Below are positions 1-64,000 of a stretch of DNA of 64,000 bases, piece after piece. Source of the stretch: Candidatus Latescibacterota bacterium (lineage in GTDB: Bacteria; Latescibacterota; UBA2968; GCA-2709665); NCBI GenBank assembly GCA_965222075.1, contig OZ244937.1, forward strand, positions 4,416,001 through 4,480,000. The letters are read 5' to 3'. The position numbers were made by a program, and so were the translations under genes. The notes beneath the pieces are model-generated. The model searched no databases and was not told the origin of the DNA. It worked only from the letters and a program-made list of their open reading frames with translations. Position 1 is the stretch's first letter, and each line of letters starts with the position of its first letter.

Positions 1-1
1 C

Positions 2-259
2 CGGTTTGCTTGGTGGCCCCTTCATCCGGCTGGGCTGGCCATTTCGGGGTCGTTTCTGGCCCGGCGGACGAGCCTCACAATTCTTATGGCCTGGCTGATC
101 AAATGGGTGACCGTAAAGGTCGGCGGCGCATCGGCTTATCAGAAATCCCGACCGCTGTTCCTGGGATTGCTTGTCGGCTATGTCATGGGGGTTGTGTTTT
201 CGCTCCTCATCGATCTGATCTGGTTTCCGGAACTGGGACACATGGTCCACCGGCTCTGA
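2..259 (+). CDS. 3' end of DUF6785/DUF6784-family polytopic membrane protein (partial, runs off window)
   Basis: Frame 2 reads RFAWWPLHPAGLAISG...AWLIKWVTVKVGGASAYQKSRPLFLGLLVGY...WFPELGHMVHRL*, colinear with the C-terminus of 12214..14202 (WWPVHPIGFAIAG...RFRPLFVGLLSGY...WFRGQGHWIHLY). Not in the ORF track. Confidence 0.8.
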   Translation, partial: RFAWWPLHPAGLAISGSFLARRTSLTILMAWLIKWVTVKVGGASAYQKSRPLFLGLLVGYVMGVVFSLLIDLIWFPELGHMVHRL

Positions 260-298
260 GTGGAGCGGACGGGGCCCTGTCCACGGGAGGAGGGCAAG

Positions 299-968
299 TT
301 GGATACATCAGGCATCACCTACGAAGGCAGGACATGTGAAGCGCTGGGCATGGCGCTCGGCGGGCTGGGCACGTCCACACTGGAAATCGGCCGCAACGGC
401 GCGTTTCAGAACCTGCGGTTGCAGAACGACTGGACCGGGGAGGTTCCCCCGACGCCGGAGGCGACCTTCCTCTCGGTTCACGCCCGAACGGCTTCCGGGA
501 AGGCTGCGGGACGTGTGCTGCAGCTCAAGGCCCCAGAAGGACTCGAGGCCGTAGACGGCCTCACCTACACGGGCCGGTTTCCGTTTGTGGAGATTGCGTA
601 CAGAGATGCGGACCTGCCCTGCAAGGTCGCGCTTGAGGCGTTCAGCCCGTTTGTGCCGCACGATGCGGGTTCGAGTTCTGTTCCAGTTATCTTCTTCACC
701 TTCCGCCTTCGCAACGCAGGGTCCGAACCTGTGAGGCCACCGCAGCGATGTCCTGGGTGAACGACATTGCCGTTGAGAGGCAGCGGCGGAGATGGCCGGC
801 GGCGGGCAACCGGAATACCGTGGTTGGAAACGGAGAACCGGCTGTGCTGATGGAGACGCGGGTGGAGGAGCTTGAGGGGTCGGAATACCTTCTGGCATGT
901 CTGCCGCGGCGGAAGGGGTTCGGTACAGCAGGGTGTCGGACTGGTGGAAAGGACCGGAGGGACGCTGG
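299..968 (+). pseudogene. GH116 (beta-glucosidase/glucosylceramidase) N-terminal domain relic, two frameshifts, truncated
   Basis: GMALGGLGTSTLEIGRNG and EAFSPFVPHDAGSSSVPV are GH116-N motifs; reading continues via frames 260..760, 748..996 and 897; no catalytic domain follows. Confidence 0.65.
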
Positions 969-2417
969 ATGGGGCCGAATGTCGTGTTCATTATGACTGA
1001 CGAGCAGAATCTGAGGGGCCTTTCCTGTTACCGGGGAACGGTCTGTCAGACGCCGTCCGTTGACCGTCTGGCCGCAGAGGGGGTGCTGTTTGAGAGGGCC
1101 TATTGTTCGTACCCCGTTTGCATGCCTTCAAGAGCGGCGTTTATGACGGGACGCTACCCTCATGTGAACGGGGTCAGGTCCAATGGTATCCCCTTGCCCG
1201 AGCGAGAGACCAGCCTGCCCGAAGTATTCAGGGCAGCAGGTTATACCACAGCCCTGTGCGGGAAGGACCACTGCTTTCCAGCAAAGACCCGGTCGTCGGT
1301 GTTTGATTACGCCTTCACGGCCATGCATTTTGGGATCCTGGACGAGATTCCCGCGGATTTTCCAGAGGGGGCGCGGGAGGTCAACCAGTACTACCAGGAT
1401 CTGCGGCCGAAGGCGTACTCTCCTTTCGGGCACGGCGTCATCCCCTTTCCCCCCGGGGTTTGCGACGCGGGTTTGATTACCGAGGCTGCCGTGCGCTTTG
1501 TGGAGCGGGCCGGGCGTTCCCCGTTTTTCCTCTGGCTTTCCTACCCGGGCCCCCATTGGCCTTTTACCTGTCCGGAAGCCTATGAATCCTTCTGCCCGCC
1601 CGAGAAGGTGGATATGCCTCCCGAAGACGATCTGTCCACCAAGCCGGAGTGCCAGGAGGTGGCACGGCGGCTGTTGGGCCTGGATAAGGCGAGCGAGGAC
1701 GATTTCCGCAAGATCATATCCCTCTATTATGGGAACTGTCGATACATCGACGATCAGATCGGGCGTTTTCTCGAGAAGCTTGCCGCACTGGGCCTGGAGG
1801 AGGACACCCTGGTGGTTTTTGTGAGCGACCACGGGGACTATCTGGGCGAACACGGCCTGATGCACAAATCGCCGGCTGCTTACGATGCACTGACGCGGAT
1901 TCCTTTTGTGTGGCGGTGGCCGGGACATATTCGTTCGGGGGAGTGCTGCAGCGAGCTGGTGGAAGAGATCGATTTTCTGCCCACTGTGCTCGATCTGTGC
2001 GGTCTGGAGGTACCCCGGGGCGTGCAGGGGGTCAGCCACGCCCGGGCGCTGCTGGGCAACGAGCCTTTTTACGCCCGGGAAGCGTGTTTTGCCGAATGCG
2101 GGGTTGAGGGCAGGGCGCCTGCGCTTGAGGACCTCAAGGAGGGCGATCTGCCCGAGAGCCCCTACTCGCAGTGGGCGCCGGGCGCAGTGGGCGCCGATTA
2201 CTGGAACGGCCGGCTCAAGATGGTTCGCACACACAGATGGAAGCTGGTGTATTACAGCAGGGGAGAGGGCGAGCTTTACGATATGGAGAACGATCCCTGG
2301 GAGCTCAATAATCTCTACCGTTCCCCCGATCACCAGGAGATCGTGCTGGATCTTAAAGAGCGGCTGCTCCGGTGGACAATGGACAGCGAAGATACTCTGC
2401 CTCCGTTGAATCGCTGA
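969..2417 (+). CDS. Sulfatase (formylglycine-dependent, S1)
   Basis: PNVVFIMTDEQ, CMPSRAAFMTGRY (CxPxR), GKDH, SDHGD motifs; GGAGG at 956-960 supports ATG 969 rather than 897. Confidence 0.92.
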   Translation: MGPNVVFIMTDEQNLRGLSCYRGTVCQTPSVDRLAAEGVLFERAYCSYPVCMPSRAAFMTGRYPHVNGVRSNGIPLPERETSLPEVFRAAGYTTALCGKDHCFPAKTRSSVFDYAFTAMHFGILDEIPADFPEGAREVNQYYQDLRPKAYSPFGHGVIPFPPGVCDAGLITEAAVRFVERAGRSPFFLWLSYPGPHWPFTCPEAYESFCPPEKVDMPPEDDLSTKPECQEVARRLLGLDKASEDDFRKIISLYYGNCRYIDDQIGRFLEKLAALGLEEDTLVVFVSDHGDYLGEHGLMHKSPAAYDALTRIPFVWRWPGHIRSGECCSELVEEIDFLPTVLDLCGLEVPRGVQGVSHARALLGNEPFYAREACFAECGVEGRAPALEDLKEGDLPESPYSQWAPGAVGADYWNGRLKMVRTHRWKLVYYSRGEGELYDMENDPWELNNLYRSPDHQEIVLDLKERLLRWTMDSEDTLPPLNR

Positions 2418-2489
2418 GTCCAACCAGTGATAAGTCCTACGAAAAAGCGGTTGAGAATCGAGACGTCTCACACAAGATACGGAGAGGAG

Positions 2490-3845
2490 ATGCTGATGGG
2501 AAAGCTGGCATTGACGGGCGGTCCGAAGGCGGTGACGCTTGACAGGAGGAAGTTCACCGTTCCCCCTGTGAGCGAGGAGGCGATTGCGGCGGTGGTGGAG
2601 CTGATGCGCAAGGGCGAGACCTCCGTTTCGCCATCGGTCGCCGAGTTCGAATGCGAGTTTGCCGATTATATCGGCTGCGAATACGCACTGGCGCTTACCA
2701 GCGGCACGGCGGCGCTTCACACGGCCCTGTTCGCGGCCGGCGTGGGGCCAGGCGATGAGGTTATTGTTCCCTCCTACACATTCCCTACTACAGCGACGAC
2801 GGTGCCACCTCTGGGGGGAATTGCCGTCTTCGCCGATGTGGACCGCGATACGATGAACCTGGATCCCGCGGACATCGAGCGAAAGATTACGGGGCGGACC
2901 CGCGCGATCGTGGTCTGCCACGTCTGGGGCAATCCTGCGGACATGGAGCCGATTCTGGCGCTGGCGCGCCCACGGGAGATCGCCGTGATTGAGGACTGCT
3001 CGCACGCCCACGGTGCCACCTGGCAGGGGAAGAAGGTCGGTGCCGTGGGCGATGTCGGCTGTTTCAGTTGCCAGGGCTCCAAGCTGGTTGCGGCGGGCGA
3101 GGGCGGCGTGCTCACGACGAACGACCGCGACCTGTACGAGCGGGCCATCCTGCTGGGCCGCTCGGAGAAGCGTGCCGAAATCCGCGACGAGTCCTGGACG
3201 AAGCGCTTCGCCTTTACCGGGGTGGGCTTCAAGTACCGGCCCCACCCGCTGGGCATCGCAATCGCCCGCGAGCAGCTTCGCCACCTGGATGAAATGAACG
3301 AAATCCGCGACCGCAACGGTGCGGCCCTGGACGCCGGGCTGGCCGATGTGGCAGATGTGGCGCCCCAGCGGGTGCTTCCGGGCTGCCGGCGCGTGTACGC
3401 CTACCACTACATGCGGTATGATCCGGACAAGCTTGGTGGGGTATCGATTGAGGCCTTCCTGCGGGCGCTCGCAGCGGAGGGTGTGGGCACCGGCCGAATC
3501 GGGTACGGACGTTTGCACGGGAATCCGCTTTTCACGGAGGGATTCCCCTACGGTACGGAGCGTACGGCGTCGAGCGTGCTGGGGCAGGAGGCGCCGGAGT
3601 TCGCGAATGGACCGCTTCCGGTGACGGAACATCTCAGAGAGTATACCTTCCACGCGGCTCCCCGGCTCGAAACGGAGTGCCGGGAACTGATCAACCAGTA
3701 TCTGGATGCCTACCACAAGGTGGCTTCGGCCGCCGATGAACTCCTGGCTTACGAGAGGGAGCACGGCGGCAAGGCGCACAGGGCCCAGGCGAGCGCGCTG
3801 AGCGTGAACCCCGTCACTGCCCCGTCCGAAGGCGCCCGGAGGTGA
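2490..3845 (+). CDS. DegT/DnrJ/EryC1/StrS PLP-dependent sugar aminotransferase
   Basis: SGTAALH, IEDCSHAHG, FSCQGSKLV.AGEGG motifs; purine-rich RBS before ATG 2490/2496. Confidence 0.9.
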   Translation: MLMGKLALTGGPKAVTLDRRKFTVPPVSEEAIAAVVELMRKGETSVSPSVAEFECEFADYIGCEYALALTSGTAALHTALFAAGVGPGDEVIVPSYTFPTTATTVPPLGGIAVFADVDRDTMNLDPADIERKITGRTRAIVVCHVWGNPADMEPILALARPREIAVIEDCSHAHGATWQGKKVGAVGDVGCFSCQGSKLVAAGEGGVLTTNDRDLYERAILLGRSEKRAEIRDESWTKRFAFTGVGFKYRPHPLGIAIAREQLRHLDEMNEIRDRNGAALDAGLADVADVAPQRVLPGCRRVYAYHYMRYDPDKLGGVSIEAFLRALAAEGVGTGRIGYGRLHGNPLFTEGFPYGTERTASSVLGQEAPEFANGPLPVTEHLREYTFHAAPRLETECRELINQYLDAYHKVASAADELLAYEREHGGKAHRAQASALSVNPVTAPSEGARR

Positions 3846-3849
3846 ATCT

Positions 3850-4272
3850 GTGGACACTGTTAATGGCAAAAAACCCGGAATCCGATTCAGCGGACGCAAA
3901 GCTCATCAAGGGGGCGCCTATCCTGCACCTGCTGTCAGAGGTAGGGATCAGCATCTAATGGCGCTTCACCAGTGCCCTCCTCCCAGAGGTGGAACGTACG
4001 ATCCGGGGTGGCTGGCGGGGATGACGCTGGACCCGGCGGCGGTGTACGAGGCCTGGTGCAACCAGCGGGGTTACGTCTGCTTCATCCAGGAGCTGCACGG
4101 TCGGAAGGTGACGGCAGGGGACACGCTTGGGGCCGCCTACGTGGTGGGGTATTTCGATTCGGTAGAGGAGATGAACGAGGTCTACGACCACTACCGGGGG
4201 GCGCGGTCGATTGCCGTGGATGAGAAAGGTTTTGTGTTCTTGGAAGAGGTCCCGCAGGGTGAAGGGCGCTGA
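3850..4272 (+). pseudogene. Chimeric ORF; last ~85 aa look like the C-terminal fragment of a hypothetical protein
   Basis: First ~50 codons look non-coding; from ~4008 the codon usage is gene-like (LAGMTLDPAAVYEAWCNQRGYVCFIQE). Confidence 0.45.
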
Positions 4273-4317
4273 CCATCCATACTGTGCCACATGGAATGGT
4301 AGAAAAAGGGGAAGGCC

Positions 4318-5343
4318 ATGGCAGAGATCGTGGTGGGATTCGAAGGGAGCTGCCCACACAGCCCGGAAGGCGTTTGCGAGGAAGGAGAGAACCGATTTCG
4401 GATCCTTCCTTCCTGGCGGCCCAGCCCCGGCATCAGCGAGGAGGCCGTGGGGCGCAGCACGCGGCTGGGGTTCAGAGTAGTCAATAAGTCGCACGAGGCC
4501 GAGGCGGTCGAGTTGCTGATTGACTATCAGTATGATGACGCGCCGCAGGACGCATCAACGTCCAACAGCCGTGAGCAGTATATGTCCTACCGGGACTTTG
4601 TGGTGGTGAGGGAACCCGGCGAAGCGAACTGGCGCACGGTGATGGGGGACGTGGAGGGCACTGTGGCCACGTTCCAGGTTACGGTGCCACCGGGGGAGAC
4701 CGAGATCCACTGGCACCCGCCGTATACGTACTCGCAGAGCGAGGCCCTTGTGGCGTCTCTGCGCGATCATCCGCTGGTGCAGGTGGAGCCGATTGGGAAG
4801 AGCGAGGAGGGCCGCAACCTGTGGATGTTGAGGATCACCGATGCATCGACGCGGCCCAAGAAGCCCGCGATGATCGTGGATCGGTTCCACGCCTATGAAA
4901 GCGCGGCGAGCTATACGATGGAGGGTATGGTTCAATGGCTGCTGAGCGGTGAGCCGTGGGCCGTGGCGGCATTACGGACCTATGTCTTCCACGTGATTCC
5001 GATGGCCAACCCGGACGGCGTGGTAAATGGTATGGGTAGGTTGACGGCCCCGCAGGGGGCCGACCTGGTGTTCTGGCCGGCAACAGCGGACAGCACGCAC
5101 CGGGCCATCGTGGAGGCGACGGACCGTGTGAGGCCCAAACTGCATGTGACCCTCCACAACTGGCAGAACAAATTGATCTGCGAAACAGGAGTGTACAATG
5201 GCGAAACTGAAAGCGGCACTGATCGGATGTGGCGGGCGTGGACGGGCGCATGGGCTGGGCTATGGGGCGTCGGAAGGTGTCGATCTGGTGGCCTGTGCCG
5301 ATGTGAACCGGCCCACGGCGGAGCTGCGGGCAGAGGAATTTGA
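4318..5343 (+). pseudogene. M14 zinc carboxypeptidase-like protein, truncated at ~5175
   Basis: IGKSEEGRNL, HAYE (HxxE), PMANPDG and LH zinc ligand present; the tail runs out of frame over the start of the next gene. Confidence 0.6.
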
Positions 5344-6772
5344 GGCTTCGGGCGTGTACGGTGACTACCGCGAGATGCTGGATCGGGAAAAGCCGGAGGT
5401 GGTGAGCGTCTGTCTGTGGACGAAGCTGCATTACGACGCGGTGATGGCGTGTGTGGAGGCTGGCGTGAAGCTGATCAACTGCGAGAAGCCGATGGCGCCC
5501 ACATGGGGCGAGTCCCGCCGGATGCATGAGACCTGTGAAAAGGTAGGCGTGCTGATGACCTTCAGCCACCAGACGCGCTACGGGCCGTCGTTCGAGAAAG
5601 TGCGTGAGTTGGTACAGGAAGGCGCAATCGGGGACTTGATCCGCATCGAGGGCTGCGGCTCCAATCTGTTCGATCTGGGGACGCACCGGTTCGACCGGAT
5701 GTTCTTTTACAACGACGATCAGCCGGTCGAATGGGTGATGGGCCAGGTGAATTGCGCGGAGGACAAAAGGGTGTTCGACGTGCCGGTGGAGACGCACGGG
5801 GTCTCGTTCGTTGGATGGGAGAACGGGGTGACGGGCCTGCTGGTGACGGGGCACGCCAACCCGGTTCAGGACCGGTTGATCGGGTCGGAGGGCATCATTG
5901 AAAATGGCCCCCGGGGTGGGGTGCGAATGCTGCGCAGGGGTCAGTCAGATTGGGCGGTTCCGGAGATCAACCCTGTGGATTTGCCGGGACGGGAGACGGC
6001 GCTGTACATCTTAGATGCGATCGAATGGCTGGAGACGGGGAAGGAGTCGTGGACGTCGAGCCGGAAGGCCCTGCAGGCCACGGAGCTGATTTTTGCGACC
6101 TACGAGTCGGCGAGGCGGCGGGCACGGGTTGAATTGCCGCTGGAGATCGAGGATTCGCCGCTGCTGAGCATGCTCGAAAGGGGTGAGATTGCCATTCCCG
6201 ATTATCCTGCACGCCTGTTGGAGGAGGAAGCGTCGGACGGATACCGGTTGCTGTTCAATGGTAAGGACCTTTCCGGGTGGAAGGTCATCGGCCCGGAAGG
6301 CGCCTGGGGCGTTGAGAAAGGGTTGCTGGCATGCAATGGAAAAGGACGGGGGTGGATCCGGCCGGAAGGGACGTATAAGGATTTCATCTTGCGATTGGAC
6401 TACCGGATCAGCCCGCGCGGGAACAGTGGGATTTTCATTCGGACGATTGAGGAGGGGCGCCCGGCCTACCAGGGGATGGAGATTCAGTTGTTGGACGACT
6501 GCCGGAGCCCGATCACGGAGAAGTCGACCGGGGCGATTTACGACGCGGTGGTGCCCACACAGGAAGCGGCCCGGCCAGCCGGCAACTGGAACCAGATCGA
6601 GGTCTCTTGCCAGGGGCCGACCGTGCGCGTGGTGCTGAACGGGCGGGAGATCGTGAATTGCGACACGTCGGCGCATCCGGCGTTGAAAGATAGGCTGAAG
6701 TCCGGATTGATCGGGCTTCAGAACCAGAACAGCCCGATCAAGTTTCGGAATATCCGGATCAAGGTGCTGTAA
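5198..6772 (+). CDS. Gfo/Idh/MocA oxidoreductase fused to C-terminal DUF1080 (3-keto-disaccharide hydrolase-like) domain
   Basis: IGCGGRG Rossmann motif and CEKP; C-terminal LLFNGKDLSGW, GNSGIFIR, EIQLLD, WNQIEV, GLQN, FRNIRIK. Confidence 0.88.
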   Translation: MAKLKAALIGCGGRGRAHGLGYGASEGVDLVACADVNRPTAELRAEEFEASGVYGDYREMLDREKPEVVSVCLWTKLHYDAVMACVEAGVKLINCEKPMAPTWGESRRMHETCEKVGVLMTFSHQTRYGPSFEKVRELVQEGAIGDLIRIEGCGSNLFDLGTHRFDRMFFYNDDQPVEWVMGQVNCAEDKRVFDVPVETHGVSFVGWENGVTGLLVTGHANPVQDRLIGSEGIIENGPRGGVRMLRRGQSDWAVPEINPVDLPGRETALYILDAIEWLETGKESWTSSRKALQATELIFATYESARRRARVELPLEIEDSPLLSMLERGEIAIPDYPARLLEEEASDGYRLLFNGKDLSGWKVIGPEGAWGVEKGLLACNGKGRGWIRPEGTYKDFILRLDYRISPRGNSGIFIRTIEEGRPAYQGMEIQLLDDCRSPITEKSTGAIYDAVVPTQEAARPAGNWNQIEVSCQGPTVRVVLNGREIVNCDTSAHPALKDRLKSGLIGLQNQNSPIKFRNIRIKVL

Positions 6773-6801
6773 CCGTTGCGGCGAAGGGAAGGAGATCAAC
6801 C

Positions 6802-6866
6802 GTGAGCAATACCCGGCCGAATATCCTGTATATTATGTCCGACGCCACGCGTCGCACGCGATGAGC
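6802..6866 (+). pseudogene. Sulfatase 5' stub
   Basis: AAGGAG RBS, then GTG...MSNTRPNILYIMSD, frameshift, HASHAMS, then the gene stops. Confidence 0.6.
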
Positions 6867-6917
6867 CCTACGAAAAAGAGGATTAGCTGCAATCAGCACA
6901 GCAAGGAGGTGTTCCTG

Positions 6918-7824
6918 ATGAACGAAGTCGAGATGTGGAAAAGCCTCATCATGTTGGGCGTGGTCTGCCTGCCGGTGGTGATTCTCTTCCTGAGCAGTGC
7001 TGTGGCATCCGCCCAGCCCCGCACCCTGTACAAACCCAAGGATGTTCAGAACGCTCGCGAGAACCTCAAACGGTATCCGTGGGCGCAGGAAATCGTGGAA
7101 GGCTGGAAACGCAGCGTGGACGCCGTGATGCAGCAGGATAGGAAGTTTCTGGAGGAGATCATCCCCACGTTCACTCCAACCACCCACTACAATCTGACCT
7201 GCCCGGCGTGCGTGGGCAAGCAGTCCCGGATGGGCCGGGCGCAGTTTTCCTGGGGCGGGCCGGAGGCCCCAGAAGAGGTTACGTGCAATGATTGCGGTAC
7301 GACGTATCCGAATGAAGCGTACCCGGAGACCGGCGTGCTGGAGTTGCCGAGGATGGGACAGACCATCCCGTACTACGAGACGCCCGGTGAGCGGGAGCAT
7401 CCCGAGGAACGGGCGAAGTACGCGTTTACGACCGCTCCGGGACAACCGATGATGACGAGTTTCAGCGGGCTGGCCCGGCTCTACAGAGCCCGGTGGGCGG
7501 CAGGACAGGCCCTGATGCTGGCCAAGCTATATGTGCTGACCGGCGAGACGGCCTGCGTGGAGCGGTGCGTGTGGATCCTGGACCGGTTTGTGCAGGACGT
7601 TCCACCTGGCCGAGCCGCTGCCGTCCGGGCTGGCTGTCAGAGGGTCGTATTTGCTGGCGCGTGGGCCTTCGAGGAAATATGGGGACCATCACGCTCCCCC
7701 ACCTCAAACCGGTTTTGAGATCGAGTCGAGTACAGGGAATTCGATCACGGTGCGGGACTACCCCGTGTTCGAGTGCGATGAGATCACGCTGTTGAACTCG
7801 AAATGGCTCTGGCTCGAACCGTAA
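6918..7824 (+). pseudogene. Secreted heparinase II/III-like large protein, internally deleted
   Basis: AAGGAGGT RBS, signal peptide, N-terminal ~225 aa with CPAC and CxxCG motifs, joined out of frame at ~7590 to a ~75-aa C-terminus (7588..7824). Family call tentative. Confidence 0.5.
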
Positions 7825-7950
7825 TCACAGCACAGAATGGGCATGGTGGACGCCCGGCTGCGACTGTGGCCCGGGGAATTGCCGGGGTATCTCTTTTCCT
7901 GCAAGGGGGTGCAGCGCATAGCGCTGCCGAAGGCAGGGAGGATTTTGAAT

Positions 7951-9306
7951 ATGGCTCAAAACGTTTCTGAACGCCCAAACGTTCTCGTATTTTTCACGGA
8001 TCAGCAGAGGTGGGATACTACGGGGGTGCACGGCAATCCGATGGGGCTGACTCCCAACTTTGACGCTATGGCCCGGCGGGGGACGCACGCTGCCTATTCG
8101 TTTACCTGTCAGCCGGTCTGCGGGCCGGCCCGGTCCTGTTTGCAGACGGGGTTGTACGCCACGACGACGGGTTGCTTCAAGAACGGCGTTCCCCTCCCAC
8201 AGGATGCACGGACCCTGGCCCACCACTTCCGGGATGTCGGGTATACGACCGGCTATATCGGGAAGTGGCATCTGGCGGGTGAAGAGCCGGTGCCCGAAGC
8301 AAAACGGGGTGGATATGAGTACTGGCTGGCATCGAACGCCCTGGAGGGCACGTCCGATGCCTACGATACGGTGATGTACGACAGCGAGAACCGGGCGGTG
8401 AAGCTGCCCGGGTACCGGGTGGACGCGCTGACAGACGCGGCCATCCGCTATATCGACGTCCAACAGTCGGAACCGTTTTTCCTTTTTGTTTCGTACTTAG
8501 AGCCGCACCACCAGAACCGCTGGGACGATTATCCTCCGCCGGACGGGTACCGGGAACGCTATACCGGGGGGTGGATGCCGCCCGACCTTGCGGGGCTGGG
8601 CGGCTCGGCCCACCAGCACCTGGGGGGATACTACGGGATGGTGAAGCGGCTGGATGAGGCGCTGGGACGGATTTTGGACGCTTTGAAGAGCCTGGGGTTG
8701 ACGAAGAAGACCGTGGTACTGTTTACCTCAGACCACGGATGCCATTTCAAGACGCGGAATGCAGAATACAAGCGTTCCTGCCACGAGAGTTCGATCCGGG
8801 TGCCCACCGCGCTTCAGGGCCCGGGGTTCGACGGCGGAGGACAGATCCAGCAACTCGTGAGTCTGGTCGACCTGCCGGCAACGCTGCTGGACGCGGCGGG
8901 AATACCGGTGCCGGCGGAGATGGAGGGTCGGTCGATCCTGCCACTGACCAGGGGGCAGACCGATGGGTGGCCTGAAGAGGTTTTCGTCCAGATCAGCGAG
9001 GCGCAGGTGGGGCGGGCCGTGCGGACCCACCGCTGGAAGTACGGGGTGGACGCTCCGGACAAACACGGGGGGCGCGATCCGAACTCCGAGCGATATGTCG
9101 AGCAATATCTGTACGATCTGGAGGCCGACCCGTACGAGTTGGCCAACCTGATCGGCGCGGAGTCTCACCGGGAGGTGGCGGCGGTGATGCGAGAGCGTCT
9201 GATCCGGCGGATGACAGAGATCGGGGAGGCAGCGCCCACGATCGAGTCGGCACCCTCCCATCGAATGGGGCAGAGACGGGTACCGCCGGAAGTGATCGGG
9301 AGCTAA
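7951..9306 (+). CDS. Sulfatase (S1)
   Basis: RPNVLVFFTDQQR, CGPARSCLQTG, GKWHL, SDHG; GGAGG RBS before ATG 7951. Confidence 0.92.
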   Translation: MAQNVSERPNVLVFFTDQQRWDTTGVHGNPMGLTPNFDAMARRGTHAAYSFTCQPVCGPARSCLQTGLYATTTGCFKNGVPLPQDARTLAHHFRDVGYTTGYIGKWHLAGEEPVPEAKRGGYEYWLASNALEGTSDAYDTVMYDSENRAVKLPGYRVDALTDAAIRYIDVQQSEPFFLFVSYLEPHHQNRWDDYPPPDGYRERYTGGWMPPDLAGLGGSAHQHLGGYYGMVKRLDEALGRILDALKSLGLTKKTVVLFTSDHGCHFKTRNAEYKRSCHESSIRVPTALQGPGFDGGGQIQQLVSLVDLPATLLDAAGIPVPAEMEGRSILPLTRGQTDGWPEEVFVQISEAQVGRAVRTHRWKYGVDAPDKHGGRDPNSERYVEQYLYDLEADPYELANLIGAESHREVAAVMRERLIRRMTEIGEAAPTIESAPSHRMGQRRVPPEVIGS

Positions 9307-9371
9307 CCAAGCGCTGGGCCCGCGCTCAGCATTTCAGAAAGAGGGATATTCAAACCTGAGGAGGGTGTGCA

Positions 9372-11402
9372 ATGGCTGATGTTGTGCTTGCAAAAATCGA
9401 TCTTTCAGGCTGCCCGGAGGGAAGGGTGTTCGACCGGCCGGAACTGGATTGGAGTGTCGAGGATCGTCACTTCCCCGACTGGGAGTGTCCTCTGGCCAGA
9501 ATACGGAGAAAGGAACGCGGCCCCGGCAGGCCCAGTTCGTTCCGGGTGCTTGAGGAGAACGGCAGGCCGGTCCTGGACCATGTCGACATGACCGATCGGC
9601 CGCTGGTTGTGGGCGATTTTTTGTGGAAAGACTACTCGGTGGAGGCCTATGTCCGCCAGATGGCCGCCACCAGCAAACCCAATTCGGACGATCCGTACTG
9701 TTTTGTGGGCCGGAGCGGGTTGATGTTCAGGTACCGGACATTGAGGCAGTACTATTTCTTTTGCATCGAAGGCTACGATCGGCTGGTGCTCTACCGGCGG
9801 GAGCACGCGCACTGGCACGTGTTGGGCGAGCAGACCGTGTCGGTGGACCGGTCGTGTTACCACCGCCTCAAGGCCGAGTGCCGGGGGGACCGGATCGTTT
9901 GTAGTTTCGACGGGCGGCAGTGCCTGGTGGCGAACGACAACGCCTACCAGACCGGCCGTGCGGGCGTCCGGACCTGCACGCGGGCGAGGTTTCACGACGT
10001 CAGGGTAGTGGCTACCGCAGCCCAGAACGCGGCGTTTATCGACACGCGGAGCTGCTATGAAAAGGAGGTGGCAGCCGAGCGGGAGAAGTATCCAGGGCTC
10101 GTCCTGTGGAATGAGATCGATCCCAGGGGTTTTGGCGGAGGGGTGCCCGTGTTCGGAGATATCAGGGGCAGCCTTGAGACGGAGCTACTGTTGTTCCAGG
10201 ATCCCCCAAATGGGGAGGGTGCGCCGCGGATCCGGGCGGTAAGCTTGGAGGGGGAGCAGGTGTGGGAAATGGAATATTCGAAGTTGAAGACGGTCGCTCC
10301 GAAGCGGACGGTGATACAGGACATCGACGGGGACGGCGTGAACGAGCTGGTATCTGCCGGCGGAAACCGGCTGTCGATCGTGGATGCGGTGACCGGGGAG
10401 TTGAAGGCGGAAGCGCCCCTGCCCGAACCCGGGCCGTTTCTGGTGCCCCGCGGCCAGCCCCTGACCGATGAGTACCTCCACGTGCAGCGGGCCATTATTC
10501 CCTGCAACCTGCGGGGGAATTCCAGTCCCCGGGATTTCATCCTCAGGGATGGCGTCCCGGGGGGAAGCGGATGGACGATCTGGGCCTATGACGAGCGGCT
10601 CAACCTGCTGTGGCAGCAGCACGCGGACGCGCCCTGGTACGGGCATTCCGTCTATTTCTACGATGTGGACGGCGACGGCCGGGACGAGGCGCTGTCGGGG
10701 TACCACCTCTACGACGATGACGGGAGCCTGATCTGGCGGATGGAGGGCGCGGAGTACATCGAGATGCACGACCATGTGGACAACATCGTTTTCGGGGAGA
10801 TGGACGGGAACGAGGAGAATGGGCCTGAGATCGGCATTGCCGGAAGCAGCGAAGGGTTTTTCTTAGTGGATGCGCGCGACGGCCGGGTGCGGCGGCAGCA
10901 CCGAATGGGCCACTCCCAGGATGTCTACGCGGGGAATTTCAGGCCCGACCTGCCCGGGCTGGAAATGTGGGTGGGCGACCGGTGGGACTCGTACGGCCTG
11001 CTGGTGCAGTTCAGCGGGGCTGGCGATCCGCTCCTCTCCCTTGAGCCTGACAATGTCAGCCAGTCCGGGCCTGCGGTAAACTGGAGCGGAGATGGGCAGG
11101 AACTGTTGCTGTTGAGCACGTCGGTGCGAGCGCTGGGGATGTACGATGGGTACGGGCGGAAAGTCGTGGAATTTCCGGGAGATAAGCCGGCGGTTCCTCC
11201 TGGAAAGCCGTTCTGGCGCTCCTGGATCAGCGCGCAGCAGATGGACTTGATGGGGGATGCGCGGGATGAGGTCGTGTTGACCCGTGATGGGGTGCTGTAC
11301 ATCTACACGCAGGACACGCCCTTTCCCAAAGGTGAGAAAATCTACGCGCCGGTCCGGAGTGGGCATCTCTCCTCCCCAAACTGGGAAATCAACGGAGGAT
11401 GA
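9372..11402 (+). CDS. Concanavalin-like N-domain + FG-GAP/PL11 (rhamnogalacturonan lyase)-like beta-propeller, paralog 1
   Basis: DIDGDGVNE and GHSVYFYDVDGDGRDE Ca-binding repeats, GHSQ...FRPDLPGLE; no signal peptide. Confidence 0.7.
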   Translation: MADVVLAKIDLSGCPEGRVFDRPELDWSVEDRHFPDWECPLARIRRKERGPGRPSSFRVLEENGRPVLDHVDMTDRPLVVGDFLWKDYSVEAYVRQMAATSKPNSDDPYCFVGRSGLMFRYRTLRQYYFFCIEGYDRLVLYRREHAHWHVLGEQTVSVDRSCYHRLKAECRGDRIVCSFDGRQCLVANDNAYQTGRAGVRTCTRARFHDVRVVATAAQNAAFIDTRSCYEKEVAAEREKYPGLVLWNEIDPRGFGGGVPVFGDIRGSLETELLLFQDPPNGEGAPRIRAVSLEGEQVWEMEYSKLKTVAPKRTVIQDIDGDGVNELVSAGGNRLSIVDAVTGELKAEAPLPEPGPFLVPRGQPLTDEYLHVQRAIIPCNLRGNSSPRDFILRDGVPGGSGWTIWAYDERLNLLWQQHADAPWYGHSVYFYDVDGDGRDEALSGYHLYDDDGSLIWRMEGAEYIEMHDHVDNIVFGEMDGNEENGPEIGIAGSSEGFFLVDARDGRVRRQHRMGHSQDVYAGNFRPDLPGLEMWVGDRWDSYGLLVQFSGAGDPLLSLEPDNVSQSGPAVNWSGDGQELLLLSTSVRALGMYDGYGRKVVEFPGDKPAVPPGKPFWRSWISAQQMDLMGDARDEVVLTRDGVLYIYTQDTPFPKGEKIYAPVRSGHLSSPNWEINGG

Positions 11403-12055
11403 ATCCAGAGCGTTCACGAAGAAGGGAGAGCTCAGCAGCCGAGAGATCCGAATCACCGCCTGAATCCGCATCCATACGGGCTCTGGCGCTGGGACTGGTG
11501 ATGGTGGTGGCGTCGATCGCCTACACCAACTGGGCAACCGTGCTGCTGCGGGCGTCCAGGGTGAACCGGTCTCACTTCCCGATGGGGCTGCTGCTCCCCT
11601 TTGCCGTGCTGGCGTTTCTCAACCTGCTGGTGCGACGGCCGGGGATCGCCAGGGCGCTCAGCCGGGGCGAACTCCGCGTTATCCTCGGACTGGGCCTGAT
11701 CGGCGCCTTTTTTCTCGCTTACGGACTCGCCGGCTACCTGGTGGGTGTAATCGCCGCCCCATACTACTTCGCCACCCCGGAGAATCGGTGGGCCGATCTG
11801 CTCCACGGACACGTTCCAGGCTGGGCCGTGCTGCGAAACGAGGACCTGGCCGCCACCCGGTTCTACGAAGGTGTCCCGTATCAAGGCGCCATGTCCTGGG
11901 GGGCATGGGTGGGACCGCTCTTCTGGTGGCTGACGCTGATTGGGGCCGTCAGCTGGAGCCTCCTGTGCGTGATGGTGATCCTCCGCAAGCAGTGGGTGGA
12001 ACACGAACGGCTGGAATACCCGCTGATGAGGGCGGGAATGCACCTGGCGATATAG
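11399..12055 (+). pseudogene. DUF6785-family membrane protein, truncated after N-terminal third
   Basis: SHFPMG, APYYFATPENRW, LRKQWVEHERLEYPL match the first ~215 aa of 12214..14202, then a stop. Confidence 0.75.
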
Positions 12056-12213
12056 GCGGGGCGGTCTGTTCGGTGGCGGCAGGACACGGGCGCAACTGGG
12101 GCTGAGGCGCGGTGACGGGGTGTTACGGCCCGCCGCTACGGTGAGGACTTTGCGCTTGTGCCCATGCCGGCCGGGAAAACGGATACATCGGTTGGCGTTA
12201 TATATGACAGGGT

Positions 12214-14202
12214 ATGAAGAGTGGGGATGTTCAGATGAGTTGGAGCGCACCGGAGGTCGCTGTTGAAGAGGTGTCGGCGCCGCAGAGCCGTCTGGGGGTG
12301 ACGAGGCGGTCGATTCTGCTGGGCCTACTGCTGGTCTGCGCCGAAGTTGCGGTGATTACCTTCTCGGAGCCGGTCGTCCGGTCGTCGCAGATGAACATCA
12401 GCCACTTCCCCGTGGGGTTTTTTATGTGGTTCGTGGCGGTGGTGTTGTTTTTGAATCCGCTGCTGAAGCGAGTGGGTGTACGGTATGGCCTGTCCTCTTC
12501 GGAGCTGTTTGCAATTGTCGCAGTGGGACTGATGGGGGCGCACGTGCCGAACAGCGGGCTGGTGGGGTTTTTTCTGGGGATGCTGGCCGCGCCCTATTAT
12601 TTTGCCTCGCCGGAGAACCGGTGGGCGGAGTTGCTGCACCCGAACATCCCACCGTGGCTGGTGCCCACCGACGAAAGGGGTGCCCTGCAAGCGTTTTTCG
12701 AGGGCGCGCCGGATGGGTATGCGATCCTGTGGCACGTATGGGCCGTGCCGCTGTTCTGGTGGCTGTGCCTGATCGGAGCGATGGCGTTTGCGCTGCTGTG
12801 CATTGCGGTGATGCTGCGCAAGCAGTGGGTGCAGAACGAGCGGCTGGTTTATCCCTTGATCTCTCCGGTGTCGGAGCTGAGCGCCGGGTCTGAATCGTCG
12901 CAGTTGCTGCCGCAGGTTGCGTATAACCGGCTGTTCTGGATCGGATTCGGACTCGGGTTCGGCATCCTGGCCTGGAATATTGGGGCATATTTCCTTCCGA
13001 GCTGGCCCCGGATCTATTACCATGGAAGGTGGTGGGACTTTCTGTACGGCTTTCCCCGGATGACGAGCCGGATCAACATGTATATCATTGGATTCGGATA
13101 TTTTGCCAATGTAGATGTGCTGTTCAGCCTTTTGTTCTTTTACCTTCTCTACTGGACGCAGACGGGCATCTTCAACCGGATGGGCTACAATTTGGGACCC
13201 GGGACGGGGACAGCGGCGGCCTGGGAGAGCACCGGCGGGCTGTTTGCGCTGGTGGGGTGGGGAATGTGGACGGCACGCGGACATCTCCGGGAGGTGGTGC
13301 GCAAGGCATTGGACCCTGTGTGTCCGGTAGACGACAGTGGAGAAATGCTTTCCTACCGGACAGCTTTGTTCGGGTTTTTGCTTGGTACAGTTTTTTCGGT
13401 ATCGTGGTTGTACGCTGCCGGCGTGGATCTGGGAGTGGCGCTGCTGGTGTTGGCAGTGACCTATGTAACCTATGTGGGGCTGGCAAAAGTGGTGTCGGAA
13501 AGCGGGCTGCTTTACCTGAGCTGGACGGTAGGGCCTCAGGCCCTGGTGACGGGGGCGTTGGGATCTGTAGCGATGGCGCCGGGCAGTATCCTTACCTCGA
13601 TGGCCTTTACGGTTGGCCTGTGCGCCCATTGGAAGGGGATATTCATGTCGGGGTTTGCGCAGGGGGCCAAGCTGGCCGGCCTGACCGGGGGCAACCGCAG
13701 GCGTGTGGCGATAGGGATGGGCCTGGCCCTGGCGGTGGGCATCCTGCTTTGTCTCTACCTGAGCCTGGGATGGGGCTACGAACACGGGGCGTATAACTTC
13801 GGCGGTACTCCGTTTCGGGCCGGCCGCCATTCGTTTCAGCAAGCAGCCGCCCAGATTCTAAATCCCGAGGGGGTCGCCTCCAGGCGGTTGGTGTTTTTTG
13901 GCATTGGTGTTGGGGTGATGTCCGTGCTCACGTTCCTCAGGTACCGGTTGTCCTGGTGGCCAGTCCACCCAATCGGCTTTGCGATTGCGGGAAACGGCCG
14001 GGCGACCAAGTCGGCGTTTTCGGTTTTTATCGCCTGGACGCTCAAGTTTCTAACGCTGCGTGTGGGCGGGGTGACGCTCTACCGGCGGTTCCGGCCGCTT
14101 TTTGTAGGACTGCTGTCAGGGTATTCGCTGGGAGTGGGTCTGGGTTTTGCGGTGGACGCGGTCTGGTTCCGCGGACAGGGACACTGGATCCATCTCTACT
14201 GA
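12214..14202 (+). CDS. DUF6785/DUF6784-family polytopic membrane protein (putative transporter)
   Basis: Many hydrophobic segments; RKQWVQNERLVYPL and WWPVHPIGF motifs; start could be 12235. Confidence 0.8.
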   Translation: MKSGDVQMSWSAPEVAVEEVSAPQSRLGVTRRSILLGLLLVCAEVAVITFSEPVVRSSQMNISHFPVGFFMWFVAVVLFLNPLLKRVGVRYGLSSSELFAIVAVGLMGAHVPNSGLVGFFLGMLAAPYYFASPENRWAELLHPNIPPWLVPTDERGALQAFFEGAPDGYAILWHVWAVPLFWWLCLIGAMAFALLCIAVMLRKQWVQNERLVYPLISPVSELSAGSESSQLLPQVAYNRLFWIGFGLGFGILAWNIGAYFLPSWPRIYYHGRWWDFLYGFPRMTSRINMYIIGFGYFANVDVLFSLLFFYLLYWTQTGIFNRMGYNLGPGTGTAAAWESTGGLFALVGWGMWTARGHLREVVRKALDPVCPVDDSGEMLSYRTALFGFLLGTVFSVSWLYAAGVDLGVALLVLAVTYVTYVGLAKVVSESGLLYLSWTVGPQALVTGALGSVAMAPGSILTSMAFTVGLCAHWKGIFMSGFAQGAKLAGLTGGNRRRVAIGMGLALAVGILLCLYLSLGWGYEHGAYNFGGTPFRAGRHSFQQAAAQILNPEGVASRRLVFFGIGVGVMSVLTFLRYRLSWWPVHPIGFAIAGNGRATKSAFSVFIAWTLKFLTLRVGGVTLYRRFRPLFVGLLSGYSLGVGLGFAVDAVWFRGQGHWIHLY

Positions 14203-14279
14203 CCTTATCCATCCACGGGCCTATGTGTCACCTCAGAGTACTGTTGGCCCTGGCTCGATTGTCTGGCTGGTGCCACGGT

Positions 14280-14727
14280 CGGGGCATTTGTTACGATTGG
14301 CGACCACGTGGTGATCCTGCAAAACGTCGGTTTGTCCCACGATGACACCGTCGGCGATTACACCTGCATTGCCGTAGGAGTTGGTTTTTCGGGAAGTGTT
14401 CGTGTGGGGAGAAACGGTTCAATCCACAGGGGGGAGTTGATGAGACCGACGGCGATGGCAATCTTGCGCCATTTCATCCTTTGCGCAGCGGTGCTTCTGG
14501 CGGCCGTGTCGGCCGGGGTCGAGGTGCCTCCGGAACCACGCAACCGGGTCCGCAATCCGAGCTTCGAACTGGACGCGGACCGGGACGCCCGCTATGCATG
14601 GCTCATTTCGGAAGGGCTCAAGATCGACAACTGGCCTCCCCCGGGCGGACTCGTGACAGACCTCTTCTTCCTGGGGAATTTGAAAACAGCTTCTCAGCAT
14701 TTCAGAAAGAGAGACATTCAAACCTGA
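14280..14727 (+). pseudogene. Fused fragments: hexapeptide acetyltransferase piece + signal-peptide stub of a secreted protein
   Basis: TIGDHVVILQNVGLSHDDTVGDYTCIAVGV hexapeptide pattern; then GGAG RBS, ATG 14440, signal peptide and NRVRNPSFE. Confidence 0.5.
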
Positions 14728-14739
14728 GGAGGGTGCGCG

Positions 14740-16755
14740 ATGGCAGACGTTGTGGTCGCAAAAATCGACCTCTCGGATTGCCCGGAGAGGATCGTGTTTG
14801 ACAGGCCGGATCTGGACTGGAGTATCGAGGAGAGCTATTTCCCGGATTGGGAGTGCCCCTTAGCCGACGTGTACCGGAGGCGGCCAAGCGTGCTGCGGGT
14901 GCTGGAGGAGGACGGCAGACGGGTGCTGGACCATATCGATATGACCGACCGGCCGCTGGTTGTGGGCGATTCTCTGTGGGGGGACTACACGGTGGAGGCC
15001 TGTGTCCGCCAGATGGCCGCCACCAGCGAGCCGAACTCGGACGATCCGCACTGTTTTGTGGGCCGGAGCGGGTTGATGTTCAGGTACCGGACATTGAGGC
15101 AGTACTATTTCTTCTGCATCGAAGGCTACGACCGACTGGTGCTCTACCGGCGGGAACACGCGCACTGGCACGTACTGGACGAGCAGACCGTGCCGGTGGA
15201 CCGGTCGTGTTACCACCACCTCAAGGCCGAATGCCGGGGGGGCCGGATCGTTTGCAGTTTCGACGGGCGGCAGTGCCTGGTGGCGAACGACAATGCCTAT
15301 AAGACCGGGCGAGCGGGCATCCGAACCTGCACGCGGGCGAGGTTTTACGATGTGAAGGTGACGGCTACGGCTTCCCAGAACGCGGCGTTTATCGATACGC
15401 GGAGCAGGTATGAGAAGGAGGTGGCGACCGAGCGGGAGAAGGTTCCGAAGGCGGTGCTGTGGAGGGAGATCGATACGAAAGCGCTCGGCGGAGGGGTGCC
15501 CGTGTTCGGGGACATCCGGGGCAGCGGCGAGACGGAGCTGCTGTTGTTGCAGGATGCCTTAAATGGGGAGGGTGCGCCGCGGATCCGGGCGGTGAGCTTA
15601 GAGGGGAAACAGGTGTGGGAGATGGAGTACACGGAGCTGAAGACGGTCGCTCCGAAGCGGACGGTGATACAGGACATCGACGGGGACGGCGTGAACGAGC
15701 TGGTATCTGCCGGCGGAAACCGGCTGTCGATCGTGGATGGGATGACGGGGACGTTGAAGGCGGAGGCGCCCCTGCCCGAACCCGGGCCGTTTCTGGTGCC
15801 CCGCGGCCAGCCCCTGACCGATGAGTACCTCCACGTGCAGCGGGCCATTATCCCCTGCAACCTGCGGGGGAATTCCGGTCCCCGGGATTTCATCCTCAGG
15901 GATGGTGTGCCGGGGGGAATGGGGTGGACGATCTGGGCCTACGACGACCGGCTCAACCTGCTGTGGCAGCAGCGCGCGGACGCGCCCTGGTACGGGCATT
16001 CCGTCTACTTTTACGATGTGGACGGCGATGGCCGGGACGAGGCGCTGTCGGGATACCACCTCTACGACGACGACGGGAGTCTGATCTGGCGGATGGAGGG
16101 CGCCGAGTATATCAAGATGACCGATCACGTGGACAACGTCGTATTCGGAGAGATCGACGGGGACGAGGAGAACGGGCCTGAGATTGGCATTGCCGGAAGC
16201 AGCGCGGGGTTCTTTCTGGTGGACGCTCGGGACGGTCGGGTGCTGCGGCACCACCGGGTGGGGCATTCGCAGGATGTGTATGCAGGCAATTTCCGGCCCG
16301 ACCTGCCCGGGCTGGAGATCTGGATGGGCGACAGGTGGGATAGTTATGGGTTGCTGGTCCTGTTCGGCGGGACGGGCGACCCGCTTTTTTCGTTCGAGCC
16401 GGACAACATCAACCAGGCCGGATCTGCGGTGAACTGGGGCGGAGACGGGCGGGAGTTGATGCTTTTGAGCACGTCAGTGCGGGCGCTGGGGATGTACGAC
16501 GCGTACGGGCGGAAAGTCGTCGAATTCCCGGACGACAAGCCGGCAGTGCCTCCTGGAAAGCCGTTCTGGCGGTCCTGGATCAGCGCACAGCGGATGGACC
16601 TGACGGGCGACGCCAGGGATGAGGTCGTGTTGGCCCACGACGGAGTGCTGTACATCTACACGCAGGACACGCCCTATCCCAAGGGGGAGAAGATCTACGC
16701 GCCGGTCCGGAAGGGTCATCTCTCCTCCCCCCACTGGGAGGTCCACGAGGAATGA
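14740..16755 (+). CDS. Concanavalin-like + FG-GAP/PL11-like beta-propeller, paralog 2
   Basis: Colinear and highly similar to 9372..11402, including the upstream leader. Confidence 0.7.
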   Translation: MADVVVAKIDLSDCPERIVFDRPDLDWSIEESYFPDWECPLADVYRRRPSVLRVLEEDGRRVLDHIDMTDRPLVVGDSLWGDYTVEACVRQMAATSEPNSDDPHCFVGRSGLMFRYRTLRQYYFFCIEGYDRLVLYRREHAHWHVLDEQTVPVDRSCYHHLKAECRGGRIVCSFDGRQCLVANDNAYKTGRAGIRTCTRARFYDVKVTATASQNAAFIDTRSRYEKEVATEREKVPKAVLWREIDTKALGGGVPVFGDIRGSGETELLLLQDALNGEGAPRIRAVSLEGKQVWEMEYTELKTVAPKRTVIQDIDGDGVNELVSAGGNRLSIVDGMTGTLKAEAPLPEPGPFLVPRGQPLTDEYLHVQRAIIPCNLRGNSGPRDFILRDGVPGGMGWTIWAYDDRLNLLWQQRADAPWYGHSVYFYDVDGDGRDEALSGYHLYDDDGSLIWRMEGAEYIKMTDHVDNVVFGEIDGDEENGPEIGIAGSSAGFFLVDARDGRVLRHHRVGHSQDVYAGNFRPDLPGLEIWMGDRWDSYGLLVLFGGTGDPLFSFEPDNINQAGSAVNWGGDGRELMLLSTSVRALGMYDAYGRKVVEFPDDKPAVPPGKPFWRSWISAQRMDLTGDARDEVVLAHDGVLYIYTQDTPYPKGEKIYAPVRKGHLSSPHWEVHEE

Positions 16756-16794
16756 GAAGATGATCCTGGATGAGCTTGTCATCGGCCTGCCATT
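16701..16794 (+). repeat. ~90-bp direct repeat, copy 1 (3' end of propeller gene + downstream spacer)
   Basis: Matches 25499..25587 with a few substitutions and a small indel. Confidence 0.9.
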
Positions 16795-16831
16795 ATCCCT
16801 GAGAACCGGATGCCTCTGCGACTTCGAGCCT

Positions 16832-16957
16832 CAGTGATTGGGAACCGAGACGTCCCACACAAGATACGGGGAGGAGGTTCTGATGGAAAAGCTGGCATTG
16901 ACGGGCGGTCCGAAGGCGGTGACGCTTGACAGGAGGAAGTTCACCGTCTTGCAATGA
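16832..16957 (+). pseudogene. Duplicated 5' stub of the DegT aminotransferase (leader + 22 codons)
   Basis: MEKLALTGGPKAVTLDRRKFTV LQ*; DNA nearly identical to 2451..2560. Confidence 0.9.
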
Positions 16958-17003
16958 GAAACCGGCGGTAGGACAACCGCCTGACAGGACGCACAAAAAT
17001 TGC

Positions 17004-17032
17004 TTGACATTGTTGCGAGATGGTTCTATTTT
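17004..17032 (+). promoter_or_regulatory. Sigma70-type promoter for the LacI gene
   Basis: TTGACA-17 bp-TATTTT in an AT-rich region. Confidence 0.65.
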
Positions 17033-17073
17033 TAAAAATAGTAGAATTTTTTATACCTCCGTTTTTTTATTCT

Positions 17074-17095
17074 TAACTTAAAACGCTTTAAGTTA
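17074..17095. promoter_or_regulatory. LacI-type operator palindrome
   Basis: TAACTTAAAACGCTTTAAGTTA: near-perfect dyad with central CG, just upstream of the LacI ATG. Confidence 0.65.
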
Positions 17096-17114
17096 GTTTT
17101 AAATTCTTGTCTAT

Positions 17115-18107
17115 ATGGCTACAATCAAAGATATTGCCCTGCTGACCGGGACTTCTTCTACAGCGGTTTCGTTTGTTCTGAACAATAAGGATCGAAAGCG
17201 GGTAAGCCCTGAAAAGCGTAAGGCTATACTCGAGGCCGCAAAAAAATACGGATATCGAAAAAACATCGCGGCCCGTGGGCTGGCGCTGAAGCGGACATTT
17301 AAAATCGCCACTTGTGTACAGGGATTCTTCGAGCAGCATCCTGTCTTCGGGTTCCTTGACCAGTACCAAACCATCAGTCTTCTCGCCCGGAAACTTCCAG
17401 CGATTGGCTATGGTATGGAGTTTGTCCAGGTTGATACAGAGGCGTCTCCTTCTGAAATCTCGAGGACATTAGCACAGGAGAAAGCAGACGGCTTTGTGTT
17501 TGCCTACTGGGACCCTCAGCTGCTGAGACGGGTTATTCCTTCACTCAAGCAGAAGGGAATACCGGCGGTTGCTCTTGGTACCATGCTGGGGAGGGACTAC
17601 GATTGGGCTGCGATCGATAGGGAAGGGGGATTCTGCAAAGCCACTTCCTACCTTCTGGGGAGTGGTCTGACAAGGATTGCGCTGCTCGATTGCGGCTTGG
17701 GGCTCTACGGAGGATCCAAACGGGCAGGATACGAAAAGGCCATGCAGGCGGCAGGATACTCGCCGCACCCTGTCTTTTCAGCCGAGTCGCCAAAGATCAA
17801 GCCGGTCAGTGAGGCGACGGAAAGGATGGTGGATGCCTGTCCTGAAATCGAGGCGGTGTTGATCTCAGAGAATCTCTTCGCGCCCACGGTGATGCATGCC
17901 CTCGGCGGTCGACGGGTGCGGATAATCGGATGCGGCGACCGTTGCTTTGCCAATATCTGTCACCCAAAGCTCTCGTACTTGGAGTTCCCCGGCAGAAAGC
18001 TCGTCGATGTCTGCATAGATAATGTGATCGGGCAAATCGAATCTCCCGACACGCACCGTTCGCGGCAGACGATCGTGGAATGTGACCTTGTGATTCAGGA
18101 GACCTGA
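17115..18107 (+). CDS. LacI-family transcriptional regulator
   Basis: ATIKDIALLTGTSSTAVSFVLN HTH, YRKNIAARGL hinge, periplasmic-binding-type C-domain. Confidence 0.92.
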   Translation: MATIKDIALLTGTSSTAVSFVLNNKDRKRVSPEKRKAILEAAKKYGYRKNIAARGLALKRTFKIATCVQGFFEQHPVFGFLDQYQTISLLARKLPAIGYGMEFVQVDTEASPSEISRTLAQEKADGFVFAYWDPQLLRRVIPSLKQKGIPAVALGTMLGRDYDWAAIDREGGFCKATSYLLGSGLTRIALLDCGLGLYGGSKRAGYEKAMQAAGYSPHPVFSAESPKIKPVSEATERMVDACPEIEAVLISENLFAPTVMHALGGRRVRIIGCGDRCFANICHPKLSYLEFPGRKLVDVCIDNVIGQIESPDTHRSRQTIVECDLVIQET

Positions 18108-18507
18108 TTGGGCGAAGGGGTGAAAGCGAGTTTTTGAGAAGGCCGTACATAAAAGAGCCGTTAGCCACCAACCTGGCGGGGAGGAAGCTAACGACTCGGA
18201 GGATTGAAAAGATCGCAAAGTCCCTTCAATCACAAAAATACCGACCTACAGATTCTTCGTATCAATGTCAAGCAGAAAAAGGGGTGATATTTGAGTTGAA
18301 AGAAAATAAGCTCGTTTAATAATCTGGTATCCCAGGGTGTTATTTCTGAAGGAGGTGATGCGAATCCATTTGTCGGTGATGAGTGGGGATCTGCGGCCGA
18401 CGTCGGGCTGGGGGATTGACAGCGAAACTTCCAATTCGGTTGTTTGACATCGGTGCGGGGTTGATGTTCTGCTTTTCCGGAGGTAACATCCAAAGGAGGA
18501 CGAAACG

Positions 18508-21500
18508 ATGAAGGCAAATAGATGGTTTCTCGCCGAGGTTCTGTTCCTGGTCGTGGCCCTGCCCTTTTCGAGCGCCTTTGCGGGCACGACGGGGAAGATC
18601 ACCGGACGGGTCACCGACGCAGCGGGATCGCCCCTGCCGGGCGCCAGCGTGGTGATTGAGGACACGCAGCGGGGCGCGATTACCGACGCGGAGGGCTTCT
18701 ATCTGATCCTGTTGGTGGACCCGGGCGCCTACGATCTGTCCGCGTCGCTGGTCGGGTATGCGAATGTGACGAAGCAGGATGTGAGGGTCACGGTAGATTA
18801 TACCTCGACGGTGAATTTCGAGTTGAGGGAGGAGGCGATCGAGGCGGCCGAGATCGTGGTGACCGCGGAGCGTCCGCCGGTGGAGTTAGACAAGACCACG
18901 ACGAAGTATATTGTGTCTGCCGAGGATATTGAGCAGACGCCGATCATCAAGACAACGGGAGAGTTCATCAAGCTGCAGCCCGGCGTGGATATGGCCGGGA
19001 GTTTCTCGGTGCGGGGTACGAATGTAGGCTATGCCGGGAATTTCAGGGTGCAGGGCAGTCCGTCCTACAGGGTTAACGCCGTTAATGTGGTGATCGATGG
19101 AGTCCGGATCTCCGGCCTGGACGGGGCAGCCGCCGCTCTGTTCACGGGGGTAAACAAGAGCGCGGTGCAGCAGATCTCGATCGAGACGGGCGTGACCCCG
19201 GCGGAGTACGGGGACGCGCGAGCGGGAACGATCAACATCGTCACGAAGGATGGTGGAAAGCAGTTCCACGGGTGGACGGAGGTCATCCTCGAGACTGCGG
19301 GTAAGAAGCACTGGGGTGCGAACATCTACGACGCCCCGGAGCACCGGGACCATATGAAGTGGGACGATCCGGAGTGGTTGAAGGAGACGGACCCGCTGAC
19401 GGGCCGGATCATCTACGTGCGGGAGGACTACACCAGCTACAACGGCATCGGCTTGGAGGGCACCCTGTCGGGGCCGGTAGGGTCCAGGGCGTCGTTTGTG
19501 GCCTCGTTGAAACACGACCGGCGGGCGCCCATCTTCCCGGACGCGACGAACCACGGCTTCTACAACGACACCGGGCACTATGTCAACGCCCCGAACAACA
19601 TCCAGGGGTCCGGGAGCATCACCTTTAAGCCCACGGGTAGCACGAAGTTTAAGGCCGGCCTGATCCTGCAGCGGTACACGGCGTTCAACAACGAGGTAAA
19701 CTTCCGCTTTCGGGGGGTCAATGGCTTTATCCGGGGACGTCACGGGAGGGCGGGGCTGCGCAATCTCTTCCTGCCGAAGGAGTGGGCGGCGTCGGGCAAG
19801 TACAACTACCAGGAGGACTTAGAGTACCTGACGTTGGCGCACGCCATCTCGCCGAAGACGTTCTACGAGGTGCGGATCGCGCGCAGCCACACGCACCAGG
19901 ACACGGTTGGCGCGCCTACCTTTACGGACAGACCGCGGACGGATAGGAGCGGATGGTTCTACATCGACGGGCAGGTGGCGACGTGGGCGCAGTCGAGGCG
20001 GACGCGGTGGAGCCTCAAGGCGGACCTGTCCAGCCAGCTCACGAAAAGGAACTTTGTGAAGACCGGCTTCGAGATCATCAGGTTCAACGTCTATTACACC
20101 CAGTGGGCGGCACTATCGAAGACGAACAACATGTTCTCATTCTACGCGGGCGGGGACGAGCCCTGGCGGATGGGCAGCCCTGCGACGCCGATCCGGGGCG
20201 GGGTCTACGTGCAGGACAAGATGGAGTTCGAGGGGATGATCGTGAACGTGGGCGTGCGTTTAGACTTCCAGAAGCACACGCACAAGGAACTGGTGAGTGC
20301 GGCGCTTATGCCGATGCCGATGTGGGCGTACTACAACACACGCCAGAATGCATACGCCAGCAGGTTTGCGAAGACGCCGCCGATGGAGTTTCACCTCAGT
20401 CCCAGGCTGGGGGTTTCGCACCCGCTCACGGACCGGATGAAGCTACACTTTTCGCTGGGCAAGTTCGTCCAGTGGGTCGACTTCTACGCCCTTTATGCGA
20501 AGACCTACTACAACGCAGGCAAGCTCGGTCCGGACGGGGATCCGAACTGGTTCGACGTGAACGGGAACGGGGTGAGGGATCCGGCCGAGACCTATGCCAG
20601 TATGGTGCCCGCAAACAGCGGCGTGAGCGCGGACCCGCACGACGCGCGCGCGGAGCAGGCGCTCACCTTTGAGGTGGGCACCGACTGGAACTTCGTGTCC
20701 GACTACACGGCGTCGGTGACGATGTTTTACCGGAGCGATACGAATAACTACGCGCCTCAGTTAGCCGGCTACGTCGGGCGGAGTATCGGGAGGAGCGGGA
20801 GGGGGGCGGCGAGCGATTATGCGGCCTTTAACAAAGGCTTCGAGGTGTCGGTCGGAAAGCGGCTGAGCCACTACTTCGGCTTCCGCGTCGGCTGGTATTT
20901 GCAGTGGGGGGCGAATGGCTGGATGGGTCTCGCGAACTCGCTTTCCCGCACGTTCGCCGACTCTAACTTCGTGTCTGGCCCGGATTACTTTGAGGCGTGG
21001 CAGCCGAACCCGGATGGGTCGAGGTCGCCGGTGGCGATGTCTCAGGAGGATACTGAAAAGACGGGCCGCAGCAATAACCAGCGCGCGCGGGCCTGGAGCG
21101 CGCAGTATGAGAACGACCATCTGACCTACTTCGGCAAGCATGCGGAGCTGAAGGACGAGGCATTCTACCGGGCCCTTCTCCCGTGGCCCGGGAATCCCGT
21201 CATGGTGGCCTACGGATCTACGGGCGCCCGCCTCGATTCCCAGACGAACCTGCAGTTTATTCTGAACACGCCCTCTGACGTCCGGTTCGGTCCCCGCTTC
21301 CTGGGCTGGCTGGCCAGCGACCTGAACGCGAACATGCTCTGGAAGCTGCGATCGGGCGACCGGGCCAGATGGGTGCCGCCGGGGTCGACATTCCAAGGCC
21401 GGCGGCTGGATCGGGGTGCGGTGGATGCGGCCACGGACCTGAGCGCGGAGAAGGTGTTCAACGCCAAAGGGAGGGTGCGCCCCTCCTTCTTCATCGAGGT

Positions 21501-21675
21501 CCGGAACCTGTTTAACGACAAGATCGATAGGAGCGGGGGGGCGAATTACATGCGGTGGGGCCTGCAGATGGCCCCCCCGGACAACAAGGACTTTAAACAG
21601 TACGGAGATACGGGGGACCGGAGCTACTACCGCGCCCCGAGACAGACGAACCTTGGCATCCGCGTGGTCTTTTAA
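18508..21675 (+). CDS. TonB-dependent receptor with N-terminal carboxypeptidase-regulatory-like domain
   Basis: Signal peptide, GTTGKITGRVTD...PLPGASV, plug motif AEYGDARAGTINIVTKDG, YVQDKMEFEGMIVNVGVRLD, SPRLGVSHP, C-terminal Phe. Confidence 0.9.
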   Translation: MKANRWFLAEVLFLVVALPFSSAFAGTTGKITGRVTDAAGSPLPGASVVIEDTQRGAITDAEGFYLILLVDPGAYDLSASLVGYANVTKQDVRVTVDYTSTVNFELREEAIEAAEIVVTAERPPVELDKTTTKYIVSAEDIEQTPIIKTTGEFIKLQPGVDMAGSFSVRGTNVGYAGNFRVQGSPSYRVNAVNVVIDGVRISGLDGAAAALFTGVNKSAVQQISIETGVTPAEYGDARAGTINIVTKDGGKQFHGWTEVILETAGKKHWGANIYDAPEHRDHMKWDDPEWLKETDPLTGRIIYVREDYTSYNGIGLEGTLSGPVGSRASFVASLKHDRRAPIFPDATNHGFYNDTGHYVNAPNNIQGSGSITFKPTGSTKFKAGLILQRYTAFNNEVNFRFRGVNGFIRGRHGRAGLRNLFLPKEWAASGKYNYQEDLEYLTLAHAISPKTFYEVRIARSHTHQDTVGAPTFTDRPRTDRSGWFYIDGQVATWAQSRRTRWSLKADLSSQLTKRNFVKTGFEIIRFNVYYTQWAALSKTNNMFSFYAGGDEPWRMGSPATPIRGGVYVQDKMEFEGMIVNVGVRLDFQKHTHKELVSAALMPMPMWAYYNTRQNAYASRFAKTPPMEFHLSPRLGVSHPLTDRMKLHFSLGKFVQWVDFYALYAKTYYNAGKLGPDGDPNWFDVNGNGVRDPAETYASMVPANSGVSADPHDARAEQALTFEVGTDWNFVSDYTASVTMFYRSDTNNYAPQLAGYVGRSIGRSGRGAASDYAAFNKGFEVSVGKRLSHYFGFRVGWYLQWGANGWMGLANSLSRTFADSNFVSGPDYFEAWQPNPDGSRSPVAMSQEDTEKTGRSNNQRARAWSAQYENDHLTYFGKHAELKDEAFYRALLPWPGNPVMVAYGSTGARLDSQTNLQFILNTPSDVRFGPRFLGWLASDLNANMLWKLRSGDRARWVPPGSTFQGRRLDRGAVDAATDLSAEKVFNAKGRVRPSFFIEVRNLFNDKIDRSGGANYMRWGLQMAPPDNKDFKQYGDTGDRSYYRAPRQTNLGIRVVF

Positions 21676-21714
21676 TTCAGGTTGGCGTTGAAACGTACTT
21701 AAGGAGGATAAGAT

Positions 21715-23334
21715 ATGAGAGCGCGACGATGGGCGACGTCGGCCGCTGCAGTCGGTGCGGCGCTGGTCCTTTCCGCGACGGCGGGGCTCCGGGAGGTATA
21801 CCCCCAGGAGTATGAAGTGATTACGGGGCCTTCGGCGCAACTCTACCGAAGCCTGCTTTCGACCGGCATCACGGCCCTGGGTTACCACGGGAGCTACCTC
21901 CGTGTCGGGAGTGGCGTCCCGATGAACTACCCGCGCAATATGGAGCCCCATAATGCACCGGAAGCCGGGGCCTACGGAGACACCCGGCTCAAGGGTACGA
22001 CCCAGCATCTTGCCTACTACATGTTCCAGCGCGCGGGCCACGGGGTGTGGACGTTTACCCAGGACGGGAGCGTGATCTACACGGGCCCCCGGCGGGACAA
22101 GGAGGAGCTGCTCGCGTCGGTGCAATACGACGTGAGCGTGGACCCGGACCTGTCGGTGCTAGGCACGGAGTTCTACCGGCACCGCCGGCCCGCAGTGAAG
22201 CTGGGAAACGGCCTGCCGTTTCCCAGCGGGTATGTGGAGACGCACCTGGGTGGGAACTGGTGGTCGGGTTCCGATCTGATCGAGAGGATCAAGGCCTCCG
22301 GTGAGGAGTCACCGGTCCACATTATGAACTTCAACCTCTCCGCGTACCCGACCTACGACGAGTGGCCCGAAGAGATCATCGTCACAAAGTGGACGAACGA
22401 CCAGGGGCTGACCTTCACGGAGCGGGTGTCCGCCTGGAGCCACCCCGACTTCGACGACCTCTTCATCGACGAATACGTGGTTGAGAATACGGGCGACACG
22501 AACGGGGACGGCGAGCCGGACGGGCCCGTGATCGCCCGGAACGACCTCTACATCGGGTTTATGGACCGGTTCGCTCCCAGCGCTACGGGGGCGCACGGGG
22601 GGGGCGTATACAATCATCAATGGCAGGACGAGCGGGTGAACCTCATGGACGATTGGTACGCTTACGACGGAGGGATCAAGCTGCTCTCCGTGCGGGACGG
22701 CGACCATCCGACCCTGCTCGACTGGGACGACACGGGCGATCCGTACAAGGCGGCGTTTGCATTCAAAAAGCTCGGCCAGCCCGAAGGCACGCTGCTGTCC
22801 CCCACGCAGGTGGGTGTGGGCGTGGTCGCGTATACGGACGATGCGGCCAGTTCTTACCGGTTCAATGCGCGGGATATGAAGGAGGGCTACGTGGCGCCGG
22901 AGGGGGACCAGCCCTACGCCGTGCGCTACTGGGAGTCGTCCTCAGAACAGTATCAGGAGGACCCCAGAGCGGGCACGACCTCGGACCAGGAGATCTACTC
23001 CGAGGTCGTGGGTGCAGGCCGCCGGATCCAGGAACCCCCGGCAGTTCCAAGCGGGCAGTTCTCCATGCTCCTCTTCGGGCCGTACGACCTGCCTCCCGGC
23101 GGAAAGGCGAAGATCGTGCTGGCCTATCTGGCGGGACATCCCGGCCAGGTGCTTGGGAATACGGACCCGTGGATGTGGGCATTTAAAGGCAATCAGGTCG
23201 AACTGCCCAGGGGCCTGGACGCGCTGAAGCAGAACTTCGAGGCCGCGCAGTTTGCCTATGACAATGCCTTTGACCTTCCGGACGCGCCGCCGGATGTGAA
23301 CTTCCGGACGGGCAGCAGCCGGATGCCGCTATGA
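21715..23334 (+). CDS. Secreted hypothetical protein, N-terminal part (probably one gene with 23331..24122)
   Basis: AAGGAGG RBS, Sec-type signal peptide without lipobox, DTNGDGEPD Ca-type motif, FGPYDLPPG. Confidence 0.75.
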   Translation: MRARRWATSAAAVGAALVLSATAGLREVYPQEYEVITGPSAQLYRSLLSTGITALGYHGSYLRVGSGVPMNYPRNMEPHNAPEAGAYGDTRLKGTTQHLAYYMFQRAGHGVWTFTQDGSVIYTGPRRDKEELLASVQYDVSVDPDLSVLGTEFYRHRRPAVKLGNGLPFPSGYVETHLGGNWWSGSDLIERIKASGEESPVHIMNFNLSAYPTYDEWPEEIIVTKWTNDQGLTFTERVSAWSHPDFDDLFIDEYVVENTGDTNGDGEPDGPVIARNDLYIGFMDRFAPSATGAHGGGVYNHQWQDERVNLMDDWYAYDGGIKLLSVRDGDHPTLLDWDDTGDPYKAAFAFKKLGQPEGTLLSPTQVGVGVVAYTDDAASSYRFNARDMKEGYVAPEGDQPYAVRYWESSSEQYQEDPRAGTTSDQEIYSEVVGAGRRIQEPPAVPSGQFSMLLFGPYDLPPGGKAKIVLAYLAGHPGQVLGNTDPWMWAFKGNQVELPRGLDALKQNFEAAQFAYDNAFDLPDAPPDVNFRTGSSRMPL

Positions 23335-24122
23335 CAGTGGACTGGCCCGTCTCGGTCGAGCAGGCGGCGCACCCGGACTACGGATCCGCGGATATTGCAG
23401 GCTACCGGGTCTACCGCTCGACCTGGTTCGACGTGGGGCCCTGGGAGTTGATCGCCGACTTCAAGGCCGGAGAGAGTCCGGAGACCACCTCCTACCGGGT
23501 GTCACGCGGGAATGAACCCGCGTTCGGTGAGCTGTATCTATTCGAGGACAAGACGTCGGTGGCCGGGTCCTTCTACCACTACAGCGTGCGCGTCTACGCC
23601 GACCCCCACGCGAGCTGGACCCCGGGCATCAGCGACCCGAGCGTTCACCCGCTTTCTATGGCGGACCTGCCGGGGCACATCGCCTCGCACGTGCAGGTGG
23701 GGCAGGAGGGGGGCTGGTCCGCATCGACCCAGCGAATCTACGCGGCCGAGTCGCCCTTTGCGATTCCATCGACGGCGTCGGAGGCGTCGGAGGCGAGGGT
23801 GCGGGTGGTGCCCAACCCCTTCATTGGATCCGGGTGGCACCAAGTTCCCGGTCAGACGTCGCATTCGTATGGGGGGTCCCCGAAGATCCGGTTCGTGGGC
23901 GTTCCGTCGCACTGCCGGATTCAGGTCTACTCGGTGTCGGGAGAACTGGTTTCCGACTTTATCCATACCAATTCGACCAGGGGGGAGGCCGATTACAATC
24001 AGGTCACGTGGACCAACAACGGACCTATCGCTACGGGGGTCTACTTCTGGGTGGTGGAGAACCTGATCGAGGGGTCCAACAAGGGAAAGATTCAGAGGGG
24101 CACCCTCATGGTGGTTCGATAA
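23331..24122 (+). CDS. FN3-like domain + T9SS type-A-like C-terminal sorting domain (C-terminal part)
   Basis: IAGYRVYRS (FN3-like); VRVVPNPF...IQVYSVSGELV...GVYFWVV...GTLMVVR CTD pattern; no signal peptide of its own. Confidence 0.75.
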   Translation: MTVDWPVSVEQAAHPDYGSADIAGYRVYRSTWFDVGPWELIADFKAGESPETTSYRVSRGNEPAFGELYLFEDKTSVAGSFYHYSVRVYADPHASWTPGISDPSVHPLSMADLPGHIASHVQVGQEGGWSASTQRIYAAESPFAIPSTASEASEARVRVVPNPFIGSGWHQVPGQTSHSYGGSPKIRFVGVPSHCRIQVYSVSGELVSDFIHTNSTRGEADYNQVTWTNNGPIATGVYFWVVENLIEGSNKGKIQRGTLMVVR

Positions 24123-24145
24123 ATACGACGAAGGAGGATAGAACC

Positions 24146-25129
24146 GTGAGAAAGTTTCGTTTGACACTCCTGCTTGCCGCGATGGGGATGCTCCTGCTTG
24201 CGCCTCCGGGCGGTGCGGTGGTGAAAGAGACCGTAGAGCGCCGCTCTGACACGCATAAATGGTCCGGGCTGGGCGGCTTTCAGTTCCTCAAGATCGGGCA
24301 AGGGGCGCGGCCGGTGGCGATGGGGGAAGCGTATATGGCCGTGGCCGACGACATCAACGCAATCTTCTGGAACCCGGCCGGGCTGACGGATGTCCGCAGG
24401 ACGGCCTGGACGGCCACGTATACGAAATGGCTGGTGGACTCCAACATCTTCAGTGGGGCGGTGGCCTGGAACACGGGCACGGCTCGGGGCGGTGTGCTGG
24501 GTTTGGGCGTGGTCGCCTTCCAGCCCAAAGACTTCGAGGAGACGACGATCTTCCAGCCCAACGGAACGGGGCAGAGCGTGTCGGTCGGGGATATGGGCAT
24601 CGGCGTGGTCTACGCGCTGAAGCTTACGGACAAGTTCTCGTTCGGCGCCCGGATGTCGTGGGTCCACCAGAGCCTGTATACGTGGAGCATCAATCAGTTC
24701 ACCCTGGACGTGGGGACGCGCTTCTACACCGGTTTCAGGAGCCTGCGCGTGGCCATGGCGCTGAAGAGCTTCGGTCCGGACAAAAGGATACTGCAGGCCA
24801 CCTTTGTCATGCCGCTCACGTATCACGTAGCCGCAGCCGCAGAACTCTTCGGGGAGAAGGGCGACCCGGGGTATCTGACGGTGACAGGGGAGACGCTGTA
24901 TGTGTCGGACTACGGCCTGCGCGCCCACTTAGGAGCGGAGTTGTGGCTGCAGAGCATCTTTGCGCTGCGAGCGGGCTACAAGTTCTCCTATGAGGCGGAC
25001 TCCTTCACCGTGGGTATGGGCCTGAAGTACGACATGCACGCCGACCGGGCGTTGACCGTGGACGTCTCCTACTCCGAGATGAAGCGTTTTAGCGCCCCCA
25101 TCCGGGTGACGATCGGAGGAGAGTTCTAA
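24146..25129 (+). CDS. PorV/PorQ-family outer-membrane beta-barrel
   Basis: FLKIGQGARPVAMGEAY.AVADD.NAIFWNPAGL signature; terminal Phe; AAGGAGG RBS before GTG 24146. Confidence 0.88.
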   Translation: MRKFRLTLLLAAMGMLLLAPPGGAVVKETVERRSDTHKWSGLGGFQFLKIGQGARPVAMGEAYMAVADDINAIFWNPAGLTDVRRTAWTATYTKWLVDSNIFSGAVAWNTGTARGGVLGLGVVAFQPKDFEETTIFQPNGTGQSVSVGDMGIGVVYALKLTDKFSFGARMSWVHQSLYTWSINQFTLDVGTRFYTGFRSLRVAMALKSFGPDKRILQATFVMPLTYHVAAAAELFGEKGDPGYLTVTGETLYVSDYGLRAHLGAELWLQSIFALRAGYKFSYEADSFTVGMGLKYDMHADRALTVDVSYSEMKRFSAPIRVTIGGEF

Positions 25130-25367
25130 AGGGTGGCGGTCGGGAAAAGCCAGAAGCAGATGGCTGGCTGTTTTCGTCCAGGACAGGGAGACTCATCAGG
25201 GAGGCCCGGCCGGTCTGAACGGGGGGAACGAGCCGGACGGGCCTCGATTTCTATGGACCGGCGGTTCTCTTCTTGATCAGAGGGAGACCGCCGGTTATCT
25301 TTGGCTGCAAGCGCAATATGCGATTGAGAGACCTCGTTAACAGAGGAGGTCGCGCATCCGGCTCACC

Positions 25368-25553
25368 GTGGACGACCGGCCGGTGCTTTATTGCATCAAT
25401 GAGGAGGGCGAACCTTACGGAGGGGGGAAGTTCGGGTTCCGGCAGCTCTATCTCAGCACAATCAGTTACGACAACCTGAGGGTCTACGAGGCCGCGATGC
25501 CGGGCCGGAAGGTTCATCTCTCCTCCCCCCACTGGGAGGTCCATGAGGAATGA
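25368..25553 (+). pseudogene. C-terminal fragment of a YesU/DUF1961-like protein fused to the propeller-gene 3' end
   Basis: YGGGKFGFRQ...YDNLRVYE followed by HLSSPHWEVHEE, identical to the end of 14740..16755. Confidence 0.5.
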
Positions 25554-25587
25554 GAAGATGATCTGAGCTTGTCATCGGCCTGCCATT
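25499..25587 (+). repeat. ~90-bp direct repeat, copy 2
   Basis: Matches 16701..16794. Confidence 0.9.
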
Positions 25588-25642
25588 CGTCAGACGGTGG
25601 CCTTTATGGTGTTTCTGCCGTGCGTTCTTCTCGCGCCCCATT

Positions 25643-25725
25643 CGGCGCGTCACTACATGCGGTATGATCCGGACAAGCTCGGGGGTGTTTAGATCGAGAC
25701 CTTCCTGGGGACGCTCGCGGCGGAG
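25643..25725 (+). pseudogene. Internal fragment of the DegT aminotransferase
   Basis: CACTACATGCGGTATGATCCGGACAAGCT... matches 3387..3479 with a 10-bp deletion. Confidence 0.85.
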
Positions 25726-26813
25726 AGGGCCAGGGCTTTCACGCAAACTGCCCCGGGGACCTCGACGGGACTCCCAACCGGGTGGAGGGCGCCGGTATCT
25801 GCATCGATTCGGAAGGCGGTGACCGTGTTGCCGCGTTGATTGGCCGAGAGGAGGAAGCATCCGGTGGGGTCGATTTCCAGGTTCCAGGGCCATGCACCGC
25901 CCGAGGGTTGGTGGCTGACAGGCGTTAATTCGCCTGTGGAAGCGTCGATTGACATGATGGCGATGCTGTCGTGGCCGCGGTTGGAGCCGTAGAGGAAGCG
26001 CCCGGATAGGTGTACCTGGAGGTCGGCGCAGTGGTTTTCGCCGTCATAGTCATCGGGTAACGCCGAGAGGGTCTGGCGTTCGGCGAGGGTTCCGGATTTG
26101 GCGTTGTAATTGTAGACGACGAGCGTGCTGTCGAGTTCGTTGAGCAGATAGGCTTTGTTTCCGTCCGGGTGGAAGGCGATGTGTCTGGGGCCTGCGCCGG
26201 GGCGGGTTGAGACGGAGGGTTGTTCGTTGGGTTCGAGCCTGGCTGAGGATGCGTCCAACCGGTAGATCATGACTTTGTCAATGCCGAGGTCGGCGGCGAG
26301 CGCGTAACGGTGATCCGGTGAGAGTACGATGGAGTGGGGGTGCGGTCCCTCCTGGCGTTCGGAGTTGACGCTGCATCCCTTGTGCTGAACCACCTGGACC
26401 TCCGGATCGAGTCGACCGTTTTTGTTTATTCGAAATGCGGCTACGCTTCCGGAGCCGTAGTTTGCCGCGAGCAGGCACTGATCGGTCCGATCGATGCTCA
26501 GATAGCAGGGAACCGTTCCTTTTGTGTGTTGTTCGCTTCGCAGCACAAGGTCGCCTGTCTGGGGGGCGATGGAGAAGGTTTTAATGCTGCCACCGGGTTG
26601 GCCGTTGAATTCGTTGATGACACAGGCGGCGTAGAGGTAACGGTCGCCTGAGCCGGTAGCGAGGAAGAAGGGGTTGTGGACATCCGGGACCTTCGATACG
26701 GCCTCCAGTTCACCAGATGAGGGATCGAGGTGAAGGATGTGCAGGCCTTCGGTTCGGTCGTCGGTGTAGGTGCCGACGTAGACTGTGGTGCGACCGCCAG
26801 TTTGATTTGACAT
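25689..26813 (-). CDS. 6-phosphogluconolactonase-like lactonase (7-bladed propeller)
   Basis: YVGTYT, ANYGSG, RQEGPHPH, DLGID, GAGPRH, SNRGHDSI. Confidence 0.9.
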   Translation of the reverse strand: MSNQTGGRTTVYVGTYTDDRTEGLHILHLDPSSGELEAVSKVPDVHNPFFLATGSGDRYLYAACVINEFNGQPGGSIKTFSIAPQTGDLVLRSEQHTKGTVPCYLSIDRTDQCLLAANYGSGSVAAFRINKNGRLDPEVQVVQHKGCSVNSERQEGPHPHSIVLSPDHRYALAADLGIDKVMIYRLDASSARLEPNEQPSVSTRPGAGPRHIAFHPDGNKAYLLNELDSTLVVYNYNAKSGTLAERQTLSALPDDYDGENHCADLQVHLSGRFLYGSNRGHDSIAIMSIDASTGELTPVSHQPSGGAWPWNLEIDPTGCFLLSANQRGNTVTAFRIDADTGALHPVGSPVEVPGAVCVKALALSAASVPRKVSI

Positions 26814-27005
26814 TTGCGGAGCTCCTGGGTTTAGAAACGCGTGGTCTCAAGGCAAATAAGCATGAGACGTCGGAAGACGGGAAGGAGGGTTTTAATGATG
26901 GGTTGTGCACCTGCTTGTGGGATCACTATCTAAACGTAACGAAATATAATTCCGGGTGCAGGAATAAACAATACATAATCTAAGAAGCTTCTTAAGGAGA
27001 ATGAT

Positions 27006-27527
27006 ATGGCTTTTCTGGCTGAGCGATCTGATCGGATGCTCTTCCCGACACCGGCCGACGGAGCGACCGTTGGGATCTCCCCACCCGGACTGGCCTGGCT
27101 GCCCGACGAGGACGCTGCCGATTACCGGGGGGGTGCGACGCTGGATGTGCGTCTGGCCTGTCCGGCGGGGTTGAGGTTGAGCCAGACCGACGCGTTCGAC
27201 ACGCCTTACAATGCGGGCATCCCCGAGCAGTTCCACGAGAACCGTGCCAACCACTGGCACGTGACCGCGGAGACCGACGCGAAGGCCGAATCGCCCCGGA
27301 TCGGGGCCGCGATAGGCGTGTACGGTCCAGGCGAGGCGTTTGAGCTCACCGTTTTCGACCACAATGGGTGGCTCGGCGCGAGGGCGAGGGGCGACTTCGG
27401 CGAAGTCGAGGGCTGGCTCCAGCTGGTCAACGGGGCGTCAGGCCCGGATGGATTTGGGGACAGGGTGGTAAAAGGCGGCGCAAAGCTGTGTGGCCGGGAT
27501 CGCGATGGCGACGTCTTCGCGCGCTGA
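27006..27527 (+). pseudogene. Internally deleted DUF4962/heparinase-like gene (N-terminal ~40 aa joined in frame to C-terminus)
   Basis: AAGGAG RBS; PTPADGATVGISPPGLAWLP N-terminus directly followed by C-terminal-type LSQTDAFDTP...HWHVTAET. Family call tentative. Confidence 0.5.
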
Positions 27528-27749
27528 AGGAGGCAATGGGTTCCGGTCCAGTGAAAGATTCTTTTTATTCTTCCGGATTGATTTGAAAGCGGTATTCAGT
27601 TATTAACAGCCGAATAGAAGACGAATGGGGGCATAAGGTCTTGAAACAGAAGATGTTGTCCCCACTTGCTCTTTTGGGAACGGATTTTGCCTGGCATTTC
27701 CTTCGGAAATCGCGTACCATTCAGAAGGCCTGTAACCGGAGGGATCGAG

Positions 27750-28439
27750 ATGGAAGTCGCTGTTCGGCGCGGGGGCATCGACGGGGTGGCCGATGTGGAT
27801 ATGCCCCGGGAGAAGTTAGAGCGGCTGGGGCCGGAGGCGCTGCGGAACGAGGAACTGCTGGCGATTCTGCTGCGGACGGGGTATGAGGGGAAGAATGTTC
27901 TGAAGGTGGCCGGGGCGATTCTGCGGAAGCATTCGCCGGAGGAACTTCTGGAGATGGACCTGGAGAGCCTGACGCGGATTAAGGGGATCGGGCGGGCAAA
28001 GGGGGCGGGGCTGGTGGCGGCGTTTGAGCTTTCGCGGCGGGCGCTGAACCAGGGGATTGGGATCGCGCCGTCGATTTCGCGGCCTGTGGACGTGGTGTCT
28101 ATGGTTGCGGATATCAAGGATCGCCGGAAGGAGTATTTTGTGGCGGTGTTTCTGAACGCCCGAAACCAGGTGATCTGCAGGGAGACGGTATCTGTTGGGA
28201 GTCTCAATGCGTCTCTGGTCCACCCCCGTGAGGTCTTCTTCCCGGCTGTGGGGTCATCGGCCGCCAGCGTGATCCTGGCGCACAATCACCCCTCGGGAGA
28301 TGTGACACCTTCAAGGGAGGACATTGAGTTGACGCGGCGGATGGTGCAGGCGGGCGAGATCATGGGGATCGAGGTGCTGGATCACATCGTTGTGGGGCCG
28401 GAACGGTTTTTGAGTATGAAGGAGGCGAATTTGTTTTGA
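27750..28439 (+). CDS. radC: DNA repair protein RadC (JAB domain)
   Basis: PREKL..GPEAL..ELLAILL, HhH KGIGRAK, HPREVF, HNHPSGD..PSRED, LDHIVVG. Confidence 0.93.
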   Translation: MEVAVRRGGIDGVADVDMPREKLERLGPEALRNEELLAILLRTGYEGKNVLKVAGAILRKHSPEELLEMDLESLTRIKGIGRAKGAGLVAAFELSRRALNQGIGIAPSISRPVDVVSMVADIKDRRKEYFVAVFLNARNQVICRETVSVGSLNASLVHPREVFFPAVGSSAASVILAHNHPSGDVTPSREDIELTRRMVQAGEIMGIEVLDHIVVGPERFLSMKEANLF

Positions 28440-28528
28440 ATGAGGAAGTTTCAGGTTCCAGGTTCTCGGCGGAACCGGTTCTAAAATTCATCCGATGGGT
28501 CTGAGGTCCCATCCTTGAGGAGGCGTGC

Positions 28529-29317
28529 ATGTCCGGGATTGTGACGTTGACGACCGATTTTGGCCTGCAGGATGCCTATGTGGGGGCGATGAAAGGGGTG
28601 ATTCTGGGCATTGCGCCCGGGGCCAGGCTGGTGGACCTCTGTCACCAGATTCCGTCTCAGGATGTGGCGGCGGGCGCCTTTGTGCTGTACAGCGCCTATC
28701 GATGCTTTCCGGCCGGTACGGTCCATGTGGCTGTTGTCGATCCAGGGGTGGGAAGCGCACGGCGGGGCATCCTGGTAGAGACGCCGTCCTACCGATTTTT
28801 GGGCCCGGACAACGGCCTGTTCAGCCCCATTTATGCGGCCGAGCAGGTCGAGCGGATTGTGGAGGTCCGGAACCGGGACCTGGCCCTGCCGGAGGTGAGC
28901 GCGACTTTCCACGGGAGGGATATTTTTGCCCCTGCGGTGGCCCATCTGTGCCGGGGTGTGCCAGTTGACGCGTTTGGCCCCCCGGTTTCCGATCCCGTGC
29001 GGCTGGACCTCTGGGCGGTTGCCGTGGAGGCCGGGGGGGTGAGGGGGCACATCGTACACGTTGACCGCTTCGGAAACGGCATCACAAACCTTTCCCGAAG
29101 TCAGATTGAGGCCACGGCAGGGGACCGCCCGTTGCGGGTTGAAGCAGCGGAGCGGATGTTTGACCGCCTGAGCCGGACCTATGCCGATGTGCCGGAGGGG
29201 GAGGCGCTGGTGCTCTACGGGAGTCAGGATACGCTGGAGATATCGGTCAACGGGGGAAGCGCGGAGGAGACGCTGGGGGTGCAGAGAGGGGATGGGGTGA
29301 GGGTGGTTTGGGTGTAA
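28529..29317 (+). CDS. DUF62 SAM hydroxide adenosyltransferase / chlorinase-fluorinase family
   Basis: TLTTDFG, VVDPGVG, GPDNG, SATFHGRDIFAP, DRFGN. Confidence 0.93.
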   Translation: MSGIVTLTTDFGLQDAYVGAMKGVILGIAPGARLVDLCHQIPSQDVAAGAFVLYSAYRCFPAGTVHVAVVDPGVGSARRGILVETPSYRFLGPDNGLFSPIYAAEQVERIVEVRNRDLALPEVSATFHGRDIFAPAVAHLCRGVPVDAFGPPVSDPVRLDLWAVAVEAGGVRGHIVHVDRFGNGITNLSRSQIEATAGDRPLRVEAAERMFDRLSRTYADVPEGEALVLYGSQDTLEISVNGGSAEETLGVQRGDGVRVVWV

Positions 29318-29321
29318 GGGT

Positions 29322-29381
29322 ATTGCGGGTTGCGGATTCTGTGTCTTGAGGCCTTTCAATCCGAAATCCAAAATCCGCAAT
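29322..29381. repeat. Inverted heptamer-repeat element between convergent genes
   Basis: ATTGCGG GTTGCGG ATT ... AATCCGA AATCCAA AATCCGC AAT. Confidence 0.7.
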
Positions 29382-29397
29382 TGGATGCGGGGCGTGG

Positions 29398-30081
29398 TCA
29401 GGGGAGGATGTGGAGGAGGTCGGAGATTCGGTCGATTTCGTAGTCGGAGTGTTCTTCGGAGGTCTGGGGGAGGCGGTGTTTTTGTCGGCCGTGGCGGAGG
29501 CGGGCGGTGGACATGTGGAGGCGGCTGGAGGCTGCGATTTCGGCGTCGAGTTTGTCGCCTACGGAGAGGATCTGCCGGGGGAGGAGGGCCAGGAGGGCGG
29601 CGGCACGCCGGAGGGCGGCGTCTTTGAGGGGATGCTGACGGTTGTCGTGGAGGACGAGGGTTCCCCGGGCTTCATTGAAGAAGGGGTGCAAACCGAGGAG
29701 GTGGATTTTCCGGCGCTGGCGGTCTGGACGGCCAGTGGTGACCAGGGAGAGCCGATAGCCCCTTCGCCGGAGTTCGGCGAGGGTTTCCGGGACGTCGGTA
29801 AAGGGGGAGATGGCCTCGACTTCGCTGCGGTTGTAGGCCTGAAGGGCGCCTTCTATATGTGAGGGAGAAAGGCAATAGCGCCGGCCGATTTCCCGGATCG
29901 CTCCGCCCGAGCCGTGTTCGTCTGCGAGGCGGGCCTGAAGGCGGCGTAGCGCTTCCAGGCTCAGGGTGGGGATGGCGTCGGCCAATTGTTCTGCAGCCCT
30001 CCGGCGGGCAGGGTCTGTGAGCTGTCCGGTACAGTCGAAGAGGGTGTCGTCTAAGTCGAATATGACGGCTTTAATCCCCAT
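29398..30081 (-). CDS. HAD-family hydrolase
   Basis: IFDLDDTL motif I, VTTG motif II, VGDKLDAEI motif IV; start overlaps the upstream stop. Confidence 0.88.
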   Translation of the reverse strand: MGIKAVIFDLDDTLFDCTGQLTDPARRRAAEQLADAIPTLSLEALRRLQARLADEHGSGGAIREIGRRYCLSPSHIEGALQAYNRSEVEAISPFTDVPETLAELRRRGYRLSLVTTGRPDRQRRKIHLLGLHPFFNEARGTLVLHDNRQHPLKDAALRRAAALLALLPRQILSVGDKLDAEIAASSRLHMSTARLRHGRQKHRLPQTSEEHSDYEIDRISDLLHILP

Positions 30082-32035
30082 CTTCCGGTCCCCAGTAGTC
30101 GGGCACCTCCAGGCCACAGAAGATTCGGCAGACAGCGTCGGCCACTTTGTCCGGGTCGTGACTAATAAAGTCTCCCACGCCCCGGTCCATGACGTCGGAT
30201 TGATACTCCTCTACAAGGTCGGCCACCGTGTAGGGGATGAGGGTGTTGAGCTCATCGCGATCACAGACGACCTGTTCCTTATCCTCTTTCCGGTAGCGTT
30301 TGAGGAGGGGCCCCCAGACGCGGCCTCTGGGGGTTTCGAAGACCCGGGGGTCCTGTACGAGCATGTGGTCCAAGGCGCCCTTGGCGTTTGGATCGGAGAA
30401 GTGACGGAGGATGGCCAGGAGGTGGTCGGAGGCCTTGAAGCCGTCGGTCTGGCCGGGTTGGGTGAGGATGTTGCAGACGTAGAGAGTCATCCCGCCGCTC
30501 CGGTTGAGCAGGGCGTTCTGGATGTCGGGCACTAAGAGGTTGGTAATAACGCTGGTGAAGAGGCTGCCGGGGCCCAGGACGACAATGTCGGCCTCAGATA
30601 TGGCCCGAATGGCCTCCTGAGGGGCCCGGACGCGATTGCGCGGGGGCCGGAATACCTTTCCGCGCACCGTGTGGATTTCGACCTGTCCGTTGTGGGGGGC
30701 GTCGATCCGGGAGAGGGCGCTGTTTTTCCTGTTTAGCTCCTGGAGGATGTCGCTGTTGGAGACGAGGTAGGCCTGCTTCAGCGGTGGTTTGCCCGGTTTG
30801 CGTACCATCCACTCGGTGTAGCGGTGTTCCCCGTTTTCGAGTTCTGCGCAGATGTCGACATTATCGATGCTGGCCGGCAGGACAGTGCCCCGGACGTGGA
30901 GCATGTCGCAGGCGGTTTGAATGGCTTTCTGGAAGTCGTCGAGCTGCTGGGTGAGGGCCGCAACGAGGAAGTTGCCGATGTGGTCGTTTTTGAAGATGCC
31001 GGCTTCCTGCTCGCTGTTGGGGAAGCGGTGGTGGAAGATCCTGAAGAGACCGGGTGAGACCTGCCCGGGATCGGCTAAGGCGATGAGGGCGTTTCGGATG
31101 TCTCCGGGGGGCTGCACGCCCAGGTTCCACCGGATGCGGCCGGAGGAGGCCCCCGTGTCGGTAACAGCGACCACAGCGGTCGGACTGGCGGTGTAGGTCC
31201 GGATGCCGCTCAGGACGGTGGGGAGCCCGGTGCCGCCCCCAATGGCAACGACTTGGAGGTGTTCCCGGTCTTTTCCCAGACGGGCCATGTGGAGCAGGGT
31301 AGAGAGTTGGGCCAGGTAGCGGATCTGATAGCCGGGACGGTCGCCTTCGGCGGGTTCCTCTTCGGCAAACCTCCCCCTGCGCATCCAGACGGTGGCGCAG
31401 CCGAGCCGATTTCCGGCCCGGATTTCGTCGTGTGTGCGGTCTCCCACACAGACCACTTCCCGGGGATCGAGTTTGTATTCCTCGAACAGTTCCGTGAACC
31501 AGTAGTCGTGGGAGGGGGGGCCTTCGTTTACGATTTTGTCGAAGAAGGGGGCGATGCGGAGACGGTCGATTTTGTTTTTCTGGCGTACCGGTCTGCCGAA
31601 GGTGACCAGGAAGAGGAGATAGCCCGCCTGGCGGAGTTCCTGGAAGGTCTGGACCGCGTCGGCGAAGGGTCTGAGGTCCTCTATATCTTCTCTGTTGTAG
31701 ACGTGTTCCAGCTCCGCTACAAAGGCCTCGACGGGGTCTGTTTCGGGGGTGTGGTCTTTTCCCCGGTCTTTCAGAAAGCGCTGGAAACGATCGGGTTTAT
31801 CCCGATACAGGGTTTTGGCAATGTCGTAGAAGGCGAAATAATAGGGTGAAGAGGAGTAGTAGGGGCCGTGTTTCCGCTCCAGGTCGTTGATTCGCCTGAG
31901 GGCATAGGTTCTGGAGGCGAAAAAGCCGTTGCTGTGCAAGAGGTGAGCTACCCGTCTGCGGGCGGCCCGAACCAGCGGGTTCAGGTCGAAAAGGGTGCCG
32001 TCTAAATCAAAGATAATCGCACGTACGTTTTTCAT
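30071..32035 (-). CDS. HAD hydrolase fused to YvcK/GlmR (CofD-like) domain
   Basis: N-terminal IFDLDGTL...VGDRTHDEI; C-terminal IGGGTGL, DTGASSG.IR, PPGDIRNAL, H.IGN, LGPGSLFTS, TQPGQT, HDPDKVA. Confidence 0.88.
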   Translation of the reverse strand: MKNVRAIIFDLDGTLFDLNPLVRAARRRVAHLLHSNGFFASRTYALRRINDLERKHGPYYSSSPYYFAFYDIAKTLYRDKPDRFQRFLKDRGKDHTPETDPVEAFVAELEHVYNREDIEDLRPFADAVQTFQELRQAGYLLFLVTFGRPVRQKNKIDRLRIAPFFDKIVNEGPPSHDYWFTELFEEYKLDPREVVCVGDRTHDEIRAGNRLGCATVWMRRGRFAEEEPAEGDRPGYQIRYLAQLSTLLHMARLGKDREHLQVVAIGGGTGLPTVLSGIRTYTASPTAVVAVTDTGASSGRIRWNLGVQPPGDIRNALIALADPGQVSPGLFRIFHHRFPNSEQEAGIFKNDHIGNFLVAALTQQLDDFQKAIQTACDMLHVRGTVLPASIDNVDICAELENGEHRYTEWMVRKPGKPPLKQAYLVSNSDILQELNRKNSALSRIDAPHNGQVEIHTVRGKVFRPPRNRVRAPQEAIRAISEADIVVLGPGSLFTSVITNLLVPDIQNALLNRSGGMTLYVCNILTQPGQTDGFKASDHLLAILRHFSDPNAKGALDHMLVQDPRVFETPRGRVWGPLLKRYRKEDKEQVVCDRDELNTLIPYTVADLVEEYQSDVMDRGVGDFISHDPDKVADAVCRIFCGLEVPDYWGPEDGD

Positions 32036-32221
32036 AATGCGATACCGGATTTTTAGGGGGTGCCTAGGGGTAACGTAGGAAAATCGAGGAGGAGGTACAG
32101 TCTCCCTCAAGTGGATATTTTTCAATAATGCGTTTGGACATAACGAAAGGCCCTGAAAAGAATGGGGAGGGGCAAACGAAATTTATCTTTAAGATGCGGA
32201 TTTTGCAAGGGGTTTTTGGTG

Positions 32222-33028
32222 ATGCAGATCACGTGGGGGCCGAGTAAGGGAAATTTGAAGAACGGGGCGGCAGCGGTCTGGGACGCGATCCTGGATTTTA
32301 TTTATCCGCCTCACTGTCTGCTTTGCCGGGCGCCGCTGGAGGGGAGGTGGGTCGGGTTCTGTGCGGCCTGTTGGGCAGGTTTAGAGGCGATTGTGGGCCC
32401 CCGGTGCCTCCGGTGCGGCTGCCCGATTGAGTCCGAAGCGGCCACCTGCAGGAACTGCGCAGATAAGTTATTTAAATTCAACCGGATGCGTGCTTTGTCG
32501 CCCTTCAATTTTTCTGTGCAACGGCTGATCCACATGTTGAAGTATCAGGGCAGGACCTCGGTGGGGCGGGTGCTGGGAGAGGCGCTGGGAGAGGCGCTGA
32601 AGGGGGACGTTTTGACAGCAGAAGCGCCGCTGATTCTCCCTGTACCCCTGCACGGCAGCCGGCGGCGGGAGCGGGGGTACAACCAGAGCGCCCTGATTGC
32701 CCGGGCGGCCGGAACGGCGCTGGGGCTGTCCGTTCAGGAGGGGATGCTGCAGCGTATCCGGCCCACACAGACCCAGACGGCCCTGGATGCAGAGGGGCGC
32801 AGGGCCAATGTGGCGGGCGCTTTTCGTGTGAAAGCGCCCCACCGGGTGCAGGATCGGACGATCCTGGTAATAGACGATGTCGTCACTACAGGGGCGACTG
32901 TGAACGCTTGTGCGGCGGCTTTGAAGGCCGCAGGCGCCCGGAAGGTTTATGTGGCCGCAGTAGCCTGTCCTTATTTTGACGAAAAACCGCCCGACGATGG
33001 CCGCCCGGCAGGGGTGGAAATGCGCTAG
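32222..33028 (+). CDS. comF: ComF family protein (zinc ribbon + phosphoribosyltransferase)
   Basis: Paired CxxC motifs, PVPLH, RGYNQS, IDDVVTTGAT. Confidence 0.9.
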   Translation: MQITWGPSKGNLKNGAAAVWDAILDFIYPPHCLLCRAPLEGRWVGFCAACWAGLEAIVGPRCLRCGCPIESEAATCRNCADKLFKFNRMRALSPFNFSVQRLIHMLKYQGRTSVGRVLGEALGEALKGDVLTAEAPLILPVPLHGSRRRERGYNQSALIARAAGTALGLSVQEGMLQRIRPTQTQTALDAEGRRANVAGAFRVKAPHRVQDRTILVIDDVVTTGATVNACAAALKAAGARKVYVAAVACPYFDEKPPDDGRPAGVEMR

Positions 33029-33246
33029 GGCCGGATGCGTCAGAACGGTCAACATCATACACAGGAATTGGACGTTACGGGCGGCCATCGTCGATTCCTC
33101 CTCAAGGTCATGATGCAACCGGTTTGGGCGAATGTCAAAGAAAAAGGCGCCGATCCCGGGTCCGGACCGGGGGATCGTGTCGATGTCAGGGGCCCAAAAA
33201 ATTTTATCTAACCTATTGATTCCAAATGCCGTTGCATAGAATTCTC

Positions 33247-33275
33247 TTGACACTTCGTCGGGGATGTTTTAAATT
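33247..33275 (+). promoter_or_regulatory. Sigma70-type promoter of the glycolysis operon
   Basis: TTGACA-17 bp-TAAATT upstream of pfk. Confidence 0.55.
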
Positions 33276-33433
33276 CTAAATCTTTGAGATATGGTCGATT
33301 GGGCGTCTTTAGATATTCTATACCGGAGTTTTGTGAACAAGGGGACTTGAGGCCGGGGTTCGGCTCTGGTCCCCTTTTCAGGGGTGAGGTTTACGTTTAC
33401 AGATCTCCAGCTCCTGATTTGAAGGAGATAGAA

Positions 33434-34486
33434 ATGTCTGCAAAACGCGTTGGCATTATGACCGGAGGCGGCGATTGTCCGGGCCTGAACGCTGTGATTC
33501 GTGCGGTGACCCGGAAGGGGATGGATGCCTATGGGTATGAGGTCGTGGGGGTGTTGGAAGGGTGGCGGGGGATACTGGAAAGGCTGTCGATGCCGCTGGA
33601 TCTAAACGCGGTTTCGGGTATTCTGCCTAAAGGGGGCACCATTCTGGGGACCTCCCGTACGAATCCGTTCAGGGGAGAGAACGGCCAGCAGGTCGTGATC
33701 GACAAGATGAACAAGATGGGGCTGGATGCCCTGATCGTCGTTGGAGGGGAGGACACGATTGGGGTGGCCAAGTCGCTCTACGATGAGGGGATGGCGGTTG
33801 TGGGGGTGCCCAAGACGATCGACAACGACCTGACCGGTACGGACCAGACCTTCGGATTTGATACGGCGATCAACATTGTGATGGATGCCATTGACCGGCT
33901 GCATACCACAGCAGAGTCTCACAACCGGGTGATGGTGGTGGAGGTGATGGGGCGGCACACCGGCTGGATTGCCGTGGAAGCGGGCATTGCAGGTGGGGCG
34001 GATATGGTGCTGATTCCCGAGGTGCCCTTCGATATTGACGAGGTTTGCCAGACCCTGAGGAAACGGCACGACCGGGGGAAGACGTTCAGCATTGTAGTGG
34101 TGGCCGAAGGGGCCAAGATGGCGACAGAGGAGGATGTTGACGGCAGCCTGGTGATCCAGTCGATGGAGAAGGATGCGTTTGGACATGTGCGCCTGGGCGG
34201 GGTTGGGAACCTGCTGGGCCGGGAGATCGAGAACCGGACCGGTTTTGAGACCCGTGTGACCGTGCTGGGACACATCCAGAGGGGCGGCAGCCCCACGGCC
34301 TTCGACCGGATACTGGGCACGCGGTTTGGTATTGCGGCCATCGACTTGGTTCACCAGGAGGACTTTGGAAAGATGGTGGCCCTTCGGGGGATGGAGATCG
34401 TGTCCATAGACTTGAAGGATGCCGTGGAAAAACTGCGCACGGTGGATATGGATCTTTATGAGATTGCGAAGGTCTTTTTCGGATAG
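33434..34486 (+). CDS. pfkA: 6-phosphofructokinase, group III (PPi-type signature)
   Basis: TGGGDCPGLN, GGEDT, PKTIDND, EVMGRH, LGHIQRGG. Confidence 0.93.
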   Translation: MSAKRVGIMTGGGDCPGLNAVIRAVTRKGMDAYGYEVVGVLEGWRGILERLSMPLDLNAVSGILPKGGTILGTSRTNPFRGENGQQVVIDKMNKMGLDALIVVGGEDTIGVAKSLYDEGMAVVGVPKTIDNDLTGTDQTFGFDTAINIVMDAIDRLHTTAESHNRVMVVEVMGRHTGWIAVEAGIAGGADMVLIPEVPFDIDEVCQTLRKRHDRGKTFSIVVVAEGAKMATEEDVDGSLVIQSMEKDAFGHVRLGGVGNLLGREIENRTGFETRVTVLGHIQRGGSPTAFDRILGTRFGIAAIDLVHQEDFGKMVALRGMEIVSIDLKDAVEKLRTVDMDLYEIAKVFFG

Positions 34487-34523
34487 CCAGGGCTTTGGGA
34501 GGTGGCAAAGACGCGGAGGTTAA

Positions 34524-35528
<1,005 letters not shown>

Positions 35529-35565
35529 CTTAGAAGCTGTCTTAAAACCCCCAGCGGTCTTCGCG

Positions 35566-35637
35566 CCTGCCTGCTGCCGCAGGCAAGGCAGGTCTCCGGC
35601 GGGCTGGTGCCCGTCTCCGGCTCACAGGATCGTCTCC
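35566..35637 (+). repeat. Composite palindromic repeat, copy A
   Basis: CCTGCCTG...GGCAGG + TCTCCGGCGGGCTGG...GGATCGTCTCC, shared with copies at 39415 and 50339. Confidence 0.85.
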
Positions 35638-35672
35638 CCACCCTGGTTTAAAAAAGGGAGTCCGGTTTTATT

Positions 35673-36890
35673 TTGGCCAAGCTCTCAATTACAGATCTCG
35701 ACTTAGAGGACCAGCGGGTGCTGGTCCGCGTTGATTTTAACGTCGCTCTTTCTGGGGGAGAGGTTGCCGACGATACCCGCCTGAGAGCGGCGCTGCCCAC
35801 GGTGCGGTACATCCTGGAGCATGGGGGCATGCCGGTATTGATGTCGCACCTGGGGCGGCCCGACGGTCAGGTTTCACCCGATCTCTCTTTAAAACCCGTG
35901 GCGGTGCACTTAGAGGCCCTGCTGGGGTGTCCGGTTATCCTGGCGCCCGACTGTGTGGGACCGGAGGTTGAGGCCGTAGTGAAGCGGGCATCTCCAGGGA
36001 CTGTGGTGCTGCTGGAGAACTTGCGGTTTCATCCGGGAGAGGAGGCAAACGCCCCTGGCTTTGCCTGTGGACTGGTCGAAATGGGGTCGGTCTATGTAAA
36101 TGATGCCTTTGGCACCGCCCACCGGGCGCACGCTTCCACCGAGGGGGTGACGCACTATTTTATGGTGTGCGCCGCGGGTTTTCTGATGCAGAAGGAGGTC
36201 GATTACCTGGGTGCTGCGCTTTCAGATCCGGAACGGCCCTTTGTGGCGATTCTGGGCGGGGCGAAGATTTCAGGAAAGATCGATGTGATTGAAAACCTCC
36301 TGCCGCGGGTGGATACGCTGCTGATCGGCGGGGGAATGGCCTACACCTTTTTTAAGGCAATGGGGCTGGAGGTCGGCCGGTCGATCTTAGAGACGGCCCG
36401 GGTCGAGGTTGCAGAGGCCCTGCTGAAGCGGGCCGGGGCGGAAGGGGTGAGGCTACTGCTTCCGGCCGACTGTGTGGTTGCACCGGAGCCGGCAGAGGGG
36501 GTTGAGACCCGGGTGGCGCTCAGGGATCGGATTCCTGAAGACTTAGAGGGGCTGGACATCGGACCGGAGACCCGAACGCTTTTTGCCGAGGAGATCTTGA
36601 AGGCGAAGACCGCCCTTTGGAACGGCCCGATGGGGGTGTTCGAGGTCGAGGCCTTTGCCGGTGGCACCCGGGCGGTGGCGCAGGCGCTGGCCCGGGCGAC
36701 CTCTGAAGGGGCGACGACGGTGGTGGGCGGGGGCGAGACGGCCGCAGCGGTGGTGGATTACGGTCTTGTTGACCGGCTGAGTCATGTGTCCACGGGGGGA
36801 GGCGCGTCTTTGGAGTTTTTAGGGGGGAAGGAACTGCCCGGGGTGGAGGCGCTGTCGGACAAGGAAGAGGAAGCTCAAAGTGCAAAGTGA
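35673..36890 (+). CDS. pgk: Phosphoglycerate kinase
   Basis: RVDFNV, SHLGRP, LLENLRF, NDAFGTAHRAHAS, STGGGASLE. Confidence 0.98.
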   Translation: MAKLSITDLDLEDQRVLVRVDFNVALSGGEVADDTRLRAALPTVRYILEHGGMPVLMSHLGRPDGQVSPDLSLKPVAVHLEALLGCPVILAPDCVGPEVEAVVKRASPGTVVLLENLRFHPGEEANAPGFACGLVEMGSVYVNDAFGTAHRAHASTEGVTHYFMVCAAGFLMQKEVDYLGAALSDPERPFVAILGGAKISGKIDVIENLLPRVDTLLIGGGMAYTFFKAMGLEVGRSILETARVEVAEALLKRAGAEGVRLLLPADCVVAPEPAEGVETRVALRDRIPEDLEGLDIGPETRTLFAEEILKAKTALWNGPMGVFEVEAFAGGTRAVAQALARATSEGATTVVGGGETAAAVVDYGLVDRLSHVSTGGGASLEFLGGKELPGVEALSDKEEEAQSAK

Positions 36891-37650
36891 GAATAAACGA
36901 AAGCCGATTGTGGCGGGCAACTGGAAGATGAACAAGACGACCGACGATGCGGAGGCCCTGGCCAGGGGGGTGGTTGAAGGGGTGTTGGGCCTCAGCGGGG
37001 TCGAGGTGGTGGTCTGCCCTCCCTTTACGGTGCTGGAGCGTGTGGCCCGCGTGCTGGAGGGGAGCGCGGTGAGGCTGGGGGCGCAGGATATGCACTGGGA
37101 GCCAGAGGGGGCCTACACCGGTGAGGTCTCGGCGGGGATGCTGTTGACATGTGGATGCCGTTACGTTATATTAGGACATTCTGAGCGACGGACCTATTTC
37201 GGCGAGACCGATGCAACGGTAAATCAGCGCCTTAAGGCTGCTGTTGCCGTCGGATTGGCCCCGATTGTCTGCGTTGGGGAGGCGCTGGAGGAGCGGGAAT
37301 CGGACCTGACGGATCAGGTGGTCCGAAAGCAGATTACGGGGGCTTTTGAGGGTGTGGCTGGGGAAGCGGCGCAGGCTGTGGTGGTTGCCTACGAACCGGT
37401 GTGGGCCATTGGAACGGGGTTGACGGCCACGCCGGCACAGGCCGAAGCGGTGCATGCCTTTATCCGTGAGGTGATCGGGCAGCTCTATTCTGTTGATGTG
37501 GCCGATGCGATCCGCATCCAGTACGGCGGGTCGGTGAAACCGGAGAACGCTGCCGACCTTTTTACGCAGCCCGATATTGACGGGGGGTTGATTGGCGGGG
37601 CGTCCCTTCAGGCCGATGTTTTGGCCGATATTGTAAAGGCGGTGCTGTAG
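36880..37650 (+). CDS. tpiA: Triosephosphate isomerase
   Basis: AGNWKM, GHSERR, AYEPVWAIGTG, YGGSV, GGASL. Confidence 0.98.
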   Translation: MQSENKRKPIVAGNWKMNKTTDDAEALARGVVEGVLGLSGVEVVVCPPFTVLERVARVLEGSAVRLGAQDMHWEPEGAYTGEVSAGMLLTCGCRYVILGHSERRTYFGETDATVNQRLKAAVAVGLAPIVCVGEALEERESDLTDQVVRKQITGAFEGVAGEAAQAVVVAYEPVWAIGTGLTATPAQAEAVHAFIREVIGQLYSVDVADAIRIQYGGSVKPENAADLFTQPDIDGGLIGGASLQADVLADIVKAVL

Positions 37651-37678
37651 ACGTGGGGCCGAATGAGGAGTATATGGA

Positions 37679-38026
37679 ATGCAAACTTTCATGCTGATTA
37701 TCCACATTCTGGTTTGTATCGTTCTGATTGTTGTCATTCTCCTCCAGTCGAGCAAAGGAGGGGGGCTGGCAGGGGCGTTCGGTGGGGCCGGCGGTCAGGC
37801 CGGGGCTATGTTTGGAGGGACCGGGGCTGCAACGTTTCTGAGCAAGGTCACCCGGTGGCTGGCGGTGGTCTTTTTCCTGACCTGTCTGGGACTTTGGTAC
37901 ACCTCCCGCAGCGACGATATGCTGCCGGAGACGGCCTCCCAGCGGGTGGGCAGGGAACAGAGGGGGCCAACGGTGCCCGCAGAAAGCGCCCCGGCCGAGG
38001 AAAAGCCCGCCGATACCGGGAGGTAG
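37679..38026 (+). CDS. secG: Preprotein translocase subunit SecG
   Basis: ILLQSSKGGGLAGAFGG, two TM helices, conserved position after tpiA. Confidence 0.95.
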   Translation: MQTFMLIIHILVCIVLIVVILLQSSKGGGLAGAFGGAGGQAGAMFGGTGAATFLSKVTRWLAVVFFLTCLGLWYTSRSDDMLPETASQRVGREQRGPTVPAESAPAEEKPADTGR

Positions 38027-38043
38027 GCCGTTTGAAACCGGGT

Positions 38044-38130
38044 GCCGAAGTGGTGGAATTGGTAGACACGCTGTCTTGAGGGGGCAGTGAGGCACGCCTC
38101 GTCGGGGTTCGAATCCCCGCTTCGGCACCA
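38044..38130 (+). tRNA. tRNA-Leu (GAG)
   Basis: GCCGAAG/CTTCGGC acceptor stem, long variable arm, GTTCGAATC T-loop, encoded CCA, anticodon loop TT-GAG-GG. Confidence 0.97.
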
Positions 38131-38141
38131 TAATGAAAACA

Positions 38142-38172
38142 AAGGCTTACGTCGATTTGACGTAAGCTTTTT
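38142..38172 (+). terminator. Rho-independent terminator after tRNA-Leu
   Basis: GCTTACGTC-GATTT-GACGTAAGC followed by TTTTT. Confidence 0.8.
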
Positions 38173-38324
38173 CTGTTAGCAGCCGGTAGTCTTTTCAGCT
38201 CATATTTATCTCCCGATATTTTCAAAGTGTAAACGCAAGACGGTCTTGACTTTCTGCTTGACATCTGCCAAATTCCACCCCATCATGTCCATAATGCTTA
38301 CTGTAGAAGACCAGGAGGGAAACG

Positions 38325-39359
38325 ATGTCGCGTATACGACTTCTCAGTTTGACGATTGTCTTGCTGATGCCGTTCACGGCCTATGCGGGGAATAAACATT
38401 CCGACCTGTTTGAAGCGGTAAAGCTTGGTAACAAGGCCAAAGTGCAGGCCCTGCTGGAGGCCGGCGCAAAGCTAAAAAAAGCAAAGGACAAGCAGAAAAA
38501 AACCGCCCTGATGTGGGCCGCGGACCTGGGTCACACAGACATTGCGCTGATCTTGCTGGAGGCCGGCGCAAAAGTGAATGCAAAGGCCAAGGATGGTACT
38601 ACCCCCTTGCTGCTGGCCGCGCGTAGAGGCAACGCAGCCCTTGTAAAGGCATTGCTGGATGGGGGCGCACAGGTGAACGCAAAAAGCAAGGATGGCACCA
38701 CAGCCTTGATGGTCGGCCACAAAAACGTCGTTCAGATGCTGCTGGAGGCCGGTGCAGATGTGCTTGCGAAAAACAAGGATGGCGAAACCGCCCTGATACT
38801 GCCCACGCGCAGAGGCGAAACGGCCACCGTGAAAGCCCTGCTGGACAGGGGCGCAGATGTAAATGCGACCGCCAAGGATGGCGACACGGCCCTGATGTTA
38901 TCCGCGCTCAAGGGCGACATAGCCACAGCGGAAGTCTTGCTGGACAGGGGCGCAAACGCAAATGCAAAAAGCAGCAATGGCGAAACCGCCTTAATGACAG
39001 CGGCATGGAGGGGCCGCACCGACATTGTGAAGCGCTTGCTAAAGGCCGGTGCGGATGTAAACGCGAAAGACGCGTTTAGCGCAACGGCCCTGATGGGCGC
39101 AGCGGCGATGTATGACACGAGCAATGTGCGGACCTTACTCGATGCCGGCGCGGATGTCAATGCAGCCGACAACAACGGCATAACAGCCTTGATGAACGCA
39201 GTCACCAAGGGTCACACAGCCATCGTGCGCGTCTTGCTGGTGGCCGGTTCAGACGCAACTATGAAATCTAAGAGTGGGCGCACGGCTTTGATGATAGCGC
39301 AGGGCAGGGGCCACTTGGAAATCGTCCAGTTGCTCAAGGAAGCCGGCGTCAAAGAATAA
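38325..39359 (+). CDS. Secreted ankyrin-repeat protein (~9-10 repeats)
   Basis: Signal peptide; repeated G.TAL..A...G....V..LL..GADVNAK. Confidence 0.93.
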   Translation: MSRIRLLSLTIVLLMPFTAYAGNKHSDLFEAVKLGNKAKVQALLEAGAKLKKAKDKQKKTALMWAADLGHTDIALILLEAGAKVNAKAKDGTTPLLLAARRGNAALVKALLDGGAQVNAKSKDGTTALMVGHKNVVQMLLEAGADVLAKNKDGETALILPTRRGETATVKALLDRGADVNATAKDGDTALMLSALKGDIATAEVLLDRGANANAKSSNGETALMTAAWRGRTDIVKRLLKAGADVNAKDAFSATALMGAAAMYDTSNVRTLLDAGADVNAADNNGITALMNAVTKGHTAIVRVLLVAGSDATMKSKSGRTALMIAQGRGHLEIVQLLKEAGVKE

Positions 39360-39414
39360 CGCACGGCAGCCAAAACCATCCCAAACCGCACAGCCCCAGA
39401 AATTTACCCACCCT

Positions 39415-39546
39415 GGACGATTGGCTAACGCTTGCCTGCCTGCCGAGCATCCATCCGGCCTGCCTGCCGAGCAGAACTCGGCGCAGGCAGGCGCGGGCAG
39501 GTCTCCGGCGGGCTGGCGCCCGCCTCCGGCTCACAGGATCGTCTCC
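39415..39546 (+). repeat. Composite palindromic repeat, copy B, with nested 33-bp insert (39459..39491)
   Basis: Same as copy C plus an extra CCTGCCTGCCGAGCAGAACTCGGCGCAGGCAGG. Confidence 0.88.
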
Positions 39547-39599
39547 TCTCCCTGTCCTCTGCGTCTCTGCGGTGAGATTTTTTCAAACTGAGGCATACC

Positions 39600-40544
39600 A
39601 TGAAAGTTGGAATCGGTGCATTGGCCAATGTGCAGGCGACGGTTGACCGCTGCAAACAGCTCGGCGTCGAACGGGTCTTTCTCCGCTGCCCGTCCTTCCC
39701 CGGATACGAGAAAAACGGATATCCCGATCCGGCCTGCCTGCGGGAATTCAAAGACAGATTAGAAGCACAGGGAATCCAGGTCCCCAGCGCCACGTACTGG
39801 TTTGCGAAATGGCCGTCCAGGCCCTATCTGCGTGAGGGCGCAACGAACCCGGACGTTCTGTTGGCCCGTGACCGCCGCTGCATCGACGCGATGCTGCGCA
39901 TGCTCGAAATCCTGGGTGAAGTCGGCGTCACATCGGTCCTGCACTACGTTGACATCGGCAAACCCGCGCAGGCCGCGCAGGCCGAGGCCTGTTGGGAAGG
40001 CCTCATCGACATCTACCGCGAACTGATCCCGGTGGCGGAACGCTATCGGATCGGCATCGGCAATCACAGCCTCCACCGACTCTTGAAAGACGGCGTCCTC
40101 GGACAGGCGGTTGCGGCAGGCGTGCGCCTTGAAGACTACGGCAGGTATACGGCCGATGGATGGGGCGGTCCTTTTCTGGTGGGTACCTGGACGGAACTGG
40201 ACCGCCTGGTCAATGCGGTTCCCAGCCTAAGCAACGGCGTCACCCTGTGCACCGGCATGGATATCCCCGGCGGGGATGTACCGGCGCTGGTCAAAGCGTT
40301 TGCAGGCAAAATCCATTTCTGCCAGCTTCGAGATCATACGGACCGATGGCCTGCTGGCCGGGAAGTCCCCCCCGGCGAGGGCCGGGTCAACTTCCGCCCC
40401 ATCGTTGCTGCCTTGCAGGATGCCGGGTACCGGGGAATCGTCCATCCCGAACACCTGGGAAAACCCAGATATCCGGGTGAAGACCTGGAAGCGGCGGCCG
40501 TTGCCTATGTTCAATCCCTGTTGGGAGCATTAGGAAAGAGATAA
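39600..40544 (+). CDS. Sugar phosphate isomerase/epimerase TIM barrel (UxuA/AP-endonuclease-2-like)
   Basis: NGVTLCTG, KIHFCQLRD, GEGRVNF, GYRGIVHPEH. Confidence 0.75.
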   Translation: MKVGIGALANVQATVDRCKQLGVERVFLRCPSFPGYEKNGYPDPACLREFKDRLEAQGIQVPSATYWFAKWPSRPYLREGATNPDVLLARDRRCIDAMLRMLEILGEVGVTSVLHYVDIGKPAQAAQAEACWEGLIDIYRELIPVAERYRIGIGNHSLHRLLKDGVLGQAVAAGVRLEDYGRYTADGWGGPFLVGTWTELDRLVNAVPSLSNGVTLCTGMDIPGGDVPALVKAFAGKIHFCQLRDHTDRWPAGREVPPGEGRVNFRPIVAALQDAGYRGIVHPEHLGKPRYPGEDLEAAAVAYVQSLLGALGKR

Positions 40545-40772
40545 GTGGTAAAGTTTAAGCTCCACATCCTCATGGCAGAGAAAGGCCCCGGTCGTCCCTA
40601 TAAAATCTCCGAGATTGCCCGACTCACGGGTCTACAGCCCAACACCGTCTCTGGAATCTACAACAATAGGGCCCGGCGGATCGACCTGGATACAATCGAC
40701 ACCCTCTGCGCCGTCCTCAATTGCCAGCCCGGTGACCTGTTCGACTACCTGCCCGGCAGCCCCGCCGACTGA
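40545..40772 (+). CDS. XRE/Cro-C1 helix-turn-helix regulator
   Basis: ISEIARLTGLQPNTVSGIY...IDLDTIDTLCAVLNCQPGDLF. Confidence 0.88.
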   Translation: MVKFKLHILMAEKGPGRPYKISEIARLTGLQPNTVSGIYNNRARRIDLDTIDTLCAVLNCQPGDLFDYLPGSPAD

Positions 40773-40974
40773 CCCTTTCCACACAAGCCCGCAGTGCCTC
40801 TGTCCTGGAGGATATCAATCAGGACGTTGTGCGATATCGACTATCTGTCGGAATCCTGTTGAAAAAGCCTTGCATTTACAAAGAAGACATGCTACTATGA
40901 ACAGTAGAAAAACCCGGACCGGAGACCAGCTTCAGGCCCCAAGTCCCAAGATTCCATTTCACATCGAGGTTTTC

Positions 40975-42141
40975 ATGGTCGACTTTTACCATACCCTCTG
41001 GACCTATCCCTGGGACCTGACCGATGCGGGCCCCGAAGCCGTTGTTCGACGCCTCCGGGAAGAGATCGGCCTGGACGGCATGAGCCTTGCCTCGGCTTAC
41101 CACACCTTCAACATGCTCAGGCCCCATTCCAGGGATAAGCTCCTCCTGCAGATCCCCCAGTCCGCCGTCTATTTCCAGCCCCGGGCCGACCTTTATCGAG
41201 ATACCCCCATAAAGCCCCATGTCAGCCCCCTGATGGGCGCTGCCAACTGGTATGCCGATGCGGCCGAAGCCTGCGCAAAGGCCGGCCTCGACCTCATCGC
41301 CTGGACCGTTTTCCTTCACAACTCTTACCTGGCCGGGAAACACCCCGAGTGCGCCCAAGTCGCCTGTACTGGCGACATCAGCACCGCCAACCTCTGCCCG
41401 ACGAACCCTGATGTGCATGCCTTTGCAGTTGCCCTGGCCCGGGACCTGGTTCAGAACTATGGCATCGCCATCTTAGAGTGCGAGTCCCTCGCCTTCGGCG
41501 GGTTCGGCCACGCGCACTATCACCTCAAACACGGGGTTGATCCGGGGCAGGGAGGGCGCTTCCTCCTCGCCCTCTGCTTCTGCGACGCCTGTCGGGAGAA
41601 GGCCCGAAAAGCCGGCCTTGATCCCGACACCCTGGCCCGAACCGCCGAATCGCACGTTCGAGAGGCGCTTGGCTCGGGCCGTCCCCTTCGGGAAACACCC
41701 AATGAACTGAGCACAACCGTCCCGCAACTCGCCCGGTATGTTCGCATGCGTGAAGACACGGTCGCGGCCCTGGTTCAGGGCGTCCGAGAAGCCGCCGGGG
41801 TTCCCATCTCCTTCATCTTTATGGGAGACCGTCCCACAAGCGGCGCCGATCGGAAGCGGATTGCCGGGGGGGTCGATTACACAGAAATCCTCTCCTACAC
41901 GGCCGATCCCGGGCAAACCAGACAGGCTGTTTCCCGGCTCCTGCCCGACCTGCGGGCCCCCGATCAACTTCTGGTGGGCCTCCAGGCCTATCCCCCGGCC
42001 TCTCCCGATGCGGAAACCCTCCAGGCCAATGTCGAAGGGGCCGCGGGGCTGGGCATACGCCGCTTCTCGTACTACAACTACGGCATCATGCCCCCACCCA
42101 ACCTGGACTGGGTGCGGCAGGCCATAGGGACCGCTTTGTAA
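40975..42141 (+). CDS. Hypothetical TIM-barrel protein (glycoside-hydrolase-like)
   Basis: YPWDL, AYH, LCPTNP, CFCDAC cysteine motif, YYNYG; GAGGT RBS before ATG 40975. Confidence 0.7.
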   Translation: MVDFYHTLWTYPWDLTDAGPEAVVRRLREEIGLDGMSLASAYHTFNMLRPHSRDKLLLQIPQSAVYFQPRADLYRDTPIKPHVSPLMGAANWYADAAEACAKAGLDLIAWTVFLHNSYLAGKHPECAQVACTGDISTANLCPTNPDVHAFAVALARDLVQNYGIAILECESLAFGGFGHAHYHLKHGVDPGQGGRFLLALCFCDACREKARKAGLDPDTLARTAESHVREALGSGRPLRETPNELSTTVPQLARYVRMREDTVAALVQGVREAAGVPISFIFMGDRPTSGADRKRIAGGVDYTEILSYTADPGQTRQAVSRLLPDLRAPDQLLVGLQAYPPASPDAETLQANVEGAAGLGIRRFSYYNYGIMPPPNLDWVRQAIGTAL

Positions 42142-42280
42142 TTGAATATTGGCAGGCCTGTTGCGACGGGCACATCGGTGCGGAAAAGCCTGTTCAGGTC
42201 GTTGGAATAGACCGGAACACGCTCAGGGTCAAACAGGCCTGAATCACGCCCTGATCCACGGTAACGAAGGAGGGAATCCC

Positions 42281-43045
42281 ATGGAATCGTTCAACTGGTG
42301 GCCCGGAGCCCCGCTGCTGCTGCTGCTCTTCCTCATCCTCCTCGCCAGCGCCGTCCGCATCCTCCGAGAATACGAGCGGGCCGTCATCTTCCGTCTGGGC
42401 CGCCTCATCGGCGCAAAGGGCCCCGGGCTGATCCTCCTCATCCCCCTCGTAGACCGCATGGTCCGCGTCAGCCTGCGGGTCGTCGCCCTGGACGTGCCCC
42501 CCCAGGACGTGGTGACCAGAGACAATGTCGCCCTCAAGGTCAACGCGGTCCTCTACTTCCGGGTTATCCGCTCGGACGACGCCATTGTGCGGGTAGAAGA
42601 CTTCATTCAAGCCACATCCCAGATGGCCCAGACCACGTTGCGCAGCGTTGTGGGCGAACACGAATTAGACGATCTGCTGGCCGACCGGGAGCGGATCAAC
42701 CAGCAACTCCAGCGCATCATCGATGAGCGCACCGACCCCTGGGGCATCAAGGTCACGGCCGTAGAGGTCAAAGATGTGGACCTGCCCCAGGAGATGCTAC
42801 GCGCCATTGCCCGGCAGGCCGAAGCCGAACGGGAGCGCCGGGCAAAGGTCATCCATGCCGAGGGAGAGTACCAGGCCGCCGAACGGCTCACGCAGGCCGC
42901 ACAGGTTATGGCCCAGAACGCCGGAGCCCTTCAACTGCGCTACCTCCAGACCCTCACCGAGCTCTCCACAAACCAGGCGTCCACCATCGTCTTTCCCGTG
43001 CCCATCGACCTGCTCAGATCCTTCGGGGGCGGGGGGCAGGACTGA
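42281..43045 (+). CDS. SPFH/slipin (stomatin-like) protein
   Basis: [41 protein letters not shown]. Confidence 0.95.
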
Positions 43046-43051
43046 ACACAG

Positions 43052-44149
43052 ATGGCGGATGCGCTTGTATACGTCGCCGGGGCGCTGGGCGCCTTCTACC
43101 TGCTCCTGGCCCTCGCCTTCTGGATCGGGCTGCACCGTCTCCAGCCCGGAAACAGCGCCGATTGTCCAACGGTCACCGTGGTGGTCCTGGCCCACAACGA
43201 ATCCCGGAACATCGATGCCTGCCTCCTGGCCCTCTCGGCCCAGGACTATCCATCCGACCATACCGAAGTCATCGTCGTAGACGATCGGTCCACAGACGAC
43301 ACCGCCTGCCGCGCTCGCCAGTGGGCCGGCCGCATCCCCGGCCTCCGGGTCATCTGTGTTGAACATCAGCGCTATCTGTGTCCCAAAAAGAACGCCCTTG
43401 ACCTGGGCATCCGCACCGGAAAGGGCGAACTGATCCTGGCCACCGACGCCGACTGTCGTCCGTCCCCCGGCTGGATCGCCTCCACCGTCCGCTGTTTTGC
43501 GCCCGATGTGGGCATCGTCACAGGCTACGCCCCCCTGATCTCCGCAGGCGGGATCTTACAGGGCCTGCTGGCCCTGCAGGGCCTCATCGTCTCGGCCCTG
43601 GCCGCCGGCAGCGCCGGCGTCGGCTTCCCGCTGACCTGTTCGGGACGCAACCTGGCCTATCGCCGGTCCGCCTTCAACGGTGTGGGCGGGTTCGAGGCCA
43701 TCGGCCACATCCTGGGCGGCGATGATGTCCTCTTGATGCGCCGGATCGCTTCCCGGACAGATTGGAAAGTCCGCTTCAACCCCGAAATCCGGCAGGGCGT
43801 ACCCTCTATCCCACATCCAGACAACCTCTTTCGCCGGCAGGTCCGGTATCAGTCCAAAGCGATCCACACCGGCATTCCGGTCTTGCTTCTGGCCCTTCCT
43901 ATGTATATATTCCATCTGATGCTGGCAGCGGGAGCCGTCGTTTCCTGGCGCCATCCCGCGTTCTGGCCGCCCCTGGGGGCGCTCCTGACGGCCAAGATCC
44001 TGGCCGACGGCCTCTTCCTGTGGACGGCGGCCTCCCGGTTCAACGTCCGGCGCACGATGGGCTGGTTCCCGGCCCTGGAACTCGTCGCGGTTCCCTATGT
44101 CATCCTGTTCTGCGCCCTTGGCGCCTTCAAACCTCTGCGGTGGAAATAA
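43052..44149 (+). CDS. Glycosyltransferase family 2, membrane-bound
   Basis: VDDRSTD, KKNAL, TDADC, GGDD, C-terminal TM helices. Confidence 0.9.
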   Translation: MADALVYVAGALGAFYLLLALAFWIGLHRLQPGNSADCPTVTVVVLAHNESRNIDACLLALSAQDYPSDHTEVIVVDDRSTDDTACRARQWAGRIPGLRVICVEHQRYLCPKKNALDLGIRTGKGELILATDADCRPSPGWIASTVRCFAPDVGIVTGYAPLISAGGILQGLLALQGLIVSALAAGSAGVGFPLTCSGRNLAYRRSAFNGVGGFEAIGHILGGDDVLLMRRIASRTDWKVRFNPEIRQGVPSIPHPDNLFRRQVRYQSKAIHTGIPVLLLALPMYIFHLMLAAGAVVSWRHPAFWPPLGALLTAKILADGLFLWTAASRFNVRRTMGWFPALELVAVPYVILFCALGAFKPLRWK

Positions 44150-44154
44150 GCCCC

Positions 44155-45213
44155 ATGCTCTCTCTGAAACTGCTTCCCAAAACGGTTCTGCGCTACCATC
44201 GCGCTCTCACTGTCCGGCGGGCCTGGAATGCGGCCAGGGTCGTCTCCTCCTTCGCCCTCTCCCGGCTGTTTAAACGGGACATCCAGATGGGCCGGCCTTT
44301 TGTCCTGATGGTGGAACCCACCAATATCTGCAACCTCAAATGTCCCCTCTGCCCCTCCGGCAACGGCGGCCTCACCCGCCCCCGCGGCACCATGGAATTC
44401 GAGGCCTTCCAGACCGCCTTCGAGGCGCTTGCCGACGACCTGCTGCTGCTGCTGCTCTGGAACCAGGGAGAGCCTTTTATCAACAAACGCCTCACCGACA
44501 TGGTCCGCCTGGCAGCAGCCCGCAACGTGCCTACCATCACCAGCACCAACGTCCACTACATCCGCACCCGTGAGGAGGCCGAAGACATCGTCGACTCCGG
44601 CCTGGACGAAATCATCCTCTCCTTGGACGGCGTCACCCCCGAATCTTACGTCAAATACCGTGTCGGGGGCAACTTCGACCGCGTGCTGAGGGGCATCCGG
44701 CTTCTCGTCCAGGCCAAGCGGGACCTGGGCGCCGACCACCCTGTCATCCACCTCCAGTTCATCATTATGAAACACAACGAATCCGAGATCGACGAGGCCC
44801 GCAGGCTGGCGGAAGACCTGGGCGTGGAACGGCTCTCGCTCAAAACTGCTCAGGTCTATACCAGGGATGAAGCAGACGTCTACCTCCCATCGGACAGACG
44901 CTTTAGCCGGTACCGCTCCGGCGCCGAAACCCTCACCATGAACGGCAAAATCACCAACTCCTGCCGGCACCTCTGGTACAGCACGGTCATCAACTGGGAC
45001 GGCGTCGTATCCCCCTGCTGCTTCGACAAAGACGTCCACTACGGCCTGGGCAACGTCCTCAACGGCCAGACCTTCGACCAGGTCTGGACCGGGAAGGCCT
45101 ACACCGACTTTCGAAATCACATTCTAAAAGACCGGGCATCCGTGCCCATCTGCAACAACTGCTCCGAAGGCCTCAAGGGCCTCTTCTACGACATTGAAGA
45201 GGTCAAGCGATAA
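44155..45213 (+). CDS. Radical SAM protein with SPASM/twitch domain
   Basis: CNLKCPLC (CxxxCxxC), GEP, C-terminal C.HLW...GVVSPCC.D...CNNC. Confidence 0.92.
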   Translation: MLSLKLLPKTVLRYHRALTVRRAWNAARVVSSFALSRLFKRDIQMGRPFVLMVEPTNICNLKCPLCPSGNGGLTRPRGTMEFEAFQTAFEALADDLLLLLLWNQGEPFINKRLTDMVRLAAARNVPTITSTNVHYIRTREEAEDIVDSGLDEIILSLDGVTPESYVKYRVGGNFDRVLRGIRLLVQAKRDLGADHPVIHLQFIIMKHNESEIDEARRLAEDLGVERLSLKTAQVYTRDEADVYLPSDRRFSRYRSGAETLTMNGKITNSCRHLWYSTVINWDGVVSPCCFDKDVHYGLGNVLNGQTFDQVWTGKAYTDFRNHILKDRASVPICNNCSEGLKGLFYDIEEVKR

Positions 45214-45246
45214 GCAGAATCGGGGCTCTTCAATCCGAAATTTTCC

Positions 45247-46380
45247 ATGGACCTGTTCACCTGGGCGCTCCTTGTCTCAACGGTGCTCTACACATGCGCC
45301 GCCACTGCCATTTTCATCGGGCTCTTTCAATGCAGAATGGGCGCCAGTAAGGCGCGCCCCTTTGTTTCGGTGGTCGTTGCCGCTCGGAATGAAGAGAACC
45401 ACATCGAAGGCTGCCTGAACCGGCTCGTCCGCCAGACCTATCCCGAGGATCGTTATGAAATCCTGGTGGTAGACGACGATTCGGACGACCGGACCCCCGA
45501 AATCGTCGCCCGGATTGTCGCCGCGCATGCCCCTGTCCGCTGCCTGTCGGTGGGAGATGCTTTTCCCCACATGGCAGCCAAAAAGCGGCCCCTGTCCGTT
45601 GGCATCCGGGAGGCCCGGGGAGAGATCATCCTGACTACAGACGCCGACTGCCAGGTGCCTCCCACCTGGATCGCTGGCATGGTCGCCTGCTTTGAACCCG
45701 ATGTAGGCGCCGTCATTGGATTTTCCCAGGTCAAGACACCCGGAAGCCCCTTAACGCCCTTCGAGCGTCTCCAGGGGCTTGATTTCCTGGCCCTCATGTC
45801 TGTTTCGGCCGGGGCGGCCAACCTCGGACTGCCCCTTGCCGCTTCGGGACAAAACCTGGCCTACCGGAAGGCCCTCTTCGAAGGGGTCGGCGGCTTTCGG
45901 ACAATCGCACACCGGTCCTCGGGAGACGATGTCCTCCTGCTCCAGTTGATGCGTCGAGCAAACAACGGTCGGATCGTCTTTGCGGTCCACCCCGAGACCT
46001 TTGTGAGCACCTGGCGTACAGAGTCTTTCGGAGGGTTCTGGCAGCAGCGCAGGCGGTGGGCCTCCAACGCCTTCTATCAACTGCGGTTGAACCGGCCCTT
46101 CTTCATCTACATCACCGCCGTATTCCTGGTGAACCTTCTGGCCCCTCTTGGCCTGGTCACAGGGATCTTTGCGGGCGGATGCCTCTTCCCCCTCGCATGC
46201 TGGGCGGCGAAGGCCGTTGCTGATCTGGCCGTGACCTGGAAAGGCGCCAGGACCTTTGGACGGAGCGATCTCCTGCCGGCGCTGCCCGCCTGGGAAATCC
46301 TCCAGGCCCCCTACACTGTACTGGTGGGCCTGGCCGGTAGTCTTACCGGCTTCACCTGGAAAGACAGGCAGTACCAGTGA
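45247..46380 (+). CDS. Glycosyltransferase family 2, membrane-bound
   Basis: ARNEE, VDDDSDD, TDADC, SGDD, QRRRW. Confidence 0.92.
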   Translation: MDLFTWALLVSTVLYTCAATAIFIGLFQCRMGASKARPFVSVVVAARNEENHIEGCLNRLVRQTYPEDRYEILVVDDDSDDRTPEIVARIVAAHAPVRCLSVGDAFPHMAAKKRPLSVGIREARGEIILTTDADCQVPPTWIAGMVACFEPDVGAVIGFSQVKTPGSPLTPFERLQGLDFLALMSVSAGAANLGLPLAASGQNLAYRKALFEGVGGFRTIAHRSSGDDVLLLQLMRRANNGRIVFAVHPETFVSTWRTESFGGFWQQRRRWASNAFYQLRLNRPFFIYITAVFLVNLLAPLGLVTGIFAGGCLFPLACWAAKAVADLAVTWKGARTFGRSDLLPALPAWEILQAPYTVLVGLAGSLTGFTWKDRQYQ

Positions 46381-46382
46381 GG

Positions 46383-46432
46383 AAATTGAAGATTTTTCAA
46401 TATTCAATTCTGGCAATATCCAATATTCAATT
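46383..46432. repeat. AT-rich heptamer-repeat element
   Basis: AATTGAAGATT ... TTCAATA TTCAATT ... TCCAATA TTCAATT within GC-rich context. Confidence 0.6.
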
Positions 46433-46436
46433 CTCC

Positions 46437-47579
46437 GTGGTGAGCAGGAATTTGATCTGGACACTCATCCTGTATTTCTGCCTGCTCACCGGCTCCGCAT
46501 ATGCCCAAAGACCCCGTGTCCGGGACCTCGGCATAAACATCGGCACGCTCTTACCCGGTCCCCACAACGCCATCACCGACGTCGCCGGGGTCCTGGTCGG
46601 CCATGTCACCCTCATCAGCGGCGAAGGCGAACTCGTTGTCGGCAGGGGTCCTGTGCGCACCGGGGTCACCGCTGTTCTGCCGCACGGAGACGACATCTAC
46701 CAGAACCAGGTCTTCGCCGCCGCTGATGTGCTCAACGGCAACGGCGAGATGACCGGCGTGGAATGGGTCAACGAACGGGGCCTGCTGGAAGTCCCGGTTG
46801 TGCTTACCAACACCCTCAGCGTGGGCACCGCCTACAACGGCGTGGTCGCCTACATGCTCAAACAGGACACCGACCGGGTGCCCCTCCCTGTCGTCGCGGA
46901 GTGTTACGACGGCGGCCTCAACGACATTGCCGGCCGGCACGTCAAAGAAGCACACGTTATCCAGGCCATCGAATCCGCCCGGGGAGGGCCGGTGCCCGAA
47001 GGGTCTTCAGGCGCAGGCACCGGCATGCGCGCCTACGGCTTCAAAGCCGGCATTGGCACCGCCTCCCGGGTGCTGCCCGAAGACCGGGGAGGCTACATCC
47101 TCGGCGTGCTGGTCAATGCCAACTGCGGCCGTCGTCCCGAGTTGCTTGTCGCTGGCCTGCCCGTGGGCCTGGAACTTGCGCTTCAAACGCCTTCCCGCAC
47201 ACGCGACGGTTCAATCATTATCCTGGTTGCCACCAATGCCCCGCTCATCCCCATCCAGCTCCGCCGACTCTGCAAACGGGCGGCCCTGGGCCTGGCGCGG
47301 ACCGGCACTGTCTCGCGCACCAGCAGCGGCGACCTTATCCTCGCCTTCTCCACGGCCCACCGTATTCCCCGCAACCGGGCGGCCCTGGACAGCGTGCGCA
47401 CCCTCCGGGACAGCCGCCTCACCCCCCTCTTCCAGGCCACCGTCGAGGCCACCGAAGAGGCCATCTTAAATGCCCTCTGCAGGGCCGATACCATGGTCGG
47501 CCGCGACAACAACACCATACCCGGCCTGCCCCTGGACTGGCTTGTTGAGGTCCTGAAACGACACGGCCGGATTAAATAA
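46437..47579 (+). CDS. P1 family (DmpA-like) aminopeptidase, signal peptide
   Basis: NAITDVAGVLVGH, NGNGEMTG, GAGTG, DG/SII autoprocessing site, SGD; start likely after the heptamer repeat. Confidence 0.9.
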   Translation: MVSRNLIWTLILYFCLLTGSAYAQRPRVRDLGINIGTLLPGPHNAITDVAGVLVGHVTLISGEGELVVGRGPVRTGVTAVLPHGDDIYQNQVFAAADVLNGNGEMTGVEWVNERGLLEVPVVLTNTLSVGTAYNGVVAYMLKQDTDRVPLPVVAECYDGGLNDIAGRHVKEAHVIQAIESARGGPVPEGSSGAGTGMRAYGFKAGIGTASRVLPEDRGGYILGVLVNANCGRRPELLVAGLPVGLELALQTPSRTRDGSIIILVATNAPLIPIQLRRLCKRAALGLARTGTVSRTSSGDLILAFSTAHRIPRNRAALDSVRTLRDSRLTPLFQATVEATEEAILNALCRADTMVGRDNNTIPGLPLDWLVEVLKRHGRIK

Positions 47580-47618
47580 GGCAAAGGGCGACCCGTTGGT
47601 CGCCCACGGAGATTCCGC

Positions 47619-49085
47619 ATGGCCCAGTTGCCCATCATCCTCGGCCTCTCCCTTTACATCCTCTTCACCCTCCTGGTTGGACTCTACGCCGGAAGGCGGG
47701 TCAAAGCCTCTGCCGACTTCATCGTCGCCGGACGGCGACTGGGCATCATTCTGGCTACCGGCACCCTGGCCGCCACCTGGTTTGGCGGCGGTATCGTCAT
47801 CGGCGCAGCCAGCGAAGCCTACAAACACGGGTTCCTGGGCGTCATCGCCGACCCCTTCGGCGCGGCCCTCTGCCTCTTTCTCGCCGGGCTCTTCTACGTG
47901 CGCATCCTGCGCCGCATGGGGCTTACCACCATCGCCGGCTTCTTCGAGATCCGCTTTGGAAAGCAGGCCGGGCTCATCGCCGCGCTCTGCACAATTCCCG
48001 CCTATGTGGGGTGGGTGGCCTCCCTGATGGTCGCCTTTGGCCGGGTCATCCAGTCTTTAATCGGCCTGGACCCGACCCTGGGCATCTGCATCGGGGCCGC
48101 GATCGTCCTGGTCTACACAGCCGCGGGCGGCATGTGGGCCGTCACCCTCACCGATTTTCTCCAGGTCGCCGTCCTCACCCTGGGCCTGGTGGTCATCGCC
48201 CCCCTCCTGATCCAGGACATGGGAGGCTGGTCTGCGGTTCGGATGCAGATTTCCGACGATCGGTTCTACCTCTATCCCCGCAATGCCGATTTCACCGCGT
48301 GGTTCAACTATGCCCGCGACTGGCTTGTGATCGGCCTGGGCAACCTGGCCGGACAGGATCTCATCCAGCGCAGCCTCTCCAGCCGAAACGAATCGGTCGC
48401 CCAGAACAGCGCCTATCTGGCAGGGCTGCTTTACGTCACTGTGGGCCTCCTGCCGGTCTTTCTGGGCATTGCAGGCGCTGTCATCTTTCCCGACCTGGCC
48501 GACCCCGACCTGGTGATGATGAAGTTGGGAATGAAGTACCTCTCGCCCATAGGCGTCGCCGTCTTCTTAGGCGCCCTGGTCTCGGCCCTGATGAGCAGCG
48601 CCGACAGCGCCCTGCTGGCCCCCGCCAGCGTGATCGGATGGGACCTGGTCCGGTACTTTCGCCCCCACACGGAGGAACGCCGCACCCTCCAGATCTGCCG
48701 CTGGAGCGTGCCCGTACTCGGCCTCGCCTCCCTCTACCTGGCCCTGGCTCACAACACGGTTTACTCCCTTATGGTCGATTCCTGGTCGATCCTCCTGGCC
48801 ACCCTCTTTGTGCCTCTCACCGCCGGCATCTGGTGGCCCCGGGCCAATGCTCCGGGCGCGCTGGCCAGCATGGGCGCCGGTCTGATCGCCTGGCTGCTCC
48901 TGCTTCGGGCCGTCCCCAACCTGCCCGCGGACCTGCTGGCCGTCCCGGTCGCCCTCATTTGCCTGGTACTCGTCAGTCTGGCCACGTCGCGCACCACTCC
49001 GCCCAGGCCCCTGGCCGACGCCTCGGGCCGCCCCCTGGCTTTCCAGGACCGGCTCGGACTGCGCGGTTGTTCTTCCGTATTCTGA
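47619..49085 (+). CDS. Sodium:solute symporter
   Basis: DFIVAGRRL, ATWFGG, GGMWAV..TD..Q, SALMSSADS. Confidence 0.92.
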   Translation: MAQLPIILGLSLYILFTLLVGLYAGRRVKASADFIVAGRRLGIILATGTLAATWFGGGIVIGAASEAYKHGFLGVIADPFGAALCLFLAGLFYVRILRRMGLTTIAGFFEIRFGKQAGLIAALCTIPAYVGWVASLMVAFGRVIQSLIGLDPTLGICIGAAIVLVYTAAGGMWAVTLTDFLQVAVLTLGLVVIAPLLIQDMGGWSAVRMQISDDRFYLYPRNADFTAWFNYARDWLVIGLGNLAGQDLIQRSLSSRNESVAQNSAYLAGLLYVTVGLLPVFLGIAGAVIFPDLADPDLVMMKLGMKYLSPIGVAVFLGALVSALMSSADSALLAPASVIGWDLVRYFRPHTEERRTLQICRWSVPVLGLASLYLALAHNTVYSLMVDSWSILLATLFVPLTAGIWWPRANAPGALASMGAGLIAWLLLLRAVPNLPADLLAVPVALICLVLVSLATSRTTPPRPLADASGRPLAFQDRLGLRGCSSVF

Positions 49086-49119
49086 CTTCTGTATTCCGGA
49101 TGGAGGGGCGGTGGCGTTT

Positions 49120-49881
49120 TCACGTCTTTTTGCTTCCAACCCGATTGATTCGGCTGGCCGCAACCCCGGCGCCGAAACCGTTGTCGATATTGACCACGGT
49201 CACCCCCGGCGCGCAACTGTTCAGAATGCCCAGAAGCGCCGCCAGGCCACCAAAACTGGCACCGTAGCCGATGCTGGTCGGCACTGCCACAACCGGAACA
49301 TCCACCAGTCCTCCCACCACGCTGGCCAGCGCCCCTTCCATGCCGGCGGCCACCACAATCACGCTCGCCTCTGAGATCTTCTCCTGGTGGGCCAGCAGCC
49401 GGTGGATGCCAGAAACGCCCACATCGTAGAGCTTCTCCACCCGGTTGCCCATCACCTCGGCCGTAACTACTGCTTCCTCGGCCACGGGCAGGTCCGACGT
49501 CCCCGCCGAAATCACCAGCACCGTTCCATCCGCAACCTCTGCCTCTTCCCCGCGAACCACAACCGTTCGCGCCACCTTGTTGTATTCTGCGCCCTGCAGG
49601 GCCGCCAGCAGCGCCTCTCCCGTGCCGCTCTCCGCCCGGGTGGCCAGCAGCGTTGATCCCGCAGCCACGATCCGCCGTGAAATCTCCACCACCTGCTCCA
49701 CCGTCTTGCCCTCGCACAGCACCACCTCCGGAAACCCCTGGCGCATTGCCCGGTGGTGGTCTATACGGGCGAACCCCAGGTCTTCGAAGGGCAGCCTTTC
49801 AAGCCGGGCCATGGCCTCTTCTACCCCCACAGCCCCTGCCTTCACCTCATCTAAGAGCCTTCGAATCCGTTTGGGCGTCAC
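49120..49881 (-). CDS. larB: Nickel-pincer cofactor biosynthesis protein LarB
   Basis: ARIDHHR..RQGFPEVV, AGTSDLPVAEEA, DVGVSGIHRL, AGMEGAL, VPTSIGYG, VVNIDNGFGA. Confidence 0.92.
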   Translation of the reverse strand: MTPKRIRRLLDEVKAGAVGVEEAMARLERLPFEDLGFARIDHHRAMRQGFPEVVLCEGKTVEQVVEISRRIVAAGSTLLATRAESGTGEALLAALQGAEYNKVARTVVVRGEEAEVADGTVLVISAGTSDLPVAEEAVVTAEVMGNRVEKLYDVGVSGIHRLLAHQEKISEASVIVVAAGMEGALASVVGGLVDVPVVAVPTSIGYGASFGGLAALLGILNSCAPGVTVVNIDNGFGAGVAASRINRVGSKKT

Positions 49882-49993
49882 CTTCTGGTCCCCTCGTTCC
49901 TTACCCAGGGCCACGATCAGGGCGTGGCGATCTGACAGCGATTTCTCTCTGGGGGCATATGAAAAACAAACCAACAAGATAAGTCAATAAAAT

Positions 49994-50034
49994 AAAAAGC
50001 GCCCGAACCCCTTGAGATCCGCACGCCTTTTTTT
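49994..50034 (-). terminator. Putative intrinsic terminator after the 42-aa gene
   Basis: Imperfect GC stem flanked by A and T tracts. Confidence 0.55.
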
Positions 50035-50052
50035 GTTCTGGTGCTCTGTGCA

Positions 50053-50181
50053 TCAGTTGGGGTGAATCCACAACCTTTTCCACTGCCGCATCACGTACAT
50101 ATGGCGCCTCGCCCGGGCATACCGCTCTAAGATCTCGATCACCTTCAAACGCAGCGCCAGCTTGCGCAGATCCACTTTCAT
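50053..50181 (-). CDS. Small basic protein, 42 aa, unknown function
   Basis: MKVDLRKLALRLKVIEILERYARARRHMYVMRQWKRLWIHPN*; AAGGAGGT RBS; own promoter and terminator; below the ORF-track cutoff. Confidence 0.7.
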   Translation of the reverse strand: MKVDLRKLALRLKVIEILERYARARRHMYVMRQWKRLWIHPN

Positions 50182-50226
50182 AACGACCTCCTTCCCGAAA
50201 ACAATCAGTCGGAGACCCTCTTACTC

Positions 50227-50255
50227 ATAATAAGGCCGTCCCCCTCAAAAGTCAA
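50227..50255 (-). promoter_or_regulatory. Sigma70-type promoter for the 42-aa gene
   Basis: TTGACT-17 bp-TATTAT on the minus strand. Confidence 0.7.
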
Positions 50256-50317
50256 GCCGTAAACCCAGTCCTTGATTTTTATCTCGTATCTCGTATCTTT
50301 TGCTGACCCTCAACTGA

Positions 50318-50463
50318 ATTTTGGATTGCGGATCTACCGGACGATTGGCTAACGCCTGCCTGCCGAGCATCCATCCGGCGCAGGCAGGTCTCCGGCGGGC
50401 TGGCGCCACCGGATCGTCTCCCTTCCCTGGAATAAAGGCGCTGCAATCCGAAATCAGAAATCC
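50318..50463 (+). repeat. Composite palindromic repeat, copy C (50339..50421), inside an inverted heptamer shell
   Basis: ATTTTGG ATTGCGG AT [GGACGATTGGCTAACG CCTGCCTG...CAGGCAGG TCTCC...GGATCGTCTCC] AATCCGA AATCAGA AATCC. Confidence 0.85.
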
Positions 50464-50483
50464 TTTTCTGCCCTGGAGGCCCC

Positions 50484-51245
50484 ATGTCCGAGAACAAACT
50501 CAAGACCAAGCTCAAAAATGGAGAGGTGGTCCTGGGCCCCTTCGTCAACCTCGGCCCCGGCGCCCTCATCGAAATTGCGGCCTATGCCGGATTCGACTTC
50601 GTCATCATCGACACCGAACACGGCCCCCTCGACATTCCAACCGCAGAAGACCTCTGCCGGGTGGCGCACGGCGCGGACATCACCCCGATCGTCCGGGTTC
50701 GGGAGAACGACCCGCCGCAGATCCTCCGGGCCCTCGATATCGGCGCGGCGGGCGTGCAGGTCCCCCAGATCTGCTCAAAAGCCGACGCCGAGGCCCTCGT
50801 CCGCGCGGCCAAGTACGCCCCCCTGGGACTGCGCGGCGTATCTCCCTACACCAGGGCGGCACGCTATTTTGCCGACGGCCCTCAGATCTTTGACCGGCTC
50901 AACGAAGAATCGATGGTCTTAATCCACGTAGAAGGCGTAGAAGGCCTTGAAAACCTGAGAGATATCACCTCTGTTCCCGGCCTCGACGTCATCTTCCTGG
51001 GCCCCTACGACCTTTCGCAATCCCTCGGTATCCCCGGCCAGGTCAACGATCCCCGGGTGGTGGATCGGATGAAAGAGGCCGCAGTACAGATCAGCAGGGC
51101 CGGCCTAACCGTGGGCACCTTTGCCGACGGCCCCGAAGCCGCCAAACGCTGGATTGACGCGGGCGTCCGCTATGTGGCCCTCTCTGTGGACACCGGCATC
51201 TACCTCCACGGCTGTCGGAGCATGGTCCAGGCCGTGAGGGGATAG
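50484..51245 (+). CDS. HpcH/HpaI aldolase family
   Basis: GFDFVIIDTEHG, RALDIGA.GV.VP, YAPLGLRG, FLGPYDLS. Confidence 0.92.
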   Translation: MSENKLKTKLKNGEVVLGPFVNLGPGALIEIAAYAGFDFVIIDTEHGPLDIPTAEDLCRVAHGADITPIVRVRENDPPQILRALDIGAAGVQVPQICSKADAEALVRAAKYAPLGLRGVSPYTRAARYFADGPQIFDRLNEESMVLIHVEGVEGLENLRDITSVPGLDVIFLGPYDLSQSLGIPGQVNDPRVVDRMKEAAVQISRAGLTVGTFADGPEAAKRWIDAGVRYVALSVDTGIYLHGCRSMVQAVRG

Positions 51246-51262
51246 GACGGGCGCCTTACCCT

Positions 51263-51307
51263 AAAAAGGTGGGACGATCCTCAAAAACGGACCGTCCCAC
51301 CTTTTTT
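51263..51307. terminator. Bidirectional intrinsic terminator
   Basis: AAAAAGGTGGGACG...CGTCCCACCTTTTTT between convergent genes. Confidence 0.8.
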
Positions 51308-51326
51308 CTGCTGCAAAGGACAGAGA

Positions 51327-51785
51327 TTACGAATCGTCGTCGCTGCTCAACGGGAGGCCTTCGGTTGTAAGCACGCGGCGTCTTGGGCGGTCCACCATCG
51401 AGGGATTTCTCTCCCGTATCTCCTGGCACTCCAGAGTATACCGCGCGGTCGGGATCGCTTTTAAACGGGCTTCATTGATCGGCTCTCCGGAGTCCTCACA
51501 GATCCCGTAGGTCCCGTTCTCGATCTTCGCCAGCGCATGGTCGATTTCCGCCAGTTCGACCCTCTCGTTATTTCCCAGGGTGGACATCAACTCCAAAGAG
51601 GACGCGTAGCCCGCCATATCGAGTGGATCGGCCGAATGATCGCCCCGCAATTCGTCGATATCATCATCCTGCGTAAGCACCTGTTTTAAAAGCTCTTTCT
51701 TCCGATCTGAGAGCAAATTTTGGTAAAAGGTCAGCTTCTTTTTGGGCATTCTCCTGGCCGCTTTTTTCGTCGTTTTCTTGGCCAT
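51327..51785 (-). CDS. dksA: DksA/TraR family protein (2-Cys variant)
   Basis: DPLDMA tip motif; GTYGICEDSGEPI..ARLKAIPTARYTLECQE. Confidence 0.85.
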   Translation of the reverse strand: MAKKTTKKAARRMPKKKLTFYQNLLSDRKKELLKQVLTQDDDIDELRGDHSADPLDMAGYASSLELMSTLGNNERVELAEIDHALAKIENGTYGICEDSGEPINEARLKAIPTARYTLECQEIRERNPSMVDRPRRRVLTTEGLPLSSDDDS

Positions 51786-51965
51786 AAGCCTATCTGAACC
51801 TCCTGTATACCGAATACCGGCCTGCTCCAGTATCTTACTGTCTATGTTAGATCGGCAGCCGTCGTCTCTTTCTTCAATAATTTGAACCGTTTTTCTGCGT
51901 ATGGGTTCAAGTAAATCAAGGGGTTACAACTGGACGACCTTTTTTCTTTAAACTCAGCCCACCTC

Positions 51966-52643
51966 TTACTCCTCGCTTTTACACGAAGGGCAGAGCACCC
52001 CGATCTCACACCCCTCGCAGTTGGGGGACCGGGCGGTGCAGGTTGCCCGCCCGTGGCGGATCAAAAGGTGGGAAAAAACCGTCCAGTCCTCTCTGGGTAC
52101 AAGCACCATCAGATCCTGCTCAATCTTGACCGGGTCCTGGTGCCCGGTCAGCTCCAGCCGGTTGGAAATCCGCCGCACGTGGGTATCCACCACCACCCCT
52201 TCCGCCGTATCAAACGCATTGCCCAGCACCACATTGGCGGTCTTTCGGCCGACCCCCTCCAGCGCGGTCAGCGCCTCCATAGAAGCCGGAACCTCGCCCC
52301 CGTGCCTTTCCACCAGCGCCCGACAGCACGCCCGGATGGCCTTCGCCTTGTTCCGGAAAAACCCGGTAGAGCGGATGGTCTCCTCCAGCTCCTCTGTGGG
52401 CGCCTCCGCGTAATCCGCTGCGGCCGGGTACCTCTGAAAAAGCCCCGGTGTCACGCTATTCACCCGCTCGTCCGTACACTGTGCCGACAGAATCGTAGCG
52501 ATCAGCAGCTCCAGCGGATTGGAGTAGACCAGCGAACAGTTTGCATCTGGAAACAGCGCTTTTAACCGGGCGATAATTTTTCGAGTCCGGGCCTTCCGTC
52601 CTTTTACATTCTCTTCTACTGGAAACCGGGGGCCGTTCATCAT
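51966..52643 (-). CDS. nth: Endonuclease III
   Basis: LSAQCTDERVN, GVGRKTANVV, VDTHV, 4Fe-4S Cys cluster. Confidence 0.96.
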   Translation of the reverse strand: MMNGPRFPVEENVKGRKARTRKIIARLKALFPDANCSLVYSNPLELLIATILSAQCTDERVNSVTPGLFQRYPAAADYAEAPTEELEETIRSTGFFRNKAKAIRACCRALVERHGGEVPASMEALTALEGVGRKTANVVLGNAFDTAEGVVVDTHVRRISNRLELTGHQDPVKIEQDLMVLVPREDWTVFSHLLIRHGRATCTARSPNCEGCEIGVLCPSCKSEE

Positions 52644-52654
52644 TGTGCTCTCCC

Positions 52655-53269
52655 CTACCGCCGCTGTCTGTATAGCGCCGGTTCAACACCCCCCACCATC
52701 CCCTTTGAATCGAGCCTGTGTTCAAGAAATCGGTTGATCCGTTCGACCCAGTGCTCCGGATCCTCTAAGATCTTGTTGTAATCGGCGTAAAAAACATCTG
52801 TATTCGGCTGCCTCGCCAACCACGCCTCAACCCCTCTCAGGTGTTTCTGAAATATCCCCGCCATTTTTTCGTCACCCACAGGATCGGCAGACACAGCGCC
52901 CCTCCTGATAAGCATCTGGTGCTGGGAAGTCAGAACCTCCTCCATCTTCCTTTTCATAAAGATAATCTTGTAAGGATATCCCGCGGGCAAATACTTCAAA
53001 AGCTCCGAGACAATTTTGACTACCCTGCCTTTGGCCTCGTCCAGCCAGGACGGGTCGTGCTTCAGTTCCTTGACCTTTTCAAATTCATAATACCCCTTCA
53101 AATTGTCTTCATCCGCCGCCCTGAGCTGATCGGTCAGGACTTCCATGCCCCCGGCCTCAAGCATCTGCATCATCATCGACGTGCCGGAGCGGGGCAGCCC
53201 TGAAACAACCGTAATTTCACGCTCCTTCCCTCCCGATGTCCCCTCACCCTTTCTACGCCCAGGATTCAA
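52655..53269 (-). CDS. Sulfotransferase-domain protein
   Basis: VSGLPRSGTSMMMQML PAPS-loop, N.KGYYE. Confidence 0.8.
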   Translation of the reverse strand: MNPGRRKGEGTSGGKEREITVVSGLPRSGTSMMMQMLEAGGMEVLTDQLRAADEDNLKGYYEFEKVKELKHDPSWLDEAKGRVVKIVSELLKYLPAGYPYKIIFMKRKMEEVLTSQHQMLIRRGAVSADPVGDEKMAGIFQKHLRGVEAWLARQPNTDVFYADYNKILEDPEHWVERINRFLEHRLDSKGMVGGVEPALYRQRR

Positions 53270-54993
53270 TCCAATCTCCTTAATGGTAAGTCAAAATGCG
53301 CCAGCAGATCAGCCACCGCTGTCGTGTTGAGCACGTCATCCCCCCTGAGTCCCCCCTTCCGTGCGATCCCTACACCATAGCCCATGTGCGCCAGATCCGC
53401 CACGCTGTGCGCATCCGTATTGATCGAAATCTTCACGCCCTGCTCCCGTGCGTGCCCCAGATGTCGCCAGTCCAGATCCAGCCGATGGGGATTGGCGTTT
53501 AGCTCCATCGCCGTCCCGGATTCGGCGGCCGCATCGATCACCGTGTGGACATCCAGGGCATACCCCTCCCGTGACAGAAGCAACCGCCCGGTCGGGTGTC
53601 CCAGAATATCTACGTGCGGATTTTGCACCGCCCGAACGATCCGCTCCGTCGCCTCTGCCTCGGACATTGTAAACCTCGAATGCACCGAAGCCACCACCAG
53701 GTCGAACTCGGCAAGAAAATCGTCCTCAAAATCGAGCTGTCCATCCCCCAAAATATCCACCTCAATTCCCTTCAGCACCCGGATGTTCTTCAGCGCTTTG
53801 TTGACCCGGTCGATCTCCTTCCACTGCGCCCGCACCCGGTCCTCCGTCAACCCGTTGGCATAGGCCGCCGCCTGGCTGTGGTCACAGATGCCGATATAGT
53901 GGTACCCAAGGCTGGCCGCTGCGCGGGCCATCGCCTCTACATCCGCCCGTCCATCGCTGTAGGTGGTATGCACATGCAGCGTCCCCAACAGATCTTCCAT
54001 ACACACCAACTCGGAAAAATCCCCCTGTTCCGCCTGCTCGATCTCTCCCAGCCCTTCTCGGAACTCCGGTGGGATATAGGCCAATCCCAGCGCCTTGAAA
54101 AGCGCCGTCTCATCCTCACAGGGCACCCGCTCCTCCCCCTGGAAAAGCCCGTACTCGTTCAGCTTCATCCCCCTGTCTCTGGCCCGCTGTCGCATCAGCG
54201 TATTGTGCTCCTGGCTCCCGGTAAAATGATGCAGCGTATACGGAAAATTCTCGTCGCCCACAATCCGCAAATCCGCCTGCATCCCCGATTTCAACACCAC
54301 GCTGACCTTGGTCTGGCCCTGTCCCGTCACCTGTTTCACCCGGTCGCAATTCACAAACGCCTCGGCCAGCCCGGCCGGGTCCTCCGAACTGGCCACCACA
54401 TCCACATCTTTGGTCGTCTCCTTACAGCGTCGGATGCTCCCGGCCACCTCCAGCCGGATCACGCCTGGCTGCTCCAGCAGATACGCCCGCATCTTCTCCG
54501 CCTCTGCCAGCGCCGTACTGTAGAGAAACCGCCCCCGGTGCTGTTGCAGAAAGTCGATCCCCTGCAGGATGCGCTCCGCCGTCTTCTTGCCGAACCCGCT
54601 CAGCTTCTCCACCTCTCCCGCCTCACAGGCCTTTGCCAGCGCGTCCACATCTGAAATCCCCAGCTTTTCATAAATCGCCCGCACCCGTTTGGCCCCAAGC
54701 CCCGGGATCTCCAGCATCTCTAAGAGCCCTTCGGGGATGGAATCCATCAGTTTCTGATAAGCCTCCATCTGCCCCGTCTGCACCAGTTCCGTAATATCTC
54801 GCACAAGCCCCTTCCCAATCCCCCGAACCGAATCCAGCTCCCCTCGCTCAACCAGCTCCCTCACAGGCTCCTGAAGCATCTCAACCTGCCTGGCCGCATT
54901 CGTATAAGCCCGGCACCGGAACGCATTCTCCCCCTTCAACTCCATCAGCGTCGCCACCTCTTCCAGCGCCGCAGCGACATCTTTGTTGTCCAT
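53266..54993 (-). CDS. polX: DNA polymerase X / PHP 3'-5' exonuclease
   Basis: GENAFR, GSIRR, KDVD and ADLR catalytic aspartates, HFTGS, PHP motifs HVHT, DHS, HPTGR, NTDAH. Confidence 0.95.
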   Translation of the reverse strand: MDNKDVAAALEEVATLMELKGENAFRCRAYTNAARQVEMLQEPVRELVERGELDSVRGIGKGLVRDITELVQTGQMEAYQKLMDSIPEGLLEMLEIPGLGAKRVRAIYEKLGISDVDALAKACEAGEVEKLSGFGKKTAERILQGIDFLQQHRGRFLYSTALAEAEKMRAYLLEQPGVIRLEVAGSIRRCKETTKDVDVVASSEDPAGLAEAFVNCDRVKQVTGQGQTKVSVVLKSGMQADLRIVGDENFPYTLHHFTGSQEHNTLMRQRARDRGMKLNEYGLFQGEERVPCEDETALFKALGLAYIPPEFREGLGEIEQAEQGDFSELVCMEDLLGTLHVHTTYSDGRADVEAMARAAASLGYHYIGICDHSQAAAYANGLTEDRVRAQWKEIDRVNKALKNIRVLKGIEVDILGDGQLDFEDDFLAEFDLVVASVHSRFTMSEAEATERIVRAVQNPHVDILGHPTGRLLLSREGYALDVHTVIDAAAESGTAMELNANPHRLDLDWRHLGHAREQGVKISINTDAHSVADLAHMGYGVGIARKGGLRGDDVLNTTAVADLLAHFDLPLRRLD

Positions 54994-55026
54994 TTCGGGT
55001 ACCCCTCACAACACACGACTCGCTAC

Positions 55027-55617
55027 TCACAACTCCAAACGCTCCCCTTCCTCCTCTCCTCTGGTCTCCCCCACCTCATCCAGCAACCGGTTGTTCCTCG
55101 CAATATTGACAGGCGTCTGGATCAGGGCGATCAGGTTGACCACTAAGCTGATAACCGCCAGCGCTTCGTGTGCAATGGCAAACACCGACCGGCCCGCTTC
55201 TGGATTCGGCCGCAGCAGATCGGCGTGGACGCCTCCCCCGATCATCGCGGTCGCCATAATCAACAGAATCCCAAACGTCAGCCAGTAGAAAAACGCCCCT
55301 TTAAACGCCCTTGTCCGGGCCAGAAACACGGCGTCCAGATTCCGCTCCCGCACCTCCGCCTTGATCGCCGCCCCTGTTCCCATAAAATAAAACATCGTCG
55401 TCGTATGGGTCAAAACCGTCAGAATCGCCGTTATCAGCCCCACCCGCACGTGGGTGCCCACCTCCACATCCATCCACCCCAAAGACATTGCATATCCCAT
55501 CCCGAAAGACACCAGCAGCATCGGTAGGGTCACCAGCCCCATCGCCATAATCGCAGCCTGCATCGTCGTTGCCCTTATACCTTCGGAAGCCCCCTGCTGC
55601 GGCTCCTCGCGTCTCAC
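55027..55617 (-). CDS. Hypothetical four-TM membrane protein
   Basis: Four hydrophobic helices with His residues; GGGGAGGT RBS before GTG. Confidence 0.7.
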   Translation of the reverse strand: MRREEPQQGASEGIRATTMQAAIMAMGLVTLPMLLVSFGMGYAMSLGWMDVEVGTHVRVGLITAILTVLTHTTTMFYFMGTGAAIKAEVRERNLDAVFLARTRAFKGAFFYWLTFGILLIMATAMIGGGVHADLLRPNPEAGRSVFAIAHEALAVISLVVNLIALIQTPVNIARNNRLLDEVGETRGEEEGERLEL

Positions 55618-55801
55618 CCCGGACCTCCCCGGATTTGGGTTCGAATGCGTACGTCCCCTTGTTCACCAACCGCAGAACTGAATGAGGAAGCCTCAAATTT
55701 CTATGGACATTTGGGAGACAGTCGTTATTTTGTAGGTCCTCTACACGCTACCGGAATATAGAGAGAGATAAAGCATCCGTCAACTGCTATGGAGACCATC
55801 C

Positions 55802-55889
55802 ATGGCTCAAATACCGATAATCGCTGTCGCGGGCCTGGGCTGATATCCGGATCGAGGAATCCAGGGAACCTGGTGCGGTTGATCGAACA
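55802..55889 (+). pseudogene. Rossmann-fold gene stub (nucleotide-sugar dehydrogenase-like)
   Basis: GGAG RBS, MAQIPIIAVAGLG*, then out-of-frame DIRIEE...DRT. Confidence 0.4.
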
Positions 55890-55934
55890 GTGCCGAAAAC
55901 GGTCCCAATTTTAAAACCTGAGAAAGGACATTCC

Positions 55935-56999
55935 ATGCGTCAAGCATCCAGGGCCTTTTTAGAAACCCTCGTCAACGCGCCGGGCCCTTCAGGCTACGAG
56001 GGACCTGTCCGTGAAGCCTGGAAAGAGGAAGTCGAAAAGGTCGCGGACGAGGTCACCGTGGACCTGCACGGCAACGCCATCGCCGTGTGCAACAAAAGCG
56101 GTGCCCCGCGCATCATGCTGGCCGGCCATATGGACGAACTGGGTTTTCAGATCATCCACATTGACGACGACGGCTATCTCTATATTGAAACCATCGGCGG
56201 ATTCGACCTGGGCATCGTGCCCGGCCGCAAGATACGCATTCACACGCAGTCCGGACCGGTGTTGGGTGTCATCGGCAAAAAGCCGATCCACTTGATGAAC
56301 GAGGGAGAACGCAAAAAGGTCCCGGAAAAGCACGACCTGTGGATCGACATCGGCGTCAAGGACGGCAAAGAGGCCAGAAAACGCGTGGCCATCGGCGATC
56401 CCGTCACCTACGACGCCAACTTTGAACTGCTGCGCCGCAGCCTGGCTGTCTCCCGCGGGTTCGACAACAAAATGGGCGCCTACATCGTGGCCGAGACCCT
56501 GCGCTGTGTCAGCCAATCTAAAAAAAGGCCGAAGGCGGCGCTCTACGCGGTGGCCACCGTGCAGGAGGAGGTCGGCCTGCGAGGAGCCCGGACCAGCGCC
56601 TACGGGATCGACCCGCTCGTCGGCATTGCCTTGGACGTCACCTGCGCAACGGACCATCCCGGCACCGACAAACGCAAGGAAGGAGACGTCAGAATCGGCG
56701 GCGGCCCCGTCATTACGCGGGGCGCCAACGTCAACCCCGTGGTCTTCAACCGCCTCGGTGCCGCCGCAGAGGAAGCCAGAATCCCCTACCAGGTCTCCGC
56801 CGCGCCCGGGGGCACCGGCACCGACGCCAACGCCATGCAGCTCACCCGCGCCGGTGTGGCCACCGGCCTGGTCAGCGTGCCCCTGCGCTACATGCACACC
56901 CCCGTCGAAATCCTGTCCCTCCAGGACCTGGACCACACCGTCAAACTGCTGACAGAGTTCATCCTGAATGTAGGCGAAAAGACCAGCTTTATCCCCTGA
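55935..56999 (+). CDS. M42 family aminopeptidase
   Basis: PGPSGYE, GHMDELG, DNK, VQEEVGLRGA, GTDA, RYMHTP. Confidence 0.93.
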   Translation: MRQASRAFLETLVNAPGPSGYEGPVREAWKEEVEKVADEVTVDLHGNAIAVCNKSGAPRIMLAGHMDELGFQIIHIDDDGYLYIETIGGFDLGIVPGRKIRIHTQSGPVLGVIGKKPIHLMNEGERKKVPEKHDLWIDIGVKDGKEARKRVAIGDPVTYDANFELLRRSLAVSRGFDNKMGAYIVAETLRCVSQSKKRPKAALYAVATVQEEVGLRGARTSAYGIDPLVGIALDVTCATDHPGTDKRKEGDVRIGGGPVITRGANVNPVVFNRLGAAAEEARIPYQVSAAPGGTGTDANAMQLTRAGVATGLVSVPLRYMHTPVEILSLQDLDHTVKLLTEFILNVGEKTSFIP

Positions 57000-57014
57000 A
57001 GCGGGAGACTTTGG

Positions 57015-57683
57015 ATGGAGTTCAAGACCGAGACCGACCTGTTCGACTACATGGAAGCCCACTTTTACGCCGCTGCCCTGGCCGACAGCTTAGACGAGAC
57101 CGGCTTCCGCAACCAGGTCATTGACCCCCGGATCGGCATCCGGCCCCTGCGTTCCGACTTCGTCACCGCCGGCCGCGCCGCTACCCTCCTCAACGCCCCC
57201 GACCCTCGCGAGGACGACCCCTACGAACTGGCTATCAGGGCTGTGGATCAGCTCAAACGGGACAGCCTGATCGTGGCCACCTGGTCCGAACAGCGAGAGC
57301 CGGGAATCATGGGCGAACTCACCGCCACCGCCATGCGGGCCAGAAAATCCCGGGGCGCCGTCGTCGACGGCTACACCCGCGACGCCCGCAAGCTGCTAAG
57401 CATGTCATTTCCTACCTTCGCACGCGGCGCCTCGCCCATCGACACCGCCGGCCGCACGCGCATTGTCGACTACGACTGTCCCGTCCGAATCGGCTACGTG
57501 GAGATCACTCCCGGCGACATCCTCTTCGCCGACTTCGACGGCATCGTCGCCATCCCCAAAGAGGCCGAAGCCGAAGTCATTGAAAAAACCATCGAGCGTG
57601 TTACCACCGAAAACCACGTCCGCAAACACCTCGCCGCAGGCGGAACCATGGCGGAGGCCTGGAGGAAATACCGGGTTTTGTAA
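57015..57683 (+). CDS. RraA/HMG-aldolase family protein
   Basis: MGELTA, GAVVDGYTRD, PGDILFADFDGIVAIP. Confidence 0.88.
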   Translation: MEFKTETDLFDYMEAHFYAAALADSLDETGFRNQVIDPRIGIRPLRSDFVTAGRAATLLNAPDPREDDPYELAIRAVDQLKRDSLIVATWSEQREPGIMGELTATAMRARKSRGAVVDGYTRDARKLLSMSFPTFARGASPIDTAGRTRIVDYDCPVRIGYVEITPGDILFADFDGIVAIPKEAEAEVIEKTIERVTTENHVRKHLAAGGTMAEAWRKYRVL

Positions 57684-57700
57684 ATCAGGTAGGAGCCAAC

Positions 57701-58100
57701 ATGCGGATCGCCCTCGCCGGCTTTATGCACGAATCCAACACCTTTTCGGAAGTCCCCACAACCCTTCAACAGTTTCAGGACGCCAGCCTCAAATATGGGG
57801 CGGACCTCATCCCGGTCTGGGAAGACGCCCACCACGAAATGGGGGGATTTATCCAGGGGGCGAAAGACAACGGATTCGAAGCCGTACCTATCCTCATGAG
57901 TCGGGCAACCCCTTCCGGCCCGGTCACGGAAGAGACCTATGAAAAGATCGTAGGCGACCTCATCGACGGCCTCAAACAGACCGATCCCCTCGACGGCTTG
58001 CTTCTGGCCAGACACCCCCGGCGTGAGCGCCGCCGGCCCGGAGTCCTTCACCTATCACAACCGCCCCAAACCGCTGTATCCGCTCGATCCGGTTGACTGA
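57701..58100 (+). pseudogene. MlrC/M81 metallopeptidase, internally deleted
   Basis: MRIALAGFMHESNTFS...DGLLLA breaks just before the LHGA motif; C-terminal TPGVSAA...FTYHNRPKPLYPLD* follows out of frame. Confidence 0.8.
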
Positions 58101-58133
58101 ATGCAAAACAACGTGCGCCAAAGGAGATCTCCC

Positions 58134-59033
58134 GTGATCCCACTTATCAGCAGCATCTGTTATGGTCCTCTCGAAATTTGCCAGCTTCCCCGCTTCTGGT
58201 GGAAAGTTCTCCTCCGCAAAGCTGGCCTCCTGGATGAGGAATACCCCTACTTTAGCGGCGGCCTGGACAAATCGGTCCTCGAAGTCCTGGACTTAGACAA
58301 AGAGACCACCCTGGCCTACCTGCGGGACACTACGCCCACCTACCTCGAGTTCGAAGCCTGGGTTCTGGAGCAAAAGGGCGGATCACTGGATCGGGACGCT
58401 GTGGAGGGATGGAACGAAGCCGTTCGCACGCGGATTCACACCCGTCCGGAAAAGATCGCCGAAACCTACGGTGACATCGGCTTTGGAGACGACGTCAACA
58501 TCACCTCCGCTGTCGTCCTCAACAGCATGCAGGACTGGCAGCTCTTTTACAGGCGCGACCTCAACGGCGACTTTTCCGGTCTGGGCGGGCAGGTCGTCCC
58601 CCTCATCGCCAGCATCGACTACGGCCCCCTCGAAGTCTGCCAGTTGCCCAGGACCTGGCTCAAAATTCTTCTCAAAGCCAAGGGCCTCCTCCACCCCGAC
58701 TATCCCGACATGACCGAAAGCGGCCTGGACCCCAGGGTCTTGCGCGCCCTCAAGATCGAGCCCGATGCCGCCGTCGCTCACATCCGAGAAACCCTGCCCA
58801 CCTACCTCCAGTTCGAAGCCTGGGTCCTCGAACAAAACGGCGGAGAAATCGACCGGGGGCCGACAGACGAGTGGAACGCATTCATCCGCACGCGCGTCCA
58901 CGCCGGTGAGAAAATTGTCGACATTCACAACACCCTCGGCCTGAAAAACGACGGTGCCCTCACCTCCGCTGTCATCCTCAACCACATCGAAGACTGGCAC
59001 TACGCCCATCAGGGCCTGATGAGCAATCGGTAG
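58134..59033 (+). CDS. Tandem DUF5069-like domain protein
   Basis: Two ~145-aa repeats (PLI.SI.YGPLE.CQLPR.W.K.LL...PTYL.FEAWVLEQ.GG...TSAV.LN...DW); AAGGAG RBS before GTG 58134. Confidence 0.75.
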   Translation: MIPLISSICYGPLEICQLPRFWWKVLLRKAGLLDEEYPYFSGGLDKSVLEVLDLDKETTLAYLRDTTPTYLEFEAWVLEQKGGSLDRDAVEGWNEAVRTRIHTRPEKIAETYGDIGFGDDVNITSAVVLNSMQDWQLFYRRDLNGDFSGLGGQVVPLIASIDYGPLEVCQLPRTWLKILLKAKGLLHPDYPDMTESGLDPRVLRALKIEPDAAVAHIRETLPTYLQFEAWVLEQNGGEIDRGPTDEWNAFIRTRVHAGEKIVDIHNTLGLKNDGALTSAVILNHIEDWHYAHQGLMSNR

Positions 59034-59045
59034 TCCCACCAAGCG

Positions 59046-59072
59046 GCAGGGGCGAGGTACCCTCGCCCCTGC
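59046..59072. repeat. REP-like perfect hairpin
   Basis: GCAGGGGCGAGG-TAC-CCTCGCCCCTGC; related hairpin GGGCGACC-CGTT-GGTCGCCC at ~47586. Confidence 0.65.
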
Positions 59073-59172
59073 AAAACCGCAGATCCACGCCGCTACTGTC
59101 CCGCCGGAGGTCGTCGAGAACCTTGAGAAAGCGAACAGATCAAAGCCTTCAATTGCAGCGCAGCCCGAATCC

Positions 59173-59961
59173 TTATGCCCAGCCGCCCTTGGCCATGATC
59201 CCGCCGTCCACGCAAATTGACTCGCCGGTCATAAACGACGCCCTGTCGCTGGCCAGAAACAGCACCACCTGCCCGATCTCCTCGGGCTGTCCGATGCGGC
59301 CCATCGGATACGCCTCGGCCATCCCCCTCCGAATCGCCTGCTCGTCTCCACCCATGGCTGCCAGCGCCTCGTCCACCAGCGGCGTGTCGATCGTACCCGG
59401 ATTGACCGCCAGCACCCGGATATTGTCTTCTGCGTATTCTAAGGCCAGCTGGCGGGTCAGGGAGAGAATCCCCCCCTTGCTGGCCGCGTAAGCCGATACC
59501 CCCTTCATCGACTGCAGCCCCTGCACACTCGCCGTATTGACGATCACCCCCCCACCCCGCTTCACCATCTCCGGCACGCAGTATTTGGTCATCAGAAAGC
59601 AACTCTTAAGGTTCACATCCAGGATGCGGTCCCACATCTTCTCCGGGAATTCGTGTGCCGGCAGATAACTGTCCGTGGGCTGGATACCCACGTTGTTGCA
59701 CAGCACGTCCACCCCCCCCCACACCGATACCGCCGCCTCGACCAGCGTCCGGCACGCGCTGTTTTGGGCCACATCGGCGCGGTGAAACCGAATTGTGCCA
59801 GGCAGTTCTTCCGACTCGCAGGCCAGCTGCTCCCCGGCCTCCGCGTCCACATCCGCACACAGAACCCGGGCGTCTTCCCGGGCGAACGCCACGCAGATTC
59901 CCCGGCCGATGCCCTTGGCGCCGCCGGTAACGATTACGACCTTATCCTCAAAATCCGACAT
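59173..59961 (-). CDS. Short-chain dehydrogenase/reductase
   Basis: TGGAKGIG, YAASK, PG.IDT. Confidence 0.93.
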   Translation of the reverse strand: MSDFEDKVVIVTGGAKGIGRGICVAFAREDARVLCADVDAEAGEQLACESEELPGTIRFHRADVAQNSACRTLVEAAVSVWGGVDVLCNNVGIQPTDSYLPAHEFPEKMWDRILDVNLKSCFLMTKYCVPEMVKRGGGVIVNTASVQGLQSMKGVSAYAASKGGILSLTRQLALEYAEDNIRVLAVNPGTIDTPLVDEALAAMGGDEQAIRRGMAEAYPMGRIGQPEEIGQVVLFLASDRASFMTGESICVDGGIMAKGGWA

Positions 59962-59998
59962 GGTCTACTCCTGATAGCGTGAGCTTGCATCCCTTTTC

Positions 59999-60784
59999 TT
60001 ATCGGGCATGCGGATGCTCCATAACCGCTCGCTGTTCCTCCGTCATATCCTCAACATAATCAGGAAACGAAACCGTGTGCGTCCCTGCGCTGTAAGCCTG
60101 ATACCCCGGGCTGAACTTATAAAGCAGCGCCCGTCTCTGGTGCTTCCCCTTCCACGGCAGCGTACCGTGTGTCAGCGTCTCGGTAAAAATAACCGCATCC
60201 CCTGCCCTGGCGTGCACCTCCACCACATACTCCTGGTATGCTTCGTATAATCTCATACCGCGCGGGCAGGGAAGGTTCGCCTTATGGCTCCCCGGAACAA
60301 CGGCCACGCCGCCGTCGCCCGGCCCCTCATCCGCCAGCATGTACTCCACTACCGTCAGCCCGCAGTAAATCCTTCCATTCTTGAAAAAATAGGCCTCGGA
60401 AAAGTCGGGCCGCTCCACACCACCCCCGTGCAGCGTGTGGCCTTCGGTTCCCTCTTCCATCGCAATCAACCCCGGCCCGTGGTCCAGCCGATATCCCTTC
60501 CCCAGAATGCCGTTGAGACAAGGCACGATCCGCGGGTGCGCCAGCAACTTCCGAAACGGCTCGCACCAGGGCCTTTCCCACCCCAGCATCCCGCCGATGT
60601 CCATCCGGTGGGAAGTGCCTGCCAGGGCTTTTGAATCGCCCGCCAGCGATCCCTCCCGCTCCTTCAGCCCGTCGATGTGGTGGTCAATCGTCGCATTACA
60701 GCACGCCACCTCCTCGGGCGTCAACGCATCCTTGACGACGAGATAACCCGCCATATCGAACAGATATCTTTCATCCTCGGTCAT
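59999..60784 (-). CDS. Phytanoyl-CoA dioxygenase-like Fe(II)/2-oxoglutarate enzyme
   Basis: FDMAGYLVV, VVPGSHK, AGDAVIF, distal THG, RR; proximal motif LHGG. Confidence 0.85.
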   Translation of the reverse strand: MTEDERYLFDMAGYLVVKDALTPEEVACCNATIDHHIDGLKEREGSLAGDSKALAGTSHRMDIGGMLGWERPWCEPFRKLLAHPRIVPCLNGILGKGYRLDHGPGLIAMEEGTEGHTLHGGGVERPDFSEAYFFKNGRIYCGLTVVEYMLADEGPGDGGVAVVPGSHKANLPCPRGMRLYEAYQEYVVEVHARAGDAVIFTETLTHGTLPWKGKHQRRALLYKFSPGYQAYSAGTHTVSFPDYVEDMTEEQRAVMEHPHAR

Positions 60785-60879
60785 GGAAGCCTCCTTTGTG
60801 GTTTTAGACCCCCCCCCCGGCCCCTCCTCGAAACTGGGGGATCTGTGTCCATCTGTGGTTGCTTTTTGAATTTTTCAGG

Positions 60880-62358
60880 CTAAAGAAATCGTAATCCCCT
60901 TTGACTCATCAAATCCCTCGAATCGATCAGCGTCCGTTTGTCCGTTGGCGAGAACGCCTTCTCCGGCAGCCCCACGAGTTCACCATTCTGAATCCACGCT
61001 TCATCGCTCCCGTATAGATTCTGGATCAGAAGCCCCTTAAGCCGGTTCAGCTCGTCGGCGTACCGGGCATCTCCCGAAAGATCGGTCGTCTCCCGCGGAT
61101 CGTTCTCAATATCGAACAGCTGAACCTGATTCCCGGTCGCGTAATAGATCAACTTGAAGCGCTCGGCGCGGACCATGCGCATCCCGAGGTCTTCCTCAAA
61201 GTGCTCGCCGTACAGGTACTCCCGTCTCTCATCGCTCGCCAGGGAGATGCCGTCCACCCTATCCGGAATCGGCAGCCCGCACATATCCAGCAGCGTCGGC
61301 ATAATATCCCCGAACTCGGCCAGCCGGTCGTCTTCCGTGCCCAGCGCAAAACGTGTATCTCCTCTGGGCGGCACAAGAATAAGTGGAATCTTCGCCGACA
61401 TCTCGTAAAACGGCGTCATGCACCACAGCCCGTGTTCCCCGATCATGTGGCCATGATCGCCGGTAAAGAGGATCAGCGTATCATCCAAGATGCCCTCCTC
61501 CCGCATCAGCCCCATCACCAGCCGGATCTGATGGTCAATGTGCGTGAGCGTTGCGTAAAACGCCCGCCGTGCCTGCGCCTGCTCGTGCCACGGCGCGCCA
61601 CTTAGCGCGCTTAAGCCCGCATTTCGGTACTTGAGCGTATAGGGAAGCTTGTCCGGATCGCTGGACCAGTCCCCCGTTGTCGGCCTGTCGATCTCCACAT
61701 CCCGGTACAGGTCCAGGTAGGCCTGCAAGGGAGTCTGAGGAGGGTGCGGCGCCGAAAAGGACAGGTACCAGAAGCCCGGTTTGCGCGTATCCCGCCGGTG
61801 AATCGTCCGGGACATCTCCCGCACCGCCCAGTTGATCGGGTGGCAGTGTTCGGGCAGGTGCCAGGCGCGGGCCATAAAATCGTTGTGACACATCCCGCTC
61901 GCATACTCCATCCCGGCATACCCCTGGTCCGCAAGGAAAAGCTCGTAATCGTCCGCCCGCCCGTCGAACTGGTGCCGTCCCTGCTCCTCCAGGATCACAT
62001 CGTTGAAACCGATCCGATCCCGCTGGGGGTGAACGTGCAGCTTGCCCACGGCATAGGCCTGGTACCCCGCATTCTGGAAACACTGCGCCATCGTGGGCGT
62101 ATCCGGCATCGGATTCTGTTCCTTAAAACTGCGGTCCCCGTGAGAACGCGCGTTCATCCCCGTCATCAATGTCCGCCGCGCCGGAATGCACGAGGGGCAC
62201 GCCGAATACGCCTGGGTAAACGTCACCCCGCTGCGGCCGAGCTGCGCTAAGGTGGGCGTCATCACCACCGGATGTCCCGCCTGCCGCGTCAACAGCCCGC
62301 TCCAGTGATCCGTACAGATCAACAGTACATTTGGCCGCTTGGAATCGTCAGCCATCAC
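60880..62358 (-). CDS. Sulfatase (S1)
   Basis: RPNVLLICTDH, CIPARRTLMTG, GKLH, GDHG. Confidence 0.92.
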   Translation of the reverse strand: MMADDSKRPNVLLICTDHWSGLLTRQAGHPVVMTPTLAQLGRSGVTFTQAYSACPSCIPARRTLMTGMNARSHGDRSFKEQNPMPDTPTMAQCFQNAGYQAYAVGKLHVHPQRDRIGFNDVILEEQGRHQFDGRADDYELFLADQGYAGMEYASGMCHNDFMARAWHLPEHCHPINWAVREMSRTIHRRDTRKPGFWYLSFSAPHPPQTPLQAYLDLYRDVEIDRPTTGDWSSDPDKLPYTLKYRNAGLSALSGAPWHEQAQARRAFYATLTHIDHQIRLVMGLMREEGILDDTLILFTGDHGHMIGEHGLWCMTPFYEMSAKIPLILVPPRGDTRFALGTEDDRLAEFGDIMPTLLDMCGLPIPDRVDGISLASDERREYLYGEHFEEDLGMRMVRAERFKLIYYATGNQVQLFDIENDPRETTDLSGDARYADELNRLKGLLIQNLYGSDEAWIQNGELVGLPEKAFSPTDKRTLIDSRDLMSQRGLRFL

Positions 62359-62418
62359 CCCCTCCTTCCTATATACACACCGGTTCTTTCCGGGGCCGAC
62401 ATAGGAACTGACCCCCGA

Positions 62419-64000
62419 CTACTCACCCTTGCTTCGAATCACCGGCTCCAAACCCGCCAACATCTCCAGCGTATGGTGGCAAAAAATCCGGTGCCCGTCC
62501 TTTGTCTCGCGCCAGGGTGGGATCTCTGTTTCGCAGACCTTCCCTCCGTCGGGCAGTAGCTCGCGCCGAGGGCAGCGCGTGTGGAACGGGCATCCCGAGG
62601 GTGGGTCGAGCGCGCTGGGAACCGTTCCCTCCATCCGGATCTGTTTCCGCCTAACATCCGGATCTGGAATCGGAGTGGCCGAAAGCAGCGCCTCCGTATA
62701 CGGGTGATAGGGGGGCGCGTAAATCGCCTCGGCCGGGCCGATCTCCATCATCTGTCCCAGATACATCACAGCCGTGTAGTCGGAGAAAAAACGCACAACG
62801 CTCAGATCGTGGGCGATAAAAACCATCGTTGTGCCGTATTGCCTCTGGATATCCAGCAGCAGATTGAGAATGGCAGCCTGAACCGAAACGTCCAGCGAGC
62901 TGACGGGTTCGTCGCACAGCACCAGATCCGGACGGCTGGCGAATGCCCGGGCAATTCCCACCCGCTGTTTCTCACCCCCGCTCAACTGCCTCGGATAGCG
63001 CTCGTAATACCGTTCGTCCAGCCGGACGGCCTTTAAAAGCGCCATCGCTTCGCTGTATACCTGATCTCTGGGAACCGCCCCGAACCGATGCATCACCCGC
63101 CCAATCTGGTACCCCACCGTATAAGAAGGGTTCAACGTCGAATCCGGATTCTGAAACACCATCTGGAGCTCCTGAAGCAGCCCCGGATCCCGCTTCGACA
63201 GCTCCTGCGTCAGATCGGATCCCATAAACTCGGCCCGGCCGTCCGCGCTTCGCTCCAGCCCGATGAGCGTCTTCACCAGCGTGCTCTTTCCACAGCCGGA
63301 CTCCCCCACAATACCGAGCGTCTTGCCCTTCGGCAGACCCACGCTCACCCCGTTGACCGCGCGAACATATTGTTTCTCCTCAAGCCCCAACGCGCCCCTG
63401 AGCGAACCGCTGTGATGTTCATAGTAGGTCTTCAAATCCTCCACCTGCAAAACCGCATCCTCCCTACCCCCCCTGCCCGCCACAGAAGCTGGGACCAGCC
63501 CTTCGGGCGGCTCCCAGGCCGCTGGGTCAGTCTCCTCCGCAAAATGGCAGCGCACCCGGTGGTCCTTTCCGGTCTTTCGCAGCAGGGGAGCCTCTTCGGA
63601 ACAGCGATTCTGCGCATAGGAACACCGGGGCGTAAAGTGACACCCGGCCGGCCAGTCGTCAGGAGAAGGCGCTTGGCCGGGGATGGGATAGAGCATGCTG
63701 CTAAGCTCGCCCAGCTTTGGAACGCAGCGCATCAGTCCCTGCGTGTACGGGTGCTGGGGATGCCTGAAAATCTCACCCACCCCCGCCCGCTCCACGATTT
63801 CGCGCGCATACATCACTCCCACCTGGTCGCACACCCGGGCCACAACCCCTAAGTTGTGGCTGATAAACAGAATCGCCGTATCAAAGTCCTGCCTCAGCTC
63901 ATCGATCAGGTCTAAGACAGCCGCCTCCACCGTTACGTCCAGCGCCGTCGTGGGCTCGTCCATAATCAGCAGCGCCGGGTTGTTCAGCAGCGCCATCGCA
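62419..64000 (-). CDS. Oligopeptide/dipeptide ABC transporter ATP-binding protein, two fused ATPase domains (5' partial)
   Basis: DEPTTALD, HPYT, GCHFTPRC; GESGCGKST, LSGGEKQR, DEPVSSLD, GCPFHTRC. Confidence 0.93.
   Translation of the reverse strand, partial: AMALLNNPALLIMDEPTTALDVTVEAAVLDLIDELRQDFDTAILFISHNLGVVARVCDQVGVMYAREIVERAGVGEIFRHPQHPYTQGLMRCVPKLGELSSMLYPIPGQAPSPDDWPAGCHFTPRCSYAQNRCSEEAPLLRKTGKDHRVRCHFAEETDPAAWEPPEGLVPASVAGRGGREDAVLQVEDLKTYYEHHSGSLRGALGLEEKQYVRAVNGVSVGLPKGKTLGIVGESGCGKSTLVKTLIGLERSADGRAEFMGSDLTQELSKRDPGLLQELQMVFQNPDSTLNPSYTVGYQIGRVMHRFGAVPRDQVYSEAMALLKAVRLDERYYERYPRQLSGGEKQRVGIARAFASRPDLVLCDEPVSSLDVSVQAAILNLLLDIQRQYGTTMVFIAHDLSVVRFFSDYTAVMYLGQMMEIGPAEAIYAPPYHPYTEALLSATPIPDPDVRRKQIRMEGTVPSALDPPSGCPFHTRCPRRELLPDGGKVCETEIPPWRETKDGHRIFCHHTLEMLAGLEPVIRSKGE

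Follow-up and report, generated by a model that had tools for sequence, protein, structure and literature searches.

[quoted passage not shown] The uncleaved C-terminal domains (CTDs) of PorZ and PorU measure 96 and 108 residues, respectively, compared to 67-88 residues for cleaved CTDs (PMC11285876). For cargo with a type B CTD, the gene of the cognate shuttle lies directly downstream (PMC12618676). The alginate utilisation locus of Rhodothermus marinus MAT378 (Fig. 2 of PMC9530828) comprises a TonB-dependent receptor (2805 nt), a T9SS type A sorting domain protein (2181 nt), a PorV/PorQ family protein (1056 nt) and a hypothetical gene (1398 nt), followed by alginate lyases. These papers are represented here and below by excerpts.

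The 64-kb stretch of DNA analysed in the present study (the window) carries, at 18508-25129, a three-gene module encoding a TonB-dependent receptor, a secreted non-lipoprotein of ~800 aa (the middle protein) and a PorV/PorQ-family barrel, with a LacI gene upstream. An earlier note, made from the sequence alone, had implied a Bacteroidota setting, which proved wrong: the host is Candidatus Latescibacterota, which is not among the phyla possibly having a T9SS in the excerpt of PMC11285876. We favour, at slightly better than even odds (roughly 0.55), the reading that the window holds one copy of a conserved uptake cassette of the FCB (Fibrobacterota-Chlorobiota-Bacteroidota) group, in which the barrel tethers a T9SS-exported, lipid-free receptor partner. 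The earlier interpretation is, overall, partly supported; each of the three outcomes it had named as refuting was examined, and none came about.

The three-gene module and its surroundings

The features referred to below are as follows, in window coordinates.

9372..11402, + strand: RGL11_C/FG-GAP protein, 676 aa (Pfam RGL11_C 1.5e-7)
12214..14202, + strand: DUF6785/DUF6784 polytopic membrane protein, 662 aa (Pfam 6e-104)
17115..18107, + strand: LacI-family regulator, 330 aa (Pfam LacI 1.9e-10, Peripla_BP_3 4.7e-8)
18108..18507, + strand: intergenic leader, 400 bases, with one promoter-like site and one 11-nt inverted repeat
18508..21675, + strand: TonB-dependent receptor, 1055 aa (Pfam CarboxypepD_reg 1.1e-19, Plug 2.2e-9)
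21715..24122, + strand: middle gene, ~802 aa if intact, split here into two ORFs
23317..23320, + strand: frameshift site, one C short of the CCC run of locus L001 and the intact relative P0001
23805..24122, + strand: CTD, residues 698-802 of the intact protein, a seven-strand sandwich and the whole predicted barrel interface
24146..25129, + strand: PorV/PorQ-family outer-membrane barrel, 327 aa, GTG start behind AAGGAGGA (NF033709)

The ORFs bear out the tight operon downstream of LacI described in the earlier note, with intergenic gaps of 39 and 23 bases inside the triplet and an AAGGAGGA ribosome-binding site before both the middle gene and the barrel gene. Neither the promoter-like site in the leader (18296-18323; 4 such sites found vs 2.4 expected from shuffles) nor the inverted repeat (18155-18165 / 18187-18197) is above chance. 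The LacI regulator is not conserved alongside the cassette, a homolog being found near only one of 71 related loci (a tblastn match in L046). The DUF6785/DUF6784 protein, with about 8-10 hydrophobic segments, is a candidate inner-membrane permease whose gene is loosely tied to the cassette; 32 of the 71 loci have a homolog no more than 10 kb away, and in L001 the gene is directly 3' of the triplet with an RGL11_C/FG-GAP gene next. The RGL11_C/FG-GAP protein, which has a paralog at 14740-16755, is a candidate glycan-active enzyme of the locus. The glycan-catabolic setting claimed previously is borne out by two sulfatases, the two RGL11_C/FG-GAP proteins and a GFO/IDH/MocA + 3-keto-disaccharide hydrolase protein in the window, as is the absence of SusD, none of the 59 ORF translations scanned from the window giving a SusD-family Pfam match. 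A second broken-looking gene lies at 57701-59033.

The receptor consists of a signal peptide, a CarboxypepD_reg N-terminal domain (residues 31-107), an EIVVTAERP stretch that we take to be TonB-box-like, a plug (residues 130-240) and a large divergent barrel; the EIVVxAERP stretch before the plug is conserved. Matches of the receptor profile to the solved receptors FepA (4.8e-15) and a SusC homolog (8aa4, 2.6e-13) cover the plug and N-terminal domain only, and no solved receptor was matched by sequence in the barrel. Membership of the SusC/RagA model (TIGR04056) was rejected, with an N-terminal match of 58.8 bits against a cutoff of 368.25.

The middle gene comprises two overlapping ORFs (21715-23334, 539 aa; 23331-24122, 263 aa), and the frameshift noticed earlier is real in the assembly: in the DNA alignment, the CCC of the 97%-identical L001 corresponds to CC in the window (23319-23320), and P0001, an intact middle protein of 802 aa (99% identical), reads GSSPDAAMTVDW at this site. 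The one-base deletion could be an assembly error or mark a real pseudogene, the copy here being either inactive or misassembled. That the whole cassette is a decaying, functionless pseudogene locus in this genome is highly unlikely. The deletion, the second broken-looking gene and the lack in the window of the small outer-membrane barrel and GWxTD/TPR genes found in the 66%-identical orthologous cassettes L002-L005 would fit such decay, but the deletion falls in a homopolymer, as is typical of assembly errors, both halves otherwise share 95-99% identity with intact relatives and have no further stops, and the ribosome-binding sites are intact. The intact protein has a signal peptide, a 500-aa beta-sandwich N-domain, an FN3 domain, a conserved linker and a 105-aa CTD. 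In its AlphaFold model (mean pLDDT 79.9, pTM 0.84), strands 531-629 form the FN3-like domain that had been proposed. Neither the signal peptide of the middle protein nor that of the barrel contains a Cys, so that both lack a lipobox, as previously stated for the middle protein.

The CTD and its predicted complex with the barrel

The secreted protein ends in a T9SS-type CTD, with seven strands across residues 697-800 of the AlphaFold model. The seven-strand sandwich and the family's matches to the TIGR04183, PorZ and PorU models bear out a CTD-like C-terminus, whose absence the earlier note had named as a refutation. The type A model TIGR04183 scores the C-terminus encoded in the window only weakly (E = 0.067, 13.2 bits, cutoff 23). 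Among 51 family members, 17 matched TIGR04183 and 34 gave no match at E <= 0.01, 27 matched the PorZ model at profile positions 663-757 of 757 only (the CTD end), and three matched the CTD end of the PorU model; the CTD class is not clean, because 16 of the 51 touch the CHU_C model instead (E <= 0.01). The nearest counterparts of the CTD are the PorZ and PorU CTDs, both uncleaved, and the 105 residues it spans are near their lengths.

The barrel exceeds the cutoff of the PorV/PorQ family model NF033709 (156.1 bits, cutoff 90) and reaches neither equivalog model (PorQ 65.6, cutoff 220; PorV 59.9, cutoff 250). Its profile matches Flavobacterium johnsoniae PorV (6h3i_F) at 2.2e-24, and weak Pfam matches were obtained to Toluene_X (1.2e-4) and OMP_b-brl; the PorP_SprF Pfam model gave 15.5 bits, under its cutoff of 22.3.

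Failure to predict an interaction between the CTD and the barrel had been named beforehand as a possible refutation. The CTD is confidently modelled onto the neighbouring barrel with a score of 0.89, compared to 0.00 for the best of three controls; among solved complexes 116 of 157 score this high, as do 2 of 215 mismatched pairs, counts that hold only roughly here because we used our own alignments. Runs share at least 88% of contacts with a partner pLDDT of at least 70, and no part of the interface falls outside the CTD (residues 158-263 of the C-terminal ORF). Since solved PorV-cargo complexes exist and are matched by the profile (6h3i, 8gl6-8gln), the score may reflect likeness to these rather than binding of this pair.

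The prediction also bears on an alternative in which the product of the third gene is not a binding partner of the middle protein and is instead a FadL-type channel that passes some small hydrophobic or amphipathic substrate. PorV is a member of the FadL superfamily, the Toluene_X and OMP_b-brl matches point the same way, and a second FadL/BamG-like barrel occurs in 19 of 19 Rhodothermota and Bacteroidota loci. Such a channel is very unlikely indeed, given that the NF033709 cutoff is exceeded in the window and by the downstream ORFs of all 38 loci sampled (132.7-186.7 bits), that the complex separates from the controls with an interface confined to the CTD, and that the barrel and middle genes co-diversify.

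Conservation and co-diversification of the triplet

From 290 relatives we kept 71 loci in four phyla (44 Latescibacterota, 17 Rhodothermota, 7 Gemmatimonadota, 2 Bacteroidota). In 70 of these the gene immediately upstream is a receptor homolog, and in 70 the gene immediately downstream is a PorV-like homolog; the two missing neighbours (L051, 361 bases upstream; L031, which ends 36 bases past the middle gene) are due to contig ends. Genomes carry up to five cassettes, and the genome closest to the window has five of these loci. Correlated distances also arise from linked genes duplicating together without contact. Across 64 complete cassettes, pairwise distances correlate at 0.99 (receptor-middle), 0.98 (middle-barrel) and 0.98 (receptor-barrel), and seven clusters are identical across all three genes (adjusted Rand index 1.0) with within-cluster correlations of 0.88-0.98, while partner swaps inside the same genome (15 genomes, 200 trials) lower r to 0.67-0.69. 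The order of the triplet is beyond chance, and the three genes are kept in order and diversify as one unit, so that the lack of conservation named as a refutation in the earlier note is not seen. Additional envelope genes, for a small outer-membrane barrel and a GWxTD/TPR protein, accompany the cassette in 31 to 34 of the 71 loci, and heparinase II/III-type and beta-helix proteins with Por_Secre_tail lie nearby in Rhodothermales loci.

It is conceivable, if doubtful, that the middle protein is a barrel-anchored surface enzyme or adhesin acting upstream of the receptor, similar to SusG or a surface glycan-binding protein, and not a lid or direct partner, the genes being merely co-regulated. In Foldseek its N-domain partially matches (TMq about 0.33) the N-terminal sandwich of GH94, GH116 and GH149 enzymes with probability 1.0 and E down to 6.7e-7, a likeness to sandwich domains of glycoside hydrolases and phosphorylases. 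Many invariant acidic residues (D247, E253, D261, D312 and others) would also fit a surface enzyme, and the T9SS-tagged lyases adjoining in Rhodothermales loci show that surface enzymes are at home there. However, searches with Pfam, NCBIfam, PDB sequences and Foldseek revealed no catalytic domain or family, and the middle gene is paired with the receptor as tightly as with the barrel (r = 0.99; identical clusters). This one-to-one pairing is the SusC/SusD pattern, whereas accessory enzymes vary between loci.

In Myxococcus, the Oar receptor exports or assembles PopC. A T9SS-free cassette of this kind, in which the receptor-like barrel exports or assembles the middle protein and the PorV-like barrel then anchors it, would be consistent with the absence of a T9SS core gene within the 64-kb window, with a host phylum outside Bacteroidota and with the small barrel and GWxTD/TPR genes of other loci. 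We consider it improbable, as the receptor retains the plug and the conserved EIVVxAERP stretch, as in importers, and has no match to the Oar-type barrel model (Pfam), ordinary Por_Secre_tail cargo adjoins the cassette in Rhodothermales carriers, and relatives of the middle protein are named T9SS sorting-domain proteins in their sources.

Under the favoured reading of a barrel-tethered uptake cassette, we infer that the middle protein captures substrate as a partner of the receptor. It would use Sec to cross the inner membrane and a T9SS to cross the outer one, whereupon its own barrel would take the CTD and leave it uncleaved, like PorQ with PorZ and PorV with PorU, and would therefore replace the lipid anchor of SusD-type partners. 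The beta-sandwich N-domain, which resembles the GH94, GH116 and GH149 sandwiches but comes with no catalytic domain in the Foldseek search, would bind a glycan and hand it to the receptor for import using TonB energy. The DUF6785-type membrane protein may then carry the glycan over the inner membrane, and in this window the operon is probably under the control of the LacI repressor.

Comparison with known systems

In the Bacteroidota BAM complex, BamG, a FadL-type barrel, likewise grips a surface-exposed protein, BamH, through extracellular loops (PMC12578637), but that pair is part of a barrel-assembly machine and has neither a CTD nor a receptor linkage. Type B cargo and PorP/SprF of F. johnsoniae share with the cassette a shuttle or anchor gene directly 3' of the cargo gene, cognate specific pairs and, for some cargo, static anchoring (PMC12618676). 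Unlike these, the cassette barrel is of the PorV/PorQ family, the CTD stands closer to type A and PorZ, and a receptor belongs to the unit. As in PorZ-PorQ and PorU-PorV, where a protein with an uncleaved CTD is held at the surface by a PorV/PorQ-family barrel (PMC10202324, PMC11285876), the PorZ and PorU models match the CTD of the cassette family at their own CTD ends, and its length is similar. In contrast to those pairs, the cargo is no secretion-system component and is encoded between a receptor and its own barrel, which is under both equivalog cutoffs, and several paralogous cassettes occur per genome.

The MAT378 alginate locus has the order and sizes of the Rhodothermales loci (e.g. 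2856, 2244, 999 and 1401 nt including stops in L048), its homology to the window genes being judged from annotation, order and size. The system had been put forward as a candidate for an undescribed one; its gene order has in fact been drawn there, but in the excerpt of PMC9530828 the genes are entered as transporter or hypothetical and no role is proposed.

With SusC/SusD (RagA/RagB) the cassette shares a receptor of ~1000 aa with a CarboxypepD_reg N-terminal domain and plug, a next gene whose surface-protein product follows the receptor one-to-one in its diversification, many paralogous pairs per genome and a glycan-catabolic setting. It differs in that the partner has neither a lipid anchor nor the SusD fold, the receptor is under the SusC/RagA model cutoff and a third gene, the barrel, is obligatory. 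The triplet seems to be a stand-in for the usual SusC/SusD pair, and the cassette a new combination of two known principles.

Gene content of the locus and the interrupted middle gene

Three consecutive genes downstream of a LacI-family regulator encode a TonB-dependent receptor, a secreted middle protein and a PorV/PorQ-family barrel.

Genes of the triplet and its upstream regulator (window coordinates, strand, product, basis)
17115-18107, forward strand: LacI-family regulator (ORF reading)
18508-21675, forward strand: TonB-dependent receptor, 1055 aa (CarboxypepD_reg 1.1e-19, Plug 2.2e-9)
21715-23334 and 23331-24122, forward strand: middle gene, split into two overlapping ORFs (ORF reading)
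24146-25129, forward strand: PorV/PorQ-family barrel, 327 aa (NF033709 156.1 bits, cutoff 90)

The receptor-middle and middle-barrel spacers measure 39 and 23 bases and each carries a AAGGAGGA site, while a scan of the 400-base leader returned one inverted repeat and promoter-like sites no more frequent than chance. No SusD Pfam family was found in the 59 ORF translations of the window, nor in 66 ORFs from the flanks of 10 related loci. The ORFs, their domain matches and these translations thus bear out the observation in the earlier note of a SusD-free triplet downstream of a LacI gene.

The interruption of the middle gene was traced, by DNA alignment with a 97%-identical related locus (L001), to the loss of a single C from a CCC run at 23319-23320. 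An intact counterpart exists in the database (P0001, 802 aa, 99% identical). Reading the two ORFs as separate genes coupled through their ATGA overlap was rejected, as the relatives are one protein: 14 of 16 database relatives are 780-811 aa long, and a single middle ORF is present in 70 of 71 related loci, L055 alone being split. The frameshift may be an assembly error. What looks like another broken gene lies at 57701-59033, where a 131-aa ORF aligns to just the initial third of DUF1485 (M81 peptidase family) and, after a gap of 5 bases, a 310-aa ORF lacks any Pfam match; such a case would point towards assembly indel errors.

The nearest genome records belong to Candidatus Latescibacterota and not to Bacteroidota. 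In addition to the triplet, the window encodes two sulfatases and two RGL11_C/FG-GAP proteins, along with an M14 peptidase, a fusion of a GFO/IDH/MocA protein with a 3-keto-disaccharide hydrolase, and a polytopic DUF6785/DUF6784 membrane protein. None of the core components sought for a type IX secretion system (T9SS) (SprA/Sov, PorK/L/M/N) was found among the 59 ORF translations. The DUF6785 and RGL11-like genes lie upstream of the triplet in the window (9243-16769), whereas in L001 (4610-8928) the DUF6785 gene and a single RGL11-like gene come directly after the triplet. The neighbourhood has thus been rearranged between close relatives with its partners kept. The RGL11-like gene is duplicated in the window (93% and 86% identity to L001), and this doubling and the differing gene order, relative to a locus 97% identical, point to recent rearrangement and duplication. 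Elsewhere in the window, a 344-aa protein at 38325-39359 consists almost entirely of ankyrin repeats (Ank_2 8.3e-61), which is unusual for a bacterium. The cumulative GC skew reaches a maximum near 38-40 kb, with a sign change (36000-42000) that could mark a replication terminus or origin region.

Conservation and co-diversification of the cassette

A scan using one genome per species recovered 290 relatives of the middle protein, from which 71 loci were kept, including 44 from Latescibacterota, 17 from Rhodothermota, seven from Gemmatimonadota and two from Bacteroidota, with up to five per genome. The triplet is conserved. A receptor homolog lies immediately upstream of the middle gene in 70 of the 71 loci, the exception (L051) having just 361 bases upstream, and a homolog of the window's barrel lies immediately downstream in 70, the exception (L031) stopping 36 bases past the middle gene. 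All 38 loci with sampled downstream ORFs scored above the NCBIfam NF033709 cutoff (132.7-186.7 bits). In one Latescibacterota genome, an IS5-family transposase (240 bits) is found between the middle and PorV-like genes (L052, 12588-13388).

Co-diversification was assessed on the 64 cassettes retaining complete copies of the three genes. Seven loci were left out, five for truncated receptors (L001, L008, L029, L032 and L055, the last also with a split middle gene), one without a barrel gene (L031) and one without a receptor gene (L051). Between the three proteins, pairwise distances gave correlations of 0.98-0.99, and clustering of each gene returned the same seven groups (adjusted Rand index 1.0), with within-group correlations of 0.88-0.98. 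Exchanging partners among the cassettes of one genome lowered r to 0.67-0.69, and the unit is intact down to ~33% identity between paralogs. Co-duplication of linked genes would give the same correlations without contact between the proteins.

The family extends well beyond these loci. Among 1.84 billion cluster representatives, the middle-protein profile matched 424 at E <= 1e-30, and 2888 once the threshold was relaxed to E <= 1e-10, where the weaker matches may rest on the fibronectin-type FN3 domain or the C-terminal sorting-type domain (CTD) alone. The Rhodothermales-type subfamily by itself accounts for 537 clusters at E <= 1e-20, and an atlas look-up returned 29 clusters from Gemmatimonadota, Ignavibacteriota and Bacteroidota. 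Judging by source names, members also occur in KSB1, Calditrichota, Ignavibacteriota and Marinimicrobia. The cassette is both widespread and unannotated.

Several further genes recur beside the triplet.

Genes accompanying the triplet in related loci
GWxTD/TPR protein, 810-950 aa: 34 of 71 loci
Small outer-membrane barrel directly before the receptor, ~250 aa: 31 of 71 loci
DUF6785 membrane protein within 10 kb: 32 of 71 loci
Second FadL/BamG-like barrel after the PorV-like gene: 19 of 19 Rhodothermota and Bacteroidota loci

The small barrel and GWxTD/TPR genes are each homologous across cassette types, with examples in L002 (5900-6685 and 358-2847, respectively), L006, L010, L016, L034, L046 and L049. 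Neither has a homolog in the window, and a full-text literature search found no mention of GWxTD. In two Rhodothermales loci (L045 and L048) the next genes encode heparinase II/III-type and beta-helix proteins, the latter bearing Por_Secre_tail. Additional cassette-like genes were seen in three loci, namely a second CTD-bearing protein followed by a 315-aa ORF in L016 (1182-4283), and second receptor genes downstream of the first cassette in L046 (17264-22454) and L063 (19823-22171); these suggest tandem cassette arrays.

Architecture of the three proteins and the predicted hold of the barrel on the CTD

An AlphaFold model of P0001, for which 51 relatives were aligned (mean pLDDT 79.9, pTM 0.84), begins with a large beta-rich N-domain and continues through an FN3 domain (531-629) and a short helical linker to a seven-strand sandwich (697-800; strands 697-700, 724-728, 733-740, 745-752, 758-762, 775-783 and 793-800). 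This last domain is Ig-like, as is the C-terminal sandwich of T9SS type A cargo, and PorZ (5m11) is among the Foldseek matches of the model (rank 30, E 4.4e-4). Profile evidence varies across the family. The window's CTD scored below the TIGR04183 cutoff (13.2 bits vs 23; E = 0.067), and this model was matched at E <= 0.01 by 17 of 51 members, with three of 12 singly scanned members exceeding the cutoff (L045 23.8, L048 24.9 and L064 24.0). The PorZ model was matched by 27 of 51, in inspected cases only over its last 95 positions, which correspond to the CTD, and the end of the PorU model by three. CHU_C (Pfam), the model for type B CTDs, was matched at E <= 0.01 by 16 of 51 members, P0001 not among them, and Pfam PF18962 by none of the 51 at the same threshold. 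The fold and the TIGR04183, PorZ and PorU matches together favour the earlier assignment of a CTD-like C-terminus. The domain spans 105 residues; the consulted part of PMC11285876 gives spans of 67-88 residues for cleaved CTDs, and of 96 and 108 for the uncleaved CTDs of PorZ and PorU.

As read from the sequence, the middle protein starts with a hydrophobic N-terminus, with an A-Q cleavage-like site in relatives, consistent with a Sec signal peptide without a lipobox; no Cys is present in the signal peptide of either the middle protein or the barrel. The linker between the FN3 domain and the CTD (window 23630-23800, residues ~640-695) is near-invariant in the close family, retains a G-x-E-S-G motif in distant members, and sits outside the predicted barrel interface. 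The N-domain has no family in Pfam or NCBIfam, and the family profile returned no sequence matches in the PDB. Whole-chain Foldseek searches gave only low TM-scores (~0.1-0.23), and the N-domain was therefore modelled separately (mean pLDDT 73.0, pTM 0.84). It matched GH94, GH116 and GH149 enzymes over their N-terminal sandwich (probability 1.0, with TMq just ~0.33), and their catalytic domains had no counterpart in the Foldseek alignments.

The barrel passes the PorV/PorQ family model NF033709, and is far under the equivalog cutoffs for PorV (NF033710, 59.9 vs 250) and PorQ (NF033711, 65.6 vs 220). It also falls below the cutoff for PorP_SprF, the family of type B pairs (15.5 vs 22.3 bits). 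Its profile matched Flavobacterium johnsoniae PorV (6h3i_F) at 2.2e-24. When the barrel (25-327) was folded together with the linker-CTD stretch of the window's second ORF (residues 100-263), using alignments paired by locus, the complex scored 0.89 in three runs; the highest-scoring of three controls gave 0.00. Among solved complexes 116 of 157 attain this score, and among mismatched pairs two of 215, a calibration that is only approximate because our own alignments were used. At least 88% of contacts recur between the runs, the partner pLDDT is at least 70, and every confident partner-side contact falls within the CTD (158-263). PorV-cargo complexes have already been solved, so the score indicates that the pair resembles them rather than that it binds, and the predicted interaction may reflect that likeness. 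Taken with the conservation of the pair and the domain similarity, the clean-control model lends moderate support to the anchoring component of the earlier idea, in which the barrel would hold the CTD protein.

The receptor has a SusC-type N-terminal layout, its profile matching the N-terminal domain and plug of the SusC homolog 8aa4 at 2.6e-13, as well as the plugs of FepA (4.8e-15), CirA and YncD. Searched alone against the PDB, the protein matched the carboxypeptidase regulatory domain only, the profile being required for more. The plug is followed by 800 residues that we interpret as the large barrel of a TonB-dependent receptor, for which no family model gave a match and neither protein nor profile matched a solved structure. 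The SusC/RagA model TIGR04056 aligns only to residues 30-249 rather than to the full length (58.8 bits vs a cutoff of 368.25). An EIVVxAERP stretch ahead of the plug is conserved among the receptors, and is presumably the TonB box.

A candidate design for glycan import and its relation to known systems

From the SusC/SusD-like one-to-one pairing and the glycan context, we infer that the middle protein is the uptake partner of the receptor. More broadly, the cassette might represent a second general FCB-superphylum design, alongside SusC/SusD, by which glycans are imported in a TonB-dependent manner; we assign this reading a probability slightly below one half (about 0.45). The partner would be a non-lipoprotein exported by the T9SS and docked for life, through its uncleaved CTD, in a cognate PorV/PorQ-type barrel, and the three genes would duplicate and specialise jointly for different substrates. 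If true, type IX secretion would be linked directly to the nutrient-uptake machinery, and many unexplained PorV/PorQ-family paralogs would gain a concrete role, serving as dedicated anchors in the membrane, apart from the secretion apparatus. Prediction of glycan-uptake loci rests almost wholly on SusC/SusD pairs and would overlook a SusD-free design, leaving polysaccharide use understated in the phyla carrying it.

Full-text searches, largely excluding subscription journals, found no paper interpreting the triplet architecture, and term searches of the searchable portions of genome surveys of Gemmatimonadota (PMC10581226) and Latescibacterota (PMC12993501) returned no such loci. Phyla possibly having a T9SS, as listed in the consulted part of PMC11285876, include Rhodothermota and Gemmatimonadetes and not Latescibacterota.

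The cassette has precedents, in so far as the excerpts consulted describe them. The CTD of PorU remains on PorV and that of PorZ on PorQ, and cognate PorV-like barrels have been suggested to shield CTDs from cleavage (PMC10202324). PorV is stated to recognise every type A CTD, and type B cargo depends on cognate PorP/SprF shuttles encoded directly downstream (PMC12618676). In the available part of PMC9530828, the alginate locus of Rhodothermus marinus comprises, in order, a TonB-dependent receptor (2805 nt), a T9SS type A sorting domain protein (2181 nt), a PorV/PorQ family protein (1056 nt), a hypothetical gene (1398 nt) and alginate lyases, and the genes are treated there as transporter and hypothetical genes. 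Their order and sizes correspond to those of the Rhodothermales loci found in the present study, and R. marinus thus appears to be a cultured carrier of the cassette, in which the mechanism would be testable by knockouts and pull-downs. The triplet joins two known kinds of system, TonB-dependent glycan loci and cognate CTD-barrel pairs.
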